Positions 1 through 64,000 of a stretch of 64,000 nucleotides of DNA are shown here, one piece after another. The position numbers and the translations under genes were made by a program. Where the stretch lies: the NCBI GenBank assembly GCA_036499545.1, contig DASYDR010000095.1:396-64395 (forward strand). Reading direction: 5' to 3'. This stretch comes from Roseomonas sp. (GTDB lineage Bacteria > Pseudomonadota > Alphaproteobacteria > Acetobacterales > Acetobacteraceae). The stretch's first letter is position 1, and every line of letters begins with the position of its first letter. A model generated the notes under the pieces. The model ran no database searches. It was not told the origin of the DNA and worked only from the letters and a program-made list of their open reading frames with translations.

Positions 1-671
1 GGCGGGCTGATCATATAGCCGGCGCCGCGCATGGTGCGGATCATCGGCGCCTCGCCGCCGCTCTCCAGCTTGCGGCGCAGGCGGCTGACATGCACGTCGA
101 CGACGTTGGTGGTGGGATCGAAGGAGAAGTCCCAGACCTTCTCCAGCAGCATGGTGCGGGTCAGCACCTGGCCGGGATGGCGCATCATGTACTCCAGCAG
201 CCGGAATTCGGTCGGCAGCAGCTCCACCGCCCGGCCGCCGCGCGTCACCAGCCGGCGCAGCAGGTCGATGCGCAGGTCGCCGACCGTGAGGTCGGTCGCC
301 TCCGTCTGCGCCACCGGCCGGCGCGCCAGGGCACGGACCCGGGCGCGCAGCTCCGCGAAGGCGAAGGGCTTCGCCAGGTAGTCATCGGCGCCGGCCTCCA
401 GCCCTTCCACCTTGCGGTCGACCTCACCGAGCGCGGTCAGCATCAGCACTGGCGTCGCGATGCCGGAGGCGCGGAGCGCGCGCAGGATGGCCAGCCCGTC
501 CGGTCCCGGCAGCATGCGGTCGGTGACGATGACGTCGAAGGACTCGTTCAGGGCCAGGAACAGCCCATCCTTGCCGTTGCGGGCGACGTCCACCACCAGC
601 CCTTCCTCCGAAAACCCCTTGGCGAGGTAATCGGCGGTCGCGGCGTCGTCCTCGATGATCAGCAGCCGCAC
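1..671 (-). CDS. OmpR/CusR-family response regulator (3' end runs off the left edge)
   Basis: Not in the ORF track. Manual translation from GTG at 671: VRLLIIEDDAATADYLAKGF...DVIVTDRMLPGPDG...VLMLTALG...GADDYLAKPF...TEFRLLEYMMRHPGQVLTRTMLLEKVWDFSFDPTTNVVDVHVSRLRRKL...IRTMRGAGY. This is a receiver domain plus winged helix, with a GGAGG RBS upstream. Confidence 0.92.
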   Translation of the reverse strand, partial: MRLLIIEDDAATADYLAKGFSEEGLVVDVARNGKDGLFLALNESFDVIVTDRMLPGPDGLAILRALRASGIATPVLMLTALGEVDRKVEGLEAGADDYLAKPFAFAELRARVRALARRPVAQTEATDLTVGDLRIDLLRRLVTRGGRAVELLPTEFRLLEYMMRHPGQVLTRTMLLEKVWDFSFDPTTNVVDVHVSRLRRKLESGGEAPMIRTMRGAGYMISP

Positions 672-738
672 GCGATCCGGCCTCCGGTGACAGGTTTCGT
701 GCGGGAGTCTGCACGCTCGGCCGGCGGGAAGCCAATCC

Positions 739-1542
739 TCAGCTCGGCGGCGCCGCGCGGCCGGCGGGCTTGCGGCGCCCGGCATATTCGGCCGGCCCGA
801 CGCCGAAGCTGCGGCGGAACATCGCCGTGAAGGCACTCGGGCTGTCATAGCCGAGATCGAGCGCGGTCTCGGTGACGCTGGCGCCGGCGGCGAGCTTTTC
901 CATCGCGCGCAGCAAGCGCAGCCGCTGGCGCCAGGCGGAAAAGCTCAGGCCGGTCTCGGCGGTGAAACGGCGCGTGGCGGTGCGGCGGGACAGGCCGGCC
1001 GCATCGGCCAGGCGCTCCAGCGGCCGATTATCGGCCGGATCCAGCATGATGGCATCGGCGATCGCGCGGATCTGCCGATGCGCCGGCATCGGCAGATAGG
1101 CGCGCTGGAAGGGCAGGGCCGCGATCTCGTCCAGCAGCACCGCGTCCACCCAGCGCTCGGCGGCGCTGCCTTCGCCCTGGCGCTCCGCGCAGCGCGCCAG
1201 CGCCTCCCGCAGCAGGCCGCTGGCCGGCGCCGTGCCCATGCTGCGGGACAGGGCGCCGCAGGCCTCCGCCCCGATATAGGCGGACCAGCCGGAGACCTCG
1301 CCGCGGATGGTCAGCGCATGCTCGTGCCCCGGCGGGATCCAGAAGGCGGTGCCGGCCGCGACCACCCAGCTGCCCTCCCGGGTCTGCACGACCAGCAGGC
1401 CGGACGCGACCAGCAGCAGCTGGCCGCGGATGTGCCGGTGCGGCGGGATCGCGGTCGCGCGCCCGGCATCGCGCCAGATCGCCTGCACCAGCGGCTGCCG
1501 GTCGTCATCGATATCCGCGGGGGAGGTGATAGGCGGCGCCAT
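739..1542 (-). CDS. AraC-family transcriptional regulator (cupin + HTH)
   Basis: Cupin segment HRHIRGQLLLVASG..WIPPGHEH and C-terminal AraC HTH (SRRTATRRF..LGYDSPSAFTAMFRRSFGVGP). Start placed at ATG 1542 (MAPPITS). Divergent from the TonB-dependent receptor. Confidence 0.88.
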   Translation of the reverse strand: MAPPITSPADIDDDRQPLVQAIWRDAGRATAIPPHRHIRGQLLLVASGLLVVQTREGSWVVAAGTAFWIPPGHEHALTIRGEVSGWSAYIGAEACGALSRSMGTAPASGLLREALARCAERQGEGSAAERWVDAVLLDEIAALPFQRAYLPMPAHRQIRAIADAIMLDPADNRPLERLADAAGLSRRTATRRFTAETGLSFSAWRQRLRLLRAMEKLAAGASVTETALDLGYDSPSAFTAMFRRSFGVGPAEYAGRRKPAGRAAPPS

Positions 1543-1593
1543 TGGCCTGAACTCGATACTCCATGTCCCGATCGCGGGAGCGTGACGGATATC

Positions 1594-1613
1594 GGCAATG
1601 ATAATCATTCTTA
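1594..1613. promoter_or_regulatory. Fur-type box
   Basis: GGCAATGATAATCATTCTT (1594-1612) matches the canonical GATAATGATAATCATTATC at 15 of 19 positions. It is AT-rich in a GC-rich background and lies between araC and the siderophore receptor. Confidence 0.8.
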
Positions 1614-1658
1614 TCTGAAAGCCCAAACCGCCGCCCCCAGCGAGAGATAGACCCCGCC

Positions 1659-3854
1659 ATGCTTTCCGACCGATGCCGGGCCGCCCGCCTTCTGGGGCTA
1701 TTGGCCGCGCTGACCCCGATCCCTCTGGCTTGGCCCGCGACCGGCCTGGCCCAGACCGCGGCCACCACGCCGGAGGCGGCGGCCCCGCTGGTCCTGCCGC
1801 AGGTCGAGGTCACCGGCGCGGCGAGCGGGCGCCCCTCCACCTCAGCGCCGGATGTGCGGGGCTTCGTCGCGCATGCCGACGATACCGCGACCCGCACCAA
1901 CACCTCCCTGCTGGAAACGCCGCAATCGCTTCACGTCGTGACGCGGGATCAGATCGACCAGCAGAATGCGCAGACCGTGCGCACGCTGCTGCGCTACCTG
2001 CCGGGCGTCTACTACAGCAATGACGCCAACAACCGCCTGGACGGCATCCTGGTCCGCGGCTTCCAGCCGGACCAGTATCTCGACGGGCTCAGGCTGATCG
2101 GCGGCACCTGGGCGGTGCCCAAGGTGGAACCTTTCCTGCTGGAACGCGCCCAGCTCCTGCTCGGCCCGTCCTCGGTGCTCTATGGCCAGGGGTCGCCGGG
2201 CGGGCTGCTGAACCTGGAAAGCCGGGTGCCGCCCGATGCGGCGGTGCATCACCTGCAACTGCAGGGCGGTACCTGGAACACCTGGCGCGGCAGCTTCGAT
2301 CTCGGCGGCGCGCTGAACCAGGATCGCACGCTGTTCGGGCGCATCACCGGCACCGCGACGACCAGCGAGACGCAGGTCGACCACCAGCGGGAACAGCGCG
2401 TCGCGATCGCGCCGTCGCTCAGCTGGCGGCCCAATGCCGACACCACGCTGACGGTGCTCGGCAGCTATCTCTATGACCCCTATGCCGGCTTCTGGAACCA
2501 GCTGCCCTATCAGGGCACGCTGCTGCCCAACCGCTATGGGCCGCTGCCGCGCGACTTCTTCGTCGGCGATGACCAGTACGAGCATTTCACCCGCCAGCAG
2601 GCGATGATCGGCTACCAGTTCTGGCACCGCTTCGACGACACCTGGTCGGTGACGCAGAACCTGCGCTACACCCAGATCAACACCGATTATCGCGAGATCC
2701 AGGGCTCTTCCCTGCTCGCGGACCAGCGCACCCTGACCCGCAATGCCTATTCTTCCGACGAGAACCTGAACACGCTGGCGATCGACACCCGGGCGCAGGC
2801 ACGCTTCGCCACCTGGATGCTGGATCACACCGTCCTGCTGGGCGTCGACTACCAGCACAGCAATTGGCGCAACCTCACCCGCTTCGGCACCGCGCCGTCG
2901 CTCGACATCGTCAATCCGGATTACCACATGGCGGCGCTGGGCCGCTTCCTGCCGCCGCCGCTGTTCCAGAACGCACGGCAGACCCAGAATCAGCTGGGCG
3001 GCTATGTGCAGGACCAGATCCGCTTCGGCGGCTGGACGCTGCTGCTGGCCGGGCGCTGGGACGCCTATACCAACCGGACGCTGAACCGCCTCAACGGGGT
3101 GACGACCGACAGCTCGGCGACCCACGCCACCGGCCATATCGGGCTGAACTACGTCTTCGCCAACGGCATCGCGCCCTATGTCAGCTACGCCACCTCCTTC
3201 CAGCCGGTCGCCGGTGTCTCCCGCACCGGCGAGAGCTTCCGGCCCACCACCGGCACGCAGTACGAAGCCGGCATCCGCTACCAGCCGCCCGACCTGAACG
3301 CCCTGTTCACCGCCGCGATCTTCGACCTGCGGCAGGACAACGTCTCGACCACCGATCCGGTGAACACGCTGTTCCTGGTGCAGACCGGCCAGGTGCGTTC
3401 GCGCGGGCTCGAATTGTCGGCGACGGCGAGCCCGCTGCCCGGGCTCAACCTGCGCGCCGCCTACACCTATCTGGAGACGGAGATCACGCGATCGAACGTG
3501 CCGGGCACGGTGGGCCGCCGCCAACCCAATGTGCCGCAGAACATCGCCAGCCTCTTCGCCAGCTACAGCTTCCAGGACCGGCCGCTGCGCGGCCTGACCC
3601 TCGGTGGCGGCCTCCGCTATACCGGTACCGCGTATACGACGCAGCAGAACACGCAGCGCATGCCGGGCTACACCACCGTCGATGCCCTGGTCAGCTACGA
3701 CCTCGGCGCCATGACGGACCGGCTCCGCGGGGCGGTGGTGTCCGTGAACGCGCAGAACATCTTCAACAAGCGCTACGAATCGACCTGCTCCGTGCTCGGC
3801 TGCTACTACGGCGTCGGCCGCCAGGTGACGGCGAGCCTCGACTTCTCATGGTGA
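1659..3854 (+). CDS. TonB-dependent siderophore receptor (FhuA-like)
   Basis: Signal peptide, plug motif ETPQSLHVVTRDQI..LLRYLPGV, LLGPSSVLYGQGSPGGLLN, and a C-terminal NAQNIFNK..W beta-barrel end. No N-terminal signalling extension. Confidence 0.93.
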   Translation: MLSDRCRAARLLGLLAALTPIPLAWPATGLAQTAATTPEAAAPLVLPQVEVTGAASGRPSTSAPDVRGFVAHADDTATRTNTSLLETPQSLHVVTRDQIDQQNAQTVRTLLRYLPGVYYSNDANNRLDGILVRGFQPDQYLDGLRLIGGTWAVPKVEPFLLERAQLLLGPSSVLYGQGSPGGLLNLESRVPPDAAVHHLQLQGGTWNTWRGSFDLGGALNQDRTLFGRITGTATTSETQVDHQREQRVAIAPSLSWRPNADTTLTVLGSYLYDPYAGFWNQLPYQGTLLPNRYGPLPRDFFVGDDQYEHFTRQQAMIGYQFWHRFDDTWSVTQNLRYTQINTDYREIQGSSLLADQRTLTRNAYSSDENLNTLAIDTRAQARFATWMLDHTVLLGVDYQHSNWRNLTRFGTAPSLDIVNPDYHMAALGRFLPPPLFQNARQTQNQLGGYVQDQIRFGGWTLLLAGRWDAYTNRTLNRLNGVTTDSSATHATGHIGLNYVFANGIAPYVSYATSFQPVAGVSRTGESFRPTTGTQYEAGIRYQPPDLNALFTAAIFDLRQDNVSTTDPVNTLFLVQTGQVRSRGLELSATASPLPGLNLRAAYTYLETEITRSNVPGTVGRRQPNVPQNIASLFASYSFQDRPLRGLTLGGGLRYTGTAYTTQQNTQRMPGYTTVDALVSYDLGAMTDRLRGAVVSVNAQNIFNKRYESTCSVLGCYYGVGRQVTASLDFSW

Positions 3855-4750
3855 ATGACCGACGGCGTGGCGCGACCATGCCGCGCCGCGCGGTTCCGGG
3901 CCGGCGGGCGCTGTTCGCCAGCGTCGGCGGTCTTCTGCTGGCCTCCGGCGCGGCGGCGGCGGACGCGGCGCGCATCGCGGTGCTCGACTGGGGGCTGGTG
4001 CAGACCTGCCTCGCGCTCGGCCGCGCGCCCATCGGGGTGCCGGCGCCCCCTTGGTATGACCGCTATGCCGGCGCGCCGCTGTTGCCGCCGGGCGTCACCG
4101 ATATCGGCCTGCTGTTCACCCCGAATTTCGAGCTGGTGCAGGAACTGGCGCCGGACGCCATCGTGATCCCGCCGGCGCTCGGCGTCGTCCGGCCGCTGCT
4201 GGCGCGCATCGCGCCGGTGGTGACGGGCGCCATCTTCCGCCCCGCTCCCGGCGCGCTCGATTTCGCGCGCGCCGGCACCCGGCGCCTGGGGCTGGAACTC
4301 GGCCTCGATGCGGCGGCGCTGGAAGCGGCCTGCGATGCCGCGCTGGACGCGGCGCGCGCCGCGCTCGCCGGCCAGGATGGGCGTGGCCTCTATCTGGTCA
4401 GCGTGCTCGATGAACGGCACCTCATCGTCTTCGGTGCCGGCAGCCTGCACCAGGACGTGCTGACGCGGCTTGGCCTGCGCAACGCCTGGGACCTGCCGGT
4501 GCGCGGCGAATTCGCGACCATCGGCGCGGAAGCGCTGGCGCGAGATCCGGAAGCCCGCATCATCGACATCACCCCCGGCTTCGGCAGCCGCTCGGCGGCG
4601 ATCGCGCGCAACCCGGTCTGGGCGGCGCTGCCGCCGGTCCGCGCCGGCCGCGTGCATCGGATCGGCCCGGTGCTGGGCTCCGGCGGGCTGCCCGCGGCCG
4701 CGCGCTTCGCCGGCCTGCTGGCTGAAGCGCTGATACGGGGGGCAGCGTGA
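3851..4750 (+). CDS. fhuD: Iron-siderophore ABC transporter substrate-binding protein (FhuD-like)
   Basis: C-terminal part of ORF 2864..4750: RIAVLDWGLVQTCLALG..P.G, DIGLLFTPNFELVQELAPD. Tat-like RRALF leader. The GTG start overlaps the receptor TGA (alternative ATG at 3878). Confidence 0.85.
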   Translation: MNDRRRGATMPRRAVPGRRALFASVGGLLLASGAAAADAARIAVLDWGLVQTCLALGRAPIGVPAPPWYDRYAGAPLLPPGVTDIGLLFTPNFELVQELAPDAIVIPPALGVVRPLLARIAPVVTGAIFRPAPGALDFARAGTRRLGLELGLDAAALEAACDAALDAARAALAGQDGRGLYLVSVLDERHLIVFGAGSLHQDVLTRLGLRNAWDLPVRGEFATIGAEALARDPEARIIDITPGFGSRSAAIARNPVWAALPPVRAGRVHRIGPVLGSGGLPAAARFAGLLAEALIRGAA

Positions 4751-6678
4751 TCCCATCGCGTCACAGCGCGATCTGGCTTGGGCTGGCACTGCTCGGCGCC
4801 GCGGCGGCCATGGCCGTGCCCGGCCTGGTCGCCGCGGCCGATGCGCCGCTCGCATCGCTGGTGCTGTGGAACAGCAGCCTGCCGCGCGCCGCCGTCGCCC
4901 TGCTCGCCGGTGCCGCGCTAGGGCTCGCCGGGGTGCTGTTCCAACAGGCGCTGCGCAACCCGCTGGCCGAACCCGGGACGCTCGGTGTCTCCGGCGGCGC
5001 CTACCTGGCGCTGGCGGCCAGCAGCATCCTGATCCCCGGCCTGCCGGCCTGGACGCGGGAAGCCACCGCGCTGGCAGGCGGGCTGGCGGCGGCGGCGCTG
5101 GTTTTCGGCCTCGCCTGGCGGCAGGCCCTGGCGCCGATGGCGGTGATCCTGGCCGGGCTGATCGTGGAACTGATCTGCGGCGCGCTGGTCGCCAGCGCCG
5201 CGCTGTTCGGCGGGGCGGGCTTCCAGAGCATCTTCCTCTGGGCCAGCGGATCCCTGGTGCAGGGCGGCTGGCCGGTGGCCACGGCGCTCGCGCTGCGCCT
5301 GCTGGTTGCCGGGGCGCTGGCGGCCGCGCTGCTGCGCCCGCTGCGGCTCCTGGATATCGGGGATGAAGGGGCGGGCGCGCTCGGCATGGCGGTGCGGCGC
5401 GTGCGCCTGCTGGCCCTGGCCGTCGCGATCGGGATCAGCGCCAGCGTCGTCAGCATGGTCGGCGTGATCGGCTTCATCGGGCTGGCGGCGCCGGCGCTGG
5501 CGCGGCTCGCCGGCGCCCGGCATCTCGGCGCCCGGCTCATCGCCGCGCCGCTGATCGGCGCCGCGCTGCTGTGGCTGGCCGATGGCGCGGTGCAGGCGAT
5601 CGGCACCTTGCGGGAAATGCCGGCCGGTGCCGCCACCGCCCTGTTCGGCGCGCCGCTGCTGCTGTGGCTGCTGCCGCGCCTGCGGCCAGGCGCACCGCCG
5701 CCGCGCGGCGCGGCCGCGCCGCCACGCCGGTTGCGCCATCCGCTGGCATGGGTGGCGGCGGGGCTGTTGCTGCTGGCGCTGGTGGTCTGGCTCTCGCTGA
5801 CCGTCGGGCGCGGTGTCACCGGCTGGCAGTGGCGCGGCTGGGACGCGGTGCAGCCATTGCTGTTCTGGCGGTTGCCGCGGCTCGGCGCCGCGCTGTCCGC
5901 CGGTGTCATGCTGGCGGCGGCCGGCTGCATCCTGCAGCGCCTGACCGGCAATCCGATGGCAAGCCCGGAGGTGCTGGGCGTCAGCGCCGGCGCCGCGCTC
6001 GGCAGCATCCTGCTGCTGCTCCTGGTCCCGGGTTTCGACCGGACCACCCTGCTGACCGCCGCCGCGCTCGGCGCGCTCGCCGCGCAGGGCCTGCTGCTGT
6101 GGCTCGGCCGGCGCAGCGGGCAGGCGCCGGAGCCGATGCTGCTCGGCGGCATCGCGCTGGCGACCGTGCTGGGCGGCACGGTCGCGGCCTTCCTGGCCAG
6201 CGGCGATCCCCGCGCCCTGATCGTCGCGCAATGGCTGAGCGGCACCACCTACCTAGTGACCCCGCCGCTCGCCTGGCTCAGCGCCGGCATCGCCCTGCTG
6301 CTCTGCCCCATCGCCCTGCTGGCCGGGCGATGGCTGGATATCCTGCCGCTGGGCGATGCCGCGGCGCGCGGGCTGGGTCTGCGGCTGGCCTGGGCGCGGG
6401 GCCTGCTGCTGCTGCTCGCGGCGCTGCTGACCGCCGCGGCCACCGTGGTGGTCGGGCCGTTGAGCTTCGTCGGCTTGCTGGCGCCGCATGCGGCGCGGCT
6501 GCTCGGCCTGGCGCGCGCGGTACCGCAGATCCTGGGCGCCCTGCTCATCGGCGCCGTCATCATGGTGGCGGCGGATTGGCTCGGCCGCGTCCTGCTGTTT
6601 CCCGCGCAGATGCCGGCCGGCCTGGTCGCCACCCTGATCGGAACCCCCTGTCTTCTCTGGCTGATGCGGAGGCGTTGA
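4747..6678 (+). CDS. fhuB: Fe-hydroxamate ABC transporter permease (fused two-domain FhuB)
   Basis: Two FecCD repeats: LPRAAVALLAGAALG..QQALRNPLAEPGTLGVSGGA and LPRLGAALSAG..QRLTGNPMASPEVLGVSAGA. GTGA overlap with fhuD. Confidence 0.92.
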   Translation: MIPSRHSAIWLGLALLGAAAAMAVPGLVAAADAPLASLVLWNSSLPRAAVALLAGAALGLAGVLFQQALRNPLAEPGTLGVSGGAYLALAASSILIPGLPAWTREATALAGGLAAAALVFGLAWRQALAPMAVILAGLIVELICGALVASAALFGGAGFQSIFLWASGSLVQGGWPVATALALRLLVAGALAAALLRPLRLLDIGDEGAGALGMAVRRVRLLALAVAIGISASVVSMVGVIGFIGLAAPALARLAGARHLGARLIAAPLIGAALLWLADGAVQAIGTLREMPAGAATALFGAPLLLWLLPRLRPGAPPPRGAAAPPRRLRHPLAWVAAGLLLLALVVWLSLTVGRGVTGWQWRGWDAVQPLLFWRLPRLGAALSAGVMLAAAGCILQRLTGNPMASPEVLGVSAGAALGSILLLLLVPGFDRTTLLTAAALGALAAQGLLLWLGRRSGQAPEPMLLGGIALATVLGGTVAAFLASGDPRALIVAQWLSGTTYLVTPPLAWLSAGIALLLCPIALLAGRWLDILPLGDAAARGLGLRLAWARGLLLLLAALLTAAATVVVGPLSFVGLLAPHAARLLGLARAVPQILGALLIGAVIMVAADWLGRVLLFPAQMPAGLVATLIGTPCLLWLMRRR

Positions 6679-6684
6679 GCGTCG

Positions 6685-8313
6685 ATGCAGCTTGAATTCC
6701 TGCGGCTGCTGCGGCCCCTGTTGCCGCTCGGCCTCGCCGCCACCGCGATGGGCATCGCCAGCGGCCTCGCCACCGCGGCGCTGCTCGCCCTGACCAACCG
6801 CGCCCTGCAATCGCCGGAGGGCGCGGCGAACGGGGTGCTGCTGGGCTTCGCCGGCCTCTGCGCCCTGGTCCTGCTGGGCGAGATCGCTTCCGATATCGGC
6901 ACCAGCCTGGTCGGGCAGCGGGCGCTGGCGCGGCTGCGCGAAGGTCTCTGCGATCGCATCCTCGATGCGCCGATCGCGCGGATCGAAGCGCAGAAGGCGC
7001 ATCGCCTGCTCGCCATGCTGGCCGAGGATATCGACACCATCAGCAACGCCACCTTCAGCTTCTCGAGCGTCGCCATCGCGACCGCGGTGGCGCTCGGCTG
7101 CCTGGGCTACCTGCTGGTGCTGTCGCCGCCGCTGTTCCTGGTCGTCGCGCTCGGTATCGGGCTCGGCGCCGCCGGCCACGCGCTGGCGCGCCGGCGGGGC
7201 CTGGCAGGCTTCGCGGAAGCGCGGGAAGCGGGCGACACGCTGCAGCGGCACTACCGTGCGATGCTGGACGGCGCCAAGGAGCTGAAGCTGAATCGCGCCC
7301 GGCGTGAAGCATTGCGCACGGACGGGCTGCGCGTGACCATCGGGCGCATCCGTGATCTCCGCATGCGCGCCATCCGGGTCTTCGTCAGCGCCAATGCCTT
7401 CGGCTCCCTGCTCTATTTCGCGATGATCGGGCTGATCCTCTGGCTCTCCCCGGCCTGGGCCGGGACGGATCGCGGGGTGCTGAGCGGCTTCGTGCTGGTG
7501 CTGCTGTATCTGAAGGGGCCGGTCGAACAGATCGTCCATGCCCTGCCGCTGTTCGGCCGGGCGCAGATCGCGCTGCGCAAGGTCGCCGGCCTCTCCGCCG
7601 GCTTCCAGGACCGGGGCGCGATGGTACCGGATGCGCCGCCGGCCGGCTTCGCGGGATCGATCGCGCTCCGTGGCGCGACGCATGCCTTTCCGGCCGCGCC
7701 GGGCCAGGCGCCCTTCGTGCTCGGGCCGATCGACCTGCAGATCGCGCGGGGCGAGACGGTCTTCATCGTGGGCGAGAATGGCTGCGGCAAGACCACGCTG
7801 ATCAAGCTGCTACTAGGGCTCTATCCGCCCGGCGACGGCGCGCTGCTGCTGGATGGCGCGGTGGTGCCGCCCGAGGGCATGGATGACTACCGCCAGCTTT
7901 TCTCCGCGGTCTTCTCCGACTACTTCCTGTTCGATGACCTGCCGACCGCGCAGGCCGACATGGCGCGGCGCGCGGCGCATTACCTGGACCGGTTCGAGAT
8001 CGCGCACCGCGTCCGGATCGAGGCCGGCGCCTTCACCTCGCTCGACCTCTCGACCGGGCAGCGCAAGCGCCTGGCCCTGATCCAGGCCTGGCTGGAGGAG
8101 CGGCCGATCATGATGTTCGACGAATGGGCGGCCGACCAGGACCCGACCTTCCGCCGCATCTTCTATACGGAACTCTTGCCGGAGCTGAAGCGGATGGGCC
8201 GCACGCTGATCGTGGTCTCCCATGACGACCGCTATTTCGACGCCGCCGACCGGATCATCCGGCTGCAGGCAGGGCGCATCGCGGAGGACCGGCGCATGGC
8301 GCCGGCGGCGTGA
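6685..8313 (+). CDS. Cyclic-peptide export ABC transporter (SyrD/PvdE/YojI family)
   Basis: N-terminal TMD fused to an NBD with GENGCGKTT, LSTGQRKRLAL and MMFDEWAADQDPTFRRIFY..LL..LK..G.T.IVVSHDDRYF, which is the family hallmark. Confidence 0.9.
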   Translation: MQLEFLRLLRPLLPLGLAATAMGIASGLATAALLALTNRALQSPEGAANGVLLGFAGLCALVLLGEIASDIGTSLVGQRALARLREGLCDRILDAPIARIEAQKAHRLLAMLAEDIDTISNATFSFSSVAIATAVALGCLGYLLVLSPPLFLVVALGIGLGAAGHALARRRGLAGFAEAREAGDTLQRHYRAMLDGAKELKLNRARREALRTDGLRVTIGRIRDLRMRAIRVFVSANAFGSLLYFAMIGLILWLSPAWAGTDRGVLSGFVLVLLYLKGPVEQIVHALPLFGRAQIALRKVAGLSAGFQDRGAMVPDAPPAGFAGSIALRGATHAFPAAPGQAPFVLGPIDLQIARGETVFIVGENGCGKTTLIKLLLGLYPPGDGALLLDGAVVPPEGMDDYRQLFSAVFSDYFLFDDLPTAQADMARRAAHYLDRFEIAHRVRIEAGAFTSLDLSTGQRKRLALIQAWLEERPIMMFDEWAADQDPTFRRIFYTELLPELKRMGRTLIVVSHDDRYFDAADRIIRLQAGRIAEDRRMAPAA

Positions 8314-9095
8314 CCATGACCGCACCGCTCTATGCGCTGGAGGATGCCGGCTTCACGGTATCCGGCCGCACCATCCTGCATCCGCTGCGCTGCGACCTGC
8401 CGGCCGGGCGGGTGATCGGCCTGATCGGGCATAATGGCTCCGGCAAGTCGACATTGGTGAAGCTGCTGGCCCGGCAACAGGCGGCGAGCGCCGGGGCCAT
8501 CCACTTCGAAGGCATGGCGCTCAGGGCCTGGCCGGGGCGCGGCTTCGCCCGCCGCGTCGCCTATCTGCCGCAGCAGACCGCGCCCGCCACCGGCCTGCTG
8601 GTGCGGGAACTGGTGGCGCTCGGACGCTACCCCTGGCATGGCACGCTCGGCCGCTTCGGGGCCGCCGACCGCGCCAAGGTGGCCGAGGCCCTGCGGCTGA
8701 CCGGGACCGAGGTCTTCGCCGACCGGCTGGTCGACACGCTCTCCGGCGGCGAACGCCAACGCGCCTGGCTTGCCATGCTGGTCGCCCAGGATGCCGCCTG
8801 CCTGCTGCTCGACGAACCGATCGCCGCACTCGACGTCGCGCATCAGGTGGAGATGCTGGCCCTGGTCCAGCGGCTCAGCCGGGAGCGCGGGGTGAGTGTC
8901 ATCGTCGTGCTGCACGACGTGAACATGGCGGCGCGCTTCTGCGACGAGATCCTGGCCCTGCATGGCGGCCGGCTGATCGCGCGCGGCACGCCGGAGGCGA
9001 TCATGACCCCTTCGGTGCTGGCGTCGATCTATGGCGTGCCGATGGCGACGCTGCCGCATCCCGACGGCGTCGGCGTCATCGGATTCGTGCGGTAG
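8310..9095 (+). CDS. fhuC: Fe-siderophore ABC transporter ATP-binding protein
   Basis: GHNGSGKST, LSGGERQRAWLAMLVAQD, LLLDEP..ALDVAHQVE, VLHDVNMAARFCD. GTGA overlap with the exporter stop codon. Confidence 0.92.
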   Translation: MTMTAPLYALEDAGFTVSGRTILHPLRCDLPAGRVIGLIGHNGSGKSTLVKLLARQQAASAGAIHFEGMALRAWPGRGFARRVAYLPQQTAPATGLLVRELVALGRYPWHGTLGRFGAADRAKVAEALRLTGTEVFADRLVDTLSGGERQRAWLAMLVAQDAACLLLDEPIAALDVAHQVEMLALVQRLSRERGVSVIVVLHDVNMAARFCDEILALHGGRLIARGTPEAIMTPSVLASIYGVPMATLPHPDGVGVIGFVR

Positions 9096-9128
9096 CGGAC
9101 GCGCTCTCGTGCCGCCCCGCGTGGTGTT

Positions 9129-10703
9129 TCAGCCCTTCTCGACGTTCCAGAAGATCGGGAAGGAGGATTGCACCAGGTCGCGCAGCGACGAGCGATAGGC
9201 GGCCGGGATGGTGAACTGGCCCCACATGACATTGGGCACCAGCTCATAGGCGATACGCTGCACCTCGGCCGCGATCCGCTTGCGCTCCTCCTGGGTCTCG
9301 GCATCGGCGAAGGCGCGCGCCAGGGCCGGGATGCGATCGTCGCAGGACCAGCCCGGGTAATCCGCGCAGGTGCTGGCGATGTAGAAATGGGTCAGCGGTG
9401 TCAGCATGTCGACGCCGTTGGAATAGACCGAGAAGATGCTCCAGCCCTCGCGCCGCCCGCGCCGCGCCAGGACCGTGCCCCAATCCATCACCTGTTCGTC
9501 CACCGTGAAGCCGGCCTGTTGCATGTTCTGCACCAGCACCTGCGCCGCGGTCTGGGAGATGGAACCGGAGACTTCCAGGAAGACCACCGGCTGGCCGCGA
9601 TAGCTGGTGCGCGCCAGCTCCGCCTTCGCCTGTTCCACCGCCAGCCGGGCGCCCTCGGCGCCGGCATCGGTGCTGTAGGGCGCGCCGCACATCCAGAAGG
9701 ACTGGCATTGCGGGGCACGGAAACGTTCGGGGATGCCGATCGCCTGCAGCACGGTGCTCTGGTCGACCAGCTTCCACAGCACGCGCCGCACCGCCGGATC
9801 GTCGAAGGGCGGGAAGGTGTGGTTCAGGCGGAAATTGCCCTGGAACTGCTGCAGGCCGCCGAGCGAGAGCAGCCGCACGTCGCGCGCGCGTTCCAACCGC
9901 GGGATCCAGTCGAAGGGGACATACTGCTGGTAGTCGATCTCGCCGGCCATCAGCGCGGTCGAGCCGGTCGCCTGGTCCGACATGGCGCGCAGCGACAGGC
10001 TGTCGATCCGCACCCGCTTGCCGCCGGCCAGGAAATCCGGCGCTTCGGGGCGCGGCGCATAGCCCGCGAATTTCTCCAGCACCATGGCATTGCCTGGCCG
10101 CCAGAGATCCGGGCGGAAGCGGAAAGGGCCGGAGCCGATGATTTCCGTGATGCGCTGGTCGGCAGGTGTGCGGGCGATGCGTTCCGGCAGGATGAAGGGC
10201 ACCGGGGCGTTCGGCTTGCCCAGCACGTCCAGCACCAGCGGGAAGGGGCGCTTCAACCGCAGCTCGATCGTCCGCGCATCCCTGGCCACCAGGCTCTCCC
10301 GCGCATCCAGCAGCATGCGGCCCAGGGCATCGCGCGGCATCCAGCGTTCGAGGGAGGCGACGACATCGGCCGCCGTCACCGGCTGGTCGTCGTGGAATTT
10401 CAGCCCCGGGCGCAAGGTAACGCGCCAGGTCAGGCGATCGGCGGAGACGCTGTGGTCCTCGGCCATCTGCGGCTGGATGCGGCCTTGCCCATCCATGGCG
10501 AAGAGCGTGTCGAAGACATGATAGCCGAAGGTGCGGGTGATCGCCGCGGTCGTCACATAGGGATCGAGGATGACGACCTCGGATTCCAGCATCAGGGTCA
10601 GCTGCCGCTCGGCCCGCGCTTCCGGCGGCCGGATGATGCCGGAAGCCGCCAATGCGCCGCCGCCGGCCAGCAGGCCACGACGCCCGAATTCCGTGATGGG
10701 CAT
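9129..10703 (-). CDS. ABC transporter substrate-binding protein, family 5 (peptide/nickel)
   Basis: Start set at ATG 10703 (MPITEFGRRGLLAGG, Tat-like). LDPYVT..VFDTLF..PQMAE..TLRPGLKFHDDQPVTAADVVAS..IGSGPFRF. Confidence 0.88.
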   Translation of the reverse strand: MPITEFGRRGLLAGGGALAASGIIRPPEARAERQLTLMLESEVVILDPYVTTAAITRTFGYHVFDTLFAMDGQGRIQPQMAEDHSVSADRLTWRVTLRPGLKFHDDQPVTAADVVASLERWMPRDALGRMLLDARESLVARDARTIELRLKRPFPLVLDVLGKPNAPVPFILPERIARTPADQRITEIIGSGPFRFRPDLWRPGNAMVLEKFAGYAPRPEAPDFLAGGKRVRIDSLSLRAMSDQATGSTALMAGEIDYQQYVPFDWIPRLERARDVRLLSLGGLQQFQGNFRLNHTFPPFDDPAVRRVLWKLVDQSTVLQAIGIPERFRAPQCQSFWMCGAPYSTDAGAEGARLAVEQAKAELARTSYRGQPVVFLEVSGSISQTAAQVLVQNMQQAGFTVDEQVMDWGTVLARRGRREGWSIFSVYSNGVDMLTPLTHFYIASTCADYPGWSCDDRIPALARAFADAETQEERKRIAAEVQRIAYELVPNVMWGQFTIPAAYRSSLRDLVQSSFPIFWNVEKG

Positions 10704-10747
10704 GGGAAGTTCCCTCCGTTTTCGTGGTCGGTCGGGCTTCGCAGTTC

Positions 10748-10755
10748 GATATATC
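10748..10755. promoter_or_regulatory. Candidate GntR operator 1 (GATATATC core)
   Basis: ttcGATATATCct in the ~100-bp divergent gap between the SBP and the amidase. The same core occurs at 14192 and 18608. Confidence 0.65.
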
Positions 10756-10806
10756 CTATGGCAGGCTGCGCTACCGATCGCCCCCGCGCAAGGAGGAAAC
10801 GCGCCG

Positions 10807-12240
10807 ATGTCCGATGCCGAGCTTCTCTTCATGCCGGCGACACGCGCGGCCGCACTGATCCGCCGGCGCGCGCTCTCCCCGGTCGAGCTGACGCGCGCCG
10901 TGCTGGATGCGATCGCGCGCGAGCAGCCGCGCCTGAACGCCTTCGTGACCGTGCTGGAAGACCAGGCGATGGAAGCGGCGCGGGAGGCGGAGCAGGCGGT
11001 GATGCTCGGCGCGCCGCTCGGCCCTCTGCACGGCGTGCCGGTGCATATCAAGGACCAGGTCGATACCGCCGGCATCCGCACCACCCATGGCTCGGCGATC
11101 TTCGCGGAGAACGTGCCGGCACGGGACGACATCACCGCGACCCGGCTGCATCAGGCGGGCAGCATCCTGCTCGGCAAGACGACGATGCCGGAGTTCGGGC
11201 ACAAGGGGCTGACCGATGGGCCGGGCTTCGGCACCACCCGCAACCCCTGGGACCTGACGCGCACCGCCGGCGGCTCCTCGGGCGGTGCCGCGGCGGCGGT
11301 GGCGGCGGGGCTCGGGCCGCTCGGGCTCGGCACCGACGGCGCCGGTTCGGTGCGCATCCCGGCCGCCTGCTGCGGCATCGTCGGGCTGAAGGCGACGCTC
11401 GGCGCCGTGCCCTGGGAAGCGGCGGCCGACACCTTCGCCAACAATGTCTATGCGGGGCCGATGACGCGCACGGTGACCGATGCCGCGGTGATGTTCGCGG
11501 CGATCACGGGACCGAGCCCGCGCGACGCGCAGAGCCTGCGCGGCCCGGGCCTGGCGCCGGTGTCACCAGGGCTGATCGGCGGCGATCTGCACGGGCTTCG
11601 CATCGGCTACATCGCGCGGGCCTGCAATGCGCGGGTGCAGCGGGAGATGGCGGCGAACACCATCGCCTCCCTCGACGCGCTGATGGCGCGCGGCGCCGCG
11701 GTGGAGGAAGTGAAGGACGCGATCGACTGGATGGAATTCCCCGGCCGCATCATGTACCAGGCCGGTTTCGCGGTGACCTGCGCGCAGTATCTGCCGGAAT
11801 GGCACAACCGCATGGATCCGGTGCTGCTCGCCTTCATGGAGCGCGGGTCGGCCTTCTCCCTCGCGGAGTTCCGCGAAGCGCAATTCGCCCGCACCCGGCT
11901 GTTCCGCACCATCCAGGGCCTGTTCGAACGCTACGACGTGCTGGTGACGCCGACCCTGACGCGCACCGCGCTGCCGGCCGATTTCGACGCCGCGCATGAC
12001 GAGGTCGAGATCGAGGGCGAGCGCTTCGGCATCACCCGCCAGGGCTGGAGCAGCTACATGTACCCCTTCAACCTGACGGGGCATCCGGCGCTGACCATTC
12101 CGTCCGGCTTCGCCGAGGATGGCCTGCCGACCGCGGTGCAACTCGTCGGCCCCTGGGGCGCCGACATGGACCTGCTGCGCCTCGGCGCCCTGCTGGAGCA
12201 GGACCGCCCCTGGGCGCAGCGGCGGCCGAAGCTGGCGTAG
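10807..12240 (+). CDS. Amidase-signature family hydrolase
   Basis: GVPVHIKD (catalytic Lys), GGSSGGAAAAV and GTDGAGSVRIPA (Ser-cisSer-Lys triad region). AAGGAGG RBS upstream of ATG 10807. Confidence 0.92.
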   Translation: MSDAELLFMPATRAAALIRRRALSPVELTRAVLDAIAREQPRLNAFVTVLEDQAMEAAREAEQAVMLGAPLGPLHGVPVHIKDQVDTAGIRTTHGSAIFAENVPARDDITATRLHQAGSILLGKTTMPEFGHKGLTDGPGFGTTRNPWDLTRTAGGSSGGAAAAVAAGLGPLGLGTDGAGSVRIPAACCGIVGLKATLGAVPWEAAADTFANNVYAGPMTRTVTDAAVMFAAITGPSPRDAQSLRGPGLAPVSPGLIGGDLHGLRIGYIARACNARVQREMAANTIASLDALMARGAAVEEVKDAIDWMEFPGRIMYQAGFAVTCAQYLPEWHNRMDPVLLAFMERGSAFSLAEFREAQFARTRLFRTIQGLFERYDVLVTPTLTRTALPADFDAAHDEVEIEGERFGITRQGWSSYMYPFNLTGHPALTIPSGFAEDGLPTAVQLVGPWGADMDLLRLGALLEQDRPWAQRRPKLA

Positions 12241-12316
12241 GGAGGTTCCTTGATCGCCGTCGCAACTGCAGGTTTCGCTGCCGCGTAGCAGGCCGGGCTT
12301 CTGCGCGAGCGCTCCT

Positions 12317-12604
12317 CTACAAATGGCGCTCCCAGTCCTGGCGGCCGTGCAGGACGCGGATGATGAGGATCCCATCACCATGCTCGACGTAGACGACGAT
12401 ATGCGCCCGGCAGGGGTGCAGCCGCACTGGCGGGCTGAATTCCACCCGCTCGCGGGCCAGGTGCGGATGGTCGGCGAGGCGTTCGAAGGCCGCGGCCAGT
12501 TCCGCATGGTAGCGCTCAGCCTGCTCGATGCCGAAGGCTGCCGCACCATGCAGGTAGATGTCGATGATGTCCTGATCCGCTTGGCGGCTTGTCCTATAGC
12601 CCAT
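12317..12604 (-). CDS. parE: ParE/RelE-family toxin
   Basis: MGYRTSRQADQDIIDIY..FGIEQAERY..L..HP..H.VVY.....I.IIRVLHGRQDWERHL, 95 aa, overlapping the antitoxin stop. Confidence 0.88.
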   Translation of the reverse strand: MGYRTSRQADQDIIDIYLHGAAAFGIEQAERYHAELAAAFERLADHPHLARERVEFSPPVRLHPCRAHIVVYVEHGDGILIIRVLHGRQDWERHL

Positions 12605-12851
12605 GATCCCGCGCGCTCTTGGCTTGTCTGCGCGCGGCTTCCAGGACGTCGCCAATGGAGCGGTCGCTGATTCCACTGTCGATGCCTTCGGTAATCAGTC
12701 GCTGCAACTCGGCCAGCTTATCAGCCCGCTCCTGGTCGCGCCGGATCAGGTCGCGGACATAATCGCTCGCGTTGCTGTAGCGCCCGGTCTGGGCCTGCTT
12801 TTCCACCCAGTCCTTCATCGGATCGGGAAGGGACACGTTCATGGTCGCCAT
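12594..12851 (-). CDS. parD: ParD-family antitoxin (RHH, CC2985-like)
   Basis: MATMNVSLPDPMKDWVEKQAQTGRYSNASDYVRDLIRRDQER..LQRLITEGIDSG, 85 aa. Confidence 0.9.
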   Translation of the reverse strand: MATMNVSLPDPMKDWVEKQAQTGRYSNASDYVRDLIRRDQERADKLAELQRLITEGIDSGISDRSIGDVLEAARRQAKSARDHGL

Positions 12852-12869
12852 GGTGGCACCTCTGGCGCC

Positions 12870-12899
12870 ATGATGGCAAAGATTGCCAATTTCTGTCAA
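12870..12899 (-). promoter_or_regulatory. parDE promoter with operator palindrome
   Basis: On the minus strand TTGACA-18 nt-CATCAT. The inverted repeat TGGCAA-aga-TTGCCA (12874-12888) lies between the -35 and -10 elements. Confidence 0.65.
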
Positions 12900-12927
12900 C
12901 GACCGAGGGCTGCGACGCCCCCTGTGC

Positions 12928-14166
12928 TCAGCCCAGTTTCGCCACCGCCGCGAAGCCGGCATCAGCCGCCTCGAGCGCCCGGTCGATATCGGCTTCGGCA
13001 TGAGCGCAGGACAGGAACATGTTGTGGCGCGGGTGGAAATAGGCGCCCGCCGCCAGTGCCGCGGCGCAGAAGGCATTGCCGAGGCGGAAGTCCTCATCGC
13101 CCTCGAACAGCATCAGCGGCATCTGCGCGGGGCCGGTCTGGCGTACCGCGACGCCATGCCGCGCGGCGCCAGCGGCGAAGCCGGCGCGCAGCCTTTCGCC
13201 CATCGCCCGCATCCGGGCCGGGCCGTCGATGCGGTGCAACGTGTCCAATGTCGCGATTGCGGCCGCCATCGGCACCGCGCCGCACCAGAAGGATCCGGTG
13301 GTGAAGACCGTGGTCGCCGCCTGCCGCAGCCAGTCCGCCCCGGTGACCGCGGCCAGCGGATGCCCGTTGGCGATCGCCTTGCTGTAGGCGGCGAGGTCGG
13401 GGCGCACGCCGAGCGTCTCCCATGACCCGCCGAGATGCAGGCGGAAGCCGGCGCGGACATCATCCAGGATCAGCGCGGCGCCGTCGCGGTCGCAGGCCGC
13501 GCGCAGCGCCTGCGCGAAAGCGGGGTCCGGCAGTTCCAGCGCGCGGGCCATGTCGTGGCGGAAGGCGGTGACGATGATCGCCGCCAGATCACCCTTCGCA
13601 GCCGCGACCGCCGCTTCGATCGAAGCGATGTCATTGTAGTCATAGAAGACCAGATGCGCCCGGTCCTCGATGGTGACGCCGGCGATGGAGGGCGAGCACC
13701 AGGGCACCGCGCCATGATAGGAACCGCGCGCGACCAGCACCTTGCGGCGGCCGGTCGCCGCGCGGGCGATGGTGACGCAGGCGGTGGTGGCATCGGTGCC
13801 GTTCTTGGCCAGCAGGCACCAATCGGCGTGCGGGATGGTATCGACCAGGCGTTCGGCGAGGTCCACCAGGGCCGGCGCCGGCCCGTTCATGCAATCGCCC
13901 AGCGCCGCCTGGCGCCGCGCCGCGTCCTCCACCGCCGGATGGTGGTGGCCGAGCACGACCGGCCCCCAGGAACACATGAAATCGACCACTTCCCGCCCAT
14001 CGACATCCCAGAGGCGGCAGCCTTCGGCGTGGGCGAAATACTGCGGATAGCCGGGCGGCAGGTTGGCGGCATTGAGATGCCCCCAGAGCCCGCCCGGGAT
14101 CACCCGCCGCGCACGGTGCCGCAGCGCGGCATCGCGGCTGGCGGTGAGGGGAATGGCGTCGGGCAT
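12928..14166 (-). CDS. Class III PLP aminotransferase (glutamate-1-semialdehyde aminomutase-like)
   Basis: AEGCRLWDVDGREVVDF, GTDATT, RGSYHG, LILDDVRAGFR and YSKAIANG (PLP Lys). Start at ATG 14166. Confidence 0.88.
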   Translation of the reverse strand: MPDAIPLTASRDAALRHRARRVIPGGLWGHLNAANLPPGYPQYFAHAEGCRLWDVDGREVVDFMCSWGPVVLGHHHPAVEDAARRQAALGDCMNGPAPALVDLAERLVDTIPHADWCLLAKNGTDATTACVTIARAATGRRKVLVARGSYHGAVPWCSPSIAGVTIEDRAHLVFYDYNDIASIEAAVAAAKGDLAAIIVTAFRHDMARALELPDPAFAQALRAACDRDGAALILDDVRAGFRLHLGGSWETLGVRPDLAAYSKAIANGHPLAAVTGADWLRQAATTVFTTGSFWCGAVPMAAAIATLDTLHRIDGPARMRAMGERLRAGFAAGAARHGVAVRQTGPAQMPLMLFEGDEDFRLGNAFCAAALAAGAYFHPRHNMFLSCAHAEADIDRALEAADAGFAAVAKLG

Positions 14167-14191
14167 GGGGCTAGGCTCCTTCACGCCCTTC

Positions 14192-14199
14192 GATATATC
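14192..14199. promoter_or_regulatory. Candidate GntR operator 2 (GATATATC core)
   Basis: ttcGATATATCat in the ~90-bp divergent gap between the aminotransferase and the SBP. Confidence 0.65.
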
Positions 14200-14255
14200 A
14201 TGTGGCCGAATGATTTGGGAATGCGGCGGCACGACCGCATCCTGGGGGAGGCGAG

Positions 14256-15758
14256 ATGCGCGCTTTGCTGGCCGGACTGTTCGGCCTGATCCTGATGGCC
14301 ATGCCTGGCGCGGCGCAGACCCTGCGCATCGGCATCGCCTCCGATCCCGATGTGCTGGACCCGACCCTGTCGCGCAGCGTCGCGGCGCGGCAGGTTTTCA
14401 TGGCCATGTGCGACAAGCTGATCGAGGTGAACGAGCGGGGCGAACTGGTGCCGCAACTCGCGACCGGCTGGAACTGGGAGGAGGAGGGCCGCGCGCTGCT
14501 GCTGACGCTGCGGCCGGGCGTGCATTTCCAGGATGGCGCGGCGCTGGATGCGGAAGCCGCGGTCGCGGGCCTGAACCGGCACTTCACCGCCCCGGGCTCC
14601 ACGCGTCGCGGCGAAATGGGACCGGTGACGGGCATTGAGGTCGCGGGGCCCATGCAGGTCCGGATCCGCCTGAGCCAGCCCTTCGCGCCGCTGCTGGCGG
14701 CGCTGTCCGATCGCGCGGGCATGCTGGTATCACCGCGCCAGGCCACTGTGTTCGGTGCCGATTTCCAGCGCGAGCCCGCCTGCGCCGGCCCCTTCCGCCT
14801 GACCCGCCGCGTCGCCCAGGACCGCATCGAGCTGGAGCGGTTCGACGGCTACTGGGACCGCGCCGCGATCCATGCCGAGCGCGTCGTCTACCGGCCGATC
14901 AGCGACACCACGGTGCGCGCCGCCAATCTGCGTGCCGGATCGCTCGACATCATCGAACGGGTCAATACGTCGGATGTCGAGACGCTGCGCCAGGATCGCC
15001 GCGTCCGCCTGCTGGAAGGGCCGTCACTGTCGACCGTCTATATTGCGATCAATGTCGCGAACGGGGAGCGGGCGCAGACCCCGCTCGGCCGCGATCCCCG
15101 CGTGCGCGCGGCGCTGGAGGCGGCGATCGACCGGGAGGTGCTGAACCGCGTCGCCTTCGACGGGCTCTACCGACCGGCCAACCAGTCGGTGCCGCCCGGC
15201 CATCCGCACCATGTCGATGGCATCGCGGTGCCGGGCCGCGACGTCGCGCGCGCCCGCGCCCTGCTGCGGGAAGCGGGGCTGGAGCGGGTGCGGATCAAGT
15301 TCTCCGTGCCGAACACCACCGAATACGTGCAGGCCGCCGAAGTGATCCAGGCCATGGCGGCGGAAGCCGGCATCGACCTCGAGCTGCAGGTGATCGAGGT
15401 CGCGACCTTGCTGCGGCAATGGACCGCCGGCGATTTCGAGGCGCTGATCATCGCCTGGTCAGGGCGCACCGATATCGACGGCAATCTCTGGGGCTTCAAC
15501 GCCTGCGGTGAATCCCTCAACGGCGGCCGCTATTGCAGCGAAGCCGCGGATGCCGCGCTGCGCGACGGCCGCACCAGCGTCGACCCCGCGGCGCGGCTCG
15601 CCGCCTATGGCCGCGCCATGCGGGTGCTGCTGGAGGACCGGCCCTATATCTATCTCTGGCACCCGCGGAGCTTCTTCGGCACCACCGCCGCCGTGGACGG
15701 GCTGCGGCTGGTGCCGGATGGGCTGATCCGGGTGCAGGGCGTCAGCCTGCGCCGCTGA
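14256..15758 (+). CDS. ABC transporter substrate-binding protein, family 5 (DppA-like)
   Basis: Signal peptide, DPDVLDP, PQLATGW, LRPGVHFQDG, CAGPFRL, RDPRVRAALEAAIDR. Confidence 0.9.
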   Translation: MRALLAGLFGLILMAMPGAAQTLRIGIASDPDVLDPTLSRSVAARQVFMAMCDKLIEVNERGELVPQLATGWNWEEEGRALLLTLRPGVHFQDGAALDAEAAVAGLNRHFTAPGSTRRGEMGPVTGIEVAGPMQVRIRLSQPFAPLLAALSDRAGMLVSPRQATVFGADFQREPACAGPFRLTRRVAQDRIELERFDGYWDRAAIHAERVVYRPISDTTVRAANLRAGSLDIIERVNTSDVETLRQDRRVRLLEGPSLSTVYIAINVANGERAQTPLGRDPRVRAALEAAIDREVLNRVAFDGLYRPANQSVPPGHPHHVDGIAVPGRDVARARALLREAGLERVRIKFSVPNTTEYVQAAEVIQAMAAEAGIDLELQVIEVATLLRQWTAGDFEALIIAWSGRTDIDGNLWGFNACGESLNGGRYCSEAADAALRDGRTSVDPAARLAAYGRAMRVLLEDRPYIYLWHPRSFFGTTAAVDGLRLVPDGLIRVQGVSLRR

Positions 15759-15791
15759 TACTATCTGCCCCTCGGACGCCGGGCGGGCGCC

Positions 15792-15816
15792 CGGCACGGG
15801 CGAAGTGCCCGTGCCG
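15792..15816. terminator. Hairpin between convergent genes
   Basis: cggcacgggc-gaagt-gcccgtgccg, a perfect 10-bp stem. Confidence 0.55.
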
Positions 15817-15827
15817 CTATCCCTGCG

Positions 15828-16799
15828 TCACTGGTTCCAGGGCCGGCGCTGCCACAGCGCCTGCACCTGCTGGGCGTTGCTGGCGGCCATGGCGCGATAG
15901 GCATCGCCGACCACGGCGCGCAGCGGCAGGCCGACACGCTCCGCCTCGCGCAGGAAATCCGCATCCGCCATCGCCGCCGTGAAGGCCTGCTGCAGCGCAT
16001 CGCGGATCGGCGCTGGCATATTGGGTGGGCCGACGATGCCGCGCGCCGAGCCGCCGACGAGATCAAAGCCCTGCTCGCGGAAGGTCGGCACGTCCGGCGT
16101 CGCCTGCCAGCGCTGCTCCGCCGCCTGGCCGAGCGAGCGCAGCTGGCCTTCGCGCAGGTTGGAATAGATCTCGGCCATATTGGCGACGCCGAGCGGCAGG
16201 TGCCCGCCCAGGAGCTGCGTCATCAGCGGCGCGGCGCCAGCAAAGGGGATATGCGTCATTTCCGGAATGCCGGCCAGCGCCTGGAAGTTCAGCATCAGGA
16301 TGTGGTCGTCGGAGCCGATGCCGGTGGTGCCATAGCTGAGCTCGCCCGGCTTTGCCTTTGCGGCGGCGACGAGGTCGGCCAGCGTCCTGATCGGCGAATT
16401 GGTCGCGACATAGATCGTGTTCGGGTCATCGACCACATTGGCGATGAAGCTGAAATCCAGCGGCCGGTAGCGCACCGGCCGCTCCAGCGGGAAGGTGTTC
16501 AGCGCCGGCAGCGTGATGGCGCAGAGCGTATAGCCGTCGGCCGGCGCGTTGAAGCCGAACTCGAAGCCGACCTGGCCGCCGGCACCGCCGCGATTGCTCA
16601 CCACCGCGCGCGCGTTGCGGCCGAGATGCCTGGTGACATAGGGCATCACCAGCCGTGCCATGGTGTCGACGCCGCCGCCCGGCGGATAGGGCACGATGAC
16701 TTCGATGGCACGGTCCCCGGGCCAGCCCGATTGCGCGCGGGCAAGGGACGGCGCGGCGAGCAACGCGGCGCCCGTCAGGAGATGACGGCGGGAGAGCAT
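15828..16799 (-). CDS. Tripartite tricarboxylate transporter substrate-binding protein (Bug/TctC)
   Basis: MLSRRHLLTG leader, IVPYPPGGGVD, NRGGAGG, ADGYTL, YGTTGIGSDDH, HIPFAGAAP. Confidence 0.9.
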   Translation of the reverse strand: MLSRRHLLTGAALLAAPSLARAQSGWPGDRAIEVIVPYPPGGGVDTMARLVMPYVTRHLGRNARAVVSNRGGAGGQVGFEFGFNAPADGYTLCAITLPALNTFPLERPVRYRPLDFSFIANVVDDPNTIYVATNSPIRTLADLVAAAKAKPGELSYGTTGIGSDDHILMLNFQALAGIPEMTHIPFAGAAPLMTQLLGGHLPLGVANMAEIYSNLREGQLRSLGQAAEQRWQATPDVPTFREQGFDLVGGSARGIVGPPNMPAPIRDALQQAFTAAMADADFLREAERVGLPLRAVVGDAYRAMAASNAQQVQALWQRRPWNQ

Positions 16800-16889
16800 G
16801 GATCTGTTTCCTCGACTTCTGCAGCGGGCGGGAGATTGCGTCGGCATCCCGCCGGGGTCAAAGAGAGCCCGGAAGAGGGAGGATGCGGC

Positions 16890-17813
16890 ATGACAGGGCA
16901 ACACGCGGTGGTTGTGGGCTTCGGCCTGATGGGGTGCGACATCGCGGCGATCTTCCTCGCCGGCGGCTGGCGCGTCAGCGCGGTGGAAACCGATCGCACC
17001 GCCTGGCCGTCCCGGGAGGAGCGCGTGCGCAGCTCCCTGGCGCAGCTCGACGCCGATCCCGCGCTCGGCGCCGCGCTCACCTTGCATGGCGCGCTGGAGG
17101 ATGTCGGCTTCGCCGATGCGGCGGTGGTGATCGAAGCGGTGCCGGAGCAGCTGGAGCTGAAGCGCCAGGTCTTCGCCGCGCTCGACCGGCTGGTGCCGGC
17201 GGGCGTGCCGATCGCGACCAATGCCTCAGGCCTGCGCATCACCGATATCGCGCGGGAGCTGCCGGGCCGCGCGCGCATGGCCAACCTGCATTTCTTCCTG
17301 CCGGCGCATCTGGTGCCGGGGGTCGAGGTGGTGCGCGGCGAATACACCGACCCCGCGGTCTGCGACCGGCTGGCGGCGATCATGGCCTCGCTCGGCCGCA
17401 AGCCGATCCGCGTCGGGCGCGACGTGCCGGGCTTCCTGGCCAACCGCATCCAGCATGCGCTGATGCGCGAAGCCTTCGCCGCGATCGATGAAGGCCTGGC
17501 CACGGCGGAGGATGTGGACGCCGCGGTGCGCTATGCCTTCGGCTTCCGCTACGTCGCCGCCGGCCCGATGCTGCAGAAGGAGCTGGCGGGGCTCGAGACC
17601 CAGCTTGCCGCCGCCCGCAGCATCTACCCGTCGCTGCACAACGGCACCGAACCCTCCGCCACGCTGCAGAAGCTGGTGGCCGAAGGCCGGCTTGGCGCCA
17701 AGAGCGGCCGCGGTTTCCGTGACTGGCCGGAGGACAAGGTGGCGCGGGAGAAGGCGCGCTACGAAAGCACGCTCAAGGCCGCGACCAGGCTGCTCCGCGA
17801 CGAGGAGAGCTGA
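16890..17813 (+). CDS. 3-hydroxyacyl-CoA dehydrogenase family protein
   Basis: VVVGFGLMG Rossmann motif, IEAVPEQLELKRQVF, ATNASGL, HFFLP, PGFLANRIQHAL. GGAGG RBS before ATG 16890. Confidence 0.9.
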   Translation: MTGQHAVVVGFGLMGCDIAAIFLAGGWRVSAVETDRTAWPSREERVRSSLAQLDADPALGAALTLHGALEDVGFADAAVVIEAVPEQLELKRQVFAALDRLVPAGVPIATNASGLRITDIARELPGRARMANLHFFLPAHLVPGVEVVRGEYTDPAVCDRLAAIMASLGRKPIRVGRDVPGFLANRIQHALMREAFAAIDEGLATAEDVDAAVRYAFGFRYVAAGPMLQKELAGLETQLAAARSIYPSLHNGTEPSATLQKLVAEGRLGAKSGRGFRDWPEDKVAREKARYESTLKAATRLLRDEES

Positions 17814-18599
17814 TCAGCCCTTGCGGGCAGGCGTCTCCGCGGCGCTTTCCTCCATCCGGCGCAGCAGCGCGACCAGACCGGCGCCGCCTTCGATGGTGTC
17901 GGCGATCACCGCGTCGCGCGTCGCGCCCGCATCCCGCGCCCGCAGCCCGTCCAGGATGTCGAGATGGCGGTGCCGGCCGGGATAGGTCGGCCGCGCATGC
18001 GGGTACAGGTGGTTCAGCATCGGCCCGTTGCGCAGCCAGATGCCCTCGATCACGCCCAGCAGTTCCGGCATCGCGGCGGCACGGTAGAGCCCGTGGTGAA
18101 AGCGCCAATTGGCCCCGATCGCGGCCGGCGCATCGCCCGCCGCCTCGGCCCGCACCAGCTCCGCATGCGCGCGTTCCAGCGCGCGGATGCCGGCTTCGGT
18201 AACGTGCGCGGCCGCCGCGGCGGCGGCCATGCTCTCGAGCGCCAGGCGCACCTCGCGCAGTTCCAGGTATTGCGCCAGGGTCAGCCCGGCGACGGTGATG
18301 GCGCGCGCCTGTTCCATGCGCAGCGCGCGTTCGCGAACCAGCTGCATCACGGCTTCCCGCACCGGCGTCTCGGAAACCGACAGGCTTTGCGCCAGGTCGC
18401 GGATCTTCAGGCGCTGGCCCGGCCGCATGCGGCCTTCCATCAGCGCGTTGCGCAGCTCGGCATAGACGCGGCCGGTGAAGTTCTCGCGCCCGATCGGCGT
18501 CAGGAAGCCAAGCCCGTCGCCGGCCGCGGCCCGCGATGGGCGGACGGGGCTGCGGGCGGTGGGGCGGGACCGGGCGGGCGGCTGATCCATGGACACCAT
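17814..18599 (-). CDS. GntR-family (FCD) transcriptional regulator
   Basis: VYAELRNALMEGRMRPGQRL..LAQSLSVSETPVREA HTH plus FCD domain (ELREVRLALE, NWRFHHGL). Start at 18599 or 18590. Confidence 0.9.
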   Translation of the reverse strand: MVSMDQPPARSRPTARSPVRPSRAAAGDGLGFLTPIGRENFTGRVYAELRNALMEGRMRPGQRLKIRDLAQSLSVSETPVREAVMQLVRERALRMEQARAITVAGLTLAQYLELREVRLALESMAAAAAAAHVTEAGIRALERAHAELVRAEAAGDAPAAIGANWRFHHGLYRAAAMPELLGVIEGIWLRNGPMLNHLYPHARPTYPGRHRHLDILDGLRARDAGATRDAVIADTIEGGAGLVALLRRMEESAAETPARKG

Positions 18600-18607
18600 G
18601 ACTATTT

Positions 18608-18615
18608 GATATATC
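18608..18615. promoter_or_regulatory. Candidate GntR operator 3 (GATATATC core)
   Basis: ttGATATATCga immediately upstream of gntR, in the gntR/acylase divergent gap. Confidence 0.7.
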
Positions 18616-18673
18616 GACGAACCGGCGAAGCCGGACCAGAGTTGACGCGCCGCTTCATATGGGAAGGCCCCGC

Positions 18674-20980
18674 ATGCCGCCAGCATTCAACGCCCGGACC
18701 CTGCAGGCCGCCCTGCCGCCGCTCACCGGGGAGCTCCGGCTGCCGGGCCTGGCGGCGCCGGTCACGGTGCTGCGCGACGCCTGGGGCATTCCGCATATCC
18801 GGGCGCGGGGCGAGGCCGACGCCTTCCGCGCCCAGGGCTTCGTGCATGCCCAGGACCGGCTGTTTCAGATGGAGCTGAACCGCCGCCGCGCGCTCGGCCG
18901 CGCCGCCGAATGGCTCGGCGCCGCGGCGGCCGAAGGCGATATCCTGGCCCGGCGCCTGGGCGTGGAGGTCGCCAGCCGGCGCGATTGCGCCGCCCTCGGC
19001 GAGGAGGCGCGGGCGATGGTGGAGGCCTATGCGGCCGGCGTGAACGCCTTCATCGCCTCCGGCGCGCCGCACCCCGCCGAATACGCCCTGCTCGGCACGA
19101 CGCCGGAACCCTGGGAAGGCTGGCACTGCGTCGCGGTGATGCGCCGCCTCGGCCTGTTGATGGGCTCGGTCTGGTTCAAGCTGTGGCGTGCCGCGGCGTT
19201 GCCGCTGGTCGGCGCGGAGAACGCGGCCAAGCTGCGCTACGATGATGGCGGGCGCGACTTGTTGCTGGTGCCGCCGGGCGTCGAGGCCACGCGCTGGACG
19301 GCGATGCTGGCCGATCTGGCACCCGGGATGGAAGCACTGCTCGGCACGGCGGCAGGGGATGCGACGGGCGGCGGCAGCAACAACTGGGCGGTGGCGCCGG
19401 CGCTGAGCGGCACCGGCCGGCCATTGCTCGCGGGCGATCCGCACCGCGTCTTCGAGATCCCGAACATGTATGCGCAGGGCCATCTCGCCTGCGATGCCTT
19501 CGATGCGATCGGGCTGACGGTACCGGGCGTGCCGGGCTTTCCGCATTTCGCCCATAACGGCCGCGTCGCCTGGTGCGTCACCCATGCCTTCGTCGATATC
19601 CATGACCTGTTCGTCGAACGCCTGGATGCCACCGGCGCGCGCTGCGCCTTCCGCGGCGATTGGCGCCCGGTGCGGCGGCGGGAGGAAGCGGTGCTGGTGC
19701 GCGGCGAAGCGGCGCCGCGCACGGTCACGGTGCTGGAGACCGATCACGGTCCGATCATCGCCCAATCCGGCGACATCGCGCTGGCGTTGCGCTCGGTGCA
19801 ATTCGCCGAGACCGATCTCTCCTTCGATTGCCTGCCGCGCATGCTGCGCGCGGAGAGCGTCCCGGCCCTGTTCGAAGCGACGCGCGGTTGGGGCCTGATC
19901 GACCATAACCTGGTCGCCGGCGATACCGGCGGCCGCATCGGGCATCTGGTGCGCGCCCGCATCCCGCGCCGCCCGCGCGCCAATGGCTGGCTGCCGGTGC
20001 CGGGCTGGACCGGCGCGCATGACTGGCAGGGCTGGATCGAACACGAGGCCATGCCGCAGGTCATCGATCCGCCCGGCGGCCTGATCGTCACCGCGAACAA
20101 CCGCGTCGCCGCCGATGACGGGCCGGACTACCTCTGCACCGATTGCCATCCTTCCTACCGCGCGCGCCGCATCCTGGACCGGTTGCGGACCGAGGCCGCG
20201 GCACGGACCGTGGAGGGGGCAGCATCCCTGCATGCCGATACGCTCTCCGCCAATGCCCTGCTGTTCCGCGAACGCATCGCCGCGCTGGCGGAGCCCGGCG
20301 ATGCCGCGGCCGCGGCGTTGCGGGCCCGGCTGCTCGCCTGGGATGGGCGCATGCAGGCCGGAGACAGTGCCCCCACCGCCTATATCGCGCTGCGGCGCGC
20401 GTTGACCGCGCTGTTGGCCGAGCGCAGCGGCCTGGCGGGCCTGGCGTCGCATCCCTTCCTGACCGTGGCGCCCGGCGTGGTGCCGCAGGGCCAGCTCTGG
20501 TGGGCGCTGCCGAACCTGCTGCGCGCGGACGACGCCAGCCTGCTCGGCGGCCTCGGCTGGGCGGACGCCTTCGGGGAAGCGCTGGCGCGGGCGGCACGGC
20601 AGGACACGGACCAGCCGTGGGGCGAAGCGCACCGGCCGCGCCTGGCGCATCCGCTCTCGCCGGGCTTTCCGGATGCGGCGGCGCTGCTCGATCCGGCCGG
20701 ACTGCCGATCGGCGGCGACACCGACACGGTGCTGGCCAATGGGCTGCTGCCGGCCTCCGGCCCCGCCGCCACCTATGGCGCGCTGGCGCGCTATGTCTTC
20801 GATGTCGGCAATTGGGAGAATTGCCGCTGGGCCGTGTTCCACGGTGCCTCCGGCCATCCCGGTAGCCCGCATTTCGCCGACCAGCATGCGGAATGGGCGG
20901 CGACCAGGATGGTACCGATGACCTATGGCTGGGAGGCGATCGCCGGCGCGGCGCGGACGGCGCAGCAACTGTTGCCCTGA
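18674..20980 (+). CDS. Penicillin acylase family Ntn-hydrolase, cephalosporin acylase AcyII-like
   Basis: RDAWGIPHI, QGFVHAQDRLFQM, autocleavage site GGG|SNNWAV (Ser codon 19376), GDPHR, TANNR. No signal peptide. Confidence 0.93.
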   Translation: MPPAFNARTLQAALPPLTGELRLPGLAAPVTVLRDAWGIPHIRARGEADAFRAQGFVHAQDRLFQMELNRRRALGRAAEWLGAAAAEGDILARRLGVEVASRRDCAALGEEARAMVEAYAAGVNAFIASGAPHPAEYALLGTTPEPWEGWHCVAVMRRLGLLMGSVWFKLWRAAALPLVGAENAAKLRYDDGGRDLLLVPPGVEATRWTAMLADLAPGMEALLGTAAGDATGGGSNNWAVAPALSGTGRPLLAGDPHRVFEIPNMYAQGHLACDAFDAIGLTVPGVPGFPHFAHNGRVAWCVTHAFVDIHDLFVERLDATGARCAFRGDWRPVRRREEAVLVRGEAAPRTVTVLETDHGPIIAQSGDIALALRSVQFAETDLSFDCLPRMLRAESVPALFEATRGWGLIDHNLVAGDTGGRIGHLVRARIPRRPRANGWLPVPGWTGAHDWQGWIEHEAMPQVIDPPGGLIVTANNRVAADDGPDYLCTDCHPSYRARRILDRLRTEAAARTVEGAASLHADTLSANALLFRERIAALAEPGDAAAAALRARLLAWDGRMQAGDSAPTAYIALRRALTALLAERSGLAGLASHPFLTVAPGVVPQGQLWWALPNLLRADDASLLGGLGWADAFGEALARAARQDTDQPWGEAHRPRLAHPLSPGFPDAAALLDPAGLPIGGDTDTVLANGLLPASGPAATYGALARYVFDVGNWENCRWAVFHGASGHPGSPHFADQHAEWAATRMVPMTYGWEAIAGAARTAQQLLP

Positions 20981-20981
20981 G

Positions 20982-21323
20982 CTATCGCCGCTGCAGGCGG
21001 CAATGGGCTGGCGCCACGCCGGGTGCTGCGACGGATGCCTCGTCCCTGGATGCGGTGATCGCCAGCAGGCCGGCATCCAGGCGGGCGGTGTAGCGCATGC
21101 CGGGCCCGACCCCTTCCGGCACGCCGGCCAGGGTGACCGGCACGCCTTGCCAATCCAGCATCGCGGTCGGCGCATCGCCGGCCACGAAGACAATCGGCAG
21201 CGGCTCCCGCATCCCGCCGCAGGTCAGGATGGCCGAGACACGGGGCGGCTCCGTCTGCGCCCGGGCGGCGCTCGCCGGCGCCAGGGCCAGGCAGGCGAGG
21301 ATCGGGGTGGCGGCGTGGCGCAT
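20982..21323 (-). CDS. Small secreted hypothetical protein (possible MliC/PliC-like fold)
   Basis: Signal peptide ending A-R-A, two Cys flanking a ~80-aa mature domain. Start at ATG 21323 (alternative 21353). Confidence 0.6.
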   Translation of the reverse strand: MRHAATPILACLALAPASAARAQTEPPRVSAILTCGGMREPLPIVFVAGDAPTAMLDWQGVPVTLAGVPEGVGPGMRYTARLDAGLLAITASRDEASVAAPGVAPAHCRLQRR

Positions 21324-21337
21324 CGCGATCCGCACCG

Positions 21338-21916
21338 TCAGCGCCCCTGCCAATCCGCCGGCATCGGGCTGTGCCGGCCTTCGGCGAACTCCTCGATCAT
21401 CTTGGCGCAGAAAGCCGGCAGGTCGCCGGGGCTGCGGCTGGTGACCAGGCCATTATCCACCACCACCTCCCGGTCCAGCACCTCCGCGCCGGCATTGCGC
21501 AGGTCGGTGTGGATGCTGTGGTAGCCGGTCATGCGGCGGCCTTCGGCGACGCCGGCATCGATCAGGATCCAGGGCGCATGGCAGATGGCCGCGACCGGCT
21601 TGCCGGCTTCGAAGAAGCCGCGCACGAAGCGCAGCGCTTCCCGGTCGGTGCGGAGCGCATCCGGGTTATGCGCGCCGCCGGGCAGCACCAGCCCGTCGTA
21701 ATGCGTCGCATCCGCGGTCTTCACCGAGCGGTCCACTGGCACGGTCTCGCCTTTCTCGAAATGCCGGAAGCCGGTGATCTCGCCGGGCTTCGGCGACACG
21801 ATCTCCACCCGCGCGCCAGCCCGTTTCAGCGCCTGCAGCGGCTGGGTCAGCTCCACCTGCTCGAAACCGTCCGTCGCCAGGATCGCGATGGTCTTGCCCT
21901 GCAGCGTTTCAGCCAT
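21338..21916 (-). CDS. pfpI: PfpI/DJ-1 family protein (type 1 glutamine amidotransferase-like)
   Basis: AILATDGFEQVEL, YDGLVLPGG..NPD.LR, AAICHAPW, VVVDNGLVTSRSPGDLPAF. Confidence 0.93.
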   Translation of the reverse strand: MAETLQGKTIAILATDGFEQVELTQPLQALKRAGARVEIVSPKPGEITGFRHFEKGETVPVDRSVKTADATHYDGLVLPGGAHNPDALRTDREALRFVRGFFEAGKPVAAICHAPWILIDAGVAEGRRMTGYHSIHTDLRNAGAEVLDREVVVDNGLVTSRSPGDLPAFCAKMIEEFAEGRHSPMPADWQGR

Positions 21917-22057
21917 GCCTCTGTTCCCTTCCGTCCGTCCGGAGCGTGATCGGTTGCGGTGAGATCACCGGAAACCGTGGATCACGCGGTCGACCACAGT
22001 CCTGGCGCATGATCCGTGCGCGCAGGCGAACGCATCGTGCTCCAGCCAGGCGGGGGG

Positions 22058-22082
22058 AACGCCGCGGGGCGGCCAGGGTTCA
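22058..22082 (-). promoter_or_regulatory. Candidate EcfG/sigmaT general-stress promoter for pfpI
   Basis: Minus strand TGAAC-N16-CGTT against the consensus GGAAC-N16/17-CGTT, about 140 bp upstream of pfpI. Confidence 0.45.
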
Positions 22083-22257
22083 CGCACCGCCGCGTGAGGG
22101 GGTCTCACGTCGGTGGCGTGGTCCGCACTCGGCGTCGCGACCTGCCGTCCGATCGCAATTTGACATCGAGACGACCGAAGCCTTCGGTCATGATGTCCGC
22201 CGGATCTGCGCACTGCCGGGCTTCGGCTGGTCGGGATCGTGTTCGGGGAACAGGCGA

Positions 22258-23634
22258 ATGGAATTCGGCGTCTTCGATATCTTCCGCATCGGTATCGGCC
22301 CATCGAGTTCCCACACCGTCGGGCCGATGCGGGCGGCGGCGCGCTTCGCGGAGGCGCTTGGCGAGAAGGGCCTGCTGGCCCGGGTCGCGCGGGTGCGGGC
22401 GGAGGTCTTCGGCTCCCTGGCGCTGACCGGGCGCGGGCACGCGACGGACATCGCGATCCTGCTCGGCCTCTCCGGCGAATGGCCGGAGCATGTCGATCCC
22501 GACATGGCGGGCGACACTGTCGCGGCGATCCAGGCGGCAGGCCGCATCCGGCTGGCCGGCCGGCATCCGGTTCCTTTCGTGGAGGCGGAGGATCTGTTGC
22601 TGCATCGCCGTGAAGTGCTGCCCTGCCATACCAACGGCATGCGTTTCACCGCCTTCGATGCCGAAGGCGCGGCGCTGGACAGCCTGGTCTGCTACTCGAT
22701 CGGCGGCGGCTTCGTGGCGACGGAGGAGGAGTTGCTGCGCCCGACGGCGCCCGCTGCCTCCGTGGTGGTGCCCCACGCCTTCGGCAGTGGCGCAGAGATG
22801 CTGGCGATGGCGGCGCGGAGCGGCCTTGGCATCGCCGCCATGATGCGCGCCAACGAACACGCACGGGGCCACGCGACGCAGGCGGTGGATGCCGGGCTGC
22901 GCCGCATCCGCGATGCCATGCGCGACTGCATCGAGCGCGGCATGCGCGGCGAAGGGCATTTGCCCGGCCGCACCCGGCTGCGCCGCCGCGCCGCCGCCCT
23001 GCATCGCGACCTGCTGGTCCGCCCGCGCGAAACGGATCCGATGATCGCATCCGATTGGGTCAGCCTCTTCGCCATCGCGGTGAATGAGGAGAATGCGGCC
23101 GGCGGCCGCGTCGTCACCGCGCCCACCAATGGCGCCGCCGGGATCGTGCCCGCGGTGATGCATTACTACGAACGCTTCGTGGCCGGCGCGACCGAGCAGG
23201 GCGTCTTCGACCTGCTGCTGACCGCGGCCGCGATCGGGGTGCTCTACAAGCGCAACGCCTCGATCTCCGGCGCCGAGGTCGGTTGCCAGGGGGAGGTTGG
23301 CGTCGCCTGCTCGATGGCGGCGGCCGGCCTCGCCGCCGCGATGGGCGGTACCGTCGCCCAGGTGGAGAATGCCGCCGAGATCGGCATGGAGCACAATCTC
23401 GGGCTGACCTGCGATCCGGTCGGCGGGCTGGTGCAGATCCCCTGTATCGAACGCAACGCACTCGGCGCCAACAAGGCGATCATCGCCGCGCGCCTGGCGC
23501 TGCGCGGCGACGGCGCGCACCACGTCTCGCTCGATGACGTCATCCGCACCATGCGGCAGACCGGCATCGACATGCAGTCCAAGTACAAGGAAACCTCGCT
23601 CGGCGGCCTGGCGGTGAACGTCACCGAGTGCTGA
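22258..23634 (+). CDS. sdaA: L-serine ammonia-lyase (Fe-S, single chain)
   Basis: [90 protein letters not shown]. Confidence 0.96.
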
Positions 23635-23645
23635 TATTCGCGGTC

Positions 23646-23758
23646 GAGCGTCGGATTCAGACCTTCGGGCCGTTCGGTCCTCCGGCCATCGGACGCTCGC
23701 AAGTCGGGCGTCCGATTCAGACCTTCGGGCCATTCGGCCCTCCGGCCATCGGACGCTC
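23646..23758. repeat. Two tandem copies of a 53-nt palindromic REP-like element (23646-23698, 23706-23758)
   Basis: gagcgtcggattcagaccttcgggccgttcggtcctccggccatcggacgctc and gggcgtccgattcagaccttcgggccattcggccctccggccatcggacgctc, with a 60-nt period. A third inverted copy is at 55577. Confidence 0.9.
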
Positions 23759-24884
23759 AGGCATGCCTCGGCAGCCGTGCCAGCAGGCTGGCCAGCGCCG
23801 ATTGCGAATGCACGCCGACCTTGCCGAAGATGGCCTGCAGATGCGTGCGCGCCGTCGAATGCGCGATGCCCTCGCGCTCCGACACGGTGCGCAGCGGCAG
23901 TCCCGCCGCGACATGCGCGGCGATGCGCGCTTCCGTTCCGGTCAGGCCGAACAGGCTGCGCAACAGCCCCGGGTCGATGCCGGGCGAGGGGTCGCGCAGG
24001 ATCAGCAGCGCGGCCGGGCGCGGCAGGCCGATCTCGGTCACCGGAATGGCCGGCGCCGCGCCGAGGATGGCGATGCAGGGCGGCGCGTGATCGGCCGCCT
24101 CGATGCTGAGCCGCCCCTTGCGCTGCGCGGCGGGGCCGAGTGCCGTGGCGCGGATGGCGGCGGCGAACTTCGCCTGCCCGGCCGTGCGCGCCGTTTGCAG
24201 CCGGCCGGCGCGCAGGCGCAGCCAGTCGCCGCGCCGGAGCAGTGCTTCCGCGTCACGATTGGCCAGGATCAGGCGGCCATCGGCATCAGCCAGCAGGGCC
24301 GCCGCATCCATGGTGTCCAGCAGCGTGCTCCAGTTCCGCCGGACGGTGCCGGCGAAATGCCGCGCGAGGTCGAGGGCGAGGATCAGCTGTGGCGCCGCCT
24401 GCCGGATGGCCGCGAGATTCGCCGCCGTCGTCGCGGCGCCCTTCGCGTCGAGACAGAAGCCATAGCCGCCGGTCAGCACATCCGCCCAATCGCCGTAGAG
24501 CAGGTTGGTCACCTCCTGGATGCCCTGCGGCGCGAGAATATCGGCATGGAAGGCGGTGCGGTGCAGCGTCGTCCGGCAGAGGCTCATCGCCGGCAGGATC
24601 TCGCCCGGGCGCCGGCGCATCAGCAGCGTCGACATCGGGTTGACCTGATAGCGCTCCATGTAGAGCCGGTCGCAATCGGGATCGAGCCGGCCGACATGCA
24701 GGACGCTGTCGCGGGGATCGGGCGCCATGGCATGCACCATGGCCCCCTTCGCGCCGACGGCGTCCGACACCCCGGTCAGCGCCAGGGGCCAGAGCGTGGG
24801 GTCGAGTGCCGCCGCATGCAACTTCTCGATCGTCGGCAAGCCGAGCACGGCAACCGCTGCCTTCCGCAGATGATGGAGGCACAA
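23757..24884 (-). CDS. LuxR-type HTH transcriptional regulator with N-terminal GAF/PAS-like sensor
   Basis: C-terminal FGLTGTEARIAAHVAAG..LRTVSEREGIAHSTARTHLQAIFGKVGVHSQSAL. The central LLADADGRLILANRDAEALL segment is PAS-like. Confidence 0.85.
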   Translation of the reverse strand: MCLHHLRKAAVAVLGLPTIEKLHAAALDPTLWPLALTGVSDAVGAKGAMVHAMAPDPRDSVLHVGRLDPDCDRLYMERYQVNPMSTLLMRRRPGEILPAMSLCRTTLHRTAFHADILAPQGIQEVTNLLYGDWADVLTGGYGFCLDAKGAATTAANLAAIRQAAPQLILALDLARHFAGTVRRNWSTLLDTMDAAALLADADGRLILANRDAEALLRRGDWLRLRAGRLQTARTAGQAKFAAAIRATALGPAAQRKGRLSIEAADHAPPCIAILGAAPAIPVTEIGLPRPAALLILRDPSPGIDPGLLRSLFGLTGTEARIAAHVAAGLPLRTVSEREGIAHSTARTHLQAIFGKVGVHSQSALASLLARLPRHA

Positions 24885-25106
24885 CCCTAGCCTGTCCCGG
24901 CCTCGTTACGACCGGCAGCGGGCACCTGGGACGCCAGGATGGATCAAAGGCCGTTTATCTCGCCTTTACCCATCGGGATTTCATACTGGTACGGCGGCCG
25001 GGGACCTGCGGAAGCTTGCATGAGATCTCTGTCATCTGCGGTCGATCGCCGGGGGACAGCCCAGCCGCCCGGTCTTATTGTCCGGCCAAACGGGAGGGTC
25101 CCATAC

Positions 25107-26108
25107 ATGGATACGGAACGGTTCGGCATCGGTCGGCGCGCCGCCCTGGGGTTCGGCGCCGCCGCGCTCGGCCTGGCGCGGGGCGCCTCGGCGCAGCAGC
25201 CCTGGTCGCCGCCGCGGACGGTGCGCATGATCGTCGCCTATCCGCCGGGCGGCGGCGCGGATACCACGGCGCGGCTGCTGGCCGTGCCGCTCAGCAGCTT
25301 CCTCGGGCAGTCGATCGTGGTGGAGAACCGGCCGGGGGCCGGCAGCACCATCGGCGCCGGCGAAGTGGCGCGCGCGGCGCCCGATGGCTGCACCCTGTTC
25401 CTGGATTCCGCCGGCCACACCATGGCGCCGGCCCTGATCCGCAACCTGCCCTTCGACTACGCCACGGCCTTCACCCCGATCAGCAAGGTCATCCTGCTGC
25501 CGCAGGTGGTCGTGGTGCCGGCGGCATCGCCCGATACCGGCCTGGCGGCGCTGGTGGCCCGGGCGAAAGCCAATCCCGGCCGGCTGACCATCGCCTCCTC
25601 CGGCAATGGCGGGGAGCAGCACATCACCGGCGTGCTGCTGATGCGCGGCGCCGGCATCGACATGACGCATGTGCCCTATCGCGGGGGCGCGCCGGCGATG
25701 CAGTCGCTGCTGTCCGGCGATGTCGACTGCGCCGTCGCCACCATCACCTCCGCCCTCGCGCTGGTGCGGGACGGCAAGCTGCGGGCGCTGGCCGCGACCG
25801 GTGCCGACCGGATCAGCAGCCTGCCCGACGTGCCGACCGTCGCCGAGCTGAACCTGCCCGGCCTCATCGGTTTCGACCGCAGCGAATGGAACGGCGTGCT
25901 GGCCCCGGCCGGGCTGCCGCCGGCGGCGGTGGAGCGCATCCATGCGGGCCTCCTGCAGGGCCTGGCCGCGCCCAATGTGAAGCAGCGGCTGGAGGCGATC
26001 GGCGCCGTGGTGCTGGGCACCTCGGCCGCCGACTTCGCCGCATTCCTGGCCCGCGAGCGCACGGCCATGGCAACCCTGGTGCGGGAAGCCAATATCGTCG
26101 CGGATTGA
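25107..26108 (+). CDS. Bug/TctC substrate-binding protein
   Basis: GRRAALG Tat-like leader, IVAYPPGGGADT, VENRPGAGSTIG, APDGCTL, HVPYRGGAPA. Confidence 0.92.
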   Translation: MDTERFGIGRRAALGFGAAALGLARGASAQQPWSPPRTVRMIVAYPPGGGADTTARLLAVPLSSFLGQSIVVENRPGAGSTIGAGEVARAAPDGCTLFLDSAGHTMAPALIRNLPFDYATAFTPISKVILLPQVVVVPAASPDTGLAALVARAKANPGRLTIASSGNGGEQHITGVLLMRGAGIDMTHVPYRGGAPAMQSLLSGDVDCAVATITSALALVRDGKLRALAATGADRISSLPDVPTVAELNLPGLIGFDRSEWNGVLAPAGLPPAAVERIHAGLLQGLAAPNVKQRLEAIGAVVLGTSAADFAAFLARERTAMATLVREANIVAD

Positions 26109-26160
26109 GCCGGCCGGCGGGACCCCGTGCGGCCGGACGCAGGACCGGACGGGGAACCGC

Positions 26161-27189
26161 ATGGCACAGTTGGAATTCGGGCTGGACACCTTCGGCGACG
26201 TCACCGCGGGCACCGATGGCGCCCTGCTGCCGCAGGCCCAGGTCATCCGCGACGTGATCGAGGAAGCGGTGCTTGCCGATGCGCTCGGCATCGACGCCTT
26301 CGGCGTCGGCGAGCATCACCGCGCCGATTTCGCGGTCTCCGCGCCGGAGGTGGTGCTGGCCGCGATCGCCGGGCGCACCAGCCGGATCCGCCTCGGCTCC
26401 GCGGTGACGGTGCTCAGCTCGGACGACCCGATCCGCGTCTACCAGCGCTTCGCGACGCTGGACGCGGCGTCGCAGGGCCGGGCGGAGGCCGTCCTCGGCC
26501 GGGGCTCCTTCACCGAATCCTTCCCGCTCTTCGGCCATGAGCTCAGCCAGTACGAAACGCTGTTCGAGGAGAAGCTCGACCTCTTCGTGGCTCTGCTGCG
26601 TCAGGAAGCAGTCACCTGGCAGGGCACCATCCGCCCGCCGCTGACCGGCCAGCGCGTCTTTCCGACGGTCGAGAATGGTCCGCTCCACACCTGGGTCGGC
26701 GTCGGCGGCAGCCCGGGATCGGTGGTGCGCGCGGCGCGGCATGGCCTGCCGCTGATGCTGGCGATCATCGGCGGCGATCCCCGCCGCTTCGAGCCGTTCG
26801 TGGCGCTCTACCGCCGCGCCTTGGCGCAGCTGGAGCGCCCGACGCTGCCGATCGGCGTCCATTCGCCAGGCTATGTGGCGGAGACGGATGAACACGCGCG
26901 GGAGGAACTCTGGCCCGACTACAAGCAGATGCGGGACCGGATCGGCGCGGAGCGCGGCTGGCCGCCGATGACCCGGGCGGAATTCGACCAGGAGGCCGAT
27001 CGTGGCTCGCTTTATGTCGGATCGCCGGAGACGGTGGCGCGCAAGATCGCGGCGACCGTGAAGGCGCTCGGCATCGCGCGCTTCACGCTGAAGTACAGCA
27101 CCGGCACCTTGCCGCATGGCAAGCTGATGCGCGGCATCGCGCTCTATGGCGGCAAGGTGATGCCGCTGGTGCGCGACATGCTGGCCTGA
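26161..27189 (+). CDS. LLM-class flavin-dependent oxidoreductase (luciferase-like)
   Basis: FGVGEHHR, SAPEVVLAAIAGRTSRIRLGSAVTVLSSDDP, GRGSFTESFPLFG. Confidence 0.92.
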   Translation: MAQLEFGLDTFGDVTAGTDGALLPQAQVIRDVIEEAVLADALGIDAFGVGEHHRADFAVSAPEVVLAAIAGRTSRIRLGSAVTVLSSDDPIRVYQRFATLDAASQGRAEAVLGRGSFTESFPLFGHELSQYETLFEEKLDLFVALLRQEAVTWQGTIRPPLTGQRVFPTVENGPLHTWVGVGGSPGSVVRAARHGLPLMLAIIGGDPRRFEPFVALYRRALAQLERPTLPIGVHSPGYVAETDEHAREELWPDYKQMRDRIGAERGWPPMTRAEFDQEADRGSLYVGSPETVARKIAATVKALGIARFTLKYSTGTLPHGKLMRGIALYGGKVMPLVRDMLA

Positions 27190-27286
27190 CAACGCCCGGG
27201 ACCAGGGCCGAAGAAAAAAGCGAAGCCTCTGTCGGATGGCATGCCGCCCGATCGTCCTGGGTTCAGTCACACCAGAGGAGGCTGCC

Positions 27287-27640
27287 ATGTCCTATGTCGA
27301 CGGCTTTGTCGTAGCCGTGCCGAAGCAGAAGCTCGAAGCCTACAAGGCGATGGCTCGCACCGCGGGTGCGGTCTGGAAGGAACACGGGGCGCTCGCCTAT
27401 GTGGAATGCCTCGCCGATGATGTGCCCTATGGCGAGCGCACCTCCTTTCCGCGCGCGGTGCAGGCGACGGAGGATGAGGTCGTCGTCTTCTCCTGGGTCG
27501 TCTACCCGTCCCGCGCGGCGCGCGACGCGACCATGGCCAAGGTGATGGCGGATCCCCGCCTGGACCATGATCCCGCGACCATGCCGTTCGATGGCAAGCG
27601 CCTGATCCATGGCGGCTTCGAGGCCTTCCTCGAGCTGTAA
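27287..27640 (+). CDS. DUF1428 (YbaA-like) protein
   Basis: MSYVDGFVVAVPKQKLEAY..A..VWKEHGAL.YVEC.ADDVP.G..TSFPRAV..E.VVFSW..MPFDGKRLIHGGF. GAGGAGG RBS. Confidence 0.9.
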   Translation: MSYVDGFVVAVPKQKLEAYKAMARTAGAVWKEHGALAYVECLADDVPYGERTSFPRAVQATEDEVVVFSWVVYPSRAARDATMAKVMADPRLDHDPATMPFDGKRLIHGGFEAFLEL

Positions 27641-27742
27641 CGCGGTGCGGGGCGCGAGAGTGCCCTCGCTGTTGCTTTACTAGCGCTGCCCGCTTGTCTT
27701 CCATCTGCCCGTTCGCGGGCCAGTCCATATGGGAAAACCACC

Positions 27743-28165
27743 ATGGCCAAGCTGATCTTCGTCAACCTGCCCGTCAGCGACCTGCCGCGCGCGACCGCCT
27801 TCTATGAAGCAGTGGGTGCCGTGAAGAACCCGCAGTTCAGCGACGATACGGCATCCTGCATGGTCTTTTCCGAGACCATCCACGCGATGCTGCTGACCCA
27901 TGAGAAGTTCCGCCAGTTCACGCCGAAGCCCATCGCCGACGCCAGGACAACCAGCGAGGTGCTGATCTGCCTTTCCGCCGAGAGCCGGGCCGAGGTGGAT
28001 TCGGTGGTGGACAGGGCCGTGGCTGCCGGCGGCCGCGCCGAGCCCGGCCCGACGCAGGATTTCGGCTTCATGTATGGCCGCAGCTTCGAGGATCCGGACG
28101 GCCATATCTGGGAGCTGATGTGGATGGACGTCGCCGCGGCGCAGGCCGCGATGGCGCAGTCCTGA
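27743..28165 (+). CDS. VOC/glyoxalase family protein
   Basis: IFVNLPVSDL..FY..G..NPQFSDD.A..DFGFMYGRSFEDPDGHIWE. Confidence 0.9.
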   Translation: MAKLIFVNLPVSDLPRATAFYEAVGAVKNPQFSDDTASCMVFSETIHAMLLTHEKFRQFTPKPIADARTTSEVLICLSAESRAEVDSVVDRAVAAGGRAEPGPTQDFGFMYGRSFEDPDGHIWELMWMDVAAAQAAMAQS

Positions 28166-28175
28166 CCTGATGCCG

Positions 28176-28205
28176 GCATCGGCGGAAAGGCTCTTCCGCC
28201 GATGC
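28176..28205. terminator. Hairpin between convergent genes
   Basis: gcatcggcggaa-aggctc-ttccgccgatgc, a perfect 12-bp stem. Confidence 0.6.
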
Positions 28206-28245
28206 TGCCGCGGCGCACGAAACCCTGCCGCCGCGATAGCGCGGA

Positions 28246-29838
28246 TCAGCCCTTGCGCAGGTTGGTGAAGACCGGCACGCCGTCCAGCATGCCGGTCAGG
28301 GTCTTGCGATAGGCGACCGGCTGCGCGTATTGCCCGAGTGCCATGAAGGGCACCTCCTGCCGGTAGGTCAGCTGGATCTCGCGGCTGATCGCCTGCTGTG
28401 CTTCGCGCGTTTCCGCGTCCAGCCAGCGCCCGCGCAGCGCGTCGAGGGCGGGGATATTGGCCCAGCCGACGGAGAAGGCGGTGCCGTTCACGCGCAGGCC
28501 GGTATGGGTGGCCGGAATCGCGACGTCGCAGCCGGCGGCGTAGGTGCAATGGCAGCTCCAGCCGCCTTCATCGATCGGGCGGCGATTGGTGATGCGCTGG
28601 TTGAGCGTGCCCCAATCCGTGGAGACGAAATCGACGTTCATGCCGAGCTGGCGCATCACCTGCGCCGTCACCTCGCAGACCGCGCTGACCCGCGGCACAT
28701 CCGCGCCGGACAGCAGCACCACCCGTTCCCCGCCATAGCCGGCGGCATCCAGCGCCCGCCGCAGCGCGGCGATATCGGGACGTGTGCCGGGTGGCGGCAG
28801 GCCGGCGTCATTCGCCATCGGCGTGCCCGGCGCGAAGACCCCGACCCGGTCCTGCCACAGGCTGCGGTCATTGCCGGCGACCGCGGTCATGCAATCGGCC
28901 TGGTCGATCGCCTGCATGACGACCCGCCGCACCGCCGGATTGTCGAAGGGCGGATAGAGGTGGTTCACCCGCAGATGGCCGATCATGCCGGTGTGGTCCT
29001 TCACCTCCACCGCGATATCGCGGGAACGGCGGAGCACCGGCAGCAGATCGATCAGCGGCTGTTCGATCCAGTCGACCGCGCCCGATTGCAGCGCCGCCGC
29101 GGCGGTCGCCGGATCCGAGATGACATTGAACTCGATGCGGTCGAAATGCGCGACGCGCGGGCCGGCGGTCTGGCTGGCGATGCCGTCGGATCGCGGCACG
29201 TAGCCTTCGTGCCGGGCATAGACCACGCGGGCGCCGGCGACCCGTTCTTCCGTCACGAAGCGATAGGGGCCGCTGCCGATCACCTCGGTCACCTGGGTGA
29301 AGGGATCGGTCAGCGCCAGGCGCTCCGGCATGATCACCGGCACCTGGGTGCTGAAGCGGCCGAGCGCGGTCGGCAGCAGCGGGAACGGGCGCTTGAGGCG
29401 AAAGACGATGGTGCGGTCATCGGCGGCGGACAGCTCGTCGATGGCGGCGGCGAGCAACTGGCCGAAGACATCGCGCTTGCCCCAGCGGGCGACGGAGGCG
29501 GCACAGTCGCGGGCGAGCACCGGCGTGCCGTCGTGGAAGCGCAGCCCGTCCCGCAGCGTCAGCCGCCAGAGCCTGCCGTCATTCTCGACGACATGGCCCG
29601 CGACCATCTGCGGCTGCACCGAGAAGTCCGCGGCGGTGCCGTAGAGCGTGTCGAAGGCGGCCAGGGCATGGGTCCGGGTCGCGAGGGTGCTGGACCAGAC
29701 CGGGTCGACGACCGCGACATCCGCATAGGGGACGAAGCGGAGGATGCGCTGATCCTGGGCGCGCGCGACCCGCGGCGCGGCGAAGGGCACGGCGGCGAGG
29801 GCGGCCGTGGCGGCCCGGAGAACTTGGCGACGCTGCAT
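28246..29838 (-). CDS. ABC transporter substrate-binding protein, family 5
   Basis: MQRRQVLRA Tat-like leader, DPVWS, FDTLYG, LRDGLRFHDGTPVLARDCAAS, IGSGPYRF. Confidence 0.9.
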   Translation of the reverse strand: MQRRQVLRAATAALAAVPFAAPRVARAQDQRILRFVPYADVAVVDPVWSSTLATRTHALAAFDTLYGTAADFSVQPQMVAGHVVENDGRLWRLTLRDGLRFHDGTPVLARDCAASVARWGKRDVFGQLLAAAIDELSAADDRTIVFRLKRPFPLLPTALGRFSTQVPVIMPERLALTDPFTQVTEVIGSGPYRFVTEERVAGARVVYARHEGYVPRSDGIASQTAGPRVAHFDRIEFNVISDPATAAAALQSGAVDWIEQPLIDLLPVLRRSRDIAVEVKDHTGMIGHLRVNHLYPPFDNPAVRRVVMQAIDQADCMTAVAGNDRSLWQDRVGVFAPGTPMANDAGLPPPGTRPDIAALRRALDAAGYGGERVVLLSGADVPRVSAVCEVTAQVMRQLGMNVDFVSTDWGTLNQRITNRRPIDEGGWSCHCTYAAGCDVAIPATHTGLRVNGTAFSVGWANIPALDALRGRWLDAETREAQQAISREIQLTYRQEVPFMALGQYAQPVAYRKTLTGMLDGVPVFTNLRKG

Positions 29839-29950
29839 TGACCCTGCTTCCCGATCCCGAAGGCGCCTGACAGCAGGTTCCCCCGCCGCGACCGGATAAG
29901 CAAGGTTCATGCCTGGGGCGCGCCGGGGCCGCCCGAATCAGCGGCCGGCA

Positions 29951-29975
29951 ACAACCTTTCCGCCCCGGAGACGTT
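29951..29975 (+). promoter_or_regulatory. Candidate EcfG/sigmaT promoter for the glycine-zipper lipoprotein
   Basis: ACAAC-N16-CGTT, about 30 bp upstream of ATG 30006. Confidence 0.4.
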
Positions 29976-30005
29976 GTCTCCCTGTCGATCAAGGAGACAG
30001 CGGTC

Positions 30006-30299
30006 ATGCGGAGGAAGCTGTTTGGAATTGCGGGCCTGGCGCTGCTGGCGCTGACGGCCTGCGGCACGAATGAGCGCGATCGGGTGCAGGGTGGCGCCGT
30101 CACCGGCGCCGCGACCGGTGCCGGCATCGGCGCCTTCGGCGGGCCGGTTGGCGCGGTCGTGGGCGGTGTGGTCGGTGGCGGCGCCGGCGCCGTGACGGCG
30201 GCGACGACCTCCCCCCAGGACGTGAACCTGGGCCGCCCGGTATGGCGGAACCCTGAGGTGCGCACGCCGCTGGACCAGAGCCGCACCACGTCGCGGTAG
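30006..30299 (+). CDS. Small glycine-zipper lipoprotein
   Basis: Lipobox LTAC followed by GGAVTGAATGAGIGAFGGPVGAVVGGVVGGGAG. AAGGAG RBS. Confidence 0.85.
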   Translation: MRRKLFGIAGLALLALTACGTNERDRVQGGAVTGAATGAGIGAFGGPVGAVVGGVVGGGAGAVTAATTSPQDVNLGRPVWRNPEVRTPLDQSRTTSR

Positions 30300-30313
30300 G
30301 CCTGGCCAGCGAA

Positions 30314-30340
30314 GGCCGCCGGGCGGAAGGCCCGGCGGCC
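30314..30340. terminator. Hairpin between convergent genes
   Basis: ggccgccgggc-ggaag-gcccggcggcc, an 11-bp stem. Confidence 0.6.
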
Positions 30341-30353
30341 GGTTATGGCTGGC

Positions 30354-31139
30354 TCAGCGCGCGACCCAGCCGCCATCGACCGAGATATGCGTCCCGGTCA
30401 CGGTCGCGGCGCCATCCGAGCACAGATAGAGCACGGCGGCGGCGATGTGCCCCGGCGTCGAGAAGCGCAGCATCGGCTGCTTCTCGGCCAGCAGCGCATG
30501 CTCTTCCTGCTGGATGGAGGTGCCGTTGGCCGCCGCGCGATCGGCGATCTGCTTCTCGACCAGTGGCGTCAGCACCCAGCCCGGGCAAACCGCGTTCACG
30601 GTGACGCCGGCATTGGCATTCTCGAGCCCGGCCACCTTGGTGAGGCCGAGGATGCCGTGCTTCGCCGCGACATAGGCGGATTTCTGCGGCGAGCCGACCA
30701 GCCCGTGCGCGGACGCGATGTTGACGACGCGGCCCCAGCCCTTGGCCTTCATCGCCGGCAGCGCCGCATGCATGCCGTAGAAGACGCCGGACAGGTTGAT
30801 CGAGAGGATCTGGTTCCACTTCGCGATCGGGAACTCCTCGATATCGGCCGTGAACTGGATGCCGGCATTGTTCACCAGGATATCGAGGCCGCCGAGTTCC
30901 GCCTGCGCGCGCGCGACCATCGCCGCGACCTCGTCCGCATTGCTGACATCGGCCGGGACGGTGATGGCGCGGATCCCGAAGCGGGCTTCCGTATCGGCGC
31001 GCAGCGCCTCGATCTCGGCCGGATCACCGAAGCCGTTGAAGACGATGTCGGCGCCGGCCTCAGCCAGCGCATGCGCGACGCCGAGGCCGATCCCGGAAGT
31101 GGATCCGGTGACCAGCGCGACCTTGCCCTTGAGGCTCAT
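30354..31139 (-). CDS. bdhA: 3-hydroxybutyrate dehydrogenase (SDR)
   Basis: VTGSTSGIGLG, DILVNNAGIQF, NIASAHGLVGS..KSAYVAAKHG, VNAVCPGWVLTPLVEKQI. Confidence 0.92.
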   Translation of the reverse strand: MSLKGKVALVTGSTSGIGLGVAHALAEAGADIVFNGFGDPAEIEALRADTEARFGIRAITVPADVSNADEVAAMVARAQAELGGLDILVNNAGIQFTADIEEFPIAKWNQILSINLSGVFYGMHAALPAMKAKGWGRVVNIASAHGLVGSPQKSAYVAAKHGILGLTKVAGLENANAGVTVNAVCPGWVLTPLVEKQIADRAAANGTSIQQEEHALLAEKQPMLRFSTPGHIAAAVLYLCSDGAATVTGTHISVDGGWVAR

Positions 31140-31341
31140 GCGGGAATTCTCCTGTGCCCGGCGGTCATGGTGACGCCGCGACACCGGCGGTGATGCCAAT
31201 GCCGCGGATGGTGCGCAATCGCGGGCGCCCCCCGGGTGCATGGCAAGTTGATGAATTTGCGCATGCTTCCATCCGACGGCGGTGTGCGGCAGTGGCGCCT
31301 TGTAGGATGTGGCACTGCCGGGCGCTTGGACTGCAAGGAGC

Positions 31342-32505
31342 ATGAGACGGATGGACGCTGTGACCAATGAAGGGATTCCGAGCCAGACAGGCTGGCGCCC
31401 CGAAGGCTGCAATCGCATCGCGCTGATGCTGCAGGGTGGTGGTGCGCTCGGTGCCTATCAGGCCGGTGTCTACCAGGCGCTGGACGAAGCGGACGTGCGG
31501 CCTGACTGGGTGTCGGGCGTGTCGATCGGCGCCATCAACGCCGCGCTGATCGCCGGCAATCGGCCCGAGGATCGGCTGGATCGCCTGCATGCCTTCTGGA
31601 ACCGCATCACTGATCGCCGCATCTGGCTCTACACGCCGGAAGGTGACGAGTTCCGCCGCATGCGCAACGCGCAGAGCGCGCAGGCCACGATGTCACTGGG
31701 GCAGCCGGGCTTCTTCAAGCCGAACCGCCCGAGCCCCTGGGCGTCGCAGCGCGGCGCCAGCACCGCGACCGCGATCTACGACACCTCCCCGCTGCGGCAG
31801 ACGCTGCTGGAGCTGGTGGACTGGGATTACCTGAACCAAGGCCGCATGCGTTTCGCGGTCGGCGCGGTCAACGTGCTGACCGGCAATTTCGCCTATTTCG
31901 ACAATACCCTGGGCGAGATCGGGCCGGAGCATGTGATGGCCTCCGGCGCGCTGCCGCCGGCGCTGCCGATGGTCCGTGTCGGCACGGATTATTTCTGGGA
32001 TGGCGGCCTCGTCTCCAACACGCCGCTGCAGCACCTGCTCGACGCGCCGGACCAGCGCAGCACGCTGGTGTTCCAGGTCGATCTCTTCTCCGCCCGCGGT
32101 CCGCTGCCGCGGGACATGGAGGATGTGCTCGGGCGCCACAAGGACATCCAGTACTCCTCCCGCACGCGGGCCATCACCGACTACCAGCGCCGGCTGCATG
32201 GATTGCGCCTGAAGCTGAAGCAGGCCTATGCGCGGCTGCCGGACGACCAGCTGAGCGATGCGGAGCGGGCGCTGAAGGCTGAGCTGGAGCACCTGCCCTC
32301 GGTCAACATCCTGCAGATGATCTATCAGCAGAAGGCCTATGAGGGGCACGCGAAGGATTACGAGTTCAGCCGCACCAGCATGCGCGAGCATTGGGAGAGC
32401 GGCTATGAGGACACGCGCCGCGCCATGAAGCGCCGGGACTGGATGGCGATGCCGGACGATGGCGCCATCGTCACGCATGACGTGCATCGGATGACCGGCG
32501 GCTGA
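31342..32505 (+). CDS. Patatin-like phospholipase with DUF3734-type C-terminus
   Basis: QGGGALGAYQAGV, GVSIG (GxSxG), WDGG, and C-terminal KDYEFSRTSMREHW..GY.DT. Confidence 0.88.
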   Translation: MRRMDAVTNEGIPSQTGWRPEGCNRIALMLQGGGALGAYQAGVYQALDEADVRPDWVSGVSIGAINAALIAGNRPEDRLDRLHAFWNRITDRRIWLYTPEGDEFRRMRNAQSAQATMSLGQPGFFKPNRPSPWASQRGASTATAIYDTSPLRQTLLELVDWDYLNQGRMRFAVGAVNVLTGNFAYFDNTLGEIGPEHVMASGALPPALPMVRVGTDYFWDGGLVSNTPLQHLLDAPDQRSTLVFQVDLFSARGPLPRDMEDVLGRHKDIQYSSRTRAITDYQRRLHGLRLKLKQAYARLPDDQLSDAERALKAELEHLPSVNILQMIYQQKAYEGHAKDYEFSRTSMREHWESGYEDTRRAMKRRDWMAMPDDGAIVTHDVHRMTGG

Positions 32506-32525
32506 TTGCCGGGGCCGGAAAGAAG

Positions 32526-32550
32526 CCCGCCCCGCGACGCGCGGGGCGGG
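32526..32550. terminator. Hairpin between convergent patatin and adc
   Basis: cccgccccgcg-acg-cgcggggcggg, an 11-bp stem. Confidence 0.6.
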
Positions 32551-32569
32551 TTGGCGGCTCGGGGCTGAT

Positions 32570-33310
32570 TCAGCCCAGATAGTCGTGCAGCACGCGGCCG
32601 AAAGGCAGCGTCAGGTCGGCGATGTAGTGGGTGCCGCCGATCACTTCACGCACCGGCAGGTCGGCGACCGGCGCATTGGCATGCGGCACCAGGTGCAGCC
32701 GCGCCGGGCTGGTCCAGGCGCCCTTCAGCGTGATCTCGGTTAGCTCGTAGCCGACCAGCTGGCAGATCGCCGGATTGCCGTCGACATGCGGGATCAGCTT
32801 CAGGTTGATCTGGGTCTTGGTCATCGCGGCCATCATCGCGGCCGTGTCGGTGACCTGGTTGTGCTTGTACGCCATGGTGCCGGTGGCGACGCGTTCGCCC
32901 GCATAGTCCAGCGTGCCGACCACGGTGTCGGTCTTCAGGTGGAACTTCGGGTGCGCGTACTTCTTCGGGAAGCCCCAGATCTCGCGGCCGGCGGCGATCG
33001 GCGCTTCATCGTCGAGATACATCTGGGCGGTGAAATTGCAGTTCTTGCCCTGGAAGCGGCAGGGGATCACCACGCCGGTCTCGGTGTAGTTGCCGAAGCC
33101 GGAGCTGTCCGGCATGCGGATCCACTCGTAATGCACGACCGCATCCGCGAGCGGCTCCAGCGGCTCGGGCAGGGCGGCGCGGATCGCGGCCGCATCGGTC
33201 AGATAGGAGATGATGAAGTACTCGCGGTCCACGAAGCGGTAGGGGCCGCGCGGGAAACTCGGGCTCGCGAGCGGCATGGAAGGCGCGCGCAGGATCTCGT
33301 CGGGCGTCAT
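32570..33310 (-). CDS. adc: Acetoacetate decarboxylase
   Basis: MPLASPSFPRGPYRFVDREY, EWIRMPDSSGFGNYTETG, AGREIWGFPKK (Schiff-base Lys pair), NLKLIPHVDG. Confidence 0.92.
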   Translation of the reverse strand: MTPDEILRAPSMPLASPSFPRGPYRFVDREYFIISYLTDAAAIRAALPEPLEPLADAVVHYEWIRMPDSSGFGNYTETGVVIPCRFQGKNCNFTAQMYLDDEAPIAAGREIWGFPKKYAHPKFHLKTDTVVGTLDYAGERVATGTMAYKHNQVTDTAAMMAAMTKTQINLKLIPHVDGNPAICQLVGYELTEITLKGAWTSPARLHLVPHANAPVADLPVREVIGGTHYIADLTLPFGRVLHDYLG

Positions 33311-33348
33311 CGTCCGGTTTTCCGTTCGTTCGGGGGAGGGAGAAAAGG

Positions 33349-33378
33349 CAAAGGCGCCGAGGGTGCCCGGCGCCTTTG
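33349..33378 (-). terminator. Rho-independent terminator-like hairpin downstream of pit
   Basis: caaaggcgccg/cggcgcctttg 11-bp stem, followed on the minus strand by ccttttct. Confidence 0.6.
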
Positions 33379-33471
33379 TTTGGAGCAGACCCCGTCCGCG
33401 CGATCCCGCGCGGACGGATGAACATGGCCGTGGAGGAGAGGCGGGCGACCGGCCCGCTTCTCCCCGCGCCG

Positions 33472-35100
33472 TCACATGATCTGGCGCAGCAGGAAGTAGA
33501 GGCTGCCCGCCAGCGCGATCGCCGCCGGCAGGGTCAGCACCCAGGCCATCAGCATGCTGCGCACGGTCGACCACTGCAGGCCGGAGCCGCTGGCCGCCAT
33601 GCAGCCGGCGACGCCGGAGGACAGCACGTGGGTGGTGGAGACCGGCAGGTGGTAGACGTCGGCCGCGCCGATGGTCGCGGCCGCGACCAGCTCCGCCGCC
33701 GCGCCCTGCGCGTAGGTCATGTGGGTCTTGCCGATCTTCTCGCCGACCGTCACCACGATGCGCTTCCAGCCCACCATGGTGCCGAGGCCGAGCGCCAGCG
33801 CCACGGTCACCTTCACCCAGAGCGGGATGAACTTGGTGCCGTTGTCGAGGGTCGAGCGGTAGGCGCTGAGAGAGGTGGCTTCCTGCGCGGTGAAGGTGAC
33901 GCCATGGCTCGGCATCAGGCGGATCGCGTCGGAGACCAGGTACATGTCGTTGCGCATGTTGCTGGTGGCGGCGGCCGGCACATGGCTGATGGCGCCGTAC
34001 TGCTGCACCTGGCGGCCGATGTCGCTGGTCAGCGAGGCCAGGGCGCCGAAGGTCTGGTTGCCATCGAAGCTGCGGTCGCGGATGGCGTCACCGATCATCG
34101 TCCGGGCCTGGTCGGCCGGGAGCTGCTGGCCCTGGGCGCGGGCTTCGAAGATGGTGGTCGCCTGCGTCGTCGCCTGCACGAAGGCCGGCATCTGGCTGTC
34201 CGGAATGGCGCGGTTCAGCGCATAGGCGGTCGGCACCGCGCCGATCAGGATGAGCATGATCAGACCCATGCCCTTCTGGCCGTCATTGGAGCCGTGCGCG
34301 AAGGACACGCCGGTGCAGGTGAAGATCAGCAGGCCGCGGATCCACAGCGGCGGCGGGGCGTTGGCCGCCGGCGCCTCGTAGAGCGCCTTGTTGCGGATCA
34401 GCGCCTTCATCGCCAGGAGCAGCAGCGCCGCGCAGCCGAAGCCGACGAGCGGGCTCAGCAGCAGCGCCTGGAAGGTGCTGGTCGCCTGCGACCAGTCGAC
34501 GCCCGAGGTCGCGCTGCCGGCCGGCGCCATCAGCTGGTTGGCGAGGCCGACGCCCATGATGGAGCCGATCAGCGTGTGGGAGGAGGAGGCCGGCAGGCCC
34601 AGCGCCCAGGTGCCGAGGTTCCAGATGATCGCCGAGATCAGCAGCGCGAAGATCATCGCGAAGCCGGCGCCGCTGCCGACCTGCAGGATCAGCTCCACCG
34701 GCAGCAGGCTGATGATGCCGAAGGCGACGCCGCCGGCCGAGGTCAGCACGCCGAGGAAGTTGAAGAAGCCCGACCACATCACCGCGACGGTGGGCGGCAG
34801 GCTGTGGGTGTAGATGACGGTCGCGACAGCGTTGGCGGTGTCGTGGAAGCCGTTCACGAACTCGAAGCCGAGCGCGATCAGCAGCGCGATGCCCAGCATC
34901 ACGAAGGCGCCGATCGCCAGCGGCTCGGCGCCGGCGTCGTTCATGTCACCCAGCACGCTGTGCACGGTGTAGGCGATGCCGCCCAGCAGGATGGCGAGGA
35001 AGATCAGAGCCGCGGCGAAATGCGGCTTCTGATCGAGTTCGGGGCGGTGGACATCAGCGGGTGTGTCCACTGGCCTGGCGGCCATGACGGCGTCGGACAT
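33472..35100 (-). CDS. pitA: Inorganic phosphate transporter (PiT family)
   Basis: FEFVNGFHDTANAVATV, SSSHTLIGS, FAHGSNDGQKGMG, LPVSTTHVLSSGV. Start set at ATG 35100. Confidence 0.93.
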   Translation of the reverse strand: MSDAVMAARPVDTPADVHRPELDQKPHFAAALIFLAILLGGIAYTVHSVLGDMNDAGAEPLAIGAFVMLGIALLIALGFEFVNGFHDTANAVATVIYTHSLPPTVAVMWSGFFNFLGVLTSAGGVAFGIISLLPVELILQVGSGAGFAMIFALLISAIIWNLGTWALGLPASSSHTLIGSIMGVGLANQLMAPAGSATSGVDWSQATSTFQALLLSPLVGFGCAALLLLAMKALIRNKALYEAPAANAPPPLWIRGLLIFTCTGVSFAHGSNDGQKGMGLIMLILIGAVPTAYALNRAIPDSQMPAFVQATTQATTIFEARAQGQQLPADQARTMIGDAIRDRSFDGNQTFGALASLTSDIGRQVQQYGAISHVPAAATSNMRNDMYLVSDAIRLMPSHGVTFTAQEATSLSAYRSTLDNGTKFIPLWVKVTVALALGLGTMVGWKRIVVTVGEKIGKTHMTYAQGAAAELVAAATIGAADVYHLPVSTTHVLSSGVAGCMAASGSGLQWSTVRSMLMAWVLTLPAAIALAGSLYFLLRQIM

Positions 35101-35159
35101 CGACGAGGGGCTCCTGGAGCGGGGATGCCTCCACCTATCGCGTGCCGATCCGTGCTCGG

Positions 35160-35188
35160 ATGACGGTTGCAAGACAGTCTCGTGAAGA
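35160..35188 (-). promoter_or_regulatory. Pho box upstream of pit
   Basis: Minus strand TCTTCAC-gaga-CTGTCTT-gcaa-CCGTCAT, 11-bp periodic, 60 bp upstream of the start. Confidence 0.6.
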
Positions 35189-35234
35189 CAAAATCGAACA
35201 ATTACAATGAGGTAAGAAATAATTTAACTAACTG

Positions 35235-36221
35235 TTAGTCAATACGGATTCCGGCTGCCCGGACCAGCGCGGCATGCCGCGCGAGTTCCTCCGCAAGCAA
35301 GACCGCAAGCCGCTCCGGCGGTCCTCCGAGGATGTCGAGACCGGCCGTTTCCAGCCGCGGCCGCGCCGCCGGATCGGCCAGCACCGCGTTCATCGCCGCG
35401 TTGCAGGCGGCGATCACCGGCGCCGGGGTGCCCTTCGGCGCCAGCAGGCCGAACCAGGTGCCGAAGACCAGGCCGGGCATGCCGAGCTCCGCGCTGGTCG
35501 GCACATCGGGCAGGGTGGGGCTGCGGGTCTCCGACAGCATGGCGATCGCCCGCACCTGCCCGGCGCGCACCTGGCCGGCGGTGCCGGTGACCAGGTTGAA
35601 CATCGCCTGCAGCCGGCCCGCCATCAGGTCGGTCATCGCGGCCGCCGGCGCGGCATAGGGGACATGCACCAGGTCGGTATGCGTCTCCTGCCGGAAGAGC
35701 TCGCCCGCGAGATGCATGGAACTGCCATTGCCGGAGGAGCCGTAGTTGATGCGCCCGGGATTGGCGCGGGCATAGGCGGTGAATTCGGCCAGGTCGTGCA
35801 CCGGCAGGTCGCGGTTCACCACCAGGATGTTAGGCACGTTGCCGATCAGGATGACCGGGTCGAAATCGCGCACAGGGTCGAAAGGCAGGTCGCGGTAGAG
35901 CGCCGGGTTGGTGGCGAGCGTCCCGGCCCAGGACCAGAGGAAAGTGTAGCCGTCAGGCGCGCTGCGGGCGGCGGCCTGGGCGCCGATATTGCCGTTGGCG
36001 CCGCCGCGGTTGTCGACCACGAAGCGCTGCGGCAGGCGCTTGTCCAGTTCCTGCGCCACGATCCGGGCCAGGGTGTCGGCGGTGCCGCCGCCGCCGGGCG
36101 CCGGCAGGATGATGCGCACCGGCCGCACCGGCCAGTCGCCGGCCTCGGCGGCGGCGCGCGCGGCGAGGCCGGCAGCGGGCAGGGCGGTCAGCAGGGCGCG
36201 GCGGTGGATGGGCATCGGCAT
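35235..36221 (-). CDS. Bug/TctC substrate-binding protein
   Basis: HRRALLT leader, ILPAPGGGGTAD, NRGGANGNIG, APDGYTF, YGSSGNGSSMHL, HVPY. Confidence 0.92.
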   Translation of the reverse strand: MPMPIHRRALLTALPAAGLAARAAAEAGDWPVRPVRIILPAPGGGGTADTLARIVAQELDKRLPQRFVVDNRGGANGNIGAQAAARSAPDGYTFLWSWAGTLATNPALYRDLPFDPVRDFDPVILIGNVPNILVVNRDLPVHDLAEFTAYARANPGRINYGSSGNGSSMHLAGELFRQETHTDLVHVPYAAPAAAMTDLMAGRLQAMFNLVTGTAGQVRAGQVRAIAMLSETRSPTLPDVPTSAELGMPGLVFGTWFGLLAPKGTPAPVIAACNAAMNAVLADPAARPRLETAGLDILGGPPERLAVLLAEELARHAALVRAAGIRID

Positions 36222-36300
36222 TCCTTGCGAACAGCCCTGGCAGCGCAGTCATTCTCCTGGCGCGGGGCTGACTTGCAAGCGGCTTGTGAGATAACGTAAT

Positions 36301-36315
36301 TGCAAATCACTCGCA
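36301..36315. promoter_or_regulatory. Fur-type 7-1-7 box
   Basis: TGCAAAT-C-ACTCGCA, 2 mismatches from the perfect TGCGAAT-N-ATTCGCA upstream of hemP. Lies between Bug and exbB. Confidence 0.6.
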
Positions 36316-36628
36316 GTTGGGCTTCAAGCCTACTGCACGCCGTGCCCGGGAGGTGGCCAAGTCATGATCCGTGCGCTCCCCCCTGTCTTGCGCGTCCTCC
36401 GCGCTGCGGGGAGTGGCTTGGTTTCCTCCTTGGGAGGGACGGCAGGCGATACGCCGCATCCCTGATGCGGCGACTGGCCGGTGGCGGCGGAGACCGCCCT
36501 GGCGAGGAATATCCGGGTGCATGGGTGGAGGCCCCGCCGCTCTGCGGTACGGGGGACTTGGCCGTTCGGCGGCCTCGGTGTGATCGGGCGCATCGCGTCC
36601 GGAGCAGGAAGCAGGAAGTAGATTAGGC

Positions 36629-37300
36629 ATGATCCCGCACGGACCCGACCTCTCGCTGACCACGCTGATTCTCACCGCCGATCCGGTGGTGAAGTCGGTG
36701 ATGGCGCTGCTGGTGCTGGCCTCGATCGCCTGCTGGGGCGTGATGATCGAGAAATTCATCAGCTTCGGCCGCCTGGCGCGCGAGGCGCGCGCGATCAAGG
36801 AGATCGAGCAGCCGCAGGGCGACGGCCTGGCCGCCGAGGTGCTGCGCGCCGGCGGCGCCGAATGGCGCGAAGGCCGTGATGATGAGGAGAGTGGCGGCGA
36901 GTTCCGCGACCGGATCGAACGCGCGATGCGCAGCGTCTTCGCCGCGCGCATGCGCCTGGCCGAGCATGGGCTGCCGATCCTGGCCACCACCGGGTCCGTC
37001 GCGCCCTTCGTCGGGCTGTTCGGCACCGTCTGGGGCATCATGAACAGCTTCGCCGGCATCGCGGCGCGCCAGGATACCAGCCTGGCGACCGTCGCCCCCG
37101 GTATCGCCGAAGCGCTTTTCGCCACCGCGATCGGCCTGGCCGCCGCGATCCCGGCGGTGATGGCCTATAATCGCTGCGCGGTCCGCCTCGGCCGTATCCG
37201 GGCGGAGGGCTATTCGGCGATCGGCACCATCGCGCAGCGCCTGGCACGCCGGCCGCGCGTGGCGCGGCCCGCCGCGGTGCGCGGCGCGGCGGCGGAGTAA
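36629..37300 (+). CDS. exbB: MotA/TolQ/ExbB proton channel
   Basis: LATTGSVAPFVGLFGTVWGIMNSF..VAPGIAEALFATAIGLAAAIPAVMAYN. Confidence 0.92.
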   Translation: MIPHGPDLSLTTLILTADPVVKSVMALLVLASIACWGVMIEKFISFGRLAREARAIKEIEQPQGDGLAAEVLRAGGAEWREGRDDEESGGEFRDRIERAMRSVFAARMRLAEHGLPILATTGSVAPFVGLFGTVWGIMNSFAGIAARQDTSLATVAPGIAEALFATAIGLAAAIPAVMAYNRCAVRLGRIRAEGYSAIGTIAQRLARRPRVARPAAVRGAAAE

Positions 37301-37305
37301 CCGCC

Positions 37306-37836
37306 ATGGCCATGGGCTCGATGTCGGGCGGCGGTGGCGATGACGAGGAAGGCGGCACCCCCGTCTCCGAGATCAACGTCACGCCGCTGGTCGATGTCAT
37401 GCTGGTGCTGCTGGTCATCTTCATGGTGGCGGCGCCGATGTTGACGACCGGCGTGCAGGTGAACCTGCCGCGCACCGCGGCCGCGGCCCTGTCGCCGCCG
37501 AAGCCGCCGCTCGAGATTTCGATCGATCCGCAGGGCGGCATCTTCATCGCCCGCGATCAGGTGGAGGAAGCGGCGCTGCCCGAGCGCCTGGCCGCCATCC
37601 ACACCGAGGATCCGGAGCGTGCCGTGCACCTGCGCGCCGACCGGGCGCTGGAATATGGCACCGTGCTGCGGGTGATGGCGCTGGTGACCCGCGCCGGCAT
37701 CACCCGCGTCGCCCTGGTCTCGACCCCGGCCCCGGCCGGCGGCGCGCCGGCCGTGCCGGTAGCGGCCCCTGCGCAGGCGCCCGCCGACGCGCCGCCCGCG
37801 GCGGCACCGGCGCCCGCGACCAGCGCAGCACCCTGA
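37306..37836 (+). CDS. exbD: ExbD/TolR biopolymer transport protein
   Basis: EINVTPLVDVMLVLLVIFMVAAP..VNLP..LRADRALEYG.V..VM, with an Ala/Pro-rich tail. Confidence 0.92.
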   Translation: MAMGSMSGGGGDDEEGGTPVSEINVTPLVDVMLVLLVIFMVAAPMLTTGVQVNLPRTAAAALSPPKPPLEISIDPQGGIFIARDQVEEAALPERLAAIHTEDPERAVHLRADRALEYGTVLRVMALVTRAGITRVALVSTPAPAGGAPAVPVAAPAQAPADAPPAAAPAPATSAAP

Positions 37837-37837
37837 G

Positions 37838-38656
37838 ATGCGGCGTATCGGATGGCTGGCCTACGGCGCCTCGGCGCTGGTGCATGGTGCCGCCCTGGTG
37901 TTCCTGCTGGCCGCCGCGGAGGTGCCGCCGCCCGACGAGGTAATCCCGGTCGAGATGGCGCTGCCAGATCCCACGCCAGAGCCTGAGCCGGCCGCCCCCG
38001 ACCCAGTTCCCGAGCCGGAGCAGGTGCAGGAAGCGACCCCGCCGCCGCCCGAGCCGGTGCAGCCGATCGCCGAGCCCGAGCCGGTGCAGGAACCGCCGCC
38101 GCCCGAGCCACCGCCGCCGGAACCCGATCCGCCGCCGCCGGAGCCGCCGCCGCCCGAACCCCCGCCGCCGCCGGACGAGCCGGTGGTGGAGCCGCCCCCG
38201 CCGCCTCCGCCGCCACCCCCCCCGCGGCCGACGCCGCCGCGGCCGCGCCCGCCGCGTCCGGCACCGCCGCGCCCGACCCCGGCCGCGGTCGAACCGGCGG
38301 CCCCCGCGCCCGCTGCGCCGGCACCCGCCGTCGCGGCCCCTGCGCAGGCCCGGACGGCCGCGGCGCCGAGCCCGAACTACGTCCGCGCCCTGCTGTCGGC
38401 GCTGGAGCGGCACAAGCGCTACCCGGATGCGGCGCGGGCCCGCCGGTCCCAGGGTGTCGCGATCCTGCGCATGGCGCTCGGCCCTGACGGCCGCGTGCTG
38501 AACTGGCGGATCCTGCAGAGCGCCGGTGACCCGCAACTCGACGAAGCGGTCGGCGCCATGGTGCAGGCGGCGTCCCCGCTGCCGGCCCCGCCGGCGGAGA
38601 TGCTGACCGGCGGCACCCTGGAGTTGACGGTGCCGGTCCGCTTCGCGATCCGCTGA
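37838..38656 (+). CDS. tonB: TonB energy transducer
   Basis: N-terminal TM with SALVH (SHLS-like motif), Pro/Glu then Pro/Arg linker, and C-terminal YPDAARARRSQG..GRV..SAGDPQLDEA..VPVRF. Confidence 0.9.
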   Translation: MRRIGWLAYGASALVHGAALVFLLAAAEVPPPDEVIPVEMALPDPTPEPEPAAPDPVPEPEQVQEATPPPPEPVQPIAEPEPVQEPPPPEPPPPEPDPPPPEPPPPEPPPPPDEPVVEPPPPPPPPPPPRPTPPRPRPPRPAPPRPTPAAVEPAAPAPAAPAPAVAAPAQARTAAAPSPNYVRALLSALERHKRYPDAARARRSQGVAILRMALGPDGRVLNWRILQSAGDPQLDEAVGAMVQAASPLPAPPAEMLTGGTLELTVPVRFAIR

Positions 38657-38830
38657 GGCCCCCGGGCCGACATCCGGCGGCCGCAGGCCGCCCACCAGCC
38701 CCTGCGGAGCGAGCGTAGCGATGCTCCGGGGCCGCGCATGCGGCCCCGCGCCAGACCATCAGCCGCGCCGGGTGCGGCCTGACAGCGCGGCAGCCAAGCG
38801 GCCGGAGGCCGCGCCCGGCGCCTGAGGGTC
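38656..38830. repeat. Dispersed multi-hairpin intergenic element, copy 1
   Basis: Shares CTGCGGAGCG, GCGATGCTCCGGGGCCGC, ATGCGGCCCCGCGC, GACAGCGCG-CAGCCAAGC and GCGCCCGGCGCCT-AGGG with 59712-59872. Confidence 0.8.
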
Positions 38831-38839
38831 CCCAAAACC

Positions 38840-38901
38840 CTGTCATCCAATGGTTACCCTGGCTTCATTGCTCTGTCGCCGGGCGCACGCTAACCCGTCA
38901 C
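38840..38901 (+). promoter_or_regulatory. Pho box array upstream of the olsA-like gene
   Basis: CTGTCAT-ccaa-TGGTTAC-cctg-GCTTCAT-tgct-CTGTCGC (units at 38840, 38851, 38862, 38873), plus an in-phase CCGTCAC at 38895. Confidence 0.75.
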
Positions 38902-38904
38902 TCT

Positions 38905-39834
38905 ATGGACATGGCCCTGCGATCCGTTCCCGGCAGCGAGTCGCCGGCGCCCGCGCCCGCCGGGGGCACCCGTAGCCGCCGCCGGCTGCCCCTGCGTTTC
39001 CGCCCCTGGCTGCGCACCCCGATCTGGGGCGACGTGATGGAGCCGCGGCCGCTTGGCGGTCGCATCCGCGCGGTGCGGCGCATCGCCTGCGCCCTGATCT
39101 GGACGCTGATCGCGGTGCCGATCCAGGCGCTGCTGCTGTTGTTGCCCGGCCAGCCCAAGGTCACCTTCGCGCGCATCTATCACCGCGTGCTCTGTGCCCT
39201 GATCGGCATCCGCGTGCAGGTGGTGGGCGCGCCGGCGCGCGGCGGCCGGGTGCTGTTCCTGTCCAATCACACCTCCTGGCTGGATATCCTGGTGCTCGGC
39301 GGCGTGCTCGAGGCGTGCTTCGTCGCCAAGGCGGAAGTCGGGCAATGGCCGGTGGTGCGCACCATCGCGCGGCTCGGCCGCACGGTCTTCGTCAGCCGGC
39401 GCCGCGGCAGCACCGCACGCGAAGCGGATGCGATGCGGTCGCGCCTGATCGATGGCGACAACCTGATCCTCTTTCCCGAAGGCACCTCCAACGACGGCAC
39501 CCGCACGCTGCCCTTCCGCAGCGCCTTCCTGGCGGTGGCGGCGGAAGCGCGGCTCGTGCAGCCGGTGTCGCTGGTCTATGACCGGCTGGGCGGCCTGCCG
39601 GCCTGCCGGCGCGACCGGCCGCTCTTCGCCTGGTATGGCGACATGGATATCGGCAGCCATTTCTGGCGCATCGCCCGCCGCTCCGGCGCCCGCGCCACGG
39701 TGTTGCTGCATACGCCGGTCGATCCCGCCGGGATCACCGACCGCAAGGTGCTGACCCAGCGGGTCGAAGCGGTGGTCGCCGCCGGCGCTGCGCAGCTCCG
39801 CCAGAACCGTCCGCCGGTGGTGCTCAGCGCGTGA
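38905..39834 (+). CDS. olsA: PlsC-family acyltransferase, probable lyso-ornithine-lipid O-acyltransferase
   Basis: SNHTSWLD (HxxxxD), FVAKAEV..WP and LFPEGTS. Lies directly upstream of miaB-phoH-ybeY-corC-lnt, as olsA does in Sinorhizobium (from memory), and has Pho boxes. Confidence 0.75.
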   Translation: MDMALRSVPGSESPAPAPAGGTRSRRRLPLRFRPWLRTPIWGDVMEPRPLGGRIRAVRRIACALIWTLIAVPIQALLLLLPGQPKVTFARIYHRVLCALIGIRVQVVGAPARGGRVLFLSNHTSWLDILVLGGVLEACFVAKAEVGQWPVVRTIARLGRTVFVSRRRGSTAREADAMRSRLIDGDNLILFPEGTSNDGTRTLPFRSAFLAVAAEARLVQPVSLVYDRLGGLPACRRDRPLFAWYGDMDIGSHFWRIARRSGARATVLLHTPVDPAGITDRKVLTQRVEAVVAAGAAQLRQNRPPVVLSA

Positions 39835-40020
39835 CGCGGCCGGGGCGGGCTGCCGCCTTCGGCGGGCTGTCATTCCGCCGTGCTTGACCTCGCTGCCCGC
39901 GAAACCCCACGATTCGAGCCATGAAGCGTCGAGTCGCTTGACCCTGGGCCGGTGCCCGCGCATCTCCACCGTTTCTTCCCGCGCCATGCCGGGCCCGGGT
40001 CGAGCGGAGTGTTTCCTGTG

Positions 40021-41414
40021 ATGCCGAGCGACGCGCCTCCCCCCAAGAAGCGGCTGCTGATCCGCACCTGGGGCTGCCAGATGAACGTGTACGACAGCGC
40101 CCGCATGGCGGATGTGCTGGCGCCGCTCGGCTATGCGCCCGCCGAGGCGCCGGAGGAGGCCGACATGGTCATCCTCAACACCTGCCACATCCGGGAAAAG
40201 GCGGCGGAGAAGGTTTTCTCCGACCTCGGCCGCCTGCGCGGCGTCAAGGAGGAGAAGGCGGCCCGCGGCGAACGCATGATCCTGGCCGTCGCCGGTTGCG
40301 TGGCGCAGGCGGAGGGGGCGGAAATCATCGCCCGCGCTCCCTATGTGGATATCGTGCTCGGCCCCCAGACCTATCATCGGCTGCCGGAGATGGTGGCGCG
40401 CGCCAGCCGTGCGGCCGGCGCGGTGATCGAGACCGACTTCCCCGCCGAGGACAAGTTCGACCACCTGCCGGAGACGGTGCAGGCCAGCGGCCCGATCGCC
40501 TTCCTGACCGTGCAGGAGGGCTGCGACAAGTTCTGCTCCTTCTGCGTCGTCCCCTATACCCGCGGGGCGGAGTTCAGCCGCCCCGCCGCCCAGGTCCTGG
40601 CGGAAGCCCGGCGGCTGGTGGCCCGCGGCGCGCGGGAGATCGCGCTGCTGGGTCAGAATGTGAACGCCTATCACGGCGCCGGGCCGGATGGCCGCGAATG
40701 GGGCCTCGGGCGGCTGCTGCGGGAAGTGTCGGCGATCCCCGGGCTGGCGCGGCTGCGCTATACCACCAGCCATCCGCGCGACATGGATGACGACCTGATC
40801 GCGGCCCATGCCGAACTGCCGGGCCTCATGCCCTTCCTGCACCTGCCGGTGCAATCGGGCAGCGACCGCATGCTGGCCGCCATGAACCGTGGCCACAAGG
40901 CGGCGGATTTCCTGCGCGTGGTGGAGAAGCTGCGGGCGGCGCGGCCGGACATCGCCCTGTCGTCGGATTTCATCGCCGGGCATCCGGGCGAGAGCGATGC
41001 CGATCACGCCGCGACCATGGCCCTGATCCGGGAGGTCGGCTTCGCCCAGGCCTTCAGCTTCAAGTATTCCGCGCGTCCGGGCACGCCCGCCGCCGGCGCC
41101 GGGCTGCAGGTCGCCGAGGCGGTGAAGGATGCCCGCCTGGCCGAGATCCAGGCGCTGCTGCGCGAACAGCAGGAAGCCTTCAACCGCTCCCGCGCCGGGC
41201 TCGAGATGCTGGTGCTCTGCACCGGTCCCGCGCGGCATCCGGGCCAGATGGCCGGGCGCTCACCCTGGCTGCAGCCGGTGCATTTCGACGCCCCCGCGCA
41301 TCTCGCGGGGCAGCTCGTGCCGGTGCGGATCACCGCCGGCCAGACCAATTCCCTCGCCGCCGAATGGCTCGGCGGCGCGGCGGAACCACCCCCGTTGCAG
41401 GAGATCAGAGCCGC

Positions 41415-41418
<4 letters not shown>
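40021..41418 (+). CDS. miaB: tRNA-2-methylthio-N6-dimethylallyladenosine synthase
   Basis: [29 protein letters not shown], radical-[19 protein letters not shown]-terminal TRAM domain. Confidence 0.96.
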
Positions 41419-42480
<1,062 letters not shown>

Positions 42481-42497
<17 letters not shown>

Positions 42498-43005
42498 CCG
42501 ACCCGGCCGGGGACGCAAGGCGCGTCCGGTGGCTGGGTTCCGGTCGGAGGCTTCGGATATCGAGGTCTCCGTGATGATCGCGGCGCCCGGATGGCGCGCC
42601 GCCGTGCAGCGGGTCGAGCGTCTCGCGCGCCGCGCCGCGCTGGCCGCGCTCATGGAAGCGGGCCGGACGGGCGCCATGACCGTGCTGCTGGCCGATGACC
42701 GGGCGCTCCGGCGCCTCAATGGCGGCTACCGCGGCAAGGCCAAGCCAACCAACGTGCTGTCCTTCCCGTCCGGGGTGCCGCGGCATCTCGGCGATGTCGC
42801 ACTGGCACTCGGCGTGGTGCGGCGGGAAGCGCGCGGCGCCGGGCGGCGCACCCACGCGCATCTGGCGCATCTGGTCGCGCATGGGGCGCTGCACCTCGCC
42901 GGACATGATCATATCCTGGCCGGGGAAGCGCGGCGGATGGAGCGGGCGGAAGCGCGCGTGATGCGCCGCCTTGGCCTGCCCAACCCCTGGCGGGGCCTGA
43001 CATGA
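42481..43005 (+). CDS. ybeY: rRNA maturation RNase YbeY
   Basis: LNGGYRGKAKPTNVLSFP, LGDVAL, and HGALHLAGHDH metal motif. Confidence 0.93.
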
Positions 43006-43913
43006 ACGGCCACCATGACGATCCGGCCCGCAACGGGCTGCTCTGGCGCCTGCAGGGCCTGCTGCGCCGGCGCGAGGCCGAGAGCGTGCGCGACCGTGTC
43101 GAGGAGCTGATCGAAGCACGCGACGCACCGCCCCGCGACGGTGAGGTGGCGCTGCCCGACACCACCGGCCTCGACCCGCATGAGCGGGCGCTGCTCGGTA
43201 ATGTCCTGAAGCTGCGCGGCAAGACCGCCTATGACGTGATGGTGCCGCGCGCCGACATCATGGCGATGGCGATCGACCTGACGCTCGACCAGGCGATCGA
43301 CTTCATCCAGCGCGACGGCCACAGCCGCTACCCGGTGTATCGCGAGAATCTCGACGACATCCTGGGCATGATCCACATCAAGGACGTCTTCGCCGCGGTC
43401 GGCCGCGACGGGCCCTTCAGCCTGCAGGCGATGCTGCGCCGGCCGTTGCTGGTGGTGCCCTCCGTCCCCGTGCTGGACCTGTTGCTGCAGATGCGCCAGG
43501 CGCGGGTGCATCTGGCGCTGGTGGTCGACGAATATGGCGGCATCGACGGGCTGGTGACGATCGAGGATTTGGTCGAGACCATCACCGGCGATATCGCCGA
43601 TGAGCATGACGAGGTGCTGGCGCCGCAGATCATCGAACGTCCCGATGGCGCCTTCGAGATGGATGCGCGCACCCCGGTCGAGGCCTTCGAGGAACGGCTC
43701 GGCGAAGTGCTGACCGAGGAGGAGCGCGGCGCCGATATCGACACCGTGGGCGGCCTCGTCTTCACTCTGGCCGGCCGCGTGCCGGCGAAGGGGGAACTGG
43801 TCTCGCATCCTTCGGGGCTCGAGTTCCGGGTGCTGGATGCGGATCCGCGCCGCATCCGGCGGGTGCGGGTCAGGCGTCCGGGCGCACCGGAGCGCGCACA
43901 GGCGGCGGAATAG
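43002..43913 (+). CDS. corC: CBS/CorC-HlyC domain Mg/Co efflux-associated protein
   Basis: DVMVPRADI, HSRYPVYRENLDDILG, HLALVVDEYGGIDGLVTIEDLVE..GDI.DEHD, DTVGGLV. Confidence 0.92.
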   Translation: MNGHHDDPARNGLLWRLQGLLRRREAESVRDRVEELIEARDAPPRDGEVALPDTTGLDPHERALLGNVLKLRGKTAYDVMVPRADIMAMAIDLTLDQAIDFIQRDGHSRYPVYRENLDDILGMIHIKDVFAAVGRDGPFSLQAMLRRPLLVVPSVPVLDLLLQMRQARVHLALVVDEYGGIDGLVTIEDLVETITGDIADEHDEVLAPQIIERPDGAFEMDARTPVEAFEERLGEVLTEEERGADIDTVGGLVFTLAGRVPAKGELVSHPSGLEFRVLDADPRRIRRVRVRRPGAPERAQAAE

Positions 43914-43980
43914 CGCCTCCCGGGCGAAGTATCTTCGGCGCACGGTGGACGGCGCGCCGGAGCACGGCTAACCCCAGGAT

Positions 43981-45516
43981 GTGATCCGTTCCTTCTTCTT
44001 CCACCTCGCCAACCGGCGAGGCTGGCGCGCCCTCGCCACCGCCTTCGGGCTGGGGCTGCTGGCGGCACTGGCATTGCCGCCGGTGCATGCGGTGCCGGTG
44101 CTGCTGATCGCCATCCCCGGGCTGCTGGTGATGCTCGGGGCGACGCCGGGCTGGAAACGCGCCGCGGTGATCGGCCTGTTCTGGGGCTGGGGCTTCTTCG
44201 TCGGCGGCCTCTACTGGATCACCTATGCGATCCTGACGGAGGTCGACCGCTTCTGGTGGCTGGTGCCGATCGCGGTGCCGGCCTTGTCACTACCGCTCGG
44301 CCTCTTCGTCGCGGCGCCCGCGGGGGCCGCGCGCCTCGTGCGGTCCGGCTGGCCGCGGCTGCTGGTCTTCACCGGCGTCTGGGTGCTGTCCGAACTGGTG
44401 CGCGGCCTGATTCTCACCGGCTTTCCCTGGAACCTGCTCGGCAGTGTCTGGGCCTTCGGCGCGCTGCCGGTGCAGGCGGCGGCCTTCATCGGCGTGCATG
44501 GCCTTTCGCTCGCGACCGTCCTGCTCGCGGGACTTCCCCTGCTCGGGCGGCGCGCGATGATCGGCGGCGCCGCGGCGCTGGCCGGCTTCGCGGCGCTGGG
44601 CGCCGCCCGCCTATGGCCGGAAGAACTCCCGCCGCAGCCGCTGCATGTGCTGCTGGTGCAAGGCAATGTCGCGCAGGACGTGAAGTGGCGCGCCGATGCG
44701 CGCGTGCCGATCTTCCGGCGCTACTTGGACCTGACGGCGACCGGCCTGCGCGATATCGAAGCGGCGGCGCCGGGCGCCCGCGTCGCGGTGATCTGGCCCG
44801 AAAGCGCGAGCCCCTTCCGCCTGGCCGAGGACGCCGAGGCCCGCGCCGCCGTCGCCGGTGTGCTGCACGAGCGCGCGACCTTGCTGGCCGGCGCGGTGAC
44901 GGTCGACTGGGGCGAGGACCGGCAGCCGCGGGCCGTCTATAACAGCCTGGTCGCGGTGACGCCGGACGGCGCCGTCGCCGGCCGGTACGACAAGGCGCAT
45001 CTGGTCCCCTTCGGCGAATACATGCCGCTGCGGGGCCTGCTGCCGATCCGCATCGTGCAGGGCGGGCTCGACTTCACGCCCGGTCCGGGGCTGGTGACCA
45101 TGGCGCCGGCCGGGCTGCCCGCCTTCTCCCCCTTGATCTGCTACGAGGTGATCTTCCCAGGTGCCGTGGTCGGGCCCGAACGGCCGCAATGGCTGGTGAA
45201 CATCACCAACGACGCCTGGTTCGGCCATTCCGCCGGCCCTTATCAGCACCTTGCGACGGCCCGGTTGCGGGCGGTGGAGGAAGGGCTGCCGGTCGCGCGG
45301 GCGGCGCAGACCGGAATCTCCGCGGTCTTCGATTCCCGCGGCCGGGAGGTGGCGTCGCTTCCGCTCGGCGGCATGGGCGTGGTCACTGCCCCGCTGCCCG
45401 CGCCGGGTCGACCCACACTCTTTGCGCGAACGGGACTTATCCTGCCTTGCCTGCTCGCTTTTCTCGCCATAATCGCGGGAGTTGTTCTTGGACGGCGCCG
45501 CGCGCGTCGCGGGTGA
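43981..45516 (+). CDS. lnt: Apolipoprotein N-acyltransferase
   Basis: TGFPWNLLG, VQGNV, IWPES (Glu), YDKAHLVPFGEY (Lys), ICYEVIFP (Cys), NITNDAWFG, LRAVEEG. Confidence 0.95.
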   Translation: MIRSFFFHLANRRGWRALATAFGLGLLAALALPPVHAVPVLLIAIPGLLVMLGATPGWKRAAVIGLFWGWGFFVGGLYWITYAILTEVDRFWWLVPIAVPALSLPLGLFVAAPAGAARLVRSGWPRLLVFTGVWVLSELVRGLILTGFPWNLLGSVWAFGALPVQAAAFIGVHGLSLATVLLAGLPLLGRRAMIGGAAALAGFAALGAARLWPEELPPQPLHVLLVQGNVAQDVKWRADARVPIFRRYLDLTATGLRDIEAAAPGARVAVIWPESASPFRLAEDAEARAAVAGVLHERATLLAGAVTVDWGEDRQPRAVYNSLVAVTPDGAVAGRYDKAHLVPFGEYMPLRGLLPIRIVQGGLDFTPGPGLVTMAPAGLPAFSPLICYEVIFPGAVVGPERPQWLVNITNDAWFGHSAGPYQHLATARLRAVEEGLPVARAAQTGISAVFDSRGREVASLPLGGMGVVTAPLPAPGRPTLFARTGLILPCLLAFLAIIAGVVLGRRRARRG

Positions 45517-45746
45517 TGGCGTCTCATATGCCATGAACCCGGCCGAACGCGGCGCAGTTTTGTCTAAAAAATTGATAAATGGTTTAAGAGTTGACGAGAT
45601 ATGAATGATCCGCTACCGAATGAGTGGCGCGCAGCGTTGTTGCGCAACGCCCGCGTGCGGGCGAGCGATTCATCGCCCGGCCGACACGGAGCCATCCTGT
45701 CGGCACCGGGCGTGGGATGGAGTGCGGATGCATGCGAGGCGGAGCA

Positions 45747-46199
45747 ATGATGATGGTCAGTGGTGAGGCTGGCGAACGCGCCGATCGGGAACATCGGCCG
45801 AGCCCCATCGATGTGCATGTCGGCAGCCGGGTGCGCCTGCGCCGGACGCTGCTTGGCATGAGCCAGGAAAAGCTGGGCGAGGCCCTGGGCCTGACCTTCC
45901 AGCAGGTGCAGAAATACGAGCGCGGTGTGAACCGCATCGGCGCCAGCCGCCTGTTCGATCTGTCCCGCGTCCTGGATGTGCCGATCGGCTTCTTCTTCGA
46001 CGACATGCAGGGCGTGCCTGGCGGCCGTGCCACCCGCGCCGCGGTAGCCGGCTTCGCCGAACCGCAGGACGGCTTCGACGACGACACGCTGCACCGCCGC
46101 GAAACGCTGGAACTGGTCCGCGCCTATTACAGGATCACCGATCCTTCGATCCGCAAGCGCGTCTTCGATCTGATCAAGACGCTGTCCCCGACGGAATGA
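45747..46199 (+). CDS. XRE-family HTH transcriptional regulator (conserved alphaproteobacterial type)
   Basis: SPIDVHVGSRVRLRRTLLGMSQEKLGEALGLTFQQVQKYERGVNRIGASRL. GGAG RBS before ATG 45747. Confidence 0.92.
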   Translation: MMMVSGEAGERADREHRPSPIDVHVGSRVRLRRTLLGMSQEKLGEALGLTFQQVQKYERGVNRIGASRLFDLSRVLDVPIGFFFDDMQGVPGGRATRAAVAGFAEPQDGFDDDTLHRRETLELVRAYYRITDPSIRKRVFDLIKTLSPTE

Positions 46200-46283
46200 T
46201 CGCCGCGCGGCGGCATGCGCGGCCCTGGCTCGCCGGGTCGCGCCGCCGCTGCAACGGATATTGGCCTGTGGTCGTGTCCGGGG

Positions 46284-46847
46284 TCATTCCGGGGGCAGCA
46301 GGGCCGCGATCCGGGTCAGCGCGCCGTCGCGCATGCCGAGCGCGGCGAGATGCGCCAGGGTGTTCATCAGATACTCGCGATTGCTGCCGGTCTCGCCGCG
46401 TCCCCGCGCGATGATCCCGGCCGCCGTTTCCGGGGCCAGCCGGCCGCAATAATGGCGGCTCGCGCGCCGGGCGACATAGGTCACTGCCTGTACCGGTTGC
46501 GCCGCGCCGCGCAGCCGCACCGGCAGCACGCGCCGATCATAGACGATCTCCAACCCGTCCGGCAGCTCGCGCGCATCGAGATAGGCCAATACCTGCCCGG
46601 CCTCCGCCGCCGCGACCCGGAACACCACGCCGCGGCAGGCGCCGCCGCGATCCAGCCCCAGCACCAGCCCTGGTACTTCCGGCGTGCCGCGGTAGCGGTG
46701 GCTCCACAGGCAGAATCGGCGATGGAAGCCGCGCAGCAGCGCCGGCATCGCCGCGAGATGGACGAAGCCCGGCCGCCAGATCAGCGACCCGTAGCCGAAC
46801 ACATAGAGGTGACCGTCGGCATCGAGCGGCGGCGTCGCCGTCACCAT
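46284..46847 (-). CDS. chaC: ChaC-like gamma-glutamylcyclotransferase
   Basis: YVFGYGSLIWRPGF, HRYRGTPEVPGLVLGL..GGAC.G, G..GSNREYL. Confidence 0.9.
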   Translation of the reverse strand: MVTATPPLDADGHLYVFGYGSLIWRPGFVHLAAMPALLRGFHRRFCLWSHRYRGTPEVPGLVLGLDRGGACRGVVFRVAAAEAGQVLAYLDARELPDGLEIVYDRRVLPVRLRGAAQPVQAVTYVARRASRHYCGRLAPETAAGIIARGRGETGSNREYLMNTLAHLAALGMRDGALTRIAALLPPE

Positions 46848-46918
46848 GGGGAAGAATGCCGGGCCGTTGCCGTCGGCGGTCGCAAGGTCACCACATTGCG
46901 GCTATACCGCCGGCCATC

Positions 46919-48022
46919 ATGACCGCCAAGCCGATGCGCGCCGTACTGGGCGCCCTCCTGCTGTTCGCCGGCCTCGCCGCCGCGCATTCCGTGTTGTGGC
47001 GCTGGGCGGGCGGCCAGCTCGAGCGCGGCTTTGCCACCTGGGAAGAACAGCGCCGCGCCCTCGGTTGGGTCGTGGAGCACGGCCCTCCGATCAGAGGCGG
47101 CTGGCCGCTGGCCGCGACCCTCACCGTCCCCGGCCTGCGCATCGTCGCCACCGGCCCCAGCCTGCCCGGCGGTGCCGAATGGCAGGTCCAGGCACTGGTC
47201 TTCCGGGTCTCGGCACCGCGCATCGGCCAGCTCGTCGTCGAAGCGCGCGGCCGCCAGCGCCTGCGCTTCGACACCGTGGAACTGCCCTTCGCCGCCGATC
47301 GCCTCGACGTCACCCTGCCGATCGAAGCCGGCGTCCCGCTGCGCGAAGCCGAAATCATCGCCGACCACCTGCGCATGTCGACCCCCGCCGGACCGCTCGA
47401 GCTGCAGAGCGGGCGCCTTGGCATCGAAACCCGCACCAGCGCTACCGAAGCCGAACCGGCCCTGGCTCTCTCCCTCACGCTGGAAGCCCTGGACCTGCCG
47501 CCGGACCTCGCATCCCAGCCCGCCCTCGGCGTCTTCGGCCGGCGGATCGAAAGCCTGACCGCCGATGCCGCCCTGACCGGCCCGCTGCCGGGCGGCCGCG
47601 ACCCGGTGGCGCGTGCCGAGCAGTGGCGCGACAATGGCGGCACCCTGGAAGTCCGGTCCCTCAACCTGCGCTGGGGTCCGATCAGCGGTGACGCCTCGGC
47701 GACCCTCACCCTCGACGAAACCCTGCAGCCGATGGGCACGGCCACCCTTCGCCTGGCCGGTGCCGGCGAAGCGATTCGCGCCCTCTCCGTCGCCGGCGCA
47801 CTGACGCCGCGCATGGCCGGCACGGCCACCGCGGCCGTGCTGCTGCTGCAGCGTCCGGCCGAAGATGGCGGTCCGCCGCGGGTGGAGCTGCCCCTGACCC
47901 TGCAGGAACGCCAATTGACGGCGGCCCGCGTCCCGGTGCTGCGCCTGGCCCCGATCGAATGGCCCCGCGCCCAGCCCGGCACCGATCCGGGCGAAGACCC
48001 GACCCTGCCGCGGCGGCGGTAG
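46919..48022 (+). CDS. DUF2125-type protein
   Basis: N-terminal TM/signal, G.PIRGGWPL, GGTLEV..L.WGP..G..TLTLD..LQP.G. Divergent from chaC, as is typical. Confidence 0.7.
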   Translation: MTAKPMRAVLGALLLFAGLAAAHSVLWRWAGGQLERGFATWEEQRRALGWVVEHGPPIRGGWPLAATLTVPGLRIVATGPSLPGGAEWQVQALVFRVSAPRIGQLVVEARGRQRLRFDTVELPFAADRLDVTLPIEAGVPLREAEIIADHLRMSTPAGPLELQSGRLGIETRTSATEAEPALALSLTLEALDLPPDLASQPALGVFGRRIESLTADAALTGPLPGGRDPVARAEQWRDNGGTLEVRSLNLRWGPISGDASATLTLDETLQPMGTATLRLAGAGEAIRALSVAGALTPRMAGTATAAVLLLQRPAEDGGPPRVELPLTLQERQLTAARVPVLRLAPIEWPRAQPGTDPGEDPTLPRRR

Positions 48023-48069
48023 CGCCTCGCCGCCTCCACCGGGCACCGGGCGAAGCCGCGCCGGAGGAT

Positions 48070-48860
<791 letters not shown>

Positions 48861-48864
<4 letters not shown>

Positions 48865-49937
48865 GAATCGACCCCAACCATGCGCCGGCGCAGCAGCCAG
48901 AGGAAGAAGGGCGCGCCGAGCAGTGCCGTCACCACGCCGACCGGCAATTCGGCGGGGGCTGCCAAGCTGCGTGCGGCGAGGTCGGCCAGCACCAGCAGCG
49001 CGGCGCCGAGCAGGGCGGAGCCGGGCAGGACGATGCGATGGTCGGCCCCGAAGCCGAGACGCAGCAGATGCGGCACGACCAGGCCGACGAAGCCGACCAG
49101 ACCGGTGAAGCCGACGCCGGCGGCGACCGCGATGGCGGCCAGCAGGATGGCCGCCCGCTTCGTCGCGGCGACGCGCAGGCCCAGGTGGAAGGCCTCCGCC
49201 TCGCCCAGGATCAGCGCATTCAGCGGCCGTGCCAGGCCGCAGAGCAGCAGCGTCGGCAGCCCGACCAGGGCCAGCAGCACCGGCAGGTGCGCCCAGCGCG
49301 CGCCGGAGAGGGAGCCGAGGGTCCAGAAGGTGATGTCCCGTGCCTGGCGGTCATCGGCCATGAAGATCAGCAGGCCGGTCAGCGCGGTCGCGATCGCGTT
49401 GACCGCGACGCCGGCCAGCAGCAGGGTCGCGACCTGCGCGCCGCCGCCGGTATTGCCGAGCCTGACCATGGCGAGGGTCGCGAGCAGCCCGCCGCAGAAG
49501 GCCGCGGCCGGCAGCAGCCAGAGGCCGAGAACCCCTGCCGCGGCGCCGAACCAGGTGCCGCCAAGCACGATGGCGGCGACCGCGGCCAGGGCCGCGCCGG
49601 CCGAAACGCCGATCAGGCCGGGATCGGCGAGCGGGTTGCGGAACAGGCCCTGTAGCGCGGCGCCGGCGCTGCCGAGCCCGGCGCCGACCAGCGCACCGAG
49701 CAGCACGCGCGGCAACCGCACCACGCCGAGCACCGCGGCGTCGCGCCGAAAGGCTTCCGGCAATGGCGCGATGCCGAGCAGGTCCCGCAGCACCGCGAGG
49801 AAGCCCGCCGGGGAGACCCGCGCCGGGCCGAGCAGGATACCGGCGAGCATCGCCGTCAGCAGCACCAGGATGCCGAGCAGCAGCGCCACGGTGCGCGCCG
49901 GCGGCCCGCGCGTCGCCGTGGCCGCTGCCAGGCTCAT
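48861..49937 (-). CDS. hmuU: Heme ABC transporter permease (FecCD)
   Basis: RLPRVLLGALVG..LQGLFRNPLADPGLIGVSAGA, FWTLGSL, GLVGFVGLVVPH, ELPVGVVTALLGAPFF. Confidence 0.92.
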
Positions 49938-50800
49938 GCCCAGGCTCTGGCCGGCAGCTCGGGCAGGTGCGCGTCGGGATGCAGTTGCCGGGCCAGGTCG
50001 CGCCGCGCCTGCGCCGCGCGCGGTCCGAAGCCGAGCGCATAGGAGCCGTCGACGGCGACCACCCGCCGGGACGCGGCGGCGGGTGTGACCGCCAGCGCCG
50101 GGATCGCCAGCAGCGCCTCGACGCCGCCGGCTTCGCCGATGCTGTGCTCCATCATGATGATGGCCTGCGGCGCCAGGGTCGCGGCGGCTTCGGCGGAAAG
50201 CGGACGATAGCCGGTGAAGTCGCGGACCGCGTTCTCCGCGCCGGCGGCGCGCAGCATGGCGTCGGCATGGGTGTCCCGGCCGGAGACCAGCGGCGCGCCG
50301 CGGGCGGCCGACAGCAGGAAGAGCACGCGGGGCCGGGGCAGGGCGGCGATGGGGGCATCCAGCGCCTGCCAGTCGGCGGCCACTGCCGCGGTTACCGCTT
50401 CGCCCGGCAGGCCGAGGGCGGCGGCGACGGCGCGGATCTTGGCTTCCGCGGCGCCGGGGCCGGCACCGTCGCGGATCGTCGCGATCGGCAGGCCGGCGGC
50501 GTGCAGCACCGCGAGCGCCTGCGCCGGCCCGGCCTCATCCGAGAGTAGCAGCAGATCCGGGCGCAGCGCGAGCAGCCCTTCCGGGGCCAGGGCGCGCATA
50601 TAGCCGATCTGCGGCAGGGCCTGCACCGCCGCGGGGAAACGGCTGGTGGTATCGACCGCCGCGACCTGGGCGCCGGCACCGAGCGCGAAGGCGGCTTCGG
50701 TGATCGCGCCGCCGACGCTGACGATGCGCCCGGGGCCGGCGGCCCGGGCGGCGCCGAAGGCCAGCAGCGCCGCCGGCAGCAGGACGCGCCGGGTGATCAC
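49934..50800 (-). CDS. hmuT: Heme ABC transporter substrate-binding protein
   Basis: RIVSVGGAITE..FALGA..VAVDTTS.FP..LPQIGYMRAL..EGLLAL.P (heme-ligand Tyr region). The GTG start at 50800 overlaps the hmuS stop. Confidence 0.9.
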   Translation of the reverse strand: MITRRVLLPAALLAFGAARAAGPGRIVSVGGAITEAAFALGAGAQVAAVDTTSRFPAAVQALPQIGYMRALAPEGLLALRPDLLLLSDEAGPAQALAVLHAAGLPIATIRDGAGPGAAEAKIRAVAAALGLPGEAVTAAVAADWQALDAPIAALPRPRVLFLLSAARGAPLVSGRDTHADAMLRAAGAENAVRDFTGYRPLSAEAAATLAPQAIIMMEHSIGEAGGVEALLAIPALAVTPAAASRRVVAVDGSYALGFGPRAAQARRDLARQLHPDAHLPELPARAWA

Positions 50801-51834
50801 GCCGCGGCGTCCCGTGGGGCATGCCGTTCCGCGATAGCGGCCGCGATGGCCCGCCATTCCGGCAGTTCCGGCTGGCCCGGCTTGCGGGCGCCGAACAGCA
50901 TGGCGACCACCTCGCCCTCCACATCGAGCAGTTCGATGGAGGTGACGGCGCCATCGGCGGTCGGCTTCACCACGCGCCAGGCGGCGGCGACGCCGGCTTC
51001 CCGGAGATGCAGGTTGAAGTCGGCATCGAGCACGTTGAACCAGCCAGGGATGTCGACCAGGCGCGCCACCGGTCCGGTATGGATCTGGATGGCATTGCGG
51101 TTGCCGACGAAGACCATCACCGGCACCGCCTGCTCGGCGGCCAGCCGCAGCGCCCCGGCGCCGGCCTGCGGGTCGAGGCGGAGTGCCAGGTCGCTGCCGG
51201 CGGCGCCGAAGGCCTGGCGCCGCGTCGCCTTATGGGCGCGGAGCAGGGTGATGAAGTCATGGGTGTCGCGCAGGCCGAGCCAGTCGGTGCGCAGCGCATG
51301 CGGGTCGATGCTGCCTTCGGGCCTGGGCTCCGGATGCGCGGCGGGCGTCGCGGGCGGGGCTTCGATGGCGGCGACGGTGAAGCCGGTGACGATCCTGGCC
51401 CAGCCATCGTGGTCGGTGGCGTCCGTGGCGTAGACCTTGTGCACGGCGACGCCGTCGCGGTCGAAGACCTGGATCGACGGGTGTTCGCCGCCCATCGCAT
51501 AGGCATGCGTCCAGCGGCCGGGGAACAGGCGCAGGTCGATCTCCGGGCCCAGCACCAGGATATGGCCGGGGCCGGCGCTGATGTCGCGGAAGCGGCCCTT
51601 CCGTTCGTGCACCGCGTGCTCGTTGCGGGTCAGTGCCATGATGTGCCCCGCCTGCGGCATGGCGCTGATCAGCGCGCCCCAGTCGGGCCGCAGCGGGATC
51701 GCGGTGCCGAGGGCGCCGGAGGCCACCAGCGCCGCCTCGGTGGTGCCGAGGCGTTTGGCGGCGTCGCGGGCACGCGGGGCCTTGCCGCCCGCTTCGCGCA
51801 CCAGCTCCTGGTAATGCTCGATGATGGCGGACAT
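50797..51834 (-). CDS. hmuS: Hemin-degrading/trafficking protein HemS/HmuS
   Basis: RARDAA..LG..EAALV, MALTRNEHAVHERKG, IDLRLF, MVFVGN..IQIHTG, VLDADFNLHL, VVKPTADG.VTSIE. Confidence 0.93.
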   Translation of the reverse strand: MSAIIEHYQELVREAGGKAPRARDAAKRLGTTEAALVASGALGTAIPLRPDWGALISAMPQAGHIMALTRNEHAVHERKGRFRDISAGPGHILVLGPEIDLRLFPGRWTHAYAMGGEHPSIQVFDRDGVAVHKVYATDATDHDGWARIVTGFTVAAIEAPPATPAAHPEPRPEGSIDPHALRTDWLGLRDTHDFITLLRAHKATRRQAFGAAGSDLALRLDPQAGAGALRLAAEQAVPVMVFVGNRNAIQIHTGPVARLVDIPGWFNVLDADFNLHLREAGVAAAWRVVKPTADGAVTSIELLDVEGEVVAMLFGARKPGQPELPEWRAIAAAIAERHAPRDAAA

Positions 51835-52020
51835 GGGCGGGCTCCTCCGGGCGGTTCGGGCGGACATGCACCGGCGACCCGGGATCCGGCCTGGCGGCCG
51901 CCGATGGAGGCAAGGCGGAGGCCCGGCGCCGCCGCGCGGGCCGCCGCACACTATCCGTTGCGTGAACGACTATCGCATGCGGAGCGTTGCCGCCCCGTGG
52001 CGATCCGTCCGCGCGCTACG

Positions 52021-52209
52021 TCACTTCGTGAGGATCAGCTTGTCATTGCTGGTGCGGCGCAGGCGATAGACGTCGGCGCCATGCTGGATCTCGAGCTCGT
52101 GCTCGGCCTTCAGCAGCTCGACGCTGGAAACCCGGCGCGGCGGCATGGCGGCGCCATGCAGGGGAGCCGGGCGGGGGGACGCGGACAGGGTGGTCTCGGA
52201 CTTGAACAC
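52021..52209 (-). CDS. hemP: Hemin uptake protein HemP/HmuP
   Basis: VSSVELL....ELEIQHGADVYRLRRTSNDKLILTK. GTG start at 52209 with a GGAGG RBS. Confidence 0.92.
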   Translation of the reverse strand: MFKSETTLSASPRPAPLHGAAMPPRRVSSVELLKAEHELEIQHGADVYRLRRTSNDKLILTK

Positions 52210-52245
52210 GGAAGCCTCCGTTCGCGGGATGTGGCGCGCCCTAGA

Positions 52246-52260
52246 TGCGAATAATTCGCA
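52246..52260. promoter_or_regulatory. Fur-type 7-1-7 box upstream of hemP-hmuSTUV
   Basis: Perfect inverted repeat TGCGAAT-A-ATTCGCA, just downstream of a minus-strand TTGACC (-35, 52266-52271). Confidence 0.8.
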
Positions 52261-52422
52261 ATTGCGGTCAAGAGGGAAGTGGGGGCCGAGGCTGCCAGGC
52301 GGGCAGGTGATTCGAATGTGAATCGGCAATGCCTCACGTTACACGCGGCCCTGTTGCGCAATGCGGAGGGCGCGGGTTAGGCACGCAGCCCGACCTTCGC
52401 CGTTCACGAGGCTCACGACCGC

Positions 52423-53643
52423 ATGGTGTTCCGCTTCCGCGCGCAGTTTCTCGCCCTTCTCCTGGTGCTGCTCGGCGCCTCCGGCATCGCCTTCGCGGAT
52501 GAGCAGGAACCGCCTTCCTTCGACGGCACGGAACGGGTGATCACCGCGCGGCGCAACGATACGCTGGCGGATATGCTGCGCAGCGCCGGCATCGCGGCGG
52601 CGGAAGCGCAGGCGGTATTCGCCGCCTTGCAGCCGGCCTTCGGCCCGCGCGACCTGCGACCCGGACAGGAGCTCAGCCTCTGGTTCGACAGCGAGGATGA
52701 GGATGCGCTGCGCGCCGTGGCGATCGAGCCTTCACCCGGCCAGGTCGTCGCGGTGCGCCGCGTCAATGACGGCTGGAAGCTGGAACAGTACCGGGCCCCG
52801 CAATCCCGGTTCCTGGCGCGGGTCGAGACCGGGATCGATGATGGCGTCCTGCCATCCCTGACCCGGGCCGGGCTGCCGGCGCCGCTGGCGCTCCGCCTGA
52901 TCCGCGCGCTGCAGTACGAAGTCGATTTCCAGCGCGACATCCAGCCGGGCGATCGCATCGCCGTCGCTTTCGAGCGTTATCGCGGCCCCGACGGCACGCT
53001 GCTGCGGCATGGCCGTGTGCTGCACGCGGCGCTGACGCTCTCGGGCCGCGTGGTCGAGGTCTGGCGGCACGAGGCGGGTGAGGATGACACCGGCTGGTAT
53101 GACGGCAATGGCCGGCCGCTCTCCGGTCGTTTCATGCGCACCCCGCTCGATGGCGCCCGGATTTCCTCCGGCTTCGGGCCGCGCCGGCATCCGCTGCTCG
53201 GTTACAGCCGCATGCACCAGGGCATCGATTTCGCCGCGCCGACCGGCACCGCCGTCTATGCCGCGGCGCCGGGCCGTGTCCTGGTCGCGCATGCCGAACA
53301 CGGCTATGGCCAGACCATCGTGCTCGTCCACGCCAACGGCACCCGGACCCGCTACGCGCATCTCTCGCGCTTCGCCCGGGGCCTACGCGCCGGCATGACG
53401 GTCCGGCAGGGGCAGACCATCGGCGCCGTCGGTGCCACCGGCCTCGCCACCGGCCCGCACCTGCACTACGAGTTGATCGTCGGCGGGCAGCCGCGCGATC
53501 CGTCCCGCACGCTGATCGCGACCGATACGCCGCTGCGCGGCCGCGCCCTGGCCGTCTACCAGGCGGAGCGGCGCCGGCTGCAGCAGCATCTCGCGCACAT
53601 GATCGGCTCCGGCGCGGTGGAGCTGGCGATGGCGCCCGACTGA
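52423..53643 (+). CDS. M23-family metalloendopeptidase (MepM-like)
   Basis: PLDGARISSGFGPRRHP, HQGIDFAAP (HxxxD), GYG...V.VH...TRYAHLS, ATGPHLHYE (HxH). Confidence 0.92.
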   Translation: MVFRFRAQFLALLLVLLGASGIAFADEQEPPSFDGTERVITARRNDTLADMLRSAGIAAAEAQAVFAALQPAFGPRDLRPGQELSLWFDSEDEDALRAVAIEPSPGQVVAVRRVNDGWKLEQYRAPQSRFLARVETGIDDGVLPSLTRAGLPAPLALRLIRALQYEVDFQRDIQPGDRIAVAFERYRGPDGTLLRHGRVLHAALTLSGRVVEVWRHEAGEDDTGWYDGNGRPLSGRFMRTPLDGARISSGFGPRRHPLLGYSRMHQGIDFAAPTGTAVYAAAPGRVLVAHAEHGYGQTIVLVHANGTRTRYAHLSRFARGLRAGMTVRQGQTIGAVGATGLATGPHLHYELIVGGQPRDPSRTLIATDTPLRGRALAVYQAERRRLQQHLAHMIGSGAVELAMAPD

Positions 53644-53810
53644 ATTGTAAGGCCGCGTGGCATCCGCCGGAGGCTTAGCTTTCTCGCCGCGGCGACCATG
53701 CCGCCACCCCCTCGCTCGATCGCCGCGTTGGTGCGAAGCTTCCCGTATACGTCGAGCGCGCCTGGCCTCAGCCGGGCGCGCTGCCTTGCAAGGGAAGAAA
53801 GCTCCGTCCG

Positions 53811-55562
53811 ATGAACGCCGACATCAAGCCGCGCCGCCGCACGCCAGAGTCGCTCCGCTCCGCCCGCTGGTTCGGCCCCGCCGACCTCCGCAGTTTCGGG
53901 CACCGCTCCCGTGGTTTCCAGATGGGCTATTCGCAGGAGGAATGGCAGGGCAAGCCGGTCATCGCCATCGTCAACACCTGGTCGGATATCAGCCCCTGCC
54001 ACGTGCATCTGCGCAGCCGCGCGGAGGACGTGAAGCGCGGCGTGCTGCAGGCGGGCGGCTTCCCGATCGAGCTGCCGGCGATCTCGGTCGCCGAGATCTT
54101 CGTCAAGCCGACCACCATGCTCTACCGCAACATGCTGGCGATGGAGACGGAGGAGCTGCTGCGCAGCCATCCGGTCGACGGCGCCGTGCTGCTCGGCGGC
54201 TGCGACAAGTCGACGCCCGGGCTGCTGCTCGGCGCCACCAGCATGAACCTGCCGACCATCTATGTCCCCGCCGGGCCGATGCTGCGCGGCAACTGGGCCG
54301 GCAAGACCCTCGGCTCCGGCTCCGACAGCTTCAAGTACTGGGAGGAGCTGCGTGCCGGCACCATCACCCAGGAAGACTGGCTCGGCGTCGAGCAGGGCAT
54401 CGCGCGCAGCCACGGCACCTGCATGACCATGGGCACCGCCAGCACCATGACCGCGATCGCGGAAGCGATCGGCATGGTGCTGCCCGGCGGCTCCTCCATC
54501 CCCGCCGTCGATGCCGCGCATCCGCGCCTCGCCGCCGAATCCGGCCGGCGCATCGTCGACATGGTGTGGGAGGACCTGACCCCCGCCCGCATCCAGACCC
54601 GCGACGCCTTCGAGAATGCGATCGCGGTCGCCATGGCGATGGGCTGCTCGACCAATGCCATCATCCATCTGCTGGCGATGGCGCGACGGGCCGGCACCGA
54701 TATCGGCCTCGAGGATTTCGAGCGCATGAGCCGCATCGTGCCGGTGATCGGCAATGTGCGGCCGTCCGGCACCACCTACCTGATGGAGGATTTCTTCTAT
54801 GCCGGCGGCATCCGCGCCCTGATGGAGCGCATTCGCGGCCATCTGCACACCGATGCCATCACCTGCACCGGCCGCACGGTGGGCGAGAATATCGCCGGCG
54901 CCCGCGTCTACAATGACGACGTCATCCGCCCGGTCGAGAACCCGATCTACCGGGAAGGCGCGCTGGCGGTGCTGAAGGGCAACCTGGCGCCCGATGGCTG
55001 CGTCATCAAGCCCTCGGCCTGCGATCCGCGCTTCCTGAAACACAGCGGGCCGGCCCTGGTGTTCGACGACTACCCGGCGCTGAAGAAGGCGGTGGATGAC
55101 GAGGATCTCGACGTCACGCCGGACCATGTTCTGATCCTGCGCAATGCCGGGCCGCAGGGCGGGCCGGGCATGCCGGAATGGGGCATGCTGCCGATGCCGA
55201 AGAAGCTGCTGAAGCAGGGCTATCGCGACATGCTGCGGCTGTCCGATGCGCGTATGTCGGGCACCAGCTACGGCGCCTGCGTGCTGCATGTGGCGCCGGA
55301 AAGCTATGTCGGCGGGCCGCTGGCGCTGGTGCGGAACGGCGACATCATCAGCATCGATGTCGATGCGCGCCGCATCAGCCTGGATATCCCGGATGAGGAG
55401 ATGGAACGCCGCCGCGCCGCCTGGACGCCGCCGCCGGTGCGCTACCACCGCGGCTATGGCTGGATGTTCAGCCGCCATATCCAGCAGGCGAATGAAGGCT
55501 GCGACTTCGATTTCCTGCGCACCGATTTCGGCGCGCCGGTCGAAGAGCCGGCGATCTACTGA
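53811..55562 (+). CDS. araD: IlvD/Edd-family sugar-acid dehydratase (L-arabinonate dehydratase-like)
   Basis: LRSARWFGPADLRSFGHRSR, NTWSDISPCH, GGCDKSTPG, GTCMTMGTASTM, SDARMSGTSYG, HVAPE. The substrate is not verifiable from sequence alone. Confidence 0.8.
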   Translation: MNADIKPRRRTPESLRSARWFGPADLRSFGHRSRGFQMGYSQEEWQGKPVIAIVNTWSDISPCHVHLRSRAEDVKRGVLQAGGFPIELPAISVAEIFVKPTTMLYRNMLAMETEELLRSHPVDGAVLLGGCDKSTPGLLLGATSMNLPTIYVPAGPMLRGNWAGKTLGSGSDSFKYWEELRAGTITQEDWLGVEQGIARSHGTCMTMGTASTMTAIAEAIGMVLPGGSSIPAVDAAHPRLAAESGRRIVDMVWEDLTPARIQTRDAFENAIAVAMAMGCSTNAIIHLLAMARRAGTDIGLEDFERMSRIVPVIGNVRPSGTTYLMEDFFYAGGIRALMERIRGHLHTDAITCTGRTVGENIAGARVYNDDVIRPVENPIYREGALAVLKGNLAPDGCVIKPSACDPRFLKHSGPALVFDDYPALKKAVDDEDLDVTPDHVLILRNAGPQGGPGMPEWGMLPMPKKLLKQGYRDMLRLSDARMSGTSYGACVLHVAPESYVGGPLALVRNGDIISIDVDARRISLDIPDEEMERRRAAWTPPPVRYHRGYGWMFSRHIQQANEGCDFDFLRTDFGAPVEEPAIY

Positions 55563-55576
55563 GCCTGTCATGCACG

Positions 55577-55629
55577 GAGCGTCCGATGATCGAAGGGCCG
55601 AATGGCCCGGAGATCTGAATCGGCCGCCC
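55577..55629. repeat. Third (inverted) copy of the 53-nt REP-like element
   Basis: gagcgtccgatgatcgaagggccgaatggcccggagatctgaatcggccgccc against the reverse complement of copy 2, gagcgtccgatggccggagggccgaatggcccgaaggtctgaatcggacgccc. Confidence 0.85.
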
Positions 55630-55652
55630 CATGAACGAGGAAATCTCCGACC

Positions 55653-56762
55653 ATGAAGATCACCGATGTCACCCTCACGCTCTTCGCGTGGAAGGGCATT
55701 CCGCCGATCACCTATGGCGCGCATACCGCCCGCGGCAATGGCGAGAGCCAGCTCGGCCTGCTGGCGATCGAGACCGATGCGGGCGTCACCGGCCACGCCT
55801 TCCTCGGCAGCTCCCGCAACAGCGCCGAGAGCGAGGCGAGCACGGTGATCACCGCGCTGAAGCCGCTGCTGATCGGCGAGGATCCCTTCGCCCGGGAGAA
55901 GCTGAACAGGAAGCTCTGGACCCGCGTCCGGCAATCGACCACGCGCGCCATCGGCGCCTGCGACATCGCGCTCTGGGATCTGGCCGGCAAGGCGCTCGGC
56001 GTGCCGGTCTTCAACCTGCTCGGCAAGTGCCGCGATGCCATCCCCGCCTATGCCAGCTCCGCCGTGCTGTCCTCGCCGGAAGCCTATGCCGAGGAAGCGG
56101 TGCGCTACCGGGATGCCGGCTGGGCCGCCTACAAGATCCATCCGCCGCAGAAGCTGCAGGAAGACATCGCGATCTGCCGCGCGGTGCGCAAGGCGGTCGG
56201 CGACGAGTTCCGTCTCATGCTCGACAGCACCTGGGGCTATGATTTCCCCACCGCGCTGCGCGTCGGCAAGGTGATCGAGGAGCTGAACTTCTACTGGTAC
56301 GAAGATCCGCTGCACGACCAGGATGTCTACAACTACGTCAAGCTGCGCCAGGCGCTGCGGATCCCGTTGCTGGCGACGGAATATCCGATGGGCGGGCTCG
56401 ACGGCTATGCGCAGTGGATCATGAACCGCGCGACCGATTACCTGCGCGGCGACGTGACGGTGAAGGGCGGCATCACCACGGTGGTGAAGACCGCGCATCT
56501 CGCCGAGGCGTTCCGCATGAACTACGAAATCCACCACGCCGGCAATTCGCTGAACAACCTGGCGAACCTGCACATCGCCATGTCGATCCCGAACACCGAA
56601 TTCTTCGAGGTGCTGCTGCCGGCCGACGCCCAGAAATACGGGCTGATCGAGGACATCGAGATCGGCGCCGACGGCATGGTGCGGGCGCCGGACAAGCCCG
56701 GCCTCGGCGCCGAGATCGACTTCGCCCTGATCGAGCGCAACAAGGTGGCAGTGCTGCGCTGA
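55653..56762 (+). CDS. Mandelate racemase/muconate lactonizing enzyme family protein
   Basis: AIGACDIALWDLAGKALGVPVFNLLG, YKIH, LMLDS, WYEDP, ATE, EIHH. Confidence 0.9.
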   Translation: MKITDVTLTLFAWKGIPPITYGAHTARGNGESQLGLLAIETDAGVTGHAFLGSSRNSAESEASTVITALKPLLIGEDPFAREKLNRKLWTRVRQSTTRAIGACDIALWDLAGKALGVPVFNLLGKCRDAIPAYASSAVLSSPEAYAEEAVRYRDAGWAAYKIHPPQKLQEDIAICRAVRKAVGDEFRLMLDSTWGYDFPTALRVGKVIEELNFYWYEDPLHDQDVYNYVKLRQALRIPLLATEYPMGGLDGYAQWIMNRATDYLRGDVTVKGGITTVVKTAHLAEAFRMNYEIHHAGNSLNNLANLHIAMSIPNTEFFEVLLPADAQKYGLIEDIEIGADGMVRAPDKPGLGAEIDFALIERNKVAVLR

Positions 56763-57803
56763 TCAGGTCTCGTCGGCCGGGAAGCGGCTCAGCGCGGCGC
56801 GGAACTGCGCCGCGCAGGCTTCCCAGGAGAATGTCTCGGCATGCCGCCGCGCCGCGGCGCGGTCGCAGTCGAGTGCCTTCAGGCAGGCGGCGCGCAGATC
56901 CTCATCCAGCGCGCCGACCCGGGGATCGGTCACCACGTCGAGCGGCCCGGTCACCGGATAGGCGGCGACCGGCGTGCCGGACGCCAGCGCTTCCAGCAGC
57001 ACCAGCCCGAAGGTGTCCGTGCGAGACGGGAAGACGAAGACATCGGCGCCGGCATAGCTGCGGGCCAGCGTGCCATTGTCCCGCCAGCCGGTGAAATGCA
57101 CCTTGGGGAAGCGGGCCATCAGTGCCAGGCGTTGCGGTCCGTCGCCCACCACCACCTTGGTGCCGGGCAGGTCGAGTTGCAGGAAGGCCGCGATGTTCTT
57201 CTCGATGGCGACGCGGCCGGCATAGAGGAAGATCGGCCGCGGCAGGCCTTCGAAGGGGTCGCGCGTATTGGGGTTGAAGCGCGCCAGGTCGACGCCGCGG
57301 GTCCAGGGCCGCACCTTGGTGAAGCCGCGGGAGGCGAGTTCGTCGCGCAATGTCTGGGTCGCCGCCAAGGTCGCTTCCCCGGCCTGGTGGAAGCGCCGCA
57401 TCATCGACCAGGACAGCCGGGTCGGGATGCGCGTCCGGGCATGGACGTATTCGGGGAATTTCGTGTGGTAGGCGGTGGTGAACGGCCAGCCGTGCCGGCG
57501 GCAGATGCGCCGCATCGCCCAGCCGAGCGGCCCTTCCGTCGCGATGTGCACGGCACAGGGCATGAAGGCCCGCGCGATCGCCTCCAGCTTCCGGCGCGGG
57601 AACAGCGCGAGGCGGATTTCCTTGTAGCCCGGCGTCGCCATGCTGCGGAACCGGTCCGGGCCCACCACCTCCACCACATCGCCCTGCTGGCGCAGGATGT
57701 CGGTGACCAGAGTCAGGGTGCGCACCACGCCGTTCACCTGCGGGTGCCAGGCGTCGGAGACGATCAGCAGGCGGAGCGGCGCCGCCTCGGCCAGCCCGGT
57801 CAC
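56763..57803 (-). CDS. Glycosyltransferase family 4 (Agt-like glycolipid synthase)
   Basis: LLIVSDAWHPQVNGVVRT, VHIATEGPLG, FTTAYHTKFPEY, YAGRVAIEKN, FVFPSRTDTFGLVLLEALASG. The GTG start overlaps the upstream TGA. Confidence 0.88.
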   Translation of the reverse strand: MTGLAEAAPLRLLIVSDAWHPQVNGVVRTLTLVTDILRQQGDVVEVVGPDRFRSMATPGYKEIRLALFPRRKLEAIARAFMPCAVHIATEGPLGWAMRRICRRHGWPFTTAYHTKFPEYVHARTRIPTRLSWSMMRRFHQAGEATLAATQTLRDELASRGFTKVRPWTRGVDLARFNPNTRDPFEGLPRPIFLYAGRVAIEKNIAAFLQLDLPGTKVVVGDGPQRLALMARFPKVHFTGWRDNGTLARSYAGADVFVFPSRTDTFGLVLLEALASGTPVAAYPVTGPLDVVTDPRVGALDEDLRAACLKALDCDRAAARRHAETFSWEACAAQFRAALSRFPADET

Positions 57804-58633
57804 GCGATTTCCGGCAGTACGGCGCGTTCGCGTGCCGCGGGGCGGCGGGCGGTGAAGGTCAGGCGGTTCTCGGCCGCCCAATCCACCAGCTCGAAGCGGC
57901 CATCGGCGTGTTCGACCAGCGCGGTGCAGCTTTCCACCCAGTCGCCGTCATTCATGTAGGCGATGCCCTGGATGCTGCGCATCTCGGCATGGTGGATATG
58001 GCCGCAGACCACGCCGTCCAGGCCGCGCCGCCGGGCTTCGTTGGCCAGCGCGGTCTCGAAGCGGTCGATCGCCTTCACCGCTTCCTTCACCTGGCGCTTC
58101 AGCCACTGCGACAGCGACCAGTAGGGATAGCCGAGCTTCCGGCGCGCCGCGTTGAACCAAGTGTTGAGCCAGAGCGCCCAGTCATAGGCCCAGTCGCCGA
58201 GATGGGCGAGGAACTTGGCGTAACGGATGACACCGTCGAATTCGTCGCCGTGCATGACGAGGTAGCGACGCCCGTCGGCCGCGGTGTGCACCGCTTCCTT
58301 CTGCAGCCTGACGCCACCGATCTCGAGACCGAGGCCGAGCCAGTCGCGGAACATCTCGTCGTGATTGCCGGGGATGTAGGTGACGGCGGTGCCGTTGCGC
58401 GCCATCGAGAGGATCAGGCGGATCGCCTCGTTGTGGTCGGCGTCCCAGTACCAGGATTTGCGGAGCCGCCAGCCATCGACGATGTCGCCGACGAGGTAGA
58501 GCTGCTCGCATTCCATCTGGCGCAGGAAGTCCACCAGGTAGTCACTGCGGCAACCGCGGGTTCCGAGATGGGTGTCCGAAATAAAAACAGTGCGGTATCG
58601 GCGCTTCGCATCGGTCGTCGGCGTGACTTGCAT
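57800..58633 (-). CDS. plcP: Metallophosphoesterase, PlcP-like phospholipase C (annotated UDP-2,3-diacylglucosamine hydrolase family)
   Basis: FISDTHLG, LVGDIVDGW, YIPGNHD, HGDEFD, VCGHIHH, NDGDWVESCTA. GNHD rather than the LpxH GNRD. Confidence 0.72.
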   Translation of the reverse strand: MQVTPTTDAKRRYRTVFISDTHLGTRGCRSDYLVDFLRQMECEQLYLVGDIVDGWRLRKSWYWDADHNEAIRLILSMARNGTAVTYIPGNHDEMFRDWLGLGLEIGGVRLQKEAVHTAADGRRYLVMHGDEFDGVIRYAKFLAHLGDWAYDWALWLNTWFNAARRKLGYPYWSLSQWLKRQVKEAVKAIDRFETALANEARRRGLDGVVCGHIHHAEMRSIQGIAYMNDGDWVESCTALVEHADGRFELVDWAAENRLTFTARRPAARERAVLPEIA

Positions 58634-58735
58634 GAATCCGGCCCTGAAGCGCCCGACCTGCTCCGCGAATCGAAGCGCGCCGGCGGCGTCTGATCTGCGT
58701 TCGCGTGGAGATATCCTCAACCTGGCGTGTGGCGC

Positions 58736-58753
58736 ATGAATCCTGGATGAAAC
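58736..58753 (-). promoter_or_regulatory. Candidate Pho box for plcP-GT4
   Basis: Minus strand GTTTCAT-ccag-GATTCAT, with 11-bp periodic TCAT. Confidence 0.45.
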
Positions 58754-58832
58754 CCCACAATTTACTGCAGTCATGCTATGGAAGCGTTTCCGACACGAAA
58801 CCGTCACCAACCGCTGCGAGAAGCCGCCCATC

Positions 58833-59702
58833 ATGCTCGTCGTCTTCAACCCCGCTGCCGGCGCCCGCCGCCGCCGCCGCCTGACGCGGGCGATGGACAC
58901 GCTGCTCGGCCTCGGCCTGCGGCCCGAACTCGCCGAGACCACCGGCCCCGGCGATGCCGAGCGCCTGGCGCGCGACGGCGCGGCGCGCGGCGTGCCGATG
59001 GTGATCGCGGCCGGCGGCGACGGCACGATCGCCGAAGTCGCCAGCGGCATCGCCGGCAGCGATGCGGCGCTCGGCGTATTGCCGCTCGGCACCGCCAATG
59101 TGCTCGCCTGGGAGCTTGGCTTGCCGATGCGGCCGGAAGCCGCCGCCGGCCGCCTGGCGCAGGGCCGCATGGTGGAGCTGCGGCCGGGCATGGCCCGCTT
59201 CGGTGACGGCCGCGCGCGGCTTTTCGTGCAGATGCTGGGCGCGGGTTTCGACGCGGCGGTGGTCGCCAATCTCGATCTCGGCCTGAAGCGCCGCATCGGC
59301 CGCGCCGCCTATGTCTGGCAGACCATCCGCGAATTGCCGCGCTACCCCTTCGCGCCGATTCAGGTGACGCTCGACGGCGTCGCCCATGCCGCGACCAGCG
59401 CCATCATCACCAAGGGCCGCCTCTATGCCGGCCGCTACCGCCTGGCGCCGGAAGCGAAGCAGGGCGAGCCCGGCTTCCATGTCGCGCTGTTCTCCGCGCA
59501 GGGACCGGTCTCGACCGCGCTGCTCGGCGCCGCGCTGCCGCTGAACCTGCTGTCGCGCATGCCGGGCGTCCGGCTGCTGCGCGCGGCGCAGGTGGAACTG
59601 ATGGCCGAAGGCGTGCCGGTACAGGCCGATGGCGACAAGGCCGGGACACTGCCCGTCATGGTCACCGACATGCCGGGGCCGCTGCGGCTGATCGGCGCCT
59701 GA
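58833..59702 (+). CDS. Diacylglycerol kinase family lipid kinase (YegS/DAGK)
   Basis: VFNPAAG, IAAGGDGTIAEV, LPLGTANVLA, GAGFDA, VQADG. Confidence 0.9.
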   Translation: MLVVFNPAAGARRRRRLTRAMDTLLGLGLRPELAETTGPGDAERLARDGAARGVPMVIAAGGDGTIAEVASGIAGSDAALGVLPLGTANVLAWELGLPMRPEAAAGRLAQGRMVELRPGMARFGDGRARLFVQMLGAGFDAAVVANLDLGLKRRIGRAAYVWQTIRELPRYPFAPIQVTLDGVAHAATSAIITKGRLYAGRYRLAPEAKQGEPGFHVALFSAQGPVSTALLGAALPLNLLSRMPGVRLLRAAQVELMAEGVPVQADGDKAGTLPVMVTDMPGPLRLIGA

Positions 59703-59711
59703 TATCGGCGG

Positions 59712-59872
59712 TCAGGCCCCGCGGCCGGAGGCCGCCACCTGCTTCTGCGGAGCGGGGCGATGCTCCGGGGCCGCAAATGCGGCCCCGCGCGCGACCGACC
59801 TCAGCCATCCATGTTCCGCCGACAGCGCGTCAGCCAAGCCGGCGCATGCCGGCGCCCGGCGCCTCAGGGCAC
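59712..59872. repeat. Dispersed multi-hairpin intergenic element, copy 2
   Basis: Homologous to 38656-38830, same orientation, located between convergent dagK and nudL. Confidence 0.8.
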
Positions 59873-59882
59873 CTGGCGACTC

Positions 59883-60470
59883 TCAGTCCCGCAGCAGCTT
59901 CGACAGGTTGACCAGGATCGCGGCCGTCGCGCCCCAGATGTAGTGGCGCTCATGCGGGATCACCCAGAATTCCCGGGTGCGGCCCTTGAATTCCCGCTTC
60001 TGGCGTTGCGCCAGGCCGGGGCGCAGCAGGGCCGCCAGCGGGTATTCGAAGATCTCGGCGACCTCCGCCGGTTCCGGCGTCAGGGTCAGCGGCACCGGCA
60101 CCAGCGCCACCACCGGCGTCACGTGGAAGCCGGTGCCGGTGCGGTGCTCCGGCAGGCGGCCGATCAGTTCCGGCTGGCGGGGGTCGAGCCCCACTTCTTC
60201 CGCCGCCTCGCGCAGCGCCGCCGCCTCCGGCGTCTCCTCCGCCTCGATGCGGCCGCCGGGGAAGCTCACCTGCCCGGCATGGGACGACATGGCGGCCGCC
60301 CGCAAGGTCAGCATGACCGTCGGCGCATCGTGCAGGATGATCGGCACCAGCACCGCGGCCTGCGTGCGGCGCTCCGGCATCAGGTCCTGGGCATCGTCGC
60401 TGCCGGTGGGCGCGATCCTGTCGCGGCGGGCGGGGTCCGCCAGCCGGGCCGCGATCTCGACCGGGGTCAA
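59883..60470 (-). CDS. nudL: CoA pyrophosphatase (NudL/YeaB Nudix)
   Basis: AAVLVPI, LTLRAAAMSSHAGQVSFPGGR, AALREAAEEVG (Nudix box), TGFHVTPVV, IWGATA. The TTG start overlaps the DUF1285 stop. Confidence 0.9.
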   Translation of the reverse strand: MTPVEIAARLADPARRDRIAPTGSDDAQDLMPERRTQAAVLVPIILHDAPTVMLTLRAAAMSSHAGQVSFPGGRIEAEETPEAAALREAAEEVGLDPRQPELIGRLPEHRTGTGFHVTPVVALVPVPLTLTPEPAEVAEIFEYPLAALLRPGLAQRQKREFKGRTREFWVIPHERHYIWGATAAILVNLSKLLRD

Positions 60471-61075
60471 ACCGCGGCCTGCCCGGCGAGTTCCGGCGGC
60501 ACCTCGTCGATCGGGAAGAACACGCCTTCGCTCCAGACGCCGAGCACCCGGCGCGCATCCACCTCTTCGGTCTCCGCCAGCGCCACCAGCTCATAGAAGA
60601 CGGCGCGCGCGATCCGCGCCTCGAGGCCAGGGCGCACCGTGACATAGGGCCGCGGCTCCCGCGTCACCGGGCAGATCGCGACCCGGATCGGATGCGCCTG
60701 GTTGGCGGTGACCATTTCGTCGAGATTGGTCCGGAAGGTCAGGCATTGCTGCGGCTTGCCGGTCTCGGCGCAGGCGCAGTCGCGCCAGAACAGCTCGACC
60801 GCGACGAAGGGTGCATCCTCCACATCGATGCGGCCCCGCTCCACCGGGGTTTCCAGCACGTAGCCGCCATCCTCCTCCCGCTTCAGCACCGAGGCGAAGA
60901 GGGAGACGAGCTCCTTCCGGCCGATCGGGCTGCCGCGGTAGTACCAGGTGCCGTCGCGGCCGATGCGGATCGCGAAGTCGCCGCAGTCGACCTTCGGGCG
61001 CCGTCCGGGCCGCGGGCCCATCACGGAGCCTCCATCGACACCATTCGTCGCTTTCTCCGCGCGCTCTCCGGTCAT
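60467..61075 (-). CDS. DUF1285 family protein
   Basis: IRIGRDGTWYYRGSPIGRKELVSLFASVL, Y.LETPVE...I.VEDAPFVAV, FRTNLDE.V, PYV.VR.GLEA.IAR.VFYELV. Confidence 0.88.
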   Translation of the reverse strand: MTGERAEKATNGVDGGSVMGPRPGRRPKVDCGDFAIRIGRDGTWYYRGSPIGRKELVSLFASVLKREEDGGYVLETPVERGRIDVEDAPFVAVELFWRDCACAETGKPQQCLTFRTNLDEMVTANQAHPIRVAICPVTREPRPYVTVRPGLEARIARAVFYELVALAETEEVDARRVLGVWSEGVFFPIDEVPPELAGQAAV

Positions 61076-61197
61076 AGGCTTCACTTCATTCTGGCCGCCG
61101 TGCCGGAAACCGGCGGGCGGGGGCTGGGTGACAGGCGCTGGTTCCGAAGCCGGGCTCGGCGATCGGCTTCGCCCCCTAGTATGGGAAGAAGGAAGGC

Positions 61198-62202
61198 ATG
61201 GTTGAAGTGGCGGAAATGACCGATCCCGCATCCCTCGTCGCCGAGGCGGAGGCGCTGGGCGCCCGGCTGACCCGCGCGCGGGAAGCGGTAGGCCGGGTCA
61301 TCTTCGGCCAGGACCAGGTCGTGGAACGCACCCTGATCACGCTGCTGTCGGGCGGGCATGTGCTGCTGGTGGGCGTCCCCGGCCTCGGCAAGACCAAGCT
61401 GGTGGAAACGCTCGGCGCCGTGATGGGCCTCGATGCCCGCCGGGTGCAGTTCACGCCGGACCTGATGCCCGCCGACATCCTGGGCTCGGAAGTGCTGGAA
61501 GAAGGCGCCGATGGCCGCCGCGCCTTCCGCTTCCTGAAGGGCCCCGTCTTCTGCCAGCTGCTGATGGCGGACGAGATCAACCGCGCCAGCCCGCGTACCC
61601 AGTCGGCGCTGCTGCAGGCGATGCAGGAGCACAAGGTGGCGGTCGGCGGCGTCATCCACCCGCTGCCGGCGCCGTTTCACGTGTTGGCCACCCAGAACCC
61701 GATCGAGCAGGAAGGCACCTATCCGCTGCCGGAAGCCCAGCTCGACCGCTTCCTGCTGGAGGTCGAGGTCGGCTACCCGGATGAGGCGGCGGAACGCGCC
61801 ATGCTGCTGGCCACCACCGGCGCCGAGGAAGCCCGGCCGCAGCCGGCGATGTCCGGGGCCGAGCTGCTGGCCGCCCAGGCGCTGATCCGCCGCATGCCGG
61901 TGGGTGAGCAGGTGCTGGACGCCATCCTGAAGCTGGTGCGCGGCGCCCGGCCGGAGACCACGGGGATCGACGCGGTGCGCAGGCATCTCGCCTGGGGCCC
62001 GGGCCCGCGCGCCGCCCAGGCGCTGATGCTGGCGACCCGGGCGCGGGCGGTGCTGGACGGGCGGCTGGCGCCGTCGGTCGAGGATGTGGCCGACCTGGCG
62101 GAGCCGGTGCTGCGCCATCGCATGGCATTGAATTTTTCGGCCCGGGCCGATGGCGTGACGCTCGCCGACGTGATCGGCGCGCTGAAGGCGAGCATCGCCT
62201 GA
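61198..62202 (+). CDS. MoxR-family AAA+ ATPase
   Basis: GVPGLGKT, VQFTPDLMPADILG, LMADEINRASPRTQSALLQAMQE, LATQNPIEQEGTYPLPEAQLDRF. Confidence 0.95.
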   Translation: MVEVAEMTDPASLVAEAEALGARLTRAREAVGRVIFGQDQVVERTLITLLSGGHVLLVGVPGLGKTKLVETLGAVMGLDARRVQFTPDLMPADILGSEVLEEGADGRRAFRFLKGPVFCQLLMADEINRASPRTQSALLQAMQEHKVAVGGVIHPLPAPFHVLATQNPIEQEGTYPLPEAQLDRFLLEVEVGYPDEAAERAMLLATTGAEEARPQPAMSGAELLAAQALIRRMPVGEQVLDAILKLVRGARPETTGIDAVRRHLAWGPGPRAAQALMLATRARAVLDGRLAPSVEDVADLAEPVLRHRMALNFSARADGVTLADVIGALKASIA

Positions 62203-63062
62203 GTACCGTCACGGCCTTCCGGGACGCCAACCGCGCGGAGGCGCTGGGCGCCCGGCTGCCGCCGCTGGTCGTGCAGGCGGAACGGGTCGCGGCCACGGTC
62301 ATGCAGGGCGTGCACGGGCGCCGCCGCTCCGGCCAGGGCGACGCCTTCTGGCAGTTCCGCCCCTTCCTGACCGGCGACGCCGCCGCCCGCATCGACTGGC
62401 GCCAGAGCGCCAAATCCGACCGCCTCTTCATCCGGGAGACGGAATGGGAAGCGGCGCAGACCGTGGCGGTCTGGCGTGACGCCTCCGCCTCCATGGCCTG
62501 GCATTCCGGCCTGGCCACGGTCGAGAAACTGGCGCGGGCGGAGCTGCTGCTGCTGGCGCTCGCCGCGTTGCTGCTGCGCGGCGGCGAAAGGGTGCGGCTG
62601 CTGGGCGCCGGGCGGCGCAGCTTCGCCGGCCGCGGCGCCCTGGTGCCGCTGGCCGAAGCCTTGGGCCGCGCCACGCCGCCGCCCGCGGATGCGGAGGTCC
62701 CGCGCCATGCCCGGGTGGTACTGATCGGCGATTTCCTGGATCCGCTGGGGGAGACCAGCCGCGCGGTCGCAGCGCTGGCGGCGCGCCCGGTCCGGGGCCA
62801 TCTGTTGCAGGTGCTCGATCCCGCCGAGGAAAGCCTGCCCTATGCCGGGCGCATCCGCTTCGAGGGGGTGGAGGGCGCGGAACACGCGCTTCTTCCCCGT
62901 GTCGAAGGCGTGCGCGCGCTCTATGCCGAACGGCTGGCCGCGCATCGCGACGGGCTGAAGGCCATCTGCGGCGCCGCCGGCTGGGGCTTCGCCCTGCACC
63001 ACACGGACCAGCCGCCGGAGGCCGCGCTGCTGGCGCTGCACCAGGCGCTGGCGCCCGGCTGA
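62199..63062 (+). CDS. DUF58 (VWA-like) protein
   Basis: HGRRRSGQGDAFWQFRPF..GD..RIDWRQSAKSD.LFIRETEWE, VWRDASASM, LQVLDPAEE..PY.GR.RFEG. Start proposed at CTG 62199; the first conventional start is GTG 62271. Confidence 0.85.
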   Translation: MSTVTAFRDANRAEALGARLPPLVVQAERVAATVMQGVHGRRRSGQGDAFWQFRPFLTGDAAARIDWRQSAKSDRLFIRETEWEAAQTVAVWRDASASMAWHSGLATVEKLARAELLLLALAALLLRGGERVRLLGAGRRSFAGRGALVPLAEALGRATPPPADAEVPRHARVVLIGDFLDPLGETSRAVAALAARPVRGHLLQVLDPAEESLPYAGRIRFEGVEGAEHALLPRVEGVRALYAERLAAHRDGLKAICGAAGWGFALHHTDQPPEAALLALHQALAPG

Positions 63063-64000
63063 TGCTGAGCCTCGGACCCTTTGCCTTCGCGGCGCCCTGG
63101 CTGCTGGCGGCGCTCGTCGCGCTGCCGGTGCTGTTCTGGCTGCTGCGCGTCACGCCACCGGCCGCCAAGCGCCAGAGCTTCCCGGCCATCCGCCTGCTGC
63201 GCGACCTGCCGCGGACGGAGGAGACCCCGGCCCGCACGCCCTGGTGGCTGCTGCTGCTGCGCGTCCTGGCCGCGGCGCTGATCATCCTTGGCCTGTCGCG
63301 CCCGATCTGGCAGCCGGGGGCGGCGGCCGGCGGCGCCGGCCCGCTGCTGATCGTGATGGATGACGGCTGGGCATCGGCCGCCGACTGGCCGGCCCGCGCC
63401 GCCTCCGCCAGCACCGCGCTGGACGTGGCGGGGCGGGAAGGGCGGCGCATCGCCCTGCTGGCCACCGCCCCGTCGGAAACCGGGGAAGCGCCGCGCGTCT
63501 CCGGCCTGATGCCGGCCGAGGAGGCGCGGGCGCGCCTCGCGGCGCTGCGGCCGAAGCCCTGGGCACCGGATCGCGCCGCGGCCCTGGCGGCGCTGGCCGA
63601 ATTCCGCGGCCGCAACCCCGGCCCCTTCGCCGCCCACTACGTCACCGATGGTGTCGCGCATGCCGAAGCCGATGCTGCACCCTTCATGGCGGCGCTGGCC
63701 GAAGGCGGCGCGCTGACCGTGGCGCGGGCCGAGGCGGCGCCCGCCCGGATGCTGCTGCCGCCGCGCGCCGAGGCCGATCGGCTCACGCTCCATGTCGCGC
63801 AACTGCCGCTGCCTGCCGCCACCACTGCGACCGTGCTGGCGCGCACCGGTGATGGCCGCACCCTGGCCAGCGCGCCGGTAGCTCTTCCGGCCGGTGCCGG
63901 CGAAGGGGAAGCGGTGCTGGACCTGCCGATCGAGATCCGCAACCAGATCGTGCGGCTCGACCTTGAACCCGAAGCCGGCGCCGCCGGCGTGGTGCTGCTG
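63062..64000 (+). CDS. BatA-domain (DUF4159-type) membrane protein, truncated by the right edge
   Basis: Not in the ORF track. MLSLGPFAFAAPWLLAALVALPVLFWLLRVTPP..QSFPAIRLL..EETPARTPWWLLLLRVLAAALIILGLSRP..LLIVMDDGWASA. TGATG overlap with DUF58. Confidence 0.88.
   Translation, partial: MLSLGPFAFAAPWLLAALVALPVLFWLLRVTPPAAKRQSFPAIRLLRDLPRTEETPARTPWWLLLLRVLAAALIILGLSRPIWQPGAAAGGAGPLLIVMDDGWASAADWPARAASASTALDVAGREGRRIALLATAPSETGEAPRVSGLMPAEEARARLAALRPKPWAPDRAAALAALAEFRGRNPGPFAAHYVTDGVAHAEADAAPFMAALAEGGALTVARAEAAPARMLLPPRAEADRLTLHVAQLPLPAATTATVLARTGDGRTLASAPVALPAGAGEGEAVLDLPIEIRNQIVRLDLEPEAGAAGVVLL

Follow-up and report, generated by a model that had tools for sequence, protein, structure and literature searches.

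The FadR/VanR-type GntR regulators with an FCD domain, such as McbR/YncC of E. coli (4p9f), FadR, PdhR, LldR and Atu1419, combine an N-terminal winged helix with an all-helical C-terminal FCD domain, and are associated with short AT-rich inverted repeats in or beside the promoters of adjoining catabolic and transport genes, as well as their own promoter. Most of the FadR/FCD proteins characterised as regulators of catabolic operons are repressors released by a ligand; some FCD regulators act as activators. The regulator considered here has the same domains and a similarly placed inverted repeat, and its expected mode of action would likewise be ligand-released repression. It is, however, only distantly related to these proteins, the core of its putative operator, GATATATC, is without the GT-Nx-AC arrangement, and most of its sites are asymmetric. 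Within the collection of papers searched, none connects GATATATC to a GntR regulator.

Modules in which an aminotransferase and a TPP enzyme are placed under a GntR-family regulator are familiar from taurine catabolism (Tpa/Xsc/TauR). The likeness to the present island is one of analogy only: it would extend to uptake by an ABC system, transamination by a pyruvate-dependent class III enzyme, a TPP-dependent reaction of the resulting carbonyl and GntR-superfamily control, whereas TauR is MocR-type rather than FCD, Xsc is of the acetolactate-synthase type rather than E1/transketolase-like, and taurine modules contain no amide hydrolases. The class III cephalosporin acylases (Pseudomonas sp. N176 and SE83 AcyII; 4hsr/4hst) share with the acylase of the island a full alpha-chain alignment, a GG|SNNW serine processing site and the absence of a signal peptide. 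These enzymes have been characterised on semi-synthetic beta-lactams only, and we found nothing in the literature that describes what they act on physiologically, which genes accompany them in the genome or how they are regulated; the acylase gene studied here, in contrast, appears to belong to a conserved regulon.

A further relative is the fum cluster of Sphingopyxis sp. MTA144 (PMC3136697). Its aminotransferase for aminopentol (hydrolysed fumonisin B1), FumI, works with pyruvate on a 2-amino-3-hydroxy alkyl chain. We infer a shared logic, in which hydrolases would free a primary amine and a class III PLP enzyme would then transaminate it. The fum cluster relies on the carboxylesterase FumD and tricarballylate genes, whereas the island has an Ntn acylase, an amidase-signature enzyme, family-5 solute-binding proteins (SBPs) and a GntR regulator; carboxylesterase and tricarballylate genes are absent from the window and from the orthologous loci, which sets the island apart from fum-type clusters.

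Gene content and motif copies in the window

The window, that is, the whole 64 kb stretch of DNA analysed, holds an island of divergently arranged genes (Table 1). The initial annotation had read three copies of GATATATC together with their flanking bases, at 10748, 14192 and 18608, and had noticed the 8-mer nowhere else; a recount returns the same copies and flanks, and exactly three in the window. It had also placed each of them in a divergent gap of 75-105 bp, and the gaps measure 103, 89 and 74-83 bp, all between divergent genes.

Table 1. Features of the island, in window coordinates
Feature	Position	Strand	Remarks
SBP5a, family-5 solute-binding protein	9129..10703	-	monocistronic; Pfam SBP_bac_5, 2.4e-52
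Divergent gap 1, SBP5a/amidase	10704-10806		
Putative operator site 1, TTCGATATATCCTATG	10745..10760, core 10748-10755	+	44 nt from SBP5a start, 51 nt from amidase ATG
Amidase-signature enzyme	10807..12240	+	Pfam Amidase PF01425, 5.3e-99, 333 bits
Class III aminotransferase, FumI-like	12928..14166	-	Pfam Aminotran_3 PF00202
Divergent gap 2, aminotransferase/SBP5b	14167-14255		
Putative operator site 2, TTCGATATATCATGTG	14189..14204, core 14192-14199	+	25 nt from aminotransferase start, 56 nt from SBP5b ATG
SBP5b, family-5 solute-binding protein	14256..15758	+	monocistronic; Sec signal peptide; Pfam SBP_bac_5, 6.1e-73
TctC (Bug)	15828-16799	-	Pfam
3HCDH (3-hydroxyacyl-CoA dehydrogenase)	16890-17813	+	Pfam
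GntR+FCD regulator	17814..18590 or 18599	-	Pfam GntR PF00392, residues 40-100, 4.6e-15, 55.5 bits (cut-off 27); FCD PF07729, residues 110-228, 5.4e-19, 69.3 bits (cut-off 24.3)
Divergent gap 3, gntR/acylase	18591 or 18600 to 18673		
Putative operator site 3, TCGATATATCAAATAG	18602..18617, core 18608-18615	-	8-17 nt 5' of gntR start, 58 nt 5' of acylase ATG
Ntn-hydrolase acylase, class III cephalosporin (glutaryl-7-ACA) type	18674..20980	+	Pfam Penicil_amidase PF01804, 586 bits, residues 29-757

All three sites have the 10-mer TCGATATATC in common, the third on the minus strand. In dinucleotide shuffles GATATATC averages 0.13 copies per window and none of 100 shuffles attains three, although shuffling the whole window overstates the significance, the intergenic DNA of high-GC genomes being relatively AT-rich. 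That same AT-richness is what could be said for a chance coincidence of AT-rich words. Just 405 positions of the window have six A/T in eight; 13 of the 3616 words of this composition attain three copies, and GATATATC is the sole palindrome among them. It is likewise the only one of 80 palindromic 8-mers with at least six A/T to reach three copies. One-mismatch variants elsewhere in the window are about as common as chance predicts (5 extra, where 4.96 are expected). Coincidence is refuted by the conservation of the motif in about 100 genomes, described below, and we regard its probability as negligible. A fourth TCGATATA, at 41844, is a chance occurrence inside the coding sequence of a PhoH-like protein.

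The two SBPs differ in their export signals, that of SBP5a being of twin-arginine type (MPITEFGRRGLL...). Orthologs of SBP5a (60-81% identity) adjoin an amidase in many loci, and orthologs of SBP5b (68-93% identity) are found in 11 of 80 GntR loci. The 64 kb contain no gene for a Dpp-type or other cognate ABC permease, and both SBPs of the window are orphans.

Conservation of the motif with the regulator

The exact 8-mer is carried by 76 of the 80 loci that encode an ortholog of the GntR-FCD protein (50-94% identity), in taxa that include Acetobacteraceae, Mesorhizobium, Stella and Variovorax; the other four have one-mismatch copies directly 5' of gntR. Loci with the ortholog hold 103 sites in 824 kb, compared with 3 sites in 592 kb (25-fold fewer) for high-GC loci without it, and 90 of the 103 are placed between -40 and +250 nt relative to the start of gntR or of an aminotransferase, acylase, SBP or amidase gene. 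Altogether, motif, regulator and genes recur jointly in about a hundred bacterial genomes, and the motif stays with the regulator through many rearrangements and across three phyla, its range including Rhizobiales, Burkholderiales and Acidobacteriota. At least 11 loci with aminotransferase or acylase orthologs and no GntR have zero copies of the motif (L004, L007, L009-L011, L013-L017, L025 and L031).

Phylogenetic footprinting, one of the checks put forward with the initial annotation, strongly supports its regulon reading. In the SBP5a/amidase gap, aligned for nine orthologs, one block alone is invariant, ribosome-binding sites and start codons aside, namely GATATATCC.AT..CAG..TG; GATATATCAT.TGG is invariant in six orthologous aminotransferase/SBP5b gaps, and GATATATCAAATA in ten orthologous gntR/acylase gaps, so that the motif block is the sole invariant non-translational element in all three promoter classes. 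An unbiased 8-mer count 5' of 57 distinct aminotransferase orthologs returned ATATATCA, GATATATC and TATATCAT as top words, in 41-44 of the 57. The complete 243,010-bp replicon of Pseudoroseomonas cervicalis encodes several further GntR/FCD genes, yet has exactly one copy of GATATATC, and this lies at the predicted place, in the aminotransferase/3-oxo-tetronate-kinase divergent gap adjoining the GntR ortholog. In Variovorax paradoxus VAI-C the genes for aminotransferase, GntR, two transketolase subunits, amidase and acylase stand in a row, followed by an SBP and permeases, with a motif copy ahead of each block.

The sites might instead represent a promoter element (such as an unusual -10 or extended -10 read by a housekeeping or alternative sigma factor) or the target of some other DNA-binding protein, the link with GntR being a by-product of shared synteny. 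The motif does include TATAT, it lies in the zone expected of a -10 element, 8-58 nt from start codons, it is the sole AT-rich stretch in each of the three gaps, where the surrounding DNA is ~70% GC, and its invariant core is without the GT...AC signature (t.GT-Nx-AC.a) usual for FadR/FCD-type operators. Yet the motif tracks the regulator and not the enzymes, being absent around aminotransferase and acylase orthologs in genomes that lack the GntR ortholog and kept with GntR through rearrangement across phyla; it is palindromic; one copy per 243 kb replicon is far too rare for a general promoter element; and GntR is the only regulator gene constantly present across the loci. We therefore consider a promoter element or foreign site highly improbable. 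The motif itself, its conservation, the exclusive pairing of motif and regulator and the gene families involved are direct observations, and the GntR protein encoded alongside very probably binds GATATATC. Footprinting and regulator-motif co-occurrence strongly support the proposal, made in the initial annotation, of one GntR-FCD regulator acting through one operator at three divergent promoters on six putatively co-regulated genes, gntR included.

Shape of the probable operator and predicted mode of regulation

The 8-bp palindrome originally described holds as the core of the predicted operator (an inverted repeat, GATA|TATC) but not as its extent, as the conserved element spans 12-16 bp: the consensus is GATATATC-A-W-R-T, an invariant core with an A-W-R-T arm. 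The first copy in V. paradoxus VAI-C is a perfect 16-bp palindrome, ACATGATATATCATGT, whereas in 89% of 100 distinct sites the arm is one-sided; in the window it points toward the amidase, SBP5b and gntR. A symmetric dimer would not usually have a one-sided arm in its site, and several binding registers may be possible.

The regulator has E. coli McbR as its nearest structure (4p9f, 94 bits) and scores under every NCBIfam cut-off. Four histidines of its FCD domain (His142, His165, His207 and His209) are invariant in nine orthologs. Of the two possible starts, 18590 is favoured over 18599 because Humitalea rosea is without the upstream ATG. The site ahead of gntR is putatively autoregulatory and is kept in ten orthologous gaps; Mesorhizobium gntR has no GATATATC upstream, so autoregulation would not be universal.

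We infer that the GntR-FCD protein binds the AT-rich operator, presumably as a dimer, with ACATGATATATCATGT as the ideal form. Given its short distances from the starts and its position as the only AT-rich stretch in GC-rich DNA, the operator should coincide in part with the core promoters of each divergent pair or lie immediately beside them; overlap with a -10 or +1 position is judged from these distances, and none of the three gaps yielded a sigma-70-like promoter. From such a position the bound regulator would most likely repress both genes of each pair, gntR itself among them, until a small-molecule FCD ligand released it, the candidates being the compound taken up and an intermediate of the pathway.

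Activation, or dual regulation, of one gene of each pair by a motif-bound GntR is unlikely in our estimation. In its favour, the arm is asymmetric and varies in orientation among promoters, activating FCD regulators exist, and the motif lies inside transcribed sequence in RNA-seq contigs of a Mesorhizobium loti-like organism, where the aminotransferase transcript extends 46-60 nt past it; the last observation suggests that the site could be in the 5' UTR, as a roadblock, or in read-through RNA, rather than on the -10 element. However, starts only 8-17 nt (gntR), 25 nt (aminotransferase) and 13-16 nt (loci L018 and L153) away would leave no room for a class I/II activator site 5' of the promoter, and ligand-released repressors are the majority among characterised FadR/FCD catabolic regulators. 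Repression with release by a ligand is thus the reading that we prefer, and taken together with operator binding and the amide-amine pathway set out below, we hold it with considerable, though not complete, confidence.

Enzymes and the predicted pathway

The acylase aligns with both chains of the N176 class III cephalosporin acylase as one precursor (residues 8-224 with the alpha chain of 4hsr, 235-768 with the beta chain), and its autoprocessing site ...TGGG|SNNWAV aligns the nucleophile Ser235 with the first residue in the beta chain of 4hsr. The match to the beta chain (769 bits, ~68% identity) makes some hydrolysis of glutaryl-7-ACA or cephalosporin C plausible, but by itself says nothing on the natural substrate. 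Inspection of the N-terminus revealed no signal peptide. The amidase translation has the GGSSGG motif of its family, GGSS(G/A/S)G, and the catalytic lysine, in HIKDQ; among solved structures it comes closest to aryl acylamidase 4yj6 (205 bits) and NylA 3a2p. The aminotransferase matches FumI (6hbs) with 422 bits and ~52% identity over 400 aa (residues 10-409 against 5-404), and its Schiff-base (PLP) lysine in ...YSKAIANG aligns with that of FumI in ...WGKCFANG.

The regulon would comprise two periplasmic family-5 SBPs, a cytoplasmic Ntn acylase, the amidase, the FumI-like aminotransferase and gntR. Its products would import an amide-conjugated amine by ABC transport, hydrolyse one or two amide bonds, and convert the primary amine so released, by transamination, into a ketone or aldehyde, which in other genomes would pass to a TPP-dependent E1/transketolase-like enzyme or to a 3-oxo-tetronate-kinase/class II aldolase pair. 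The nature of these later enzymes suggests that the amine is hydroxylated, of aminopolyol or amino-sugar-acid type, and the type of SBP suggests a smaller and more polar substrate than in the FumI system. The grouping of the six genes into one regulon by the initial annotation is strongly supported, and its order of import, deacylation and deamination agrees with the enzyme families and with a synteny that is conserved, though rearranged.

The island could alternatively serve to degrade N-acyl-homoserine lactones (AHLs) or a fatty-acyl amide, with a quorum-quenching acylase and the Bug/3HCDH pair taking the fatty acid. AHL acylases do belong to the penicillin-amidase-family Ntn hydrolases, and the complete operon is present in V. 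paradoxus VAI-C, a strain that was isolated because it grows on AHLs and whose genome possesses eight penicillin-acylase loci with no role assigned (PMC8142574). A role in AHL degradation is nevertheless quite improbable: the acylase has a glutaryl-7-ACA acylase as its relative, with a preference for dicarboxylic acyl groups, and bears no signal peptide; the constant partners, the FumI-like aminotransferase and the TPP-dependent or 3-oxo-tetronate enzyme, are unneeded for homoserine lactone; import would proceed via peptide/opine-type family-5 binding proteins; and the Bug/3HCDH pair is rare.

This pair adjoins the regulator in only one of the 80 ortholog loci, that of Plastoroseomonas hellenica, and judged from this distribution is a lineage-specific insertion outside the predicted pathway. 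The initial annotation was right that the TctC/3HCDH gap (16800-16889) has no GATATATC site, but its suggestion that the pair handles the released acyl moiety does not agree with so narrow an occurrence. In the other loci, a TPP-dependent E1 or transketolase-like gene replaces the pair.

The palindrome and its promoter gaps

The initial annotation had read this island as a GntR regulon tied together by one AT-rich palindrome in three divergent promoter gaps. We found GATATATC exactly three times in the 64 kb, once in each of these gaps; dinucleotide-preserving shuffles gave a mean of 0.13 copies and never reached three. The GC content of the window is ~70%; a count of six A/T in eight is reached at only 405 positions, and of the 80 palindromic 8-mers that are AT-rich, GATATATC alone occurs three times. 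A 10-mer, TCGATATATC, is common to all three sites, at the third on the minus strand. One-mismatch variants elsewhere in the window occur at chance frequency, and those at 32319, 33016, 41842 (coding), 48067 and 58708 were rejected as sites; so was a fourth TCGATATA at 41844, which lies inside a PhoH-like coding sequence and is likewise at chance frequency.

The flanks and gap sizes described earlier hold (103, 89 and 74–83 bp), and so does the statement that the Bug/3HCDH pair has no site, the motif being absent from the 90-bp TctC/3HCDH gap. Every gene call was confirmed by Pfam, which gave, in order along the island, SBP_bac_5, Amidase, Aminotran_3, SBP_bac_5, TctC, 3HCDH, GntR+FCD and Penicil_amidase; in NCBIfam no island protein scored above a curated cut-off, so that no equivalog names can be assigned.

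A longer element surrounds the 8-mer, which is its core. Across 100 distinct sites the outward flank is mostly ATAT, AAAT or ATGT, and this arm stands on one side only in 89% and on both in 4%, an asymmetry compatible with more than one binding register. In the window the arms point toward the amidase (CTATG), SBP5b (ATGTG) and gntR (AAATAG), and the opposite flank is TC at all three sites. FadR-type operators typically carry GT/AC dinucleotides; the core described here has none. At site 1 it stands 44 and 51 nt from the two start codons; at site 2 it is 25 and 56 nt away and at site 3 8–17 and 58 nt. These distances suggest that the element lies on or directly beside the core promoters. A sigma-70 promoter and terminator scan of 9000–21200 gave none in the three gaps, its sole match belonging to the parDE insertion. 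The gntR start is probably 18590, favored because Humitalea rosea lacks the upstream ATG, and the leader is very short whichever start is used.

Features of the island, its surroundings and the variant loci (window positions unless a locus or record is named)
Feature	Position	Strand	Remarks
Iron/siderophore-type uptake cluster	1605–9095		Upstream of island, convergent with SBP5a
SBP5a (family-5 solute-binding protein)	9129–10703	−	
Operator core, site 1	10748		
Amidase	10807–12240	+	
ParE_toxin	12317–12604	−	
ParD_antitoxin	12597–12851	−	
parDE promoter-like site	12899–12870		TTGACA-N18-CATCAT
FumI-like aminotransferase	12928–14166	−	
Operator core, site 2	14192		
SBP5b (family-5 solute-binding protein)	14256–15758	+	
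TctC (Bug) and 3HCDH-family genes	15828–17813		Divergent, 90-bp gap
gntR	17814–18590/18599	−	
Operator core, site 3	18608		
Acylase	18674–20980	+	
DJ-1/PfpI-family gene	21338–21916	−	
L-serine dehydratase gene	21946–23634	+	
Pseudoroseomonas cervicalis variant regulon	L174/L177, pL11-B record 28039–37799		Aminotransferase-SBP-GntR divergent from kinase block
Variovorax paradoxus VAI-C motif sites	L175, chromid CP063167.1, 7579–7594 and 15555–15562		
Mesorhizobium inverted repeat	L153 4947–4960		Upstream of gntR
Mesorhizobium hairpin	L153 7086–7115		Between SBP and aminotransferase genes
Pseudoroseomonas oryzae/P. coralli motif	L005 12389/L006 12425		Before ABC operon
Pseudoroseomonas oryzae/P. 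coralli further copy	L005 21979/L006 21985		After E1 gene

Co-occurrence of motif and regulator

The closest cultured relative, Plastoroseomonas hellenica, has the same gene order (GntR 94%, aminotransferase 91% and acylase 84% identical), which places the source of the window in the Roseomonas group of the Acetobacteraceae; the window organism itself was seen only in soil metagenome DNA runs, one of which covers the window almost completely. Comparison loci obtained with the acylase and with the GntR protein as queries have in common SBP5a, the amidase, the aminotransferase, GntR, the acylase and sometimes SBP5b, in several gene orders, and come from Neoroseomonas, Falsiroseomonas, Humitalea, Pseudoroseomonas and others. 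Phylogenetic footprinting, which the initial annotation had proposed, placed the motif in the equivalent promoter gaps of every such locus; in N. marina and N. oryzicola gntR and the aminotransferase gene form an operon and a single site serves both. Besides ribosome-binding sites and start codons, the motif block is the sole invariant element in alignments of orthologous gaps, reading GATATATCC.AT..CAG..TG in the SBP5a/amidase gaps, GATATATCAAATA in the gntR/acylase gaps and GATATATCAT.TGG in the aminotransferase/SBP5b gaps.

A profile made from nine GntR orthologs yielded 80 further loci (50–94% identity) from Acetobacteraceae, Mesorhizobium, Stella, Aminobacter, Microvirga, Comamonadaceae and Janthinobacterium. 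At least one exact copy of GATATATC lies within ~5 kb in 76 of these 80 loci, and the remaining four have one-mismatch copies immediately upstream of gntR. The GntR-ortholog loci hold 103 sites in 824 kb, 90 of them at −40 to +250 nt from the extrapolated start of a gntR, aminotransferase, acylase, SBP or amidase gene; 33 high-GC loci without a GntR ortholog hold three copies in 592 kb, 25-fold fewer, and the motif is absent from all of the at least 11 loci which encode aminotransferase or acylase orthologs and no GntR ortholog. It is also found beside an aminotransferase-GntR pair in Jiella, Aureimonas, two Burkholderiales MAGs and one Acidobacteriota MAG. Prior-free, exhaustive counting of 8-mers upstream of 57 distinct aminotransferase orthologs returned ATATATCA, GATATATC and TATATCAT as the commonest, present in 41–44 of the 57.

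This comparative evidence strongly supports a predicted regulon with one regulator and one operator. The GntR-FCD protein would bind the operator in each divergent gap and repress both genes of each pair, gntR included, until a ligand on the FCD domain lifted the repression; such ligand-released repression is ordinary for the family and is the reading with the most support. The regulator has the domains of the FCD subfamily, is the ortholog of no characterized member, and has E. coli McbR as its nearest solved relative. The GntR regulons for vitamin B6, taurine, rhizopine and phosphonate were considered and dropped, as their enzyme families or regulator subfamily differ. We found no paper tying GATATATC to a GntR regulator; the operator core appears atypical and the putative regulon, previously undescribed, is well supported.

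Variant loci in other genomes

The motif was also counted over a complete replicon: the Pseudoroseomonas cervicalis plasmid pL11-B (243,010 bp, 72.9% GC) has exactly one GATATATC, within GATATAGGATATATCATCTATC, beside the GntR ortholog in the 68 bp that separate the divergent aminotransferase and 3-oxo-tetronate kinase genes. The plasmid encodes at least four other GntR/FCD regulators. Its kinase block comprises the kinase, a class II aldolase, an amidase, a small hypothetical protein and an N,N-dimethylformamidase-beta-like protein; a four-carbon acid-sugar kinase, annotated in P. cervicalis as 3-oxo-tetronate kinase, adjoins the aminotransferase both here and in one Acidobacteriota MAG.

Variovorax paradoxus VAI-C, an AHL-degrading strain, has the whole gene set in one co-directional block encoding the aminotransferase, GntR, two transketolase-like subunits, an amidase and a penicillin-acylase-family protein, followed by an SBP and permeases. 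The first site, 38 nt before the first gene, is a palindrome without mismatch over 16 bp, ACATGATATATCATGT; the second core precedes the SBP gene, giving one operator before each block. Eight penicillin-acylase loci without an assigned role have been reported in this strain (PMC8142574).

In locus L153, from Mesorhizobium loti DSM 2626, the gntR ortholog has no GATATATC upstream. Another AT-rich inverted repeat, GGTATCATATACAC (GTAT-N3-ATAC), precedes gntR there, and TATCATAT is common to this repeat and the extended operator; GGTATCATATACAC may represent a second, more canonical candidate site type for the same regulator. The same locus has a perfect GC-rich hairpin (GCGGGAGGCGGC..GCCGCCTCCCGC), at which RNA-seq contigs from three runs end exactly. 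In the assembled RNA-seq contigs of an M. loti-like strain the locus is transcribed, with a break at the GC-rich SBP/aminotransferase hairpin and no transcription start resolved; the motif lies inside the transcribed stretch, and the contigs would be compatible with a roadblock mechanism.

In Pseudoroseomonas oryzae and P. coralli (loci L005 and L006) the motif is also found before an operon of an ABC ATPase (TOBE) and permease, which includes gntR, an SBP_bac_1/8 protein, a dimethylformamidase-like protein and a fused E1 enzyme; beyond the E1 gene the motif recurs as GATATGATATATC. These loci show that one transporter type can take the place of another in the putative regulon.

Candidate pathway and neighboring genes

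The beta chain of the acylase is ~68% identical to that of the class III cephalosporin acylase of Pseudomonas sp. N176, and the alpha chain aligns in full; the Ser nucleophile is at GG|SNNW and there is no signal peptide. This acylase family favors dicarboxylic acyl groups (PMC6712217). The aminotransferase is ~52% identical to FumI, an enzyme that uses pyruvate to deaminate hydrolyzed fumonisin at its 2-amino-3-hydroxy end (PMC3136697). The amidase, a generic member of the amidase-signature enzymes, is closest to aryl acylamidase and NylA, and both SBPs have export signals. These families and the exported SBPs point to a pathway that would consist of import, then one or two amide hydrolyses, then transamination. 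The sequence of import, deacylation and deamination proposed initially is thus reasonable in outline, in keeping also with the synteny in VAI-C; its chemistry is plausible.

We could not identify an E1-type TPP enzyme or a Dpp-type permease in the 64 kb, which leaves both SBPs as orphans and the candidate pathway incomplete in this stretch. The suggestion that the Bug/3HCDH pair handles the released acyl moiety was not supported, as the pair stands beside the regulator in only one of the 80 ortholog loci, that of P. hellenica. Downstream of gntR most relatives have in its place either a TPP-dependent enzyme with E1 alpha and beta fused (45 of 80 loci) or split transketolase-like subunits; P. 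cervicalis and the Acidobacteriota MAG have the four-carbon acid-sugar kinase instead. TPP-E1/transketolase and tetronate-kinase/aldolase partners act on alpha-hydroxy-ketones or keto-sugar acids; such partners, together with the relationship to FumI, suggest with low confidence that the freed amine is hydroxylated and its transamination product a ketol.

A broader reading, which we put forward tentatively and without favoring it, is that the regulon is the natural context of class III cephalosporin C/glutaryl-7-ACA acylases and FumI-type aminotransferases. Its substrate would be a hydroxylated amine that occurs naturally in amide-conjugated form, such as a dicarboxylyl-acylated aminopolyol or amino-sugar acid. 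Family-5 SBPs would import it, the Ntn acylase and the amidase would deacylate it, and after transamination the product would be split either by an E1/transketolase-like enzyme that depends on TPP or by a 3-oxo-tetronate-kinase/aldolase pair. The signal for the FCD regulator would be the substrate or an intermediate, and its operator, with a GATATATC core, would be of a type so far assigned to no GntR regulator. A literature search found nothing on the physiological context or natural substrate of the class III cephalosporin (N176) acylase, and nothing relevant on fum cluster composition.

The regulatory principle, in which a GntR-FCD repressor acts on a palindromic operator placed in divergent promoters, is ordinary. 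Of more interest is what the regulon contains, as it would unite in one conserved, co-regulated pathway two enzyme families that have been met almost exclusively in applied research. Class III cephalosporin acylases serve 7-ACA production and FumI-type aminotransferases fumonisin detoxification. The regulon would offer a practical way of learning what these two families, both important to industry, do in nature, with operator and regulator as a handle on the natural role of the acylases through GntR and SBP ligands and derepression in gntR mutants. Culturable carriers include Plastoroseomonas hellenica LMG 31523, Variovorax paradoxus VAI-C and Mesorhizobium loti, and the motif permits automatic annotation of the regulon in ~100 or more genomes.

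A parD/parE type II toxin-antitoxin pair fills the 690 bp that separate the convergent genes for the amidase and the aminotransferase, downstream of the latter on the same strand and with its own promoter-like site; amidase and aminotransferase genes abut directly in P. hellenica and N. marina, so that parDE is a recent insertion. The DJ-1/PfpI-family gene lies directly downstream of the acylase gene and is adjacent in P. hellenica too (78% identity). Beyond the L-serine dehydratase gene are genes for a LuxR-type regulator and another TctC protein, and no motif was found at any of these four genes. The left border of the island is formed by the iron/siderophore uptake cluster, which encodes a TonB-dependent receptor, a fused FecCD permease, an ABC_membrane+ABC_tran protein and an ABC ATPase and is unrelated to the island.

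Follow-up and report, generated by a model that had tools for sequence, protein, structure and literature searches.

A class III cephalosporin acylase orthologue of Roseomonas sp. in a conserved gene neighbourhood with a candidate GntR operator

A stretch of 64,000 nucleotides from Roseomonas sp. (the window in what follows) encodes an acylase that, judged by its sequence, is a genuine orthologue of the industrial N176-type class III glutaryl-7-ACA/cephalosporin C acylase. We consider it rather probable that this N176/SE83-type orthologue belongs to a GntR-controlled catabolic regulon, in which it would carry out the glutaryl-type deacylation of an imported amide. Decades of engineering have gone into glutaryl-7-ACA/cephalosporin C acylases for the production of 7-ACA. 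A sequence-only reading of the window had held that the physiological substrate of these enzymes was not established, and a review concurs that their natural role has not been established (PMC5474475). The acylase itself is ordinary, being one among thousands of unstudied orthologues that occur mainly in Roseomonas-like Acetobacteraceae, and a search for RNA evidence on co-transcription turned up its sequence in a single run, of soil metagenome DNA. Its gene and the features that surround it are listed in Table 1.

Table 1. Positions of the acylase gene, its conserved neighbours and the operator-like boxes in the window.
Feature	Position	Strand	Details
SBP5a, family-5 (peptide/opine/nickel type) periplasmic solute-binding protein	9129..10703	-	PF00496; twin-arginine-type signal GRRGLLAGGGALAA
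Operator-like box 1, AGTTCGATATATCCTATG	10743..10760	.	SBP5a/amidase gap; TCGATATATC at 10746-10755; PWM 26.8 bits
Amidase-signature amidase, 477 aa	10807..12240	+	PF01425 at 332 bits; divergent from SBP5a
Class III (GSAM-like) aminotransferase, 412 aa	12928..14166	-	PF00202; 6hbs (FumI)
Operator-like box 2, CCTTCGATATATCATGTG	14187..14204	.	Aminotransferase/SBP5b gap; TCGATATATC at 14190-14199; PWM 24.0 bits
SBP5b, second family-5 solute-binding protein	14256..15758	+	PF00496 at 246 bits; divergent from aminotransferase
GntR/FCD transcription regulator	17814..18599	-	PF00392 and PF07729; divergent from acylase
Operator-like box 3, TATTTGATATATCGACGA	18603..18620	.	GntR/acylase gap; TCGATATATC on minus strand at 18608-18617; PWM 28.2 bits
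Class III cephalosporin (glutaryl-7-ACA) acylase orthologue	18674..20980	+	768-aa precursor; PF01804 and 4hsr matches

The open frame of the acylase has two candidate start positions, 18659 and 18674, of which the ATG at 18674 is the likely start because GGGAAGG sits 7 nt upstream. In a Pfam profile search, PF01804 (penicillin-amidase, S45 fold) covered residues 29-757 at 586 bits, and the product is predicted to be a self-processing Ntn-hydrolase, cytoplasmic as the sequence-only reading had proposed. The alpha chain, in which the stretch RRLGLLMGSVWFKLW named in that reading was found, extends from 18674 to about 19345 and is followed by a Gly-rich spacer; the beta chain, encoded from the Ser235 codon at 19376 up to 20977, begins SNNWAVAP directly after GGG, so that S235 is beta-chain residue 1 (Ser1). 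No signal peptide was seen in the N-terminus MPPAFNARTLQAALPP, which was read by eye and by alignment: we take the acylase to lack one because no hydrophobic stretch is present and because in the alignment acylase residue 8 falls opposite position 10 of the mature alpha chain of N176. The absence of a signal peptide is a trait of class III acylases, whereas acyl-homoserine-lactone (AHL) acylases are exported enzymes. Scanning of 18450-21450 for sigma-70 promoters and terminators gave nothing exceeding chance.

In a PDB sequence search, 4hsr_B residues 1-534 matched acylase residues 235-768 (E 5.5e-230), and 4hsr_A matched residues 8-224 (E 1.2e-98). Measured against the N176 crystal variant (M31F) of 4hsr, identity is 158/217 (73%) for the alpha chain, 343/536 (64%) for the beta chain and about 66.5% overall, well above the 50% that had been anticipated, and the N176/AcyII motifs given in the sequence-only reading (LQAALPPLSG, RDAWGIPHI and GFVHSQDRLFQMELTRRKALGRAAEWLG) are all present in chain 4hsr_A. 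A closer match to QuiP, PvdQ or penicillin G acylase would have spoken against the assignment, but the acylase is far nearer to N176 than to its other relatives: the search gave E-77 for D-succinylase, E-33 or weaker for penicillin G acylases and about E-22 to E-17 for glutaryl acylases of class I. The PvdQ equivalog model gave 32.5 bits against a cut-off of 950.

The active site is likewise that of N176. The catalytic and oxyanion residues S1, H23, H70 and N242 of the beta chain, with roles as given in PMC6712217, are all present in the acylase, and the acyl-pocket residues R24, Y32, H57, F58, I176, H178 and Y467 (beta) and M165 (alpha) are identical to those of N176. The beta residues that had been counted from the sequence (H23, R24, M31, H57, F58, H70, F72 and I75) were all found at the counted positions. 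Among 35 orthologues that are 54-93% identical overall, beta S1, H23, R24, M31, Y32, H57, F58, H70, F72, I176, H178 and N242 are invariant, as is alpha M165, with one or two conservative replacements at I75 and Y467 (beta). Variation is seen at the entrance, in residues S369, G372, L457 and S460 (beta) and E86 (alpha). Bound cephalosporin C is contacted by R24, Y32, H57, H70, H178, N242 and Y467, and the N176 enzyme hydrolyses glutaryl-7-ACA, its rate on cephalosporin C being 4% of this (PMC6712217). Because its acyl pocket is the same as that of the industrial enzyme, the window acylase most probably takes a C4-C6 dicarboxylic (glutaryl-type) acyl group off an amide. For engineers, the invariant acyl pocket and the variable entrance show which parts of the scaffold nature holds fixed.

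The gene neighbourhood was compared across 31 loci of relatives (L001-L031) and 50 loci of distant paralogues (29-40%). Four partners recur in the former, namely the aminotransferase (19 loci), SBP5a (18), GntR (10) and the amidase (8), and all four are absent from all 50 loci of the latter. Orthologues of these partners adjoin the acylase across more than 10 genera, and they are syntenic in three bacterial orders, including the N176 clade. SBP5a is the partner most widely conserved with the acylase (58-81% identity in its 18 loci), followed by the aminotransferase (52-85% in 19/31 loci, and 70% in L086); amidase orthologues show 68-88% identity in their eight loci and SBP5b orthologues 73-83% in L003, L020, L023 and L025. 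GntR orthologues (52-81%) stand beside the acylase in L001, L002, L003, L005, L006, L012, L018, L019, L020 and L023, and at about 5 kb from it in L081-L086. A minimal form, in which aminotransferase and SBP5a genes lie on one strand and the acylase gene diverges from them, is found in six loci. In the N176 clade, SBP5a (59-60% identity) is directly upstream of the acylase on the same strand with a gap of 31-46 bp; the nearest relatives of N176 (80-93%) form a Bosea-like clade in which the conserved partners occur too, and all proteobacterial orthologues are at a similar distance (56-67%) from N176. One Actinomycetota locus has the order SDR, acylase, ALDH, SBP5, OppC, DppB and DppD, all in one direction. 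A literature search found no description of a gene neighbourhood or a regulon for class III acylases; a cyanochelin preprint deals with class I-like and PvdQ-like acylases.

Within the window the cluster is laid out as three divergent pairs, not as an operon, with gaps of 74 bp (GntR/acylase), 89 bp (aminotransferase/SBP5b) and 103 bp (SBP5a/amidase); the GntR/FCD start is uncertain (ATG at 18599 or 18590). The window contains three exact copies of the 10-mer TCGATATATC, one in each divergent promoter region of the cluster and none elsewhere, and allowing up to one mismatch gives 5 matches against 0.64 expected, a number reached in 0 of 100 shuffles. Box 3 has the top PWM score in the window. 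Its position is kept in L001, L003, L012, L020 and L023, box 1 is conserved in the same five loci, and box 2 in L003, L020 and L023. Over 17 GntR-containing sequences (the window and 16 loci), 37 core sites were observed against 0.63 expected, all at the 5' ends of cluster genes, and the core is kept at the same promoters in every regulator-carrying locus. The box was present in 17/17 sequences with GntR and in 2/19 without it (Fisher P 2e-8). These data suggest that the adjacent GntR/FCD regulator controls the cluster by binding a palindromic box, roughly TATTTGATATATCAAATA, which is apparently of the repressor type and a candidate operator common to the acylase, uptake protein, transaminase and amidase genes. 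Such regulation is not universal, because the six minimal loci and the Actinomycetota loci have neither a GntR orthologue nor the box.

The sequence-only reading had regarded the binding proteins, the amidase and the aminotransferase as co-regulated members of one pathway. This context claim is upheld by two independent lines, the synteny across three orders and the operator-like box in all three divergent promoters, for SBP5a, the aminotransferase and the amidase; it did not hold for the TctC binding protein at 15828, which was rejected as lying outside the conserved set. The upstream TonB receptor/FecCD/ABC genes (1659-9095), syntenic in no other locus and without a box, were also rejected as pathway members, as were the downstream DJ-1, serine dehydratase, TctC and luciferase-like genes, which are non-syntenic and box-less.

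As regards the partners themselves, the closest structure to SBP5a is 8vdx (E 4e-91), with GsiB and AgaA distant; no relevant paper on 8VDX was found in the literature, and it gave no ligand clue. SBP5a carries a Tat-type signal, whereas the acylase has no signal peptide. The aminotransferase matches FumI (6hbs, E 2.4e-125) with 191/400 identical residues (47.8%) in a gap-free alignment. This closest characterised relative acts on a long-chain amino-polyol, a poor obvious fit to a glutaryl-amide product. The amidase reaches 406 bits on NCBIfam PRK06169, under the cut-off of 506, and its top PDB matches are the aryl acylamidase 4yj6 and NylA. No Dpp-type permease gene was present among the genes scanned in the 64 kb. 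A possible pathway can be outlined from these assignments: SBP5a and SBP5b would bind a peptide-like amide in the periplasm and pass it to a permease of the Dpp/Opp type whose genes lie elsewhere; cleavage of the amide by the acylase in the cytoplasm would yield an amine and a dicarboxylate; the FumI-like aminotransferase would turn a primary amine of the product or substrate into a carbonyl; and the amidase-signature enzyme might cut another amide bond or act on a related substrate. The order of these steps is a guess.

The industrial route has two steps: an aminoadipyl/gamma-glutamyl-type side chain is oxidatively deaminated, and the keto-/glutaryl acyl group is then removed. A bolder and unlikely generalization is that class III acylases are the deacylating step of a widespread GntR-controlled soil-bacterial pathway that takes up and consumes a natural dicarboxylyl amide, with the conserved pair of transaminase and acylase as the natural counterpart of that route. 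If this were true, the decades-old 'unnatural' glutaryl-7-ACA activity would mirror a defined physiological substrate class.

Several other roles can be considered for the acylase. It may be an N-succinyl/N-glutaryl amino-acid deacylase, a functional relative of D-succinylase with small N-acyl amino acids or mimics of dipeptides as substrates, although we regard this as improbable. D-succinylase (7eby, E 2.8e-77) is the second-best characterised relative, both characterised relatives accept dicarboxylic acyl groups, and N-acyl amino acids are dipeptide-like and therefore suit a family-5 binding protein; however, the similarity to D-succinylase is far below that to N176, and a freed alpha-amino acid needs no FumI/GSAM-like class III transaminase.

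Catabolism of beta-lactams is another option, to which we assign a small probability. Aminoadipyl-type beta-lactams or their precursors (cephalosporin C, penicillin N, ACV-like peptides) would be imported via the peptide-type binding protein, the transaminase would convert aminoadipyl to ketoadipyl and the acylase would remove the side chain, again as a natural counterpart of the industrial route. The activities of the orthologous N176 enzyme on glutaryl-7-ACA and, at the 4% rate, on cephalosporin C (PMC6712217) are consistent with this, as is the fact that the two most conserved partners are a family-5 binding protein and then an aminotransferase. On the other hand, no beta-lactamase or other beta-lactam gene was found in the cluster, the closest characterised aminotransferase relative uses an amine that carries no carboxylate, the toxicity of 7-ACA exceeds that of the substrate (PMC5474475), and the cluster is very widespread in Acetobacteraceae with no link to producers.

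Recycling of siderophores or polyamine conjugates, in which the acylase would cut succinyl-/citryl-type amide or hydroxamate bonds to diamines and the transaminase would deaminate the amine, seems to us similarly doubtful. DesG, a member of PF01804 whose dicarboxylyl substrate has genetic support, was proposed to act on N-hydroxy-N-succinylcadaverine (PMC12161575); a PotABCD-like transporter lies behind the same operator-like box in L005, L006 and the Bosea-like loci; and a TonB receptor/FecCD set adjoins SBP5a in the window. However, the TonB/FecCD genes are not syntenic elsewhere, the regulator is of the GntR type and not iron-responsive, and the window has neither an iron-regulator context nor a DesH-type acyltransferase, with no PF13523 (desH-type) protein among the scanned window genes. 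No DesG-type Streptomyces protein appeared among the 120 top hits of the actinobacterial orthologue either.

A coincidental neighbourhood, with a stand-alone acylase amid a region rich in orphan binding proteins, would accord with the alternating strands, the absence of an operon and a permease, the unrelated genes downstream and the inserted TctC gene, but is already contradicted by the three-order synteny and the common box and is very unlikely. Quorum quenching by an AHL acylase is more improbable still: hydrolysis of AHLs has been deemed a more conceivable natural role for beta-lactam acylases (PMC5474475), but the PvdQ equivalog score is far under its cut-off, the acylase has no signal peptide, its pocket is lined with invariant Arg, His and Tyr, and SY-77, a glutaryl acylase of class I, is reported not to act on AHLs (PMC5474475).

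As the window and its relatives show, the N176-type enzyme is no isolated curiosity. It belongs to a conserved and apparently co-regulated group of genes that extends into the clade of the industrial enzyme; its partners there are amidases, a FumI-like transaminase, a family-5 binding protein and a GntR regulator whose candidate operator can be recognised. The conserved neighbourhood and the box could be used to find the natural substrate of the acylase, with the binding protein (for ligands), the regulator (for effectors) and cultivable carriers, namely Bosea and strains of the Roseomonas group (for knockouts), as starting points.

Among known systems, the class I glutaryl acylases (P. diminuta KAC-1, GK16, SY-77; 1FM2, 1OR0) and the penicillin G acylases have the superfamily fold and the Ser1-beta mechanism in common with the window acylase, but show only the distant similarity given above; they are exported, and their pockets differ. 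The FumI aminopentol aminotransferase of Sphingopyxis sp. MTA144, to which the window aminotransferase is related over 400 ungapped residues, moves an amine without an alpha-carboxylate to pyruvate (PMC3136697) and sits in a fumonisin cluster with a carboxylesterase, a gene that the window does not have. DesG (SCO4049) of Streptomyces coelicolor is a PF01804 protein like the acylase, and its proposed in vivo hydrolysis of a diamine succinyl amide/hydroxamate (PMC12161575) exemplifies dicarboxylyl-amine bonds as natural substrates within this family. DesG is iron-regulated and paired with the DesH acyltransferase, the DesG-type rule being a PF01804 gene adjacent to a PF13523 acyltransferase gene, desH (PMC12161575), and both features are absent at the window acylase. 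D-succinylase of Cupriavidus sp. P4-10-C (PDB 7EBY/7EA4) is, like the acylase, a PF01804 Ntn-hydrolase that takes a dicarboxylic (succinyl) acyl group, but it is longer (824 aa), is much less similar (E-77 vs E-230) and is expected to have a different pocket. The closest system is the N176 class III acylase (PDB 4HSR/4HST), with which we take SE83 AcyII and V22 to belong. About one third of the residues differ between N176 and the window acylase, among them the 'gatekeeper' residues of the entrance (V for S369, A for S460 and A for alpha E86), and the nearest relatives of N176 are Bosea-like and not of the Acetobacteraceae lineage of the window. The two enzymes have the same fold, length and alpha-spacer-beta precursor with Ser1-beta after GGG and no signal peptide; they do not differ at any catalytic or acyl-pocket residue, and M31 of the window acylase is that of wild-type N176.

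The acylase gene lies in a plus-strand open reading frame running from 18659 or 18674 to 20980. Its G+C content varies with codon position as in genuine genes (GC3 0.87), in a window of about 70% G+C. Because GGGAAGG is found 7 nt upstream of the ATG at 18674, this codon was taken as the start, which reproduces the 768-residue length given by the sequence-only reading. The product contains a single Pfam domain, Penicil_amidase (PF01804, residues 29-757, 586 bits). When all PDB sequences were searched, the top matches were both chains of the engineered class III cephalosporin acylase of Pseudomonas sp. N176 (4HSR/4HST): residues 235-768 aligned onto 1-534 of the beta chain (E 5.5e-230, identity 343/536) and residues 8-224 onto 10-226 of the alpha chain (E 1.2e-98, identity 158/217), or about 66.5% identity over both chains. 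Other relatives scored far lower: E-77 for the D-succinylase 7EBY, E-71 for 35sz (a "penicillin acylase family protein"), at best E-33 for penicillin G acylases and between about E-22 and E-17 for class I glutaryl acylases.

The kinship with AcyII and N176 proposed earlier is thus borne out by the identity to N176, the enzyme with which the comparison was made rather than SE83 AcyII. The predicted beta-chain start SNNWAVAP is present immediately after GGG, as are all of the beta residues named in that reading (H23, R24, M31, H57, F58, H70, F72 and I75) and the alpha-chain motif RRLGLLMGSVWFKLW; the N176 motifs it quoted were found in chain 4hsr_A. The N176 crystal variant carries F31, a documented substitution (M31F; PMC6712217). 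In line with the earlier claim of no signal peptide, a hydrophobic core is lacking at the N-terminus, and the alignment to the mature N176 alpha chain pairs residue 8 with residue 10; the acylase is therefore likely cytoplasmic. Every sequence criterion tested places it among the N176/SE83-type class III acylases.

Such enzymes are widespread: at E < 1e-50 the acylase has over 4,600 matches among database proteins, and the top matches are "penicillin acylase family proteins" of Plastoroseomonas, Roseomonas, Falsiroseomonas, Humitalea and Siccirubricoccus (70-84% identity), which places the window in the genome of a Roseomonas-like member of the Acetobacteraceae. N176 is roughly equally distant from these orthologues (56-67%), and its own closest relatives are Bosea-like (beta-chain identity 93%, 82% and 80%); the gene is therefore one more member of a large orthologous group that includes the industrial enzymes. 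The only public sequencing run containing the window sequence was a soil metagenome. The enzyme itself is ordinary; its context is informative.

Genes around the acylase and the upstream uptake set, from Pfam, NCBIfam and PDB searches
Feature	Position	Strand	Remarks
TonB-dependent receptor	1659-3854		
Fused double FecCD permease	4747-6678		643 aa
ABC protein	6685-8313		542 aa
ABC ATPase	8310-9095		261 aa
SBP5a, family-5 solute-binding protein	9129-10703	-	twin-arginine signal
Amidase-signature amidase	10807-12240	+	best PDB matches aryl acylamidase, NylA
Class III aminotransferase	12928-14166	-	47.8% identity to FumI (6HBS), 400 ungapped residues
SBP5b, second family-5 binding protein	14256-15758	+	
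TctC/Bug binding protein	15828-17087	-	between SBP5b and GntR gene
GntR/FCD regulator	17814-18599	-	
Acylase	18674-20980	+	
123-aa ORF	20982-21353	-	GC3 0.88, coding-type; convergent with acylase, stop codons 1 bp apart

Genes around the acylase alternate in strand, and the cluster is therefore not an operon. No Dpp-type permease was found anywhere in the 64 kb. FumI, the relative of the aminotransferase, transfers an amine without an alpha-carboxylate to pyruvate (PMC3136697). The 123-aa ORF has no Pfam or NCBIfam match and is not conserved in related loci; beyond it lie genes for a DJ-1/PfpI protein, an L-serine dehydratase, another TctC protein and a luciferase-like oxidoreductase.

Iron-acquisition genes are abundant in the window: besides the TonB receptor at 1659, there are an ExbB/ExbD pair (36629-37836, +) and a haem-uptake set of HemS/ChuX, Peripla_BP_2, FecCD and ABC ATPase genes (48070-51951, -). 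The siderophore-type uptake set at 1659-9095 stands directly upstream of SBP5a and is syntenic with the acylase in no other locus. AT skew is strong in the FecCD-encoding regions 4001-6000 and 48001-50000 (-0.30 and +0.29) and probably reflects the codon composition of genes for membrane proteins. Two further orphan TctC genes (24939-26108, +; 35235-36221, -), a PHO4 phosphate-transporter gene of extreme GC3 (33472-35172, -; 0.95) and a 375-aa ORF (23757-24884, -) were also observed, the last with no Pfam match and a weak NCBIfam match to the LuxR-family regulator BagY/FevT (29.7 bits, cut-off 700).

In the 74-bp spacer between the GntR and acylase genes lies TTGATATATCGA, a stretch whose A+T content is striking for this genome. 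Three exact copies of the 10-mer TCGATATATC are present in the 64 kb, and their positions (10746, 14190 and, on the minus strand, 18608) coincide with the three divergent intergenic regions SBP5a/amidase, aminotransferase/SBP5b and GntR/acylase. Allowing up to one mismatch, five matches were found in the window versus 0.64 expected, a number reached in 0/100 shuffles. Every fetched locus with a GntR orthologue had the palindromic core GATATATC at its equivalent promoters (37 sites, 0.63 expected from base composition), and the box occurred in 17/17 regulator-containing sequences (the window and 16 loci) versus 2/19 others (Fisher P 2e-8). The box has an 18-bp palindromic consensus, TATTTGATATATCAAATA, and a weight matrix from non-redundant sites exceeded 14 bits in the window only at the three sites. 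From this distribution, we infer that the GntR/FCD regulator binds the box. The earlier suggestion of co-regulation is accordingly supported at the sequence level for SBP5a, SBP5b, amidase, aminotransferase and acylase; this support does not extend to the TctC gene at 15828-17087, which was apparently inserted into the cluster, as it has no box and is missing in the otherwise collinear loci L003, L020 and L023.

In relatives (L005 12438-21941; L006; the Bosea-like loci L081-L086, about 17950-22300), the same core also stands ahead of further genes. These encode a PotABC-like ABC transporter together with an SBP_bac_8 protein and, after them, an amidase resembling N,N-dimethylformamidase with two subunits (114 + 773 aa, PF20254; DMF_alpha in the Bosea-like loci) and an E1 alpha-beta fusion enzyme of the thiamine-diphosphate type; all are absent from the window.

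Eighty loci around acylase relatives were fetched and searched with the window's neighbour proteins. In loci L001-L031, orthologues of the aminotransferase (52-85% identity) and SBP5a (58-81%) were located within 8 kb of the acylase in 19 and 18 loci, respectively; GntR was present in 10, the amidase in 8 and SBP5b in 4. Carriers include Neoroseomonas, Falsiroseomonas, Pseudoroseomonas, Roseococcus, Paracraurococcus, Roseicella, Siccirubricoccus, Rhodovarius and several MAGs. Six loci have a minimal arrangement, with aminotransferase and SBP5a divergent from the acylase across a 140-390 bp spacer; two Burkholderiales MAGs have the co-directional order acylase, GntR, aminotransferase. In three of these minimal loci (L007, L009 and L014), a 217-aa DUF1028 (PF06267) protein lies immediately 3' of the acylase. 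Conservation in the fetched loci did not extend to the TctC gene, to the TonB/FecCD genes upstream or to any of the genes downstream, and none of the partners was present in 50 loci of distant paralogues (29-40% identity).

All three lineages of N176's nearest kin carry a co-directional SBP5a orthologue (59-60%) directly 5' of the acylase (gap 31-46 bp) and a GntR orthologue (54-56%) 5 kb downstream, which in one locus adjoins an aminotransferase orthologue (70%). An Actinomycetota locus (L024, 8954-18814) encodes, co-directionally, SDR, acylase, aldehyde dehydrogenase, family-5 binding protein, OppC-type and DppB-type permeases and a DppD-type ATPase, the binding protein being split into two ORFs, possibly by a frameshift; an aldehyde dehydrogenase is also near the acylase in L022. 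A family-5 binding protein is therefore the most constant companion of the acylase clade across phyla.

Among 35 orthologues from Acetobacteraceae, Bosea-like bacteria, Burkholderiales and Actinomycetota, N176 included (overall identity down to 54%), beta S1, N2, N3, H23, R24, M31, Y32, H57, F58, H70, F72, I176, H178 and N242 and alpha M165 were invariant; beta I75 and Y467 had one or two conservative exceptions. Cephalosporin C is kept in a productive pose by R24, Y32, H57, H70, H178, N242 and Y467 (PMC6712217). The entrance or "gatekeeper" positions (beta S369, G372, L457 and S460; alpha E86) were freely variable, being V, G, L, A and A in the window acylase. These patterns suggest natural substrates with one common, glutaryl-like acyl part throughout the clade and a leaving-group side that differs among lineages.

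In the pathway that we propose, a peptide-like amide with a C4-C6 dicarboxylic acyl group would be captured in the periplasm, imported by a Dpp/Opp-type permease encoded elsewhere and split by the acylase in the cytoplasm. The transaminase would remove a primary amine from the product, or from the substrate before cleavage; the amidase-signature enzyme, and in some lineages the dimethylformamidase-like enzyme, would cut further amide bonds; and the FCD-type regulator probably senses a carboxylate product or the substrate. What was observed is a class III acylase orthologue with an unchanged pocket and no export signal, an exported family-5 binding protein as its constant partner, a conserved regulator and box, and a conserved FumI-like transaminase and amidases. 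Candidate substrates fall into three classes. Peptides and beta-lactams of aminoadipyl or gamma-glutamyl type form the first. The second, siderophore fragments of the succinyl- or citryl-amine kind, is suggested by DesG, for which desuccinylation of N-hydroxy-N-succinylcadaverine was proposed (PMC12161575); the third, amino acids carrying an N-succinyl or N-glutaryl group, is suggested by D-succinylase. A role as an AHL acylase is unlikely; the NCBIfam PvdQ equivalog scored 32.5 bits against a cut-off of 950.

A description of the neighbourhood or regulon of class III enzymes was not found in open-access papers and preprints, an absence that proves nothing by itself; both the conserved regulon and the operator appear undescribed. 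The physiological role of cephalosporin acylases has been called unclear in reviews (PMC5474475), and where glutaryl-7-ACA is termed the "natural substrate" (PMC6712217), this means no more than the best known one. The conserved regulon and operator open this old natural-substrate question to experiment.
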